Source: Eledone cirrhosa (lineage: Eukaryota). Taken from it: a stretch of DNA of 47,889 bases. Below the pieces are notes generated by a model, which saw only the letters and a program-made list of their open reading frames with translations, had not been told where the DNA came from and did no database searches. Shown piece after piece: positions 1 to 47,889 of the stretch. The position numbers and the translations under genes were made by a program. The stretch covers positions 1 to 47,889 of the forward strand of contig CAXHJY010001047.1 in NCBI GenBank assembly GCA_964016885.1, in the 5' to 3' direction. Position 1 is the stretch's first letter, and each line of letters opens with the position of its first letter.

Positions 1-134
1 TATGTATAGATGTATATATATATAGTGTAATATATGTATATATATATTATGTATATATTATAGTATATGTATATATATATATATGTATATATATATGTAT
101 ATATATATATGTATATTATATATATGTATATATG

Positions 135-165
<31 letters not shown>

Positions 166-203
166 TATGTATATATAGCATATATGTATATATTACATAT
201 ATG

Positions 204-252
<49 letters not shown>

Positions 253-262
253 TATATATATG

Positions 263-313
<51 letters not shown>

Positions 314-432
314 GTATATATGTATATGTATATATGTATATATATATATTATATATATTATGTATATATATATATGTATATATATATATGTATATATATA
401 TATGTATATATATATATGTATATATATATATG

Positions 433-480
<48 letters not shown>

Positions 481-482
481 GG

Positions 483-541
<59 letters not shown>

Positions 542-761
542 GTATATATATGTATATATATATATGTATATATATATATGTATATATATATGTATATATA
601 TATGTATATATATATATATGTATATATATATATGTTATATATATATGTATATATATATATATGTATATATATATGGATATATATAATATGTATATATAGT
701 ATGTATATATATATATGTATATATATATATTGTATGATATATATGGATATATATATATATG

Positions 762-806
<45 letters not shown>

Positions 807-939
807 GTAAATATATATATATGTAAATATATGTATATATGTATATATATGTGTATATATATATATATGTGTATATATATATATGTGTATATATATATGT
901 ATATATATATATATATGTATATATATGTGTATATATATA

Positions 940-972
<33 letters not shown>

Positions 973-1017
973 GTGTATATATATATGTATATATATATAT
1001 GTATATATATATGTATG

Positions 1018-1050
<33 letters not shown>

Positions 1051-1086
1051 GTATATATATATATGTATGTATATATATTATATATG

Positions 1087-1117
<31 letters not shown>

Positions 1118-1204
1118 GTATATATATATATGTATATATATATATATGTGTCTGTATATATATATATATGTGTATATATATATATATATGTATATATATA
1201 TGTG

Positions 1205-1237
<33 letters not shown>

Positions 1238-1318
1238 GTGTATATATATATATATATGTGTATATATATATATATATTATATGTGTATATATATATATAG
1301 TACATGTATATATATATA

Positions 1319-1368
<50 letters not shown>

Positions 1369-1396
1369 CCATGTATATATATATATGGTATATGTG

Positions 1397-1434
<38 letters not shown>

Positions 1435-1438
1435 CATG

Positions 1439-1471
<33 letters not shown>

Positions 1472-1477
1472 TGTATG

Positions 1478-1512
<35 letters not shown>
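1..1512. repeat. Degenerate (TA)n microsatellite, G-interrupted (TATG)
   Basis: Alternating TA with frequent G substitutions; ORFs here are I/Y/M/C/V only. Confidence 0.98.
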
Positions 1513-1515
<3 letters not shown>

Positions 1516-2111
1516 AATGAAAGTTAGAGTTAATAACTCTTACTGAAACCATGTAATCAATAAGCTCAAAGTTTAAATACCGAGCATTATAATAATAATA
1601 ATATATATATGTAGTAAGAAACACAGTAAATCGTGTGTCCAATATTACGAGGGTTAAAAAACCACATTTGTTTGAAATATTTAACCATGAAGCAGACAGA
1701 ATGGTAAAATAAAAATAAAATTATATTATACAAACCGCCTCAATAACAATTACATCTCTCGGACAGATTAGGGATTAATCTGTTTCGCCCTGAGTGTGTT
1801 TGTAACAGAAATGCGACAAACACCTAGTACTAACGTTCACACAGAAATATGAATTCATCACCTCGTGTGCCGTAAGTCAAAAGTGGTATGAGTGTATTGG
1901 TTAGAATCAACAGTCCAACACACGCAACTTAATAAGCTCACCTCTTGAGGGAGCCGAAATATAAATGAAAGTTAGAGTTAATAACTCTCACTGAAACCCT
2001 GTAATCAATAAGCTCCAAGTATAAATACTGAGCATTATAATAATAATATATATGTAGTAAGAAACACAGTAAATCGTGTGTGCTAATATTACGAGGGTTG
2101 AAAAACCACAT
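1513..2111. repeat. Partial tandem repeat, ~448-bp unit (about 1.3 copies), probable non-autonomous retroelement
   Basis: 1513-1667 recurs slightly diverged at 1961-2111; several short hairpins; microsatellite on both sides. Confidence 0.8.
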
Positions 2112-2235
2112 GTGTGAATATGTGTGTGTATATATGTGTATGTATGTATATATGTGTGTATGTATATGTGTTTATATATGTGTGTATATATATGTGTGGT
2201 GTGTGTATGTGTGTTTATATATATGTGTGTGTGTG

Positions 2236-2284
<49 letters not shown>

Positions 2285-2299
2285 GTGTGTGTGCGTTTC

Positions 2300-2330
<31 letters not shown>

Positions 2331-2383
2331 ATTTCTATATGTATGTATGTATGTATGTATATATATATATATATGTATGTATG

Positions 2384-2426
<43 letters not shown>

Positions 2427-2556
2427 TATATATATATATATATACTATATATATATATAATATATATACTATGTATATATATACTATACTATATATATAC
2501 TATGTATATATATATATACTATATATATACTATGTATATATATATATATATATAAT
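2112..2556. repeat. Mixed (TG)/(CT)/(TA) microsatellite
   Basis: Direct reading. Confidence 0.95.
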
Positions 2557-2760
2557 ATAGGAACGAGTAGGACCCCGACGGCTGAGCTCAAGCCGTTTCG
2601 ACGGCTAATTCTGGACTAAATCAGTCCAGAATTAGCCGTCGAAACGGTTTGAGCTCAGCCGTCGGGGTCCTACTCGTTCCTATTACCCACTCTACTACCC
2701 TAAGTATTGAGTACTTTGGTGCGTTATGGTCCACCTGGTTCCTTACCACATTTCCTTCGT

Positions 2761-2762
<2 letters not shown>
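2557..2762 (+). mobile_element. Fold-back mini-element family E, copy 1, carrying the 3' half of a hammerhead
   Basis: 61-bp arms 2557-2617 and 2623-2683, loop AAATC, unpaired tail 2684-2762; GAAA(2641)-CGG..CCG-TC(2662)-GGGG; second copy at 17106-17312. Confidence 0.8.
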
Positions 2763-2812
<50 letters not shown>

Positions 2813-2845
2813 TATATATATATATATATATATATATACTATATA

Positions 2846-2876
<31 letters not shown>

Positions 2877-3530
2877 CTATATATACTATATATATATATA
2901 TATATATACTATATATACTATATATATACTATATATATATATACTATATATACTATATATATATATATACTATATATACTATATATATATATATACTATA
3001 TATACTATATATACTATATATATAGTATATATACTATATATATATATATACTATATATATATATATATACTATATATATATATATACTATATATATATAT
3101 ATACTATATATATATATAATATATATATATATATATAATATACTATATATATATATATAATATATATATATATATATAATATATATATATATATACTATA
3201 TATATATATACTATATATTTTATATATATACTATATATATATATACATATATACTATACTATATATATATATACTATACATATATATATATATACTATAT
3301 ATATATATACTATACATATATATATATATACTATATATATATATACTATATATATATACTATATATATATATACTATACATATATATATATATATACTAT
3401 ATATACATATATACTATACTATATATATATATACTATATATATATACTATATATATATATACTATATATATATACTATATATATATACTATATATATATA
3501 TATATATATATATACTATATATATCTATAT
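2763..3530. repeat. (TA)n microsatellite with TAC interruptions
   Basis: Direct reading. Confidence 0.97.
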
Positions 3531-3668
3531 AAGCTATATCACCTCCAACTAACACCTTACAGCAGCAACAATCCAGACAAGAGTCTAGCTCATTTCTCCT
3601 GTCAAATGACTCATCAATATTTCCAATATGAAAGATTGTGACTGGAATAATAGAACTATAGATGGTAC

Positions 3669-4760
3669 ATGGTGGTGGTGTGATGCTATGGTGGTGTGGT
3701 GGTGTGGTGCGGTGGTGGTGTGACGGTGTGGTGATGGTGGTGGAGTGGTGGTGGTGATAGTGTCGTGGTGTGGTGTGGTGTGGTGGTGGTGGTGGTGGTG
3801 TGATGGTGTGGTGATGGTGGTGGAGTGGTGCTGGTGATAATGTCGTGGTGTGGTGTGGTGTGGTGGTGGTGGTGTGATGGTGTGGTGATGGTGGTGGAGT
3901 GGTGCTGGTGATAGTGTCGTGGTGTGGTGTGGTGTGGTGGTGGTGGTGGTGGTGTGATGGTGTGGTGATGGTGGTGGTGTGATGCTATGGTGGTGTGGGT
4001 GGTGGTGCGGTGGTGGTGTGACGGTGTGGTGATGGTGGTGGAGTGGTGGTGGTGATAGTGTCGTGGTGTGGTGTGGTGTGGTGGTGGTGGTGGTGGTGTG
4101 ATGGTGTGGTGATGGTGGTGGAGTGGTTGTGGTGTGGTGGTGTGGTGGTGGTGTGGTGATGTTGGTGGAGTGGTGGTGATGATAGTGTCGTGGTGTGGAG
4201 TGGTGGTGGTGGTAGTGTCGTGTGGTGGTGTGGTGGTGGTGGTGCTGGTGGTGTGGTGATGTTGGAGTGGTGGTGATGATAGTGTCGTTGTGTGGAGTGG
4301 TGGTGGTGGTAGTGTGGTGTGGTGGTGTGGTGGTGGGTGTGATGGTGTGGTGATGTTGGAGTGGTGATGGTGATAGTGGTGGTGTGGTTGTGTCGAGTGG
4401 TAGTAGTGGTGTTGGTGATCTGTGGAGTGGTGGTGTGGTGGTCTGTGTTGGTGATGGCGTGGAGAGATGGTCTGGAGTGGTGGTCTGGAGAGGATGTGGT
4501 TGTGGGTGGTAGTACATGGTGGTGTGTAGTGGTGGTGACGCTGATAGTGTTAGGTGGATGTGGTGATGATGGTGAAGGTCAGTGGTCGGGTCATTGTCTG
4601 TGGTGGTCTTGAGTGGTGGTGGTGGTGGTGGTGGTATTGGTATGTGGTGGTCATCTGGAAAGGTTGTCTGGAGTATATATAGTGGTAGTAGTAGTAGATA
4701 GTGATGAGTAGTGGTGGTATTGTTGTATGTGGTCCTGGTGTTATGTGGTTGTGTGGTGTG
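3669..4760. repeat. (GGT/GTG)n low-complexity repeat with internal block duplications
   Basis: Direct reading; recurrent GATAGTGTCGTGGTGTGG blocks. Confidence 0.95.
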
Positions 4761-4809
4761 TAGTAAGTATATGTATGTGTATATATATTATATATATGTA
4801 TATATGTAC

Positions 4810-4858
<49 letters not shown>

Positions 4859-4976
4859 CATATATACGTATATATATATATATAGATATATATGTATATA
4901 TAGTACATATATATCATATATGTATATATTAATACATATATACCTATATATATATATATGATATATGTATATATAG

Positions 4977-7716
<2,740 letters not shown>

Positions 7717-7904
7717 ATAGATAATTTAATATATCAACTAACATAAGCGCACAGATGCACGCCCCATGCTAGCAAATACACAGGTTATGTCATAGTACCT
7801 AGGTGGTTCAATGCAGGAGAATGCAGAAACAATAATATAAAGGACGGAAAATAAGAAAATATTTAAAAAAAAAATTTTTTTTTAAATTTTTTACTTAAAT
7901 TTTC

Positions 7905-7988
7905 ACTCCAACTAATTAGTGTTCTGCAATGGGATAAAGACAGTTACGTAATCCAAACTGTCGAGAATTCATTGCGTCATCAGGGAGT
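7905..7988 (-). ncRNA. Type I hammerhead ribozyme, GAAA core disrupted by a 1-nt insertion
   Basis: Reverse complement of 9315-9395 but reads GAACA at the GAAA position. Confidence 0.6.
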
Positions 7989-8465
7989 CTATTCTCAGTT
8001 AAGTCTCCAGGCAATGCGCGGACACTGGCGGCTCATATAAAAATAATAATAATTCGGTAGATCGAACAGCTTGCGAGGACTGGATTCTATGTACCGAAAT
8101 TCTCACTGCTTCAAGTCAAATGGCCGATTCTAAAGAATCAATCACGTGACACAGAGGCTAGTTAGAAGGAATGGGATGGTAAGATGACTGACGCCTACTA
8201 ACACCCCCAAAAAAATGTTTATAGAAGTGGTTTTTGGCAAGTTTGCTCGACAAATCAGTGATTTGGAGATAAATATAGATAATTTAATATATCAACTAAC
8301 ATAAGCGCACAGATGCACGCCCATGCTAGCAAATACACAGGTTATGTCATAGTACCTAGGTGGTTCAATGCAGGATGAGAATGCAGAACAATAATATAAA
8401 GGACGTAAAATAAGAAAATATTTTTAAAAAAAAATTTTTTTAATTTTTTACTTACTTAAATTTTC

Positions 8466-8548
8466 ACTCCAACTAATTAGTTTCTGCCAATGGGATAAAG
8501 ACAGTTACGTAATCCAACTGTCGAGAATTCATTGCGTCATCAGGGAGT
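8466..8548 (-). ncRNA. Type I hammerhead ribozyme
   Basis: Reverse complement of the 9315-9395 motif with intact CUGAUGA and GAAA. Confidence 0.85.
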
Positions 8549-9314
8549 CTATTCTCAGTTAAGTCTCCAGGCAATGCGCGGACACTGGCGGCTCATATAA
8601 AAATAATAATAATTCGGTAGATCGAACAGCTTGCGAGGACTGGATTCTATGTACCGAAATTCTCACTGCTTCAAGTCAAATGGCCGATTCTAAAGAATCA
8701 ATCACGTGACACAGAGGCTAGTTAGAAGGAATGGGATGGTAAGATGACTGACGCCCTACTAACACCCCCAAAAAAAATTCTCGACAGTTGGATTACGTAA
8801 CTGTCTTTATCCCATTGCAGAAACTAATTAGTTGGAGTGAAAATTTAAGTAAGTAAAAAATTTAAAAAAAATTTTTTTTAAAAATATTTTCTTATTTTAC
8901 GTCCTTTATATTATTGTTCTGCATTCTCCTGCATTGAACCACCTAGGTACTATGACATAACCTGTGTATTTGCTAGCATGGGCGTGCATCTGTGCGCTTA
9001 TGTTAGTTGATATATTAAATTATCTATATTTATCTCCAAATCACTGATTTGTCGAGCAAACTTGCCAAAACCACTTCTATAAAAAATTTTTTGGGGGTGT
9101 TAGTAGGGCGTCAGTCATCTTACCATCCCATTCCTTCTAACTAGCCTCTGTGTCACGTGATTGATTCTTTAGAATCCGGCCATTTGACTTGAAGCAGTGA
9201 GAATTTCGGTACATAGAATCCAGTCCTCGCAAGCTGTTCGATCTACCGAATTATTATTATTTTTATATGAGCCGCCAGTGTCCGCGCATTGCCTGGAGAC
9301 TTAACTGAGAATAG

Positions 9315-9395
9315 ACTCCCTGATGACGCAATGAATTCTCGACAGTTGATTACGTAACTGTCTTTATCCCATTGCAGAAACTAATTAGTTGGAGT
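9315..9395 (+). ncRNA. Type I hammerhead ribozyme
   Basis: ACTCC-CTGATGA-cGCAATG..GACAGTT..AACTGTC..CATTGCa-GAAA-CTAATTAG-TT-GGAGT; stems I and II pair, stem III palindromic, GUU triplet. Confidence 0.88.
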
Positions 9396-9467
9396 GAAAA
9401 TTTAAGTAAGTAAAAAATTTAAAAAAAATTTTTTTTTTAAATATTTTCTTATTTTACGTCCTTTATA

Positions 9468-9611
9468 TGTATATATATTATGTATATATATATGTATATA
9501 TATATGTATATATATATATATGTATTATATATATATATGTATATATATATGTATATATATATATGTATATATATATATGTATATGTATATAGTATATAAT
9601 GTATATATATG

Positions 9612-9690
<79 letters not shown>

Positions 9691-9794
9691 GTATATATAT
9701 GTATATATGTATATATATATATGTATATATATATATGTATATATATATATGTATATATATGTATGTATATATATGTATATATATGTATGTATAT

Positions 9795-9835
<41 letters not shown>

Positions 9836-10022
9836 TATATATGTATGTATATATATATATATGTATGCTATATATATATATATGTATGTATATATATATA
9901 GTATATGTATGTATATTATATATATGTATATATATATATGTATGTATATATATATATATGTATGTATATATATATATGTATATATATATATTATATATGT
10001 ATGTATATTATATATATGTATG

Positions 10023-10054
<32 letters not shown>
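9468..10054. repeat. (TA)n microsatellite, G-interrupted
   Basis: Direct reading. Confidence 0.97.
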
Positions 10055-11926
10055 TTTGCAAAAAAAACACAAAATCCACTGGCTCTACTGTTGGCCCTCT
10101 AATTGATGAAAATGGCACTCTTCAAGACAATGCTAAAACCATGGGTGAGATACTGCAGAAACAATACTGCTCTGTTTTCAGCAATCCTGATATGGCCGAT
10201 CTGGGCTGTATCGGCGATGTTACTCCCCATTACACCTTATCGGACATAACGTTTGGCGCCCCTGATGTCTTGGCGGCAATAAAGGAAATCAAGCATAATT
10301 CAGCAGTAGGTCCCGATAGGTTCCCTGCTTGTGTCTTGAAGGCGTGTCAACACCAACTTGCATCTCCTCTTGCCAATCTGTGGCGGAACTCACTGGATGC
10401 TGGATATGTGCCAGAAAACCTTCTATACCAGTCTGTTGTCCCAGTTTTCAAAAAGGGAAACAAATCCCTTGCCGTGAATTACCGTCAATCTCACTCACCT
10501 CTCATATCATTAAGGTATTTGAGAGAGTGGTGAGATCGCGAATGACCCACTTCCTTGAGAGTAACAATATGCTGAACTCCAACCAGCATGGATTCCGTAA
10601 TGGAAGGGATTGCCTGACGCAGCTACTGCATCACTTTGATGACATTTTGAGAGCCTTGGGAGAGGGTTCCAACACTGATGTTATCTACCTTGATTTCAGC
10701 AAGGCCTTTGACAGGGTTGATCATAACATTCTACTGAGAAAGCTGTCCAATATTGGTGTCACTGGAAAGCTGCTGCGGTGGTTCAAGAGCTTCCTGTCAA
10801 ACAGAATCCAACATGTTGTAGTTGAGGGAGTCAAATCCAGCCCAGCCAAAGTCAGTAGTGGTGTCCCACAAGGCACTGTGTTGGGCCCACTTCTCTTCAT
10901 CATCTATATTAATGACATCACTGACATCATCAAACACAGCAACATTAAAATTTTCGCTGATGATTCCAAGCTCCAAAAGGTCATCAATGGCGTGGATGAC
11001 CGGATAAGCCTTCAGTCAGACCTACTGGCTGTTACCCAATGGGCGGAAAAGAACAACATGTTACTGAACGAAGACAAATTCGAACTGATCCACTTTGGAA
11101 AAGAGGATGCTCTGAAACTCCCGTACTCCCTTCCCTCCGGGGAAACTCTCGTGGCATCTAACAACATCAGAGACTTGGGAGTAACCGTGGACAGCAACAT
11201 AAGCTGGACCACGCATATAAGCAGCAAAGTTGACATGGCCCGCAGAATGTGTTCCTGGATCCTCAGAACCTTCCAGTCGAGAGATTCCCGCACCATTATC
11301 CTTCTCTTCTCTACTTTTGCCCGACCACACCTTGAATACTGTTGTCCACTGTGGTCTCCCCACACGAAACAAAGTATCATGAAACTTGAAGCTCCTCAAA
11401 AGGCAATCACGAAAAAGATAGATGGCATGCCAGGACCTTGACTACTGGGGTCGACTAGAAAACCTGAAACTTTACTCACTCCAACGTCGCCGTGAGCGTT
11501 ATATTATCTGCATGATGTGGAAAATGTTCCATCATCACTGCCCAAATGATGTTGGCATCGCCTTCAAGATACACCCAAGGCTTGGGCCCCGTGCTATCCG
11601 TCCCATTCAAAAATCTAAATCGCAACTCATAACAACAATACGGCACAATTATTTCACCTCAATCGGCCCTGCTCTCTTCAACATCACACCAGGACACGTC
11701 AAAACAGAAACTGACCACACAAAATTCAAGAAGTCTTTGGACAAATTCCTCCAAGTAATCCCGGAGAAACCACCCACACCCGGATATGTCTCCGCAAACA
11801 GTAATTCTTTTCTCGAATGGGCCATGGTGCCCAAATCCTGAATTGAAAGACTTCGCCAGGTGGTGCTATTAAGTTAGACATGGCCTGGGCCAATACTGGC
11901 CAAAACATTTCAAAGTTATTCAAAGT

Positions 11927-11928
<2 letters not shown>
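10055..11928 (+). mobile_element. CR1-like LINE, 5'-truncated (family 2, copy 1)
   Basis: RT domain plus C-terminus, 3' stem-loop GGCCA-atac-TGGCC, (TTCAAAGTTA)2 tail, TA flanks. Confidence 0.93.
10057..11841 (+). pseudogene. LINE ORF2 reverse transcriptase, frameshifted near 10485 and 11430
   Basis: SAVGPD, NYR(P)ISLTS, QHGFR, YLDFSKAFDRVDH, SGVPQGTVLGPLLF, FADDSKL, WSPH, RRRERY. Confidence 0.93.
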
Positions 11929-12752
<824 letters not shown>

Positions 12753-12929
12753 AGTAGTAGTTAGTAGTTGGTGTTGTTGATGGTGATGATGTGAAGATAA
12801 GGGTAGTGGTGGTGGAGGTAGATTGTTAATGGTATGCGTGGTGGTGGTAAGGATTCTCACTCATGAAACTACCATCGGCCTGATGAGCTACCCGGATGGA
12901 ACGGACATCAATTTTTTTTTTTTTAAGCA

Positions 12930-13970
12930 CTTAATCAAGACATCACATCTCCAATACTATGGGTATGTGTTTAGAATGTCTCAGGAAAGGACCGCTGGAG
13001 AAATTTGAGAGATCACAGCTCCAATACTATGGGTATGTGTTTAGAATGTCTCAGGAAAGGACCGCTGGAGAAATTTGAGAGATCACAGCTCCAATACTAT
13101 GGGTATGTGTTTAGAATGTCTCAGGAAAGGACCGCTGGAGAAATTTGAGAGATCACAGCTCCAATACTATGGGTATGTGTTTAGAATGTCTCATGAAAGG
13201 ACCGCTGGAGAAATTTGAGAGATCACAGCTCCAATACTATGGGTATGTGTTTAGAATGTCTCAGGAAAGGACCGCTGGAGAAATTTGAGAGATCACAGCT
13301 CTGACTATGGGTATGTGTTTAGAATGTCTCAGGAAAGGACCGCTGGAGAAATTTGAGAGATCACAGCTCTGACTATGGGTATGTGTTTAGAATGTCTCAG
13401 GAAAGGACCGCTGGAGAAATTTGAGAGATCACAGCTCTGATACTATAGGTACGTGTTTAGAATGTCTCAGGAAAGGACCGCTGGAGAAATTTGAGAGATC
13501 ACAGCTCTGATACTATGGGTATGTGTTTAGAATGTCTCAGGAAAGGACCGCTGGAGAAATTTGAGAGATCACAGCTCTGATACTATGGGCATGTGTTTAG
13601 AATGTCTCAGGAAAGGACCGCTGGAGAAATTTGAGAGACCACAGCTGTGATACTTAGGGTATGTGTTTAGAATGTCTCAGGAAAGGACCGCTGGAGAAAT
13701 TTGAGAGACCACAGCTCTGATACTATGGGCATGTGTTTAGAATGTCTCAGGAAAGAATCGCTGGACTGATTTTATGAGCAAAACGAGCTGCAGGAGACCC
13801 AGGGGTAGACCTTGAGCAAGATGATTGGATAATATTTGAGATCGACTAGTCTCGTTTGAGTATCCTGGCGGATTAATTAGAGCCGTTTGCTTCTGACAGA
13901 ACCCGCTGGAAGGGGTATTTGAGGTGTCTTCCCTCCAGTCCTCGACCCTCCCATATATAAGTGGACCAAA
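12930..13970 (+). mobile_element. Decayed RTE-clade LINE 3' fragment hosting the minisatellite
   Basis: Unit translates ERSQLQYYG(Y/H)VFRMSQER; downstream RRPRGRP*AR*LDNI resembles the RTE C-terminal RLRWYGHV.R..GRRxRGRP..W motif. Confidence 0.7.
12949..13765 (+). repeat. Minisatellite, 70-bp unit (68-71), about 11.7 copies
   Basis: CCAATACTATGGGTATG.. at 12951, 13021, 13091, 13161, 13231, then CTCTGA variants; no spacers. Confidence 0.97.
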
Positions 13971-14344
13971 CACATGTATTTAGGCTGGTACTGTTTATAG
14001 CAAGTTCATTTTCCATACAGCTAATTTCATTTGCGAATTACAGTGGAGCAAACAAGATCTCTCATAACCTGAGTTCAAATATTGCCATGATCTTAGTTTT
14101 TCATCACCCCTCCTGGGTTGATAAATATGTGTAATAGTTACATATTGGGATCAGAATGTTTCCAAGGTTTCTGTTTATCTTCACTTATGGCTTCGTCCGT
14201 TGTTTACTTTCAAGATGAGGAGCAATAACCCGACACGTTCGCAAGTCCTCTCTCAGATCTGATTGACTATTGAAAACAATATTTACATCAGCTTCATTAG
14301 AGCCGAACTCGACCTCAGCTGCTGCTCTTTCTCCTCGCACTCCT

Positions 14345-15233
14345 CTTACTACTACTACTACTACTAGTAGTATACTACTATTAATAATATTACTACCACT
14401 GCTACAAATTATATTACTAATACTACTTCCAATACTACTGCAGCTGCTACTACCATCACAGCCACCACCACTACTACTATTACCACGACTATTACGACGA
14501 CTACTACATCTAATATTGCTTCAAACATTCCTACTGCTACTACCACCACTACCACAGCTACCACTACTACTATTACCACCACTATTACTACGACTACTAC
14601 AACTACATCTCTTACTGTTACAACCAATTGCTACAGCTACCTCCACCAATACTACTGCTGCTGCTGCTGCTGCTGCAACCATTGCTACTACCACCACCAC
14701 TACTATTACCACTACTGCTACTACTCCTACTGTTACTACTACTACTACCACTACTACTACCACTACTGCTTCTACTGCTACTGTTACTTCTAATACTACT
14801 ACTGTTACTACTACTACTACTACTACTACTACTACCTCTACTACTACCACCACTACTACTACTACAGCCACCACTATTACTACGACTACTACAGCCACAT
14901 CTACTACTGCTACAACCATCGCTACTACTACTGGTACTTCTACTACTACTACTACCTCTACTACTACCGACTCCATTACTACTACTACCACCACCACTAC
15001 TACTACAGCTACCATTATTACTACTACAGCCACCACTATTACTACGACTACTATAGCCACATCTACTACTACTACTACCACCACCACCACTACCACTACT
15101 GCTACTACTACAACCATCGCTACTAGTACCACCACCACCACCACCACCACTACTACTACTACTATCACCTCTACTACAACTACTACTACTACCACTACCA
15201 CCACTACTACTACTATTACTACTACTACTACTG

Positions 15234-15290
<57 letters not shown>

Positions 15291-15316
15291 ATAATAATAA
15301 TAATAATAATACCACT

Positions 15317-15393
<77 letters not shown>

Positions 15394-15415
15394 CACTACT
15401 ACTACTACTACTACA
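14345..15415. repeat. (ACT/ACC)n trinucleotide low-complexity repeat
   Basis: Direct reading; includes short (GCT) and (AAT) runs. Confidence 0.96.
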
Positions 15416-15549
15416 GTAGCTGTCCATCCTTACTGATAACTTACAAACCAACCGCCTGCTCACAAATTTATGCTCACCTTGGGGATTTCATGTAGTCTGC
15501 GCCACCTATGGACGTAATTAGAAAACAAATTTATAGAACGAACATCGAA

Positions 15550-15784
15550 ATATATATATATATATTTATGTTTGTGTTTGTGTATGTATGTGTGTGTGTA
15601 TCTGTGTATAGATGTGTGTGTGTCTATCTGTATATATATATATATGTGTGTGTGTCTATTTGTGTATATATGTTTGTGTGTGTGTATATCTGTGTATATA
15701 TATATATGTGTGTGTGTATATCTGTATATATATATATATATGCGTGTGTGTCTATCTGCATACATATATATATATGTGTGTGTA

Positions 15785-15828
<44 letters not shown>

Positions 15829-15890
15829 ATATCTGTGTATATATATATGTTGTGTGTGTGTCTATTTGTGCATATATATGCGTGTGTGTG

Positions 15891-15921
<31 letters not shown>

Positions 15922-16102
15922 ATCTGTGTTTGTGTGCGTGTGTATCTCTGTATATACATATGTATGTATGTGTGTATATGTGTATATATTTGTGTGTGTA
16001 TCTGTGTGTATATATATATATATATATCTGTATATACATATGTATGTGTGTGTGTATATGTGTATATATATGTGTGTGTATCTGTGTATATATATATATA
16101 TC

Positions 16103-16197
<95 letters not shown>

Positions 16198-16630
16198 ATC
16201 TCTCTATATATATATTTGTGTGTGTGTATCTGTGTATATATATATGTGTGTGTGTGTGTAGATATATGGGTATATATGGATTTTTATGTATGTGTACATG
16301 TGTATGAATGTATATATATGTGTGCGTGTGTATGTATATCTATCTATCTATCTATATATATATATATCATATATACGCACACACGAGTCTCTCTCTCTCT
16401 CTATATATATATATCATATATATCACACGAGCAATAGAGGACACATATATATACACAGGGTAGATAGTTTGATAGGCAGATATTTATTTAGATATTTAGA
16501 TATATCCATAATACAAAACATAATAACACGATAAACTACACCATAATATAATATAATACAATATAATATAATATAATATAATAAGGTATATAATATGATA
16601 TAATAAGGTATATAATATAATATAATATAC
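15550..16630. repeat. Mixed (TG)/(TA)/(TATAA) microsatellites with short unique interruptions
   Basis: Direct reading. Confidence 0.9.
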
Positions 16631-16734
16631 ATAAAATGGCGGACATGCTAAGCGATAAAATGAGAATGATTACTACTAAAGACAGGTTTAGTGATGGAGG
16701 ACATGACATGTTGGTTTTGATGACTTCTATAGGT

Positions 16735-16900
16735 TTTGATGATGGTTGATGGTTTACCGGGTTGATGTCTAGATGGTTGATGGTTTGGTTTGATGGGTTG
16801 TTGGCTAGATGGTTGATGGTTTGGTTTGATGGTTTGATGGTTGATGGTTTCATGGCTGGAAGTTGATGGTGGCTAATTGGTTGCTTGATTGCTTATTTGA
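16735..16900. repeat. (GATGGTT)n-like degenerate repeat
   Basis: Direct reading. Confidence 0.85.
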
Positions 16901-16973
16901 TTGGTACACACACACGCACACGCACACGCACACACACACACACATATATATATATATTTATATATATATATAT

Positions 16974-17033
16974 GAAAAGAGTCAGGACCCTGACGGTTGA
17001 GCACCGGCCCTTTCGACAGCTAGATCCGAACTC
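16974..17033 (-). mobile_element. Diverged 60-bp fragment related to family E (3' half of hammerhead)
   Basis: Minus strand TAGCTGTC-GAAA-..CCG-TC-AGGGTCCTGACTC aligns with TAGCCGTC-GAAA-..CCG-TC-GGGGTCCTACTC. Confidence 0.65.
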
Positions 17034-17065
17034 ATATAATATACAATGTATATGATGTATCTGTG

Positions 17066-17105
<40 letters not shown>

Positions 17106-17108
<3 letters not shown>

Positions 17109-17312
17109 CGAAGGAAATGTGGTAAGGAACCAGATGGCCCATAACGCACCAAAGTACTCAATACTTAGGGTAGTAGAGTGGGTAATAGGAACGAGTAGAA
17201 CCCCGACGGCAGAGCTCAAGCCGTTTCGACGGCTAATTCTGGACTAATACTAGTCCAGAATTAGCCGTCGAAACGGCTTGAGCTCTGCCGTCGGGGTCCT
17301 ACTCGTTCCTAT
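17106..17312 (-). mobile_element. Fold-back mini-element family E, copy 2
   Basis: Tail 17106-17184; 62-bp arms 17185-17246 and 17251-17312, loop ATAC; near-identical to the reverse complement of 2557-2762. Confidence 0.8.
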
Positions 17313-17360
17313 ATATATATATATGTGTGTGTGTCGAGAGAGAGAGAGAAACAGATTTAA

Positions 17361-17392
<32 letters not shown>

Positions 17393-17439
17393 TTACATAT
17401 ATATATATATTTACATATATATATATATATATATATATA

Positions 17440-18473
17440 TAACTTTGAATAACTTTGAAATGTTTTGGCCAGTATTGGCCCAGGCCATGTCTAACTTAAT
17501 AGCACCACCTGGCGAAGTCTTTCAATTCAGGATTTGGGCACCATGGCCCATTCGAGAAGAGAATTACTGTTTGCGGAGACATATCCGGGTGTGGGTGGTT
17601 TGTCCGGGATTACTTGGAGGAATTTGTCCAAAGACTTCTTGAATTTTGTGTGGTCAGTTTCTGTTTTGACGTGTCCTGGTGTGATGTTGAAGAGAGCAGG
17701 GCCGATTGAGGTGAAATAATTGTGCCGTAATTGTTGTTATGAGTTGCGATTTAGATTTTTGAATGGGACGGATAGCACGGGGCCCAAGCCTTGGGTGTAT
17801 CTTGAAGGCGATGCCAACATCATTTGGGCAGTGATGATGGAACATTTTCCACATCATGCAGATAATATAACGCTCACGGCGACGTTGGAGTGAGTAAAGT
17901 TTCAGGTTTTCCAATCGACCCCAGTAGTCAAGGTCTGACATGCCATCTATCTTTTTCGTGATTGCCCTTTGAGGAGCTTCAAGTTTCATGATACTTTGTT
18001 TCGTGTGGGGAGACCACAGTGGACAACAGTATTCAAGGTGTGGTCGGGCGAAAGTAGCGAAGAGAAGGATAATGGTGCGGGAATCTCTCGACTGGAAGGT
18101 TCTGAGGATCCAGGAACACATTCTGCGGGCCATGTCAACTTTGCTGCTTATATGCGTGGTCCAGCTTATGTTGCTGTCCACGGTTACTCCCAAGTCTCTG
18201 ATGTTGTTAGATGCAACGAGAGTTTCCCCGGAGGGAAGGGAGTACGGGAGTTTCAGAGCCTCCTCTTTTCCAAAGTGGATCAGTTCGAATTTGTCTTCGT
18301 TCAGTAACATGTTGTTCTTTTCTGCCCATTGGGTAACAGCCAGTAGTCTGACTGAAGGCTTATCTGGTCATCCACGCCATTGATGACCTTTTGGAGCTTG
18401 GAATCATCAGCGAAAATTTTAATGTTGCTGTGTTTGATGATGTCAGTGATGTCATTAATATAGATGATGAAGA
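17440..18473 (-). mobile_element. CR1-like LINE family 2, copy 2 (shorter 5'-truncated)
   Basis: Near-identical reverse complement of ~10893-11928, same 3' tail, different indels. Confidence 0.93.
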
Positions 18474-18498
18474 TATATATATATACATATATATATAC

Positions 18499-18533
<35 letters not shown>

Positions 18534-18541
18534 ATATATAC

Positions 18542-18609
<68 letters not shown>

Positions 18610-18614
18610 TATAC

Positions 18615-18695
<81 letters not shown>

Positions 18696-18699
18696 CATG

Positions 18700-18732
<33 letters not shown>

Positions 18733-18745
18733 TTATATATATATT

Positions 18746-18786
<41 letters not shown>

Positions 18787-18787
18787 T

Positions 18788-18830
<43 letters not shown>

Positions 18831-18831
18831 T

Positions 18832-18910
<79 letters not shown>

Positions 18911-18976
18911 ATTTATATTATTATATATATATATATATAATATAAGATCAAAAGATGGTTAAAGGAGTTCAATATA

Positions 18977-19043
18977 TTTTATTATGCGCATTTCAAAAAC
19001 AAACATCATCAAACAATAATATTTGTGTTTTCATCAGATAAAA
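18977..19043 (-). ncRNA. Type I hammerhead ribozyme (inverted arm)
   Basis: Reverse complement of 19174-19240. Confidence 0.85.
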
Positions 19044-19173
19044 CAGGAGAACATGATATGAAGGCTAAAAAAAAACACTTGTTGATAGTGCAGTTTTAAA
19101 TCAACATATATGTTGATTTAAAACTGCACTATCAACAAGTGTTTTTTTTTAGCCTTCATATCATGTTCTCCTG

Positions 19174-19240
19174 TTTTATCTGATGAAAACACAAATATTA
19201 TTGTTTGATGATGTTTGTTTTTGAAATGCGCATAATAAAA
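19174..19240 (+). ncRNA. Type I hammerhead ribozyme
   Basis: TTTTAT-CTGATGA-AAACACAAAT..ATGTTTGTTTTT-GAAA-TGCGCA-TA-ATAAAA; palindromic stem III, AUA triplet. Confidence 0.87.
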
Positions 19241-19361
19241 TATATTGAACTCCTTTAACCATCTTTTGATCTTATATTATGCATACTCCAGTCCCACAAA
19301 CTGTAGAGTGCTTCTTATCCGATATCTGCATTGCTTTATTGTACTACAATAAAACTCACCT

Positions 19362-19413
<52 letters not shown>

Positions 19414-19437
19414 TACATATATATATATATATATATA

Positions 19438-19520
<83 letters not shown>

Positions 19521-19523
19521 ATT

Positions 19524-19559
<36 letters not shown>

Positions 19560-19588
19560 CATATGTATATATATATTTATATATATAC

Positions 19589-19638
<50 letters not shown>

Positions 19639-19639
19639 T

Positions 19640-19745
<106 letters not shown>

Positions 19746-19746
19746 C

Positions 19747-19809
<63 letters not shown>

Positions 19810-20047
19810 CTTATAATATATATATATATATATATTTATAAATATATATATACATATATATAGGTCAACAGTTGACATGATAGTGATTTTGACGATTTTG
19901 ACTTTGATTTTGTATCAGTACTGTCGGTAATATATGTATATATATATATGTTTGTGAGTGGTGTGCGTGATTGTATGCATGAATGAGTGTTGGTATGTGT
20001 GGTTGTGGTTTGTATGCATGAGTATTAGTGTGTGAGTCGTGTCAATA

Positions 20048-20078
<31 letters not shown>

Positions 20079-20083
<5 letters not shown>

Positions 20084-23000
20084 GACCATGCTGTAAAATG
20101 GAGGGGTAGAGAGGGCCCTTGAGTCTAGTAAGACATCCTCTCTAGTGCTGGTGGCACAAATAAAAGCACCCAGTCCATGCTGTAAAGTGGCGCTGGTGTT
20201 AGGAAGGGCATCCAACCAGTGTATCAATGCCAAAAAGCTTATCAGCACAGCAACAAAACAGCATAGAAAAATATGAAGACGTCGCATCTCAGAGTTGCAA
20301 CACTTAATGTTGGCACTCTCAGAGGTAGATCTGCTGAAATAGCGGAGATGCTGGAGAGAAGGCAGGTGGATGTGTGCTGCGTGCAAGAGGTGAGATGGAG
20401 AGGTGCCTCTGCGAGACTAGTCGTAGGCAAGCGTCTTAGCTATAAGCTATTCTGGGTAGGTAAGGATGATGGGTTAGGGGGAGTAGGCATTTTCCTGGCT
20501 GAGAAATGGATCAATAAGACAATAGAGGTAGTTCGAGTTAGTAATCGAATAATTAAGCTTAGATTAGTTGTAGGTAGGAGACTGCTGACAATCATCTCGG
20601 TCTATGCTCCCCAAGCAGGCCTAGGCAAAGATGAGAAAGACTGCTTTTATGAGCAACTTTTGCAAACAACCACAATGACAGAGGACGGAGACATCGTTAT
20701 GCTAGCAGGAGACTTCAATGGTCATGTTGGACGACTCCAGGATGGTTACACTGGGGTACATGGTGGCACGGTTACGGTTCAAGAAATGAAGAAGGAGTGA
20801 GACTTCTTGAATTTTGTGATGCAAGTACATTGACTATTTGCAACACAAACTTCCAGAAACCTGCCAATCACCTAATAACCTACAAATCTGGTGAGCACAT
20901 AAGCCACATTGACTTCCTGCTAGTTAGGCAGCGGACAGGCAGATAGTGTCTAATACCAAGGCATACCCTGGGGAAGAATGTACCCCACAGCATAGGTTAG
21001 TTGTTAGTGATATCTCAGTAAGCAAGAGATGGAATGAGACATATAGGAAGGTGTGGAGAAGAAAGGTCTGGAAGCTAAAAGACCTTTCACTAAAATTCAA
21101 ATTTAGGAAAGCCCTTCAAGATGTATATGACGAAAAAGAAGACGATTTAGAGACGTATAACATAGATAATAACTGGAAGTTCTTACGTGACAACTTGCTG
21201 AAGGCTACTGATGAAACCTGTGGCTGGAGCAGAGCTCCAACCAGACAGAGAGTGACCTGGTGGTGGAACAGCAGTGTAGATAGGCTATTAGAGACAAAAG
21301 ACTAGCATGGAAGGCTTGGAATAAGGGTGGGAGTAGGGAAGAATATACAGCCACTAAGAGAGAAGCTAGACGTCAGGTATACTTAGCACGCAGGGAGGCA
21401 GAGAGTAGGAGGTTTGCCAATGTTCTGCGACGGGAAGATCAGAGGCGTGCGGTGTTCCACATTGCAAGGCAGTGTGTCAATGCAAATCAGGATATTGTTG
21501 GTGATAAATGTGTCCGGGATGATGCCGGTGTACTTAGTGTCACGAATGACCAGAAAAAGGAGGCCTGGAAATGTCATTATGAGAGACTGATGAATGTGGA
21601 GAACGAATGGGAGAGAGAGAAATACCCTTGGTAGATCCGACAGAGGGACCAGCTATTGAGATTGACGAATATAGGGTCCAAGAGGCGATTAGGAAATGAA
21701 AAATGGTAAGGCGGCCGGACCATCGGGAATAGTTGCTGAGATGCTGAAGGCATCAGGGGACGTAGGCACTAAACTGGTTGCACGCATAATCAATCAGGCT
21801 ATATATGGTGGTGTCATACCCAAAGACTGGTGCAGCAGTATTCTCATAAATTGCTACAAAGGTAAAGGGGATGCGTTGGGGAGGAGCAATTATAGGGGTA
21901 TAAAACTGATAGATCAGGTTATGAAAGTGGCAGAAAGGATTTTAGCACAACTAATTAGAGAAAGGGTCAAACTAGATGAGATGCAGTTTGGTTTTGTGCC
22001 TGGGAAGAGTACAAACAGATGCCCTCTTCTTGGTGAGACAAATGCAAGAGAGGTTCTTAGAGAAGAATAAGCCACTATACTTAGCCTTTGTTGACCTAGA
22101 GAAGGCCTTTGATAGGGTACCCCGATCTGTCATCTGGTGGTCCCTAAGGAAGCTGGGTGTTGAGGAATGGCTTGTAAGGACAGTGCAAACTTTGTACAAA
22201 GGTACTCTCAGTAAAGTCAGTAGGAATGGAGTTTAGTGAGGAATTCCAGATACAAGTAGGAGTACATCAGGGTTCGGTCCTCAGCCCGCTCTTGATCATT
22301 ATAGTCCTCCAAGCCATAACAGAGGAGTTTAAGACTGGCTGTCCATGGGAACTTCTCTATGCTGACGATCTGGCTCTTATGGCAGAATCAGTAGAGGAGC
22401 TAGAGAATAAATTCCGGCTATGGAAACAGCAGTTGGAAGCAAGAGGACTGAGAGTAAATCTAGCTAAGACAAAAGTGTTGATGAGTAGAAAAGAGGACAA
22501 AACCCTGATTCCGTCAGGGAAATGGCCATGTTCGATATGCAGAAAAGGAACTGGCATAAATTCTATAAAATGCACACAATGTAGGTCCTGGGTACACAAG
22601 AGATGTAGCGGATAGCAGGCAAACTAACAGGTAGGGAGAAATATGTATGCAGTAGATGTACAGGGAAATTAGACAGTAGAAGTCGCACTGATAGACACAT
22701 TTTTCAAATGCGAGAGGGCGCTATAGAAGTGGTGGATAGCTTCCGGTACCTAGGAGATCAGATTAGCATGGGAGGAGGGTGTTCCGAGGCCATAGTATCT
22801 AGAATAAGGACGGGTTGGAAGAAGTTTAGGGAGCTGCTTCCTCTGTTGACGAAGAAGGGTTTCTCCCTGCGTACGAAAGGCCGGTTGTATGATGCCTGTG
22901 TGAGGAGCGCGATGCTGCATGGTAGTGAGACATGGGCAGCTACCGCAGAAGATATGCGACGGCTGGAGAGAAATGAGGCAAGCATGCTCCGTTGGATGTG

Positions 23001-23353
23001 CAGTGTAAATGTGCGTGAACGACCCAGCATAAATGTGTTGAGAGAGAAACTGTGTCTGAGAGGGATAGAATGTAGTGTACGGAGAGGAGACTGAGGTGGT
23101 ATGGACATGTGATGCGCATGGAGGATGACCGATGGGTGAAGAAGTGCCAGGAAATGCCAGTTGAAGGAAGACGTGGTAGAGGTAGACCACGAAAACATGG
23201 GCGGAGGTGGTGAGAACAGACCTCAGATCATTGAAGCTCACGGTGGAGATGACGAGGGACCGTCACGAGTGGAGAGATGCTGTGCTGAATAAGACCCGTC
23301 CCACCCTTGCAAGCAGGGAAAAGCGGACGTAAAATGATGATGATGATGATGAT
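20079..23353 (+). mobile_element. RTE-clade LINE, near full length
   Basis: Short 5' UTR, single APE-RT reading frame, (TGA)n 3' tail running into TA; 5' boundary approximate. Confidence 0.93.
20273..23332 (+). pseudogene. APE endonuclease / reverse transcriptase polyprotein with PHD-like finger, many frameshifts
   Basis: LRVATLNVGTL, VQEVRW, SVYAPQ, GDFNGHVG; GKAAGPSG, QFGF, FVDLEKAFDRVP, GVHQGSVLSPLL, LYADDL; CSIC/CTQC/HKRC/CSRC; RLRWYGHVMR. Confidence 0.92.
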
Positions 23354-23935
<582 letters not shown>

Positions 23936-23966
23936 AGATCAAAAGATGGTTAAAGGAGTTCATATA

Positions 23967-24033
23967 TTTTATTATGCGCATTTCAAAAACAAACATCATC
24001 AAGCAATAGTATTTGTGTTTTCATCAGATAAAA
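23967..24033 (-). ncRNA. Type I hammerhead ribozyme (inverted arm)
   Basis: TTTTATTATGCGCATTTC..TCATCAGATAAAA on +. Confidence 0.85.
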
Positions 24034-24165
24034 CAGGACAACATGATATGAAGGCTAAAAAAACACTTGTTGATAGTGCAGTTTTAAATCAACATATCTG
24101 ATATGTTGATTTAAAACTGCACTATCAACAAGTGTTTTTTTTAGCCTTCATATCATGTTCTCCTG

Positions 24166-24232
24166 TTTTATCTGATGAAAACAAAAATATTATTGCTTGA
24201 TGATGTTTGTTTTTGAAATGCGCATAATAAAA
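24166..24232 (+). ncRNA. Type I hammerhead ribozyme
   Basis: CTGATGA 24172, GAAA 24215, TGCGCA-TA, stem I TTTTAT/ATAAAA. Confidence 0.87.
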
Positions 24233-24356
24233 TATATGGAACTCCTTTAACCATCTTTTGATCTTATATTATGCATACTCCAGTCCCACAAACTGTAGAG
24301 TGCTTCTTATCCGATATCTGCATTGCTTTATTGTACTACAATAAAACTCACCTCCT

Positions 24357-26728
<2,372 letters not shown>

Positions 26729-27020
26729 AAAACAAATAACGAAACGAAATTAAATTTCGTTTCGTTTGTAACTCACTTTTGTATGACTGACGCTTAAACA
26801 ATTAAGTCAAGAATGTACATCCACATATGTATACTGAAATACTAGTATGCATATGAATACACACACTTGTACATATGTAGATGTTCCGAGTTTTTCACTG
26901 GACACTTTACTGTGAGTGTCCAGCTATTCTGTATGTAAACACACAGACAAACCGGTTTTTAGAGTCATACTGGTTTTCGGGGGAAACACCTTTCCTCTAT
27001 TCTCCAGAAAGCCAGACAGG

Positions 27021-27065
27021 AATATTGGACTAGTTTCGATGTTGTTACATCTCATCAGCAATATT
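27021..27065 (-). ncRNA. Minimal type I hammerhead ribozyme
   Basis: Minus strand AATATTG-CTGATGA-GATGT-aaca-ACATC-GAAA-CTAG-TC-CAATATT; canonical core, GUC triplet. Confidence 0.95.
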
Positions 27066-27485
27066 TACCTATCTTCCGGCTTTTCTAGAGAATCGTAAAA
27101 GCACATATCGTTATATGCTTTTTCTATTAAAATTAGTAGTGGGCAGACTAATTTGCATAGAGCGTGAGTACGTACCGGTTCAGCGGAGACGATAAAAACA
27201 AATAACGAAACGAAATTAAATTTCGTTTCGTTTGTAACTCACTATTGTATGACTGACGCTTAAACAATTATGACAAGAATGTACATCCACATATGTATAC
27301 TGAAATACTAGTATGCATATGAATACACACACGTGTACATATGTAGATGTACCGAGTTTTTCACTGGACACTTTACTGTGAGTGTCCAGCTATTCTGTAT
27401 GTAAACACACAGACAAACCGGTTTTTAGAGTCATACTGGTTTTCGAGGAAACACCTTTTCTCTATTCTCCAGAAAGCCAGACAGG

Positions 27486-27530
27486 AATATTGGACTAGTT
27501 TCGATGTTGTTACATCTCATCAGCAATATT
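27486..27530 (-). ncRNA. Minimal type I hammerhead ribozyme
   Basis: Identical motif one unit (465 bp) away. Confidence 0.95.
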
Positions 27531-27971
27531 CACCTATCTTCCGGCCTTTCTAGAGAATCGTAAAAGCACATATCGTTATATGCTTTTTCTATGAAAATTA
27601 GAAGTGGGCAGACTAATTTGCATAGAGCGTGAGTACGTACCGGTTCAGCGAAGACGATAAAAACAAATAACGAAACGAAATTAAATTTCGTTTCGTTTGT
27701 CACTCACTTTTGTATGACTGACGCTTAAACAATTAAGTCAAGAATGTACATCCACATTTCTGGAGAATAGAGGAAAGGTGTTTCCTCGAAAACAAGTATG
27801 ACTCTAAAAACCGGTTTGTCTGTGTGTTTACATACAGAATAGCTGGACACTCACAGTAAAGTGTCCAGTGAAAAACTCGGTACATCTACATATGTACACG
27901 TGTGTGTATTCATATGCATACTAGTATTTCAGTATACATATGTGGATGTACATTCTTGACTTAATTGTTTA

Positions 27972-27986
27972 TATATATATATATTT

Positions 27987-28036
<50 letters not shown>

Positions 28037-28057
28037 ATATATATATATATATATAAA

Positions 28058-28114
<57 letters not shown>

Positions 28115-28325
28115 GTGTATATGTATCTCTATTTATGTGTGTATATGTGTATATGTATATACCTTTTTCTTTGTATGTCTGAGTTGTGTGAGAGTGTAGT
28201 GTGTTTGTATGTATATACGGATATATGGATGCGTATGTATTTGTATATATGCGTATATGTAAGTGCGTATGTGTGTGTGAATATATATCTATGTCTATGT
28301 ATGAGTATGTATGTGTGTGTATGTA

Positions 28326-28356
<31 letters not shown>

Positions 28357-28580
28357 CTGTATGTATATGTGTGTATATATATGTATGTATGTGTATGTCT
28401 GTATGTATATAAGTATGTATGTGTATGTATATGTGCGTGTATATATATATATGTGTGTGTATATATGTGTGTGTGTATATATGTGTATATATGTGTGTAT
28501 ATATATATATGTATGTGTATATGTGTGTATATATATATGTATATGTTTATATATGTGTGTGTGTGTGTGTTGTATGTGTA

Positions 28581-28627
<47 letters not shown>

Positions 28628-28700
28628 TTGATATATTTCTTTTTTTTTTTTTTCTTTTTCTTTTTTTTCTTTTTCTTTCTTTTCTTTTCTTTTCTTTTTA
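27972..28700. repeat. (TA)/(TG) microsatellite and T-rich tract
   Basis: Direct reading. Confidence 0.93.
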
Positions 28701-29262
28701 TTTCTAAGTTTATAGATACATCTATAAATAAGCAGTCTGCCGAAACCGTTGAATACTGACCTCCCCCCCCACCTCTCCACCTAATTTCTGTATCTTGATC
28801 TAAATGTGTGTGGCAGTGTTTATGTGCGTGCATTAATATCCATATGCTTATGATAATACTATATCCACATATATGTGTGTGGGGGTGTGTGTGTGTATGT
28901 ATGTTCGTAATTATGTGTATGTTTATGCATATACGCGCGGTGTTGTGTGTGAGTGTACGGATATGTGTGAGTATGTGAATATGTGTATACATTTATTTCA
29001 TATTTATGTGTCTATACGCATTTTATCTGTGGATTATAAACTTACAGAGACATTAGCCTTGAATTTTTGTATTTGCATACATCTTTTTGGCATGCGTATG
29101 CATGTGAGCATATATCTTTGTATAAATATGTGTACGAAGTTAATTACATGTATATACACACACCAAACTGCATAAATTTTTTTGTATTTTCATTGGTCAA
29201 TTTGAACTCCGTTCCCAAACGGACCTGAAATTTTGAATTGTTGTTATTATCAATAAATATAT

Positions 29263-29418
29263 TTCATTATTTCTGAAGACGGCATATATGTGTGTTTGGG
29301 TATGTATATTTAATCTTGATAGTTTGTATAATTTTGTAAAATTTTGTACATAGATCTGTTGAATATGCATGCCAATTCTAACACATATATATCCTAGAAA
29401 CGATCGTTAAATAATGAA
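29263..29418 (+). ncRNA. Type I hammerhead ribozyme with extended (117-nt) stem II
   Basis: TTCATTATTT-CTGAAGA-[29280-29396]-GAAA-CGATCG-TT-AAATAATGAA; 10-bp stem I; ATATATGTGT/ACACATATAT and GGTATGTATATTTAA/TTGAATATGCATGCC pair inside stem II. Confidence 0.85.
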
Positions 29419-29474
29419 CTTTTTTTGTTTAATATAAGGAACTGTTTCATTGTTTTATTCATTATTTTTTTAAT

Positions 29475-31674
<2,200 letters not shown>

Positions 31675-31679
<5 letters not shown>

Positions 31680-33018
31680 GAAATATAAGAATCAAAGAGC
31701 TGTTCAAAACATTATTGTGCTTACAGCTGTTTCCTCCAAACCGAGGTTTGGATTCTTCGGAGCAATTTATTAATGCATGGACAGTTATATGACCTCCTTT
31801 TCAGCCGAGAGACATACCGATACATATTCAAACATTGATACATATTCAAACATTGTGGGTCAACATTCATTACAGAATTTAGAGTGGCAGTACACACTTC
31901 GAGATTACATTTATATTAAGAGGTACAATCAAAAATCAAAAATACAGGTTAAAATACAACATGAAGATAAGCGGTTATATAGTGCAAATGTTATATGTGT
32001 GGCACGCATGTGCGTCTTGTTTATATAGTGTGGCAGAGAGATATGTGTGGTAGAGGCACTTAGGTAGGTAAACAAGAGTGTTAGGTTGGTAGATCTGGTG
32101 GCATATTCTTTATATGATTGAAGTCTGTGTGTGGAGAAATATTATAAGCATTAAAAATAGTGCAAGCATTAAAAGTGTTAAAAGTATTGGAGATGCACAG
32201 CGAAGGGATGTCAAGTATTTCATGTACTTCGGCATTTTCATGGTCAGGGGAGTGTATTTACATAATCCACGACAATGCAGTTAGAGATCGTAGTCTGGTG
32301 TTCATTAGTTCAATACAGGAGGCTGTTACGTTTCGAGAAACGCCATTGAATACCACCCGGAAGTGTGTGTGTGGCTAAGTGGAGTTAATGCATGCGGGGA
32401 GGTAACTCTGGGGTTTCTATACCTAGCTATTAAAATGTGTCCCAATATAGACCCTAATTTCTATGGTGATGCGCATCCTCCAAGAGAAATTTTTAAAGCA
32501 TAAAGTGTATTAACTATAGAGTAGTTTAATTAAGTTATGCTGAAGGTGATCATATTATTATGGTGGATTAACCCATCGTAAGGTGCCACAAATGGAGATT
32601 ATAGATGATGAGCGAGGATTCTAAATTAATGATCTCTGTGGTTGTAGTCTACTCATAGGACCAGGCGCGGTGATTGCAGGATTGCTTCAGGACCCAATGA
32701 TCTCTGGTAAGATCTGGGTCATCGCTTGCTACATTGGATGTCGAAAGATAATCATCCCCAGGCCGGCCAGAGGTCGATCCGCAGTCCTCGCGACCCCTCT
32801 CTGACCGTCAGATCATCCATATATGTACAACCCGCACGGCAGTTGCAATGCATTCACTCACTGCGCTCAGCAGCCCGGTCCAACTGCTCAACAGCGTTAC
32901 TAGATTAAATCATTTTTCATCTGTCTAAGGAAGGTGTTTCCTCTGCACAACACTATCCAACCGATCAATTCATGCTCAAATTACCCTTAGAGCGGTGTAG
33001 TGCCGTTCAAGTGGGTGG
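31675..33018 (-). repeat. Inverted copy of 35452-36795
   Basis: End coordinates sum identically (68470); mirrored small ORFs in the track; only scattered substitutions. Confidence 0.97.
31718..31764 (-). ncRNA. Hammerhead-like motif, CCGAAGA core variant (inverted arm)
   Basis: Reverse complement of 36706-36752. Confidence 0.7.
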
Positions 33019-35282
33019 CTTTAAAACCTTTAAAAGCCCCCCTCATAACGCTCTACTTAACTCCTTCGAAAATGACCTAGTTAAACTAGTTAAGAACATT
33101 AAATACAATAAGCACCATATTAGAAGCAACACCTTCTTAAACAAACTTAACACTTCTATTAATGGATTCAAAACTAGTAATAAAATTATTGTACACGCAG
33201 ATAAAACTAATAACATATACAGCATAGATTATAATACTTATAGAAAGTTTATATATAATGAACTACATAAAAGCTACAAAAAAACCACCTTGAAAAACTT
33301 AGAAGATATTAATGTAGAGGGTTATAATATAGTGTCTAAACTAGGACTGCAGAGGCATACACAACCTTTCACTCCGAACCCCCCTAGATTCTCTCTGAAG
33401 GACCATAAGGAGAACTTCATCAGCAACCCCACGATAAGATTTATCTGCCCTTCCAAGTCCGACATTGGTATTATCAGCAAGAAGATTTTGGATAAAATCA
33501 TCCCACAAATTAAACACAAGATACACCTTAAACAATGGGGAAATACGGGTGAAGTGATTGAATGGTTCAAGGATATCAAGAATAATAAGAACAAAAAATT
33601 TATTCAATTTGGTATCAATTCATACTACACCTCTATTTCCCCTATCCTATTAAATAAGGCACTTATCATGGCCATGAGCAATAGCGACCTGACTAGAGCC
33701 CAGGTTGATGTCATCCTTGCGGCCCGTAAAACCATAATCACCTTCGAGGACCAACTATGGACACGCAAGAATACGCACAACAACTTCGACATAACCATGG
33801 GATCTAGTGACTCGGCGCAGGTCACTGATTTGGTCGGCCTATACCTCCTTAATGAAATCCATAAGGACCTCCCTTACTTCAACGGGGTTTGTACCGCGAT
33901 GATGCACTTCTACTTATAGAATATAAAAAATTTAATATAGAAAGAACTAGAAAACAATTGCATAAGACATTCAAAAACTTTAACCTTAGTATCACCATGG
34001 ACAAAAACACTAAAAATGTTAACTTCCTAGACGCCACACTATACCTAGACTCAAAAATATATACACCTTTCCATAAGCCTAACGAGAAACTTATTTACGT
34101 AGATACCAAGTCTAATCACCCTAGATCAATATTAAACTCTACCTCTAAGGGGGTGTCCAATAGAATCTCTAGTCTGTCCTATGACGCAAACATATTTAGC
34201 AAAAACTCACAATATTACAATCAAGCATTAGCTAGCTCCGGCCATAATATAGAAATTGAGTTCCTACCTAAGAAAACACATAGCTACAACATCATCTCGC
34301 ACAACATGTCCATGAGGAAACCTAATAATAGGAATAGCAACCACAAGTACACCAAAGCGGAGGGTGCCACCGGAAGTAACCATTACCATGGAAACTACTG
34401 TGGGGCCTTAGGAGGAAGCAACATACCAAACACTAAAAGCAAAAATAGAAGAAGAAATAATACATTTTTCAACCCTCCTTTCAACCTAAATGTCTCCACC
34501 AGCATACATAGGGCTTTCTTCTCACTACTAGATAAAAACTTCCCTCTAGGACACAAGTACCACAAACTCTTAAACAAAAACACCATTAAAATCTCATACT
34601 CTACGACGCCTAACTTAGCATACCACATAGCTAGCAGCAATAATAGTAAAATTAGTTCTTACTTCCAACAAACAAAATCACAACGGGATGCAAACCCTCT
34701 AAATACCACTGTAGCAAGCAACCATAGCAACGGCAGTAACAATAGAAATAACACTAGTATAAGTAATAACACCAGGGTTGTCAACCCGAACGCCCAAAAT
34801 CCTATAGCTACCACACAGACTTCCGCACTGCATTATAACCAGCGGACTAACGCACAGGATAATTGTAACAGTAGAGCTGCCCTTTAGATAAAAAATGCCT
34901 AACCAAGGATATCATATACTCATGCACCGTCACGATTAACAACTCTTCAGAAACCTATGTAGGCTCCACTTCTAACTGCTTCAAAATCAGATATAATTCG
35001 CACATCCACTCGTTCAAAAAGCACAGCCTAGCAAACTCCACCTCACTTTCTAGCTACATACACTATCTAAAATCTAAAAATAAACCATACACACTCAAAT
35101 GGGAAGTGATAGGCAGCGCGACCTCGTACAAACCACCTAATAAATTTTGTAACCTCTGTATAGTAGAGACACACAATATTATCTTCTCCAACCGTAACCT
35201 ACTTAACAAAAAATCTGAGGTGTTTGCAACTTGCCAGCACCGCTTCAGACATTCCTTCCAAAACTTTAAGCCCAGTATATAG
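33017..35282 (+). pseudogene. PLE reverse transcriptase + GIY-YIG endonuclease, N-truncated, frameshifts near 33886 and 34875
   Basis: HADKTNN, RFICPSKS, FIQF(G)INSYYTSI, FDITMGSSDSAQV, LYRDD, NFLDATL; then CPLDKKCLTKDIIYSC..TYVGST..FKIRYNSH..CNLCIVE..LLNKKSE..CQH, stop 35280-35282 (hand translated). Confidence 0.92.
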
Positions 35283-36705
35283 CAATGTCGGACTGGAACC
35301 TAACACCACATCTAGCATCAAACACCAGAGACACACCTTATACTACATACCCAACACTAACTGATCTATTATAACACAAACAACGACACCCCTCTGGAAC
35401 CCTTCGCAGGGAGAATACCCATTTATACCTCTACGTCAGGTGTGACAACATCCACCCACTTGAACGGCACTACACCGCTCTAAGGGTAATTTGAGCATGA
35501 ATTGATCGGTTGGATAGTGTTGTGCAGAGGAAACACCTTCCTTAGACAGATGAAAAATGATTTAATCTAGTAACGCTGTTGAGCAGTAGGACCGGGCTGC
35601 TGAGCGCAGTGAGTGAATGCATTGCAACTGCCGTGCGGGTTGTACATATATGGATGATCTGACGGTCACAGGGGAGTCGCGAGGACTGCGGATCGACCTC
35701 TGGCCGGCCTGGGGATGATTATCTTTCGACATCCAATGTAGCAAGCGATGACCCAGATCTTACCAGAGATCATTGGGTCCTGAAGCAATCCTGCAATCAC
35801 CGCGCCTGGTCCTATGAGTAGACTACAACCACAGAGATCAATAATTTAGAATCCTCGCTCATCATCTATAATCTCCATTTGTGGCACCTTACGATGGGTT
35901 AATCCACCATAATAATATGATCACCTTCAGCATAACTTAATTAAACTACTCTATAGTTAATACACTTTATGCTTTAAAAATTTCTCTTGGAGGATGCGCA
36001 TCACCATAGAAATTAGGGTCTATATTGGGACACATTTTAATAGCTAGGTATAGAAACCCCAGAGTTACCTCCCCGCATGCATTAACTCCCCTTAGCCACA
36101 CACACACTTCCGGGTGGTATTCAATGGCGTTTCTCGAAACGTAACAGCCTCCTGTATTGAACTAATGAACACCAGACTACGATCTCTAACTGGATTGTCG
36201 TGGATTATGTAAATACACTCCCCTGACCATGAAAATGCCGAAGTACATGAAATACTTGACATTCCTTCGCTGTGCATCTCCAATACTTTTAACACTTTTA
36301 ATGCTTGCACTATTTTTAATGCTTATAATATTTCTCCACACACAGACTTCAATCATATAAAGAATATGCCACCAGATCTACCAACCTAACACTCTTGTTT
36401 ACCTACCTAAGTGCCTCTACCACACATATCTCTCTGCCACACTATATAAACAAGACGCACATGCGTGCCACACATATAACATTTGCACTATATAAGCGCT
36501 TATCTTCATGTTGTATTTTAACCTGTATTTTTGATTTTTGATTGTACCTCTTAATATAAATGTAATCTCGAAGTGTGTACTGCCACTCTAAATTCTGTAA
36601 TGAATGTTGACCCACAATGTTTGAATATGTATCAATGTTTGAATATGTATCGGTATGTCTCTCGGCTGAAAAGGAGGTCATATAACTGTCCATGCATTAA
36701 TAAAT

Positions 36706-36752
36706 TGCTCCGAAGAATCCAAACCTCGGTTTGGAGGAAACAGCTGTAAGCA
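36706..36752 (+). ncRNA. Type I hammerhead-like motif, CCGAAGA core variant
   Basis: TGCT-CCGAAGA-aTCCAAAC-ctcg-GTTTGGAg-GAAA-CAGCTG-TA-AGCA. Confidence 0.72.
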
Positions 36753-36956
36753 CAATAAAGTTTTGAACAGTTCTTTGATTCTTATATTTCATATAACTGC
36801 TCTGTAAATCATCTGATGTTTTTACATTGAGCTACTTAACTTACTGTTAATAAGGTAGTAATACATTACTGCCTACCACCATTTAGGGTTTATAAAAATA
36901 TATATAACTACAAAAGGTTTTTGTATTTGCATAACCATAAATAGTATACTTAATAC

Positions 36957-37031
<75 letters not shown>

Positions 37032-37173
37032 TTATATATATATTTATATATATATTTATATATTTATATATATATATATATTTATATATATATTTATATA
37101 TATATTTATATATATATATATATATTTATGTATATATATATTTATTTATATATATCTATATATTTATTTATAT

Positions 37174-37222
<49 letters not shown>

Positions 37223-37245
37223 TATAAATATATATATAGTTATAT

Positions 37246-38391
37246 ATCAATATAGTTATAAGAACACCCCCACTAGAGAGCACTAACAAGTTTGATTTAG
37301 AACGTAGCACGATGGAAAGCATCCAGCAGATAGCTAATTCCATACACCAGAGTATAACTGTAACTATAGACTTCCCTTCCAAACACCCTAACAATAGACT
37401 ACCTGTATTAGACACAGAACTCTGGATTAACACTATAGACGAGAGAGCCCAAATTCTCCACTCACACTATGCTAAACCCATGGCCTCCAAATACCTGATA
37501 CTCAAAAACTCAGCAATGTCCAGTAGTGCTAAGTTTAATATTCTGATCGCAGATTTGGTACGAGTGATGAAGAATGTGTCCAGCATGTGCGACCCAACAG
37601 AAATGGAAGGACACATCCAACACTTCATCAACCGCATGCAGTTCTCTGGCTACAACCAAAGAGACAGAGTCAGAGTATACGAAGGAGCCATGGAAAAGTA
37701 TAAGACCCTCATAGAACTGGACATGAAAGGAATTTGCCCACTATACAGGAGCAAATCATGGAATAGCTTAGATAGGGCTAGACATAAGATAGGGAAGGCC
37801 ACATCATGGTACGACAACCAGAGATATCAGAGTGTCATGTTTGTGGACGCCACCCCTGGAGGGAAATTAGCTAACTAGTGTAGAAAGGCCCTGAGAAAGA
37901 CCCACTTAAAAATAAAGGTGGTAGAAAAGCCAGGAACCACCATAAAATCCCTGATCAGCAAAACCTACCCTTTTAAGAAAACCCACTGTACCAATAGGAA
38001 ATGTATCATATGTAAGGTGAACCCCCGGATAAACTGTAAAACTAGAAACGTAGTCTATAGCATAAGATGTACAGAGGGTACTTGCAGAAACACGACAACA
38101 ACATACATAGGTGAGACAGCTCGTAGCATAGGTGAAAGGATAGACCAACACTGGGGGGAACTAAAAGGACGAAAAAACGGGTCAGTACTATACGAACATG
38201 CTAGACAACAACATGACGGTAACATAGACAACATAGAAATTAGAATAATATCTAAACATAGGAATGACCCAGCAGATAGGCAAATCAGAGAGGCCAGTGA
38301 AATAGAAATTAGAACACCAAAGCTAAACAGAAAGAATGAGTGGAACAACAACAACACCCAAACAAACAACACTGACCTAAGAGAAGTATAA
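37246..38391 (+). pseudogene. PLE RT thumb + GIY-YIG endonuclease with in-frame TAG at 37876-37878
   Basis: LPVLDTELW, HYAKPM, MQFSGY, FVDATPGG; same frame continues KVVEKPG..CTNRKCIIC..NVVYSIRC..TYIGETARS..ER..QH..RQIREA..LN. Confidence 0.9.
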
Positions 38392-38918
38392 ATAAATAAG
38401 TAAATTAAATTAAATAAATAAAATAAGATAAATAAATACATACACAAGCACATAAACACACACTAGTCACCCAGCAGACACAACACTATACACACTAGTC
38501 ACACATCACACATAACACTATACACACACGAAAACGCATGCGCAAAGAAGACAAAATAAAATAAGATAAACAAACAAGCAAATAAATAAATAAATATATA
38601 GACAGACTGAACAAAAAAAAATGGCGTAGACATACAACACAACAGGAGGAACAATGAATATAACACCACTGACGATGTTGCAGATGTGCAACGAAAGATT
38701 TATGTAAATTATGAAAACTATATATATATGTGTTTGTCTATATTGTATCTGTATTATTTTTGACCGCCGGTCAGTCAATGGCAACATTGAGGACCGAGTA
38801 AGTTAGATCGCAGATATATATATATAAAAGACAGCGAGAAGCGAAATCCAACCAAACAGTGAGTGTGTTCTGTTATTAATTCTGGCAATATTACGCAAAT
38901 ATGACCCTCCCCAAATAT

Positions 38919-38925
<7 letters not shown>
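37246..38925 (+). mobile_element. Penelope-like element (non-Naiad type, clade not assigned), 5'-truncated just after the RT YVDD motif
   Basis: RT thumb plus GIY-YIG plus ~530-nt 3' region between TA tracts. Confidence 0.88.
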
Positions 38926-39944
<1,019 letters not shown>

Positions 39945-40442
39945 TTCGATATGTGTATTTCCACATTCATTCGAATTGTTTTCGCGGATATAGGGGTCAT
40001 CTCCCTTGTCTAATGCCATGTGCGTTTTTCACCGCTAGTTGACTCCTTTGCCGCCAGGATAAAACTCGTTGACAACGTAAACTCCGTTCCACTTATTCTA
40101 GTAGGCTTTTATATTCATATGTGAGCTGATAGAGTACTGTCTAAGGATTTACAGAAACCCATGAAGCTAGATTTAACACCTTTCTAGTGGGTCCGGGTAT
40201 GATTTTACATTCATTTAAATTATTGACGTATTGTTTTATTGATATTTTTTATCTGTTTGGCCCGAATCTTCCTTTATCGATTTTAAATCGTATGGTTGAT
40301 TGTAGACTTGTTCTATATGTGACGGTATTTTAACGATAGTTATAGCTCTGATTCATCTGAATTATTGAGCCCTCTGCCGCTCATATCGAATTTCGTTTTT
40401 CGTGAACTCGTGCGCCGATTTTTCGATACTCGATCTTTCTAA

Positions 40443-41260
<818 letters not shown>

Positions 41261-41283
41261 AGCGGGGATGAATTAGTTTTGCG

Positions 41284-41342
41284 AAACAGTGAGTGTGTTC
41301 TGTTATTAATTCTGGCAATATTACGCAAATATGACCCTCCCC

Positions 41343-41343
<1 letters not shown>
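41284..41343 (+). repeat. Exact 60-bp copy of 38854-38913 (PLE 3' end fragment)
   Basis: AAACAGTGAGTGTG..ATGACCCTCCCCA at both sites. Confidence 0.92.
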
Positions 41344-41373
<30 letters not shown>

Positions 41374-41389
41374 TATATATTTTTATATA

Positions 41390-41447
<58 letters not shown>

Positions 41448-41482
41448 AATATATATATTTTTTATATATATATATATATATA

Positions 41483-41528
<46 letters not shown>

Positions 41529-41532
41529 TATA

Positions 41533-41574
<42 letters not shown>

Positions 41575-41586
41575 TATATATTTTTT

Positions 41587-41618
<32 letters not shown>

Positions 41619-41685
41619 TATATATATATATATATATTTTTTTTTATATATATATATATAAATATATATATTTTTTTATATATAT

Positions 41686-41716
<31 letters not shown>

Positions 41717-41779
41717 AATATATATATTTTTTTATATATCTATATATATAAATATATATATATATATAAATATATATAT

Positions 41780-41828
<49 letters not shown>

Positions 41829-41836
41829 AATATATA

Positions 41837-41882
<46 letters not shown>

Positions 41883-41888
41883 TATATA

Positions 41889-41928
<40 letters not shown>

Positions 41929-41934
41929 TATATA

Positions 41935-41970
<36 letters not shown>

Positions 41971-42096
41971 GTTATATTTAAAATTGTTGGGTTACAACTA
42001 GTAAATATTTATAACTGATATAAAAGCACTCGACAAATATTTGGAGTATATTTACAATATTAAATAAATGGAAAACTATATTTATAAAACCATATT

Positions 42097-42162
42097 TATT
42101 TCATTATATATATTTCGGGGATATCATATTAGCAATATGCTATGCCTTCATCAGACAAAATA
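42097..42162 (-). ncRNA. Type I hammerhead ribozyme
   Basis: Reverse complement of 45247-45312. Confidence 0.8.
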
Positions 42163-42513
42163 CAATATAAACAGTTTTATAGATAAATATATTCGACATT
42201 CCGTAATAAACATCGACTTCATTTGAAGAGGTTTACGCTAGCAGTGAAAATACAGAGAGAAAGAAAGAGAGAAAAAAAAAGGGAGAAAAAAAGAAAGAAA
42301 GACAAAACGAAGAAAAGGAAGAAAAAGAAGAAAAAGAAAAGAAGAAATGCATGGAACAAAATAGAGAGATGGAAAAATAGATAAAGCGAAGAGCTTCATG
42401 TAAAGAAACAGAAAGAGATATATATATATAGAGAGAGAGGAAATAGAGATATATATATATATAGAAAATTAGGTAGTGGGAGGTCATTTTGAGTAAGTGT
42501 ATCAATGATACAT

Positions 42514-42544
<31 letters not shown>

Positions 42545-43130
42545 GCTCAAGTATTAATGTAAGGGAGAGATATAGAGAGAGAAAAAAAAAATTTAAAAAT
42601 AGCCAGACATATTCGAGGCGTAGAAAACCCTATGTTTTAATGTATTAGTATTTATAAAACTTACACTATATTGTAAATATCAGTATTCCTGAATGAAACA
42701 AGTATCCATAATGTGTGAAAATTCATTATCTTATGTTTAGTTTTAAAAAATTCATATGTTTATGTGACAGCTACAAACATCAATGTGAATCCAACTGATT
42801 CACTCTGCAAACTCTATGTTACGGAAAACATTCTCAATGTGGTATAAAAATTTGAGCGTATTATTATTCTTGCGATTACTCTACAAGATTATCTATCAAG
42901 CAGAAATAGAGAGCAGATTTCAATATACCAATCAAAAATATATATTATATTATAAACAAAACTAAAAATAAAAAGATAATGATAATAATAAGTAAAAATA
43001 TAGAATAGAAAACTAAAAAATATATTACGAAAGAATATTACATAATAAAAATATTGCATATTAAAAATACTACGTATTAAAAATATTACGTATTAAAAAT
43101 TTACATATTAAAGATATTAAAAATATTAAA

Positions 43131-43161
<31 letters not shown>

Positions 43162-43536
43162 TAAACCACAAAGAACAACCCTTCAAAGTTAATTGACAAT
43201 ATATTGTCAAGTTCATTACAAGACAAAGCCAAAAATTATCTATCAAATCACATCTAGCAAAGAACATCTCAAAAAGATTATGATGTCCAATTATGTCTAC
43301 ATATGTTCCTATATTTAATATAGAAAGTTTATCTAGTGTAAGGTTAATTCAAAAAATTTGGAGCATCGGCTTTTAGGGTAGCTTAATTTTTCATGAGGAA
43401 TGTTTAGATAAAAATAAAAATAAAAATAAATAAAATAAAATAAACAATAAAAAGAGTAAAAAGAGGGAATCAAAGATTTAGGAATCAAAAAATTTATCGG
43501 CTAGTTCTCATATAAATATAAATCAAACTAAATATA

Positions 43537-43848
43537 CTACATTTTAAATTTAAATGTATATTTAAACGTTGAGTTTAATCTATGTTTGCAACAACTGAAT
43601 AAATTTGTCCGTAGGTTAAGGGAATTTTTAGATTTTAGTATAAAGAATATCTCCTCTGCGCAGAGGTCACATGTCTCAGAGGATGAATTAAAAGGAATCC
43701 CTCTTGAGACTATATTCCAAGCCGTCGAATATCTAACGTTATCTAGCTTAAGTTGCCAGAGTACGCCTGATAGTGCCGTTGAAGATTTTTTATTTGGATC
43801 TGTGAAATAATTCTTGTGGTTATTATAGCGAAGTTTAAATTCCGTCGA
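43537..43848 (-). pseudogene. C-terminal half of PLE GIY-YIG endonuclease (103 aa, no start, absent from ORF track)
   Basis: STEFKLRYNNHKNYF..TALSGVLWQLK..WNIV..CDLCAEE..LNLRTNLFSCCKHR; aligns with FKIRYNSH..CNLC..LLNKKSE..CQHR at ~34980-35250. Confidence 0.9.
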
Positions 43849-44140
43849 TTTATTTTTATTTTTATCTAAACATTCCTCATGAAAAATTAAGCTACCCTAA
43901 AAGCCGATGCTCCAAATTTTTTGAATTAACCTTACACTAGATAAACTTCTATATTAAATATAGGAACATATGTAGACATAATTGGACATCATAATCTTTT
44001 TGAGATGTTCTTTGCTAGATGTGATTTGATAGATAATTTTTGGCTTTGTCTTGTAATGAACTTGACAATATATTGTCAATTAACTTTGAAGGGTTGTTCT
44101 TTGTGGTTTATTTTTATTTTTATTTTTATTTTTATTTTTA

Positions 44141-44171
<31 letters not shown>

Positions 44172-44853
44172 TTTATTCTTTTAGTATTGTAGTATTCTAT
44201 AATATTTTTTATTTTTTATTTTTTATTTTTATTTTATTTTTAATATTTTTAATATCTTTAATATGTAAATTTTTAATACGTAATATTTTTTAATACGTAG
44301 TATTTTTAATATGCAATATTTTTATTATGTAATATTCTTTCGTAATATATTTTTTTAGTTTTCTATTCTATATTTTTACTTATTATTATCATTATTGTTA
44401 TCTTTTTATTTTTAGTTTTGTTTATAATATAATATATATTTTTGATTGGTATATTGAAATCTGCTCTCTATTTCTGCTTGATAGATAATCTTGTAGAGTG
44501 ATCGCAAGAATAATAATACGCTCAAATTTTTATACCACATTGAGAATGTTTTCCGGTAATTTAGAGTTTGCAGAGTGAATCAGTTGGATTCACATTGATG
44601 TTTGTAGCTGTCACATAAACATATGAATTTTTTAAAACTAAACATAAGATAATGAATTTTCACACATTATGGATACTTGTTTCATTCGGGAATACTGATA
44701 TTTACAATATAGTGTAAGTTTTATAAATACTAATACATTAAAACATAGGGTTTTCTACGCCTCGAATATGTCTGGCTATTTTTAAATTTTTTTTTTCTCT
44801 CTCTATATCTCTCTATATCTCTCTATATATCTCCCTTACATTAATACTTGAGC

Positions 44854-44884
<31 letters not shown>

Positions 44885-45246
44885 ATGTATCATTGATACA
44901 CTTACTCAAAATGACCTCCCACTACCTAATTTTCTATATATATATATGTATCTATCTCTATTTCCTCTCTCTCTATATATATATATCTCTTTCTGTTTCT
45001 TTACATGAAGCTCTTCGCTTTATCTATTTTTCCATCTCTCTATTTTGTTCCATGCATTTCTTCTTTTTCTTTTTCTTCTTTTTCTTCCTTTTCTTCGTTT
45101 TGTCTTTCTTTCTTTTTTCTCCCTTTTTTTTTCTTTTCTCTCTTTCTTTCTCTCTGTATTTTCACTGCTAGCGTAAACCTCTTCAAATGAAGTCGATGTT
45201 TATTACGGTATGTCGAATATATTCATCTATAAAACTGTTTATATTG

Positions 45247-45312
45247 TATTTTGTCTGATGAAGGCATAGCATATTGTTAATATGATATCCCCGAAATATA
45301 TATAATGAAATA
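45247..45312 (+). ncRNA. Type I hammerhead ribozyme (inverted arm)
   Basis: TATTTTGT-CTGATGA-aGGCATAG-CATATT..AATATG-ATATCCCc-GAAA-TATATA-TA-ATGAAATA; stem I has two G-U pairs. Confidence 0.8.
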
Positions 45313-45370
45313 AATATGGTTTTATAAATATAGTTTTCCATTTATTTAATATTGTATATATAAATATATA

Positions 45371-45426
<56 letters not shown>

Positions 45427-45436
45427 AATATATATA

Positions 45437-45502
<66 letters not shown>

Positions 45503-45576
45503 AATATATATATTTTTTTATATATATATATATATAAATATATATATATATAATATAATATATTTTTTTTATATAT

Positions 45577-45607
<31 letters not shown>

Positions 45608-45630
45608 AATATATATATTTTTTTATATAT

Positions 45631-45661
<31 letters not shown>

Positions 45662-45684
45662 AATATATATATTTTTTTATATAT

Positions 45685-45715
<31 letters not shown>

Positions 45716-45727
45716 AATATATATATT

Positions 45728-45766
<39 letters not shown>

Positions 45767-46006
45767 TATAGAGAAAATTGTGGTTGGTAATGGCACATGG
45801 AATATATAAGAGACAGAATACTTTTTTGTGAAAAAACATATAATTTTATAAGGTAAGGAAATAATAAAGGGTATATTATTTCCTTACCTTATAAAATTAT
45901 ATGTTTTTTCACAAAAAAGTATTCTGTCTCTTATATATTCCATGTGCCATTACCAACCCACAATTTTCTCTATAACCTTCGTTTTGTGTAGTAAATTACA
46001 CTTTTC
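45767..46006 (+). repeat. Fold-back element: ~100-bp arms, 7-nt loop, 32-nt tail
   Basis: 45767-45866 pairs with 45874-45974, loop AAGGGTA; TA flanks. Confidence 0.9.
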
Positions 46007-46042
46007 ATATATAAATATATATATATATATAAATATATATAT

Positions 46043-46085
<43 letters not shown>

Positions 46086-46118
46086 ATATATATATATATA
46101 AATATATATATTTTTATA

Positions 46119-46158
<40 letters not shown>

Positions 46159-46163
46159 AAATA

Positions 46164-46204
<41 letters not shown>

Positions 46205-46229
46205 TTATATATATATATATATGTATATT

Positions 46230-46266
<37 letters not shown>

Positions 46267-46269
46267 ATT

Positions 46270-46324
<55 letters not shown>

Positions 46325-46327
46325 ATT

Positions 46328-46382
<55 letters not shown>

Positions 46383-46385
46383 ATT

Positions 46386-46595
<210 letters not shown>

Positions 46596-46819
46596 TATAT
46601 ATATATATTTATATATATATATTTATATATATATATTTATATATATATATTTATATATATATATAATTATATATATATATTTATATATATATATTTATAT
46701 ATATATATTTATATATATATATTTATATATATATATATTTATATATATATATTTATATATATATATATTTATATATATATATTTATATATATATATAATT
46801 ATATATATATATATATATT

Positions 46820-47889
46820 TCGTTTCTGAATTTGTTTAGCAAGATTCTTTATCTGAAATCGTGTGTTGAAACCGATATTGTTATACTTTGGAGGGTCATG
46901 TTGCCAATAAGAAACACACGCACCAGTTGCTTTCACTTCAATTTATTATATATTTATAAATTTACAAATCTACAAATTTACAAATCTACCCTTAAGGAAC
47001 ATATGTTCAAATTTAATGGTAAAACATATGCCTAAGAGGAAGGAGCAGCCATTGGTGTTAGCATTGCAGGCGACATAGCTAACTTATTCATGGTATGGTG
47101 GGACAGTAGACTTAAACTTAAACTTAAAGAACAATTAGAAGACAGCTTAACCCTGATAATGTACTCCCGCTACGTAGATGATATAATCATCGTAGTTAAG
47201 ACATCCCCACTAGAGAACAGTCAGGAACTAGAGAAAGACACAATGGAAAGCATCCAGCAAATAGCAAACTCCATCCACCAGAGCATTATAGTTACTATAG
47301 ACTACCCAAGTAGACACCCCAAACATCGATTACCTGTACTAGACACAGAGCTCTGGTTAGATACCATTAACAACCAAAAACAAATACTCCATTCCCATTA
47401 TGCCAAACCCATGACTTCCAAACATCTGACCACCGAAACTCGGCCATTTTGGACCATACCAAAATCAACATACTGATTGCGGATTTGGTACGGGTGGTGA
47501 GAAATGTGTCCCGCATTTGCAACCCCGAAGAACTAGAGAGACACATACAACACTTCATCCACCGTATGCAGTTCTCTGGCTACAATCAGAGAGATAGAAT
47601 CATAGTGTATAGAGGAGCCAGAACCAAATGGGAAAAAATGGTAAATAATGACATAAATGGGACCTGCCCCTTGTATAGGAGCACATTTTGGAATAGAATA
47701 GAAAGAACTAGGAACAAGGCCAATAGAATAAACTCATGGTATGATAGCAATAAATACCAGAATGTAATGTTCATCAATACAACCCCTAGAGGCGAACTAG
47801 CCTACAAATTTAGAAGGGCCCTAAATAAACATAAACTCAATATTAAGATAGTAGAAAGACCAGGTACCTCCCTAAAAACACTTATTAGC
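46820..47889 (+). mobile_element. Penelope-like element related to 37246-38925, 5'-truncated, runs off the window
   Basis: HMFKFNGKTYA*EEGAAIGVSIAGDIANLFMVWWD..YSRYVDD..MESIQQIANSIHQS..LPVLDTELW; in-frame TAA 47033-47035 and frameshift near 47430; preceded by an inverted 3'-end fragment. Confidence 0.88.

Follow-up and report, generated by a model that had tools for sequence, protein, structure and literature searches.

Hammerhead-bearing fold-backs of Eledone cirrhosa as insertions of a Hydra-type Penelope-like element, probably with two primed cDNAs running off at a putative capped RNA start

Penelope-like elements (PLEs) of the Hydra clade are marked, in the accessible text of Craig et al. 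2021 (PMC8557442), by the motifs RW[K/R], DKT, CxCx5C, CxxC and CxH in the absence of GxKF/Y, and an insertion architecture in which an inverted copy is combined with a one-sided tail is already published there for EN+ PLEs. The hammerhead ribozymes of PLEs include a U3-A8 variant, and a multimeric or circular template has been proposed for PLE hammerheads (accessible portion of PMC4209133), while transcription of Penelope starts at an internal promoter in the pseudo-LTR (likewise in the accessible portion of PMC2377424). In vitro, a lizard PLE uses two RT start sites with nicking and extension of both strands, and its ribozyme mutants showed no effect on insertion, with no reads ending at the cut (PMC11167929). 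For the L1 and SVA retroelements, untemplated G residues at 5′ ends have been interpreted as the copied cap in the part of PMC4859970 available.

In the (TA)n-rich, 3.0-Gb genome of Eledone cirrhosa, a hairpin containing part of a hammerhead had been noticed from the letters of a single contig, which is analysed here in its entirety as the window (CAXHJY010001047.1, 47,889 nucleotides, forward strand). The observation of the hairpin made in this sequence-only reading is confirmed. Unit coordinates refer throughout to a 3,531-bp element unit derived from a tandem array (L186:4038-7568). The two copies of the main family are arranged as follows:

2200 to 2556, no strand: left flank, (TA)n-rich microsatellite target
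2557 to 2621, minus strand: inverted tail-less arm, unit 249 back to 185, 95% identical to the unit over 65 nt (blastn)
2622 to 2622, no strand: single inserted base, C on the plus strand, read as G beside unit 185 in the orientation of the inverted arm
2623 to 2683, plus strand: sense arm, unit 189-249, comprising the 3′ strand of stem II, GAAA, the palindromic stem III and the 3′ strand of stem I
2684 to 2762, plus strand: one-sided tail of 79 nt, unit 250-328, equal to the spacing of the two fixed insertion ends
2763 to 3200, no strand: right flank, (TA)n-rich microsatellite target
17106 to 17247, minus strand: second copy, tail (17106-17184) and sense arm (17185-17247, unit 249 to 187)
17248 to 17250, no strand: second copy, 3-nt junction insert
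17251 to 17312, plus strand: second copy, inverted arm, unit 188-249

The sequence at 2557-2621 is the reverse complement of the arm beginning at 2623 with a single mismatch, at 2648, and a 140-nt segment is mirrored over its first 61 nt by this 65-nt arm and ends in the 79-nt tail, which has no counterpart and in the full element runs on into the ORF. The sense arm begins at the A of an initiator-like TTAGTC and, as had been described, carries the 3′ half of a hammerhead at 2641-2667 (GAAA at 2641-2644, stem III, and GTC/GGGG at 2661-2667; predicted cut after 2663), the 5′ half being replaced by the mirror copy. Both window copies carry only this 3′ half, and their loops differ as stated (AAATC in the first, ATAC in the second, which occupies 17106-17312 on the minus strand). 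The second copy harbors the CGGCAGAG variant in both arms; this part of the earlier description stands, but the variant had been taken to belong to the individual copy and is instead a subfamily character, also present in long copies (e.g. L174, L176, L182 and L032). The inserted base at 2622 is compatible with a copied cap, an origin that is ambiguous in this one copy since another subfamily carries a C at that place. A decayed older relative of the same family is found at 16972-17030, 75 nt from the second copy. An Rfam scan showed no hammerhead at the hairpin locus among the 150 listed of its 166 matches, and elsewhere in the window it returned weak HH9 matches (27006-27076 and 27471-27541) and microsatellite noise.

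The parent appears, on the motifs that assign it to its clade, to be an intact and recently multiplying Hydra-type PLE. A RT/GIY-YIG frame is located upstream in long copies; the ORF is a 784-aa open frame (717 aa from the first Met) in which a motif search identified YRDD at 348 and YIG at 606. It furthermore contains RWR at 37, a conservative variant of RWK, DKT at 117 in place of DKG, a CxCx5C linker at 572, CxxC at 670 and CxH at 698, and the motif search detected no GxK[FY] in the 784-aa ORF. The ORF matched no Pfam family, the RT and GIY-YIG assignments being made by motifs. Among 111 scored of 80,251 candidates in a protein search, none had stops over the query and many were 784-aa frames. 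In comparison with the Hydra clade, as described in the available text of Craig et al. 2021 (PMC8557442), the element shares the single RT + GIY-YIG frame with the same motif set, the (TA)n target, a hammerhead in the pseudo-LTR, and the combination of partial tandems, an inverted 5′-truncated copy and a one-sided tail. It differs in its 3.5-kb unit (generally <3 kb in the clade), in RWR where the clade has RWK, in a 79-nt tail (30-40 in the clade) and in a U3-A8 core with a long stem II; that text does not chart the turning points of inverted copies. The EN+ PLE insertion architecture of tandem, inverted copy and tail could be observed in 20 full-length loci. One tandem array, at L189:7271-9901, carries over 45 repeats of a 55-bp ORF segment (unit 1943-2000) at its 5′ end.

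The fold-back pattern has 16,993 matches genome-wide, while the reversed control has none, and as such the fold-back is not a product of chance. Two exact tail patterns have 8,525 and 5,040 genome-wide matches; arm ends were sampled by the tail alone (92 of the 8,525 and 92 of the 5,040, in genome order, within the first ~70 Mb of C1), yielding 167 short and 17 long copies, with a seeded mirror arm in 133 of the 167 short ones. Thirty loci chosen at first for a full 140-nt arm were left out of the counts, and the counts of 131 junctions omit L042 and one L286 match, which are mis-seeded or complex. TATA stands directly outside 120 of the 133 inverted arms, at about unit 249, and 139 of 184 tail ends read CCTTCGTTATA, with TA following. 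In full-length loci with both ends visible, the outer ends of the two arms are located at 249 and 328-332 respectively, and the long arm can have the one or the other; such opposite-arm ends are seen in L186-187, L193, L195, L198 and L201. Both outer-end sites (249 and 328) end in TA, matching the (TA)n target, and the fixed outer ends are the pattern expected of two internal RT start sites on two nicked strands.

The junctions between the arms comprise 45 overlaps, 26 blunt joints and 60 with inserts (n=131), and of the 29 inserts of at least 6 nt, 18 have a match of 6 nt or longer in element sequence close by and three are long A/T runs. Overlaps, blunt joints and inserts of this kind are expected of host end-joining. 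Foreign DNA, sometimes itself palindromic, has been captured at the inner junction of L054, L125, L129 and L289. The proposal that the fold-back is remade at each insertion is upheld by the diversity of these junctions: 114 of the 131 are distinct, some recur, in 5, 4, 3 and 3 copies, with the rest mostly unique, and the commonest recurs in two subfamilies. The same 114 distinct junctions exclude a single inherited, MITE-like loop, which had been named as the finding that would speak against remaking. A MITE or inherited fold-back was also rejected as a candidate on account of the varied junctions, the one-sided tail and the identity of the parent as a retroelement.

The inner ends are sharply bounded. 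None of the 300 arm ends of short copies lies upstream of unit 185, 210 are located at 185-196, 55 at 197-228, 19 at 229-232 and 16 beyond, which agrees with the claim that turning points cluster in stem II; the 17 long tail arms all reach 97 or further, and as such none ends at 98-184. This boundary, termed the wall, reads TTC/ATTT and TT/AGTC and is situated on the 3′ side of hammerhead loop II, where its first base is the first 3′ of the loop apex in the predicted fold, and hence a nuclease cut in the loop is compatible by position. Judged against the initiator consensus, the wall (TTCATTT/TTAGTC) is initiator-like, as is that of family F (TTTC/ATAT; see below), and a putative MTE-like match occurs at +18..+29. 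Hundreds of copies without a mirror arm also start at the wall. A splice acceptor at TTTAG was rejected as its cause, since the arms keep TTTAG.

The base naturally preceding A189 is T, and the bases inserted at junctions beside 189 are G in 16 of 24 cases, as against 19 of 61 at those positions from 190 to 232 where an extra G is observable (Fisher p 0.004); beside 229-232, 3 of 10 are G. Among copies fused directly to (TA)n, 48 G and 20 C precede A189, as against 11 G and 16 C before G190 (hand counts on the first 100 of 397; p 0.0009 and 0.01). The test at A189 is conservative, since one subfamily has a natural C there, and the G excess is partial, 8/24 and 20/68 not being G. A recurring GC (not GA) before GTCC, i.e. 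before G190, was noted in 12 of 100 rows as well as in L085, L088, L241, L252 and L265, and possibly arises where a modified first nucleotide beside the cap is misread.

Behavior at the wall depends on where an arm comes from. Of 68 first-pass arms that reach 189, 51 stop at 185-189 and 17 pass, in contrast to second-pass arms coming from beyond the tail, one unit downstream, of which 5/30 stop there and 25/30 read through (p 9e-8; 30 arms of 205 matches). Four of the five that stop are short products or jumps (L327/L328, L344 and L350). The mini-tandems L327/L328, L344 and L286 combine a copy that stops at the wall with a piece starting at unit 387-442, which is suggestive of template jumps, and the jumps from the wall to 442/387 (L327 and L344) fit a physical RNA end. 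Among full-length insertions, none of the 16 long arms whose inner end is visible terminates at 185-189, and a capped RNA alone is therefore insufficient for long copies; since the latter pass both walls, a multimeric or circular template would be needed.

A second family, family F, is represented in the window by two fold-backs:

18940 to 19366, plus strand: family F fold-back with a whole hammerhead in each arm, turning 70 nt upstream of CTGATGA
23931 to 24361, plus strand: second family F copy, both arms having one additional G (sense) at the wall

Its architecture is that of the main hairpin, with a complete canonical hammerhead in both arms. The family has 1,857 exact tail matches genome-wide, of which 30 loci were sampled along with the two window copies; from this small set L311, a long copy with a deletion, was dropped. 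The wall of family F (TTTC/ATATG) is located 70 nt upstream of the hammerhead core and not at a loop apex in the predicted fold, and 12 of 18 short copies start at -1..+5 relative to it; the mirror arm of L309 is an exception, passing the wall by about 20 nt.

Further fold-backs and retroelement fragments are found in the window. A related Hydra-type PLE at 31679-36959 (broken frame; 46% and 40% identical to the family at the protein level) has inverted arms of 1,344 nt and a one-sided tail, and a large fold-back of a distant relative at 41972-45353 has a CTGATGA..GAAA motif in each arm and an endonuclease region (43564-43842) with 36% identity. The region 26729-27972, a partial tandem with an inverted piece, harbors the weak HH9 matches mentioned above (27006-27076 and 27471-27541, minus strand). 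There are two more fold-back insertions, 45768-46011 and 7658-9411, one short with a tail of ~30 nt and the other a tandem plus inverted repeat. Pieces of another RT family occupy 37241-38922, which has a GIY-YIG-like end with a CTGACGA..GAAA motif downstream, and 46815-47889. LINE-like fragments lie in (TA)n at 5051-5695, 10057-11933, 17439-18478 and 20075-23356; the second and third of these have a common 3′ end, and the last ends in (TGA)n, presumably like RTE elements.

The pseudo-LTR sequence L186:4167-4290 takes, as its MFE structure, the form of a three-way type I hammerhead with three stems (z -0.17), with loop II predicted at unit 181-184, GAAA at 207 and the cut after 229. Unfolded copies with a full hammerhead do exist, as had been foreseen, but their 5′ half is not the expected GGACCCC-CTGANGA-GACGGC; in long copies it reads ACCCC-YTGANAA-G-NT-CGGCTA, with a long stem II. 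In a hand tally of the first 100 of 4,927 matches, the 5′ core of long copies was U3-A8 in 79, C3.A8 in 19, U3.G8 in two and C3-G8 in none (mostly UUGANAA), and CTGANGA is rare (7 arms by pattern search). The subfamily of the window copies has the C3.A8 mismatch in six of nine long copies; C3.A8 is often seen in long copies of this subfamily (L041, L053, L128, L135, L137, L143, L017 and L003), and L003 and L017, with no coding sequence in the stretch covered, may represent a non-autonomous derivative.

Between units 197 and 244, 18 of 90 arm ends fall at 229-231 (p 1e-5), a peak that may be read as a genomic hint of hammerhead cleavage in vivo at the predicted cut. Both arms end at 230 in 27 of 100 short-centre rows (19 with an insert and 8 blunt; hand count on the first 100 of 657 matches), and at 228 in one locus, which would suggest cleaved RNA as the template of both arms. 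Rows with both arms at 230 come more often from the young U3-A8 subfamily (19 vs 6 of 27), single arm ends at 229-231 do not (6/154 vs 12/146), and a link between the U3-A8 core and cleavage, looked for in both of these sets, was not found in them. About 41 of the 100 short-centre rows, or roughly 1-2% of fold-backs, are centred in the palindromic stem III, so that some junctions are structure- or deletion-guided; stem III, and not stem II, thus appears to shape a minority of fold-backs. Compared with the PLE hammerheads in the accessible portion of Cervera and de la Pena 2014 (PMC4209133), the present ribozyme has a stem III of 5-6 bp and a very long stem II, and the arm ends at the cut site constitute indirect in vivo evidence.

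Taken from sequence comparison, the hairpin is probably a Hydra-type PLE insertion in (TA)n produced by two-primer run-off at a putative capped start. Both cut DNA ends would prime RT at two fixed sites (249 and 328) in the element RNA, and both cDNAs would run to the likely capped 5′ end of this RNA before being joined head to head, presumably by host end-joining; the arm at 2557-2621 would be the cDNA primed at the internal site A. An internal Pol II promoter in the pseudo-LTR would initiate transcription at the wall, and the primary transcript would therefore begin with half a ribozyme. Stem II would have no priming role, its overlap with the turning points following from where transcription starts in the main family. 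A minority of templates (18/300 ends, at 229-231) would be 3′ products of hammerhead cleavage, and long and tandem copies would derive from a template without that 5′ end, either multimeric read-through or circular RNA.

In L1 twin priming, reportedly described by Ostertag and Kazazian in 2001, the second target strand primes a second cDNA. The second primer of L1, however, is said to be extended on another stretch of the RNA, further upstream, whereas in the present family one and the same segment would be copied into both arms from two fixed sites, and a tailed palindrome results. Second-strand priming is common to both, as is an untemplated G that marks a copied cap (PMC4859970 for the cap G, in its accessible part). 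The available text on Drosophila virilis Penelope (Schostak et al. 2008; PMC2377424) describes a TATA-less start in the pseudo-LTR, upstream of the tail repeat and ORF, as proposed here; that start was mapped on RNA, whereas the putative one of the present family would lie inside the ribozyme. In Anolis Poseidon PAc (Frangieh et al. 2024; PMC11167929), two internal RT starts just past the pseudo-LTR likewise define the tail, both DNA strands are cut and extended, and the target is AT-rich; the dimer predicted there is counted as a further likeness. PAc differs in that no reads were found at the ribozyme cut, the position at which genomic arm ends of the present family have a peak, and the study gives no account of inverted-arm joining or of cDNA end points. 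In the literature covered, mainly the main texts of open-access papers, no study was found that places the centres of PLE fold-backs at a capped start or at the ribozyme cut.

The sequence-only reading had proposed that the cDNA snaps back on the stem II hairpin and primes its own mirror, giving the hammerhead a second, structural role in integration. The position of the turning points inside stem II (210/300 at 185-196) and of the wall at the loop II apex accords with this, as do subfamily variants shared by both arms (e.g. unit 236 in the young set, 66/67 TT and 1 CC), but shared variants follow equally from a single RNA template, and the concordance of the arms, which over 120 copies have 7 minor variants in common as against 114 private differences, does not discriminate between priming on one RNA and snap-back. 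Snap-back would entail retention of the natural loop, a mirror no longer than the tail arm, a loop of at least 3 nt, a halt at every encounter with the structure and like behavior in other hammerhead families. The natural loop, by contrast, is kept in 0/167 copies, and in 18 near-symmetric junctions the spacer is <3 nt, which leaves no room for a priming loop. In 38 of 133 copies it is the tail-less arm that is longer, in 18 of them by at least 10 nt, and this arm can therefore not have been copied from the tail-bearing cDNA in its present form; the tail arm is longer in 35 and the two are within 2 nt in 60 (p 0.82), the asymmetry being alike in the older and young subfamilies, and later deletion at palindrome centres could add to it. 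Snap-back furthermore leaves the fixed stop of the mirror arm at 249 without explanation, 25/30 second-pass arms read through the same sequence, and family F folds 70 nt upstream of its ribozyme. Snap-back is thus very improbable, a structural role of the hammerhead in integration is likewise not supported, and the earlier interpretation as a whole is partly supported.

Two other explanations were considered. Two cDNAs could be primed as proposed, with the wall instead representing an uncapped, nuclease-cut RNA end in loop II or a polymerase-blocking protein; the wall does lie immediately 3′ of the loop apex, the excess of G is incomplete, and RTs can add untemplated bases at any end. However, G is enriched at 189 and not at other ends, including 229-232 (3/10), the context is initiator-like in two families, the wall of family F is off the loop apex in the predicted fold, and a protein block should stop second-pass arms too, which makes a wall of this type unlikely. 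Alternatively, a few short master copies may have spread as SINE- or MITE-like elements, their junctions being varied later by deletion at the palindrome centre. Some junctions do recur (5, 4, 3 and 3 copies), transcription would be possible from short copies in which the start site is retained, and the ~41/100 short-centre rows look like slippage in stem III. Against this, 114/131 junctions are distinct and the commonest is in both subfamilies, 60/131 gain bases with 18/29 inserts of at least 6 nt matching element sequence nearby, asymmetry is equally strong in the young subfamily, hundreds of copies without a mirror arm share the same start, and deletion adds no G; spread from master copies is accordingly improbable.

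Two-primer run-off at a putative capped start can be extended, tentatively and with some doubt, to three template RNAs of one PLE, namely a capped, a cleaved and a circular or multimeric RNA, with a dimeric RT copying one RNA from both cut ends. The capped transcript would start inside its own ribozyme, and its 5′ copy would therefore be born disarmed; a circle or multimer of cleaved RNA alone would yield full-length tandem copies. If true, this would account at once for inverted repeats, tail and tandems and for what the hammerhead does.

The locus adds scale and several independent controls to a known PLE architecture, and the family bears on the origin of PLE inverted repeats and the in vivo role of the hammerhead, both stated to be open in the available text of PMC8557442, PMC11167929 and PMC4209133. 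With thousands of young insertions and many intact, near-identical ORFs, it represents a resource in which the junctions give base-precise predictions for the start (185/189), priming (249 and 328) and cleavage (229/230). Such hairpins can be mistaken for MITEs or microRNA precursors but are one-off scars of retro-insertion.

Follow-up and report, generated by a model that had tools for sequence, protein, structure and literature searches.

How the retrozymes of animals enter DNA is an open question. It is raised here by a locus in a 47,889-nt stretch of Eledone cirrhosa DNA (the window), where 465-nt units carrying hammerhead ribozymes stand in tandem between (TA)n tracts. Mobilisation by Penelope-like elements (PLEs) together with circular intermediates is proposed, from co-occurrence and homology, in the available text of two reports (Cervera and de la Pena, PMC7229834, 2020; Li, Clavereau and Pollet, 10.64898/2026.07.22.740005, 2026). 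The reading put forward here as likely is that a young family of 465-nt hammerhead elements is inserted by a borrowed PLE RT-endonuclease, working from the two sides of a single DNA break with a predicted RNA circle of one unit as its template. The family is a new addition to a known class and brings unusually direct genomic evidence to bear on a mechanism that had already been proposed.

Architecture of the element and its ribozyme

The element is made up of two arms and is flanked by (TA)n on both sides. Its features are listed below; unit coordinates (q) are those of the minus strand of 27192-27656.

25500..26725, no strand: left (TA)n target tract, which continues further left
26726..27757, minus strand: A arm, 2.2 units in ribozyme sense; its 3′ end is the fixed site A (unit position 465) and adjoins (TA)n
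26726..26794, minus strand: 69-bp ‘tail’ between sites B and A, found in the A arm only
27021..27065, minus strand: first copy of the type I hammerhead; cleavage after GUC is predicted at the junction 27028/27027
27028..27492, minus strand: predicted 465-nt monomer from cut to cut, as it would be released
27151..27158, minus strand: ATGCAAAT octamer, found again at 27616-27623 and conserved in the sister families
27486..27530, minus strand: type I hammerhead copy 2, core identical to copy 1, predicted cut between 27493 and 27492
27757..27971, plus strand: inverted B arm, unit positions 182-396; its 3′ end is the fixed site B and adjoins (TA)n
27972..28100, no strand: right (TA)n target tract

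The original prediction of 2.2 tandem units is borne out for 26726-27757 on the minus strand, where the head-to-tail units share 97.0% identity over 567 nt (16 mismatches and one gap). The units repeat every 466 nt where the array begins and every 465 nt when measured between the hammerheads, and the A arm is 5′-truncated at unit position 365. The tandem repeat had been drawn from 26727 to 27971, which is right as far as 27757; the last 215 bp (27757-27971, plus strand) repeat unit positions 182-396 in inverted orientation and lack the hammerhead. The two arms overlap by 1 nt. The four hairpin arm pairs that had been named are all present, with AAATTAGT/ACTAATTT intact in unit 1 only and CATATGTATACT/AGTATGCATATG carrying one mismatch. 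A perfect hairpin also lies within the 69-bp tail, at 26738-26766.

The 45-nt hammerhead core had been described as identical in units that otherwise differ, and it is the same at 27021-27065 and 27486-27530; the outer pair of helix I is not the same in the two units. Helix I has 7-8 bp with an extension, helix II has 5 bp and helix III has 2 bp with a 2-nt palindromic loop. In the available text of PMC4209133, such helix lengths define the canonical metazoan type I hammerhead, which works as a dimer, so the earlier label of a ‘minimal’ ribozyme was mistaken. The minimal hammerhead of PLEs is described there with a helix II of 7-8 bp, a helix I of 4-5 bp and neither helix III nor loop 3, a description that does not fit the hammerhead in the window. 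The Rfam model HH9 matches both copies weakly, scoring 33.7 and 31.1 bits where the gathering score is 52. The helix III palindrome ACUAGU can pair between two copies (-6.2 kcal/mol), and on this model the weak helix III probably requires two hammerheads to act as a dimer.

Cleavage is predicted after GUC at 27493 and 27028 (after q164), which would yield exactly 465 nt. The monomer folds with a z of -9.4, none of 100 shuffles folding as well, and as a circle it is predicted to have 68% of its bases paired. Across ten sequences from three families, the hammerhead pairing holds in 93% of cells, falling to 24-49% when the partners are slid. Compensatory, both-side changes are found at six of the 14 hammerhead pairs in the three families, including changes in the sister families; as the ten sequences are related, this covariation amounts to about three independent events, not ten. 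Intact cores were counted in 186 of 196 cases (80 loci). Covariation and intact cores together suggest a ribozyme under selection, its cleavage being a prediction. In the available text on Xenopus, only one of nine retrozyme dimers cleaved in vitro (10.64898/2026.07.22.740005).

The element is non-coding. No ORF of at least 100 aa was found within 26727-27971, and the domain and tRNA gene scans gave no RT or EN match inside the units and no tRNA gene. The element thus has none of the LTR/PBS/PPT organisation that these scans covered, as is expected of a non-LTR retrozyme. Its GC content of ~0.35 lies below the ~50% limit for retrozymes, its monomer is self-paired, and at least two consecutive units each bear a complete type I hammerhead. 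At the level of sequence, the element therefore qualifies as a non-LTR retrozyme, with cleavage and circles predicted. The earlier assignment as a retrozyme holds, the predicted GUC cuts being 465 nt apart; genomic evidence separately indicates a circular RNA template.

Other repeats are found elsewhere in the window. Near-identical palindromes of ~106 bp, at 19056-19161 and 24046-24153, possibly represent a small MITE and give spurious MIR529 matches; Rfam miRNA matches in the window were rejected as TA-repeat noise. A 70-bp tandem unit is present in 11.9 copies with 96% identity at 12938-13765, and fragments of disrupted LINEs, in which RT and AP-endonuclease domains are recognisable, lie at 10100-11841, 17654-18367 and 20267-23094.

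A dispersed family with two fixed ends

In the 3.0 Gb of genome searched, there are 1,622 exact 33-nt hammerhead cores (none with the reversed-pattern control), 2,369 exact junctions of the A end with (TA)n (control 0) and 1,146 of the B end, for which the pattern was stricter than for A (control 0). The element is one of more than 2,000 dispersed non-coding insertions and not a local satellite. The 127 full units compared differ on average by 0.7% inside a locus and by 1.6% from locus to locus, and 25 of them are identical to the majority sequence; this low divergence indicates that the family is young. In arrays of at least nine units, variants recur with a period of four or six units, a pattern of block duplications.

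Two sister families, with 11,228 and 1,516 pattern matches, are both ORF-less. Looser hammerhead patterns, used in search of an ORF-linked relative, returned ORF-less sister families only. These sister retrozymes are represented by L046 and L111; the larger family (11,228 matches) has a unit of 466-510 bp and A and B ends ~55-60 nt apart, and the other (1,516) is older. An older subfamily with 89% identity, at L132-L133 (G000:C1:95648000-95665900), forms an array of at least 38 units, both ends of which lie out of sight. It is a retrozyme turning into a satellite.

The ends were analysed at 52 loci, made up of the best-scoring and the position-ordered ones. All 36 loci with two classifiable arms pair an A end with a B end. 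The A end lies at q454-465 and the B end at q375-397, in 31 of the 36 at q391-397; in the five others the alignments stop at 378-382, short of 391-396. Sites A and B are 69-74 nt apart, with B the earlier. The remainder of the 52 loci comprises two with a B end and an unclassified end, and 14 with one long arm, several of these having B stubs of 9-20 nt. Among 80 further position-ordered loci, chosen by their A end, a long B arm is present at 44 and a B stub at 14; six run off the fetched stretch and 16 are of other kinds. Apparent exceptions to the A and B pairing are two facing B-B pairs in the genome-wide listing of B ends and the sister locus L109, which has two B ends.

The 3′ ends of the arms are fixed, their 5′ ends are variable and the two arms are joined 5′ to 5′. 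Target duplications of ~11-12 bp were found at three of the four non-TA sites examined (L034, L041 and L124). Dispersal, high copy number and duplications longer than 4 bp are expected of a retrozyme; a tail between two start sites and an inverted, 5′-truncated copy are features of PLEs. In the available text of PMC8557442, the tail, the inverted copy and a bias towards microsatellites are given as PLE traits. In the available text of PMC11167929, a PLE is reported to extend both strands in vitro, and the tail to lie between its two RT start sites.

The probable enzyme and template

Autonomous PLEs of this design reside in the same genome. The 942-aa frame of PLE-X combines RT and GIY-YIG with a CX4CX2C linker, and the element is two-ended and TA-targeted with sites ~62 nt apart; PLE-Y is likewise two-ended and TA-targeted, with sites ~45 nt apart. 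Both are young, and a first look gave ~2,450-2,490 candidates for each. For one resident PLE protein, the nearest relative that bears a name comes from Octopus vulgaris (67%), and Pfam recognises the PLE proteins weakly. Given the PLE-like ends of the retrozyme, the design of the resident PLEs and the traits in the available text of PMC8557442 and PMC11167929, it is very likely that a PLE mobilised the family.

The window itself holds a broken PLE at 31680-36957, with RT and GIY-YIG frames at 32909-35282 and a long inverted 5′ arm. It shares the two-end design of the retrozyme without homology to it. Both of its ends are at (TA)n, its 3′ arm has ~165 bp extra, and a hammerhead-like motif with an altered core lies near 36690-36760. 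A 5′-truncated PLE-B at 37240-38923 is related to PLE-X, has the same site-B end and carries a hammerhead-like motif near 38667-38705. More PLE fragments are found at 43537-43896 and 47036-47476.

The leading candidate for the driver is the PLE-X group. Four of 131 loci are joined directly to arms of TA-targeting PLEs of two types. At L012/L131 (G000:C4:377869661 onward), a retrozyme A arm is joined, with no TA between, to an inverted PLE-X arm that ends at PLE-X site B. This mixed insertion is a candidate for a single event that would name the driver. L241 is joined to PLE-B, L227 and L255 to the PLE-Y type, and L261 is joined via a LINE fragment; L241, L227 and L255 retain a remnant of a second arm. 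The joins at these three loci may each reflect a deletion between neighbours in one TA tract, and they therefore do not single out a driver. Nor does homology point to one: when the unit was compared with four PLE 3′ ends, AT-repeat and short chance matches were all that exceeded the shuffles.

When the two arms at a locus are compared, subfamily alleles prove to be shared in 68 of 85 cases; permutation gave a mean of 6% and a maximum of 26% (none of 2,000 as high). This sharing indicates that a single molecule or lineage served as template for both strands. Four of 90 arm 5′ ends fall no more than 10 nt from the cut site, with 4.1 expected. A linear monomer as template was ruled out, since the 5′ ends do not pile up at the cut site and copying passes through it. 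The arms hold up to 18 units as complete, seamless circular permutations.

Marks of editing were sought in 552 aligned pieces from 130 loci, L240 being left out as a duplicate of L239. Rare variants that are fixed in all covering units comprise, on the ribozyme strand, 24 A>G against four T>C changes out of 46 (p 7e-5), an excess that is partly due to three clustered loci; counted by locus, there are 12 against four (p 0.034). Variants confined to a single unit show 29 A>G against 30 T>C out of 350, which differs from the fixed class (Fisher p 0.001). The base before the 24 fixed A>G sites is U at 12 and G at two, in agreement with the neighbour preference of ADAR. At L246, one edit cluster is present in four units, distributed over both arms, and was found at no other place in the genome; at L247, a hyper-edited cluster is identical across the units and its pattern is private genome-wide. 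Such identical private clusters are attributed to repeated copying of one edited monomer. The pattern of L225 is not private, occurring in 69 units at seven places, which implies that edit marks can be inherited or recur. The window's own copy bears no private edit mark. In the sub-lineage made up of L225 and the six other places, the octamer, a possible internal promoter element by analogy with newt satellite 2, is altered by A>G marks, yet its arrays reach as many as 25 units, so that the octamer is dispensable or the edits recur.

From the edit marks, a circular RNA monomer is quite likely to be the main template. Assembly of sequencing run X1 against the unit, with four runs tried, gave a tangle of contigs. 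Run X4, labelled as another organism, gave one 495-nt contig (the unit plus 30) in a closed graph loop against window positions 27162-27656; it differs from the unit at 18 positions, of which five are A>G changes on the ribozyme strand, and may represent trace DNA or a circle. This contig was not used as evidence for a circle because tandem DNA and a circle are indistinguishable in it.

Among the explanations that compete with copying from a circular monomer, one retains the PLE-driven retrozyme and replaces the template with an uncut read-through transcript, either linear or a multimeric circle, for which the hammerhead would be unneeded. This alternative accounts just as well for the shared alleles and for copying through the cut site. 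At L041 and L044, the two arms have variants in common in their first unit that are missing from later units, and these register-matched variants fit a multimeric template; the main substrate of the anole PLE is an uncut RNA in the available text of PMC11167929. However, independent editing of the units of a multimer predicts an excess of A>G among single-unit variants, which is absent (29 vs 30), and the private clusters are the same in every unit, at L246 on both arms. An uncut template is considered rather improbable. Far less probable is that the unit is the pseudo-LTR of an autonomous PLE, the loci being truncated tail-end copies. No ORF with RT and GIY-YIG was found in or upstream of the units at 131 loci, nor any PLE ORF upstream in the same orientation; the seamless permutations of up to 18 units per arm, the two ORF-less sister families, the want of homology to the four PLE ends and a ribozyme that is canonical and not PLE-minimal likewise argue against it. 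The end architecture is nevertheless of PLE type by the available text of PMC8557442, and with more than 2,400 loci a rare ORF-bearing master could have been missed. According to the available text of 10.64898/2026.07.22.740005, known TEs are homologous to 24 of the 57 retrozyme families of Xenopus, and 21 of the 22 TEs concerned are PLEs.

The least probable of the three alternatives, and a highly unlikely one, is a satellite or fold-back repeat that multiplies as DNA, through recombination or rolling-circle amplification, with the hammerhead as a passenger. It leaves unexplained the two fixed 3′ ends with random 5′ ends, the target duplications, the strand-biased A>G changes and the covariation of the hammerhead, although the block duplications in long arrays and the one older array of at least 38 units are in its favour.

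Proposed mechanism and relation to known systems

In the mechanism favoured here, the array would be transcribed on the ribozyme strand, as the strand-biased A>G marks suggest. Paired hammerheads would cut the transcript into 465-nt monomers that become circles, and the stems of some circles may undergo A-to-I editing. A PLE enzyme would then nick both strands of the TA tract and prime at site A and, ~70 nt upstream, at site B, the places at which the fixed ends are observed. Copying of each arm would run past the cut site, for a number of turns that varies, and the cDNAs of the two arms would join 5′ to 5′, giving the architecture that is seen. Long arrays may later grow in place by block duplication, as the observed period-4 and period-6 patterns suggest. 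A fuller version has about an even chance of being correct: a PLE dimer on one A-to-I-edited 465-nt circle would use two sites of that single molecule to prime both sides of the TA break and would copy for many turns in each direction, with the edits made by the host entering the germline in multiple copies and driving the evolution of the family. Such a circle would need no homology to the ends of its helper and may ride more than one PLE clade.

The family resembles the non-LTR retrozymes of coral, mussel and axolotl, as far as these are described in the available text of PMC7229834 and 10.64898/2026.07.22.740005, in its non-coding tandem units with a canonical type I hammerhead in each. Low GC, a highly self-paired monomer, thousands of copies and coexisting PLEs are also shared with the metazoan non-LTR retrozymes described there. 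It differs from them in its two inverted arms with fixed A and B ends in (TA)n, the word ‘inverted’ being absent from the available text of PMC7229834, and in editing marks that record the template. The 465-nt unit is longer than the 170-400 nt given in 2020 (PMC7229834) and within the 51-972 bp given in 2026 (10.64898/2026.07.22.740005), in the available text of both. Unlike many of the Xenopus families in the latter, the present family showed no homology to the resident PLE ends with which it was compared. Its circles are predicted from genomic marks.

In common with EN+ PLEs, as described in the available parts of PMC8557442 and PMC11167929, the family has two RT start sites and a tail, an inverted 5′-truncated arm, microsatellite targeting and a hammerhead. 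Unlike them, it has no ORF and forms whole-unit concatemers of variable number, not partial tandems; its tail is ~70 nt, compared with 30-40, and its hammerhead is canonical where theirs is minimal. Newt satellite 2 and other hammerhead satellites, in the available text of PMC7229834, share the tandem units and the weak palindromic helix III that likely acts as a dimer, whereas dispersed, short two-armed insertions dominate here. In an incomplete library of papers without their supplements, no description was found of two-armed A and B ends, editing marks or cephalopod retrozymes.

The family yields predictions at the level of the nucleotide: two priming sites separated by 69-74 nt, insertion at TA, a template shared by the two strands and copying over multiple turns. 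These are testable by the in vitro PLE assay published in PMC11167929, as described in its available text. If the mechanism is true, the family would offer an example from nature of RNA edits that become fixed in the germline, and of concatemers made from a circle by a reverse transcriptase.
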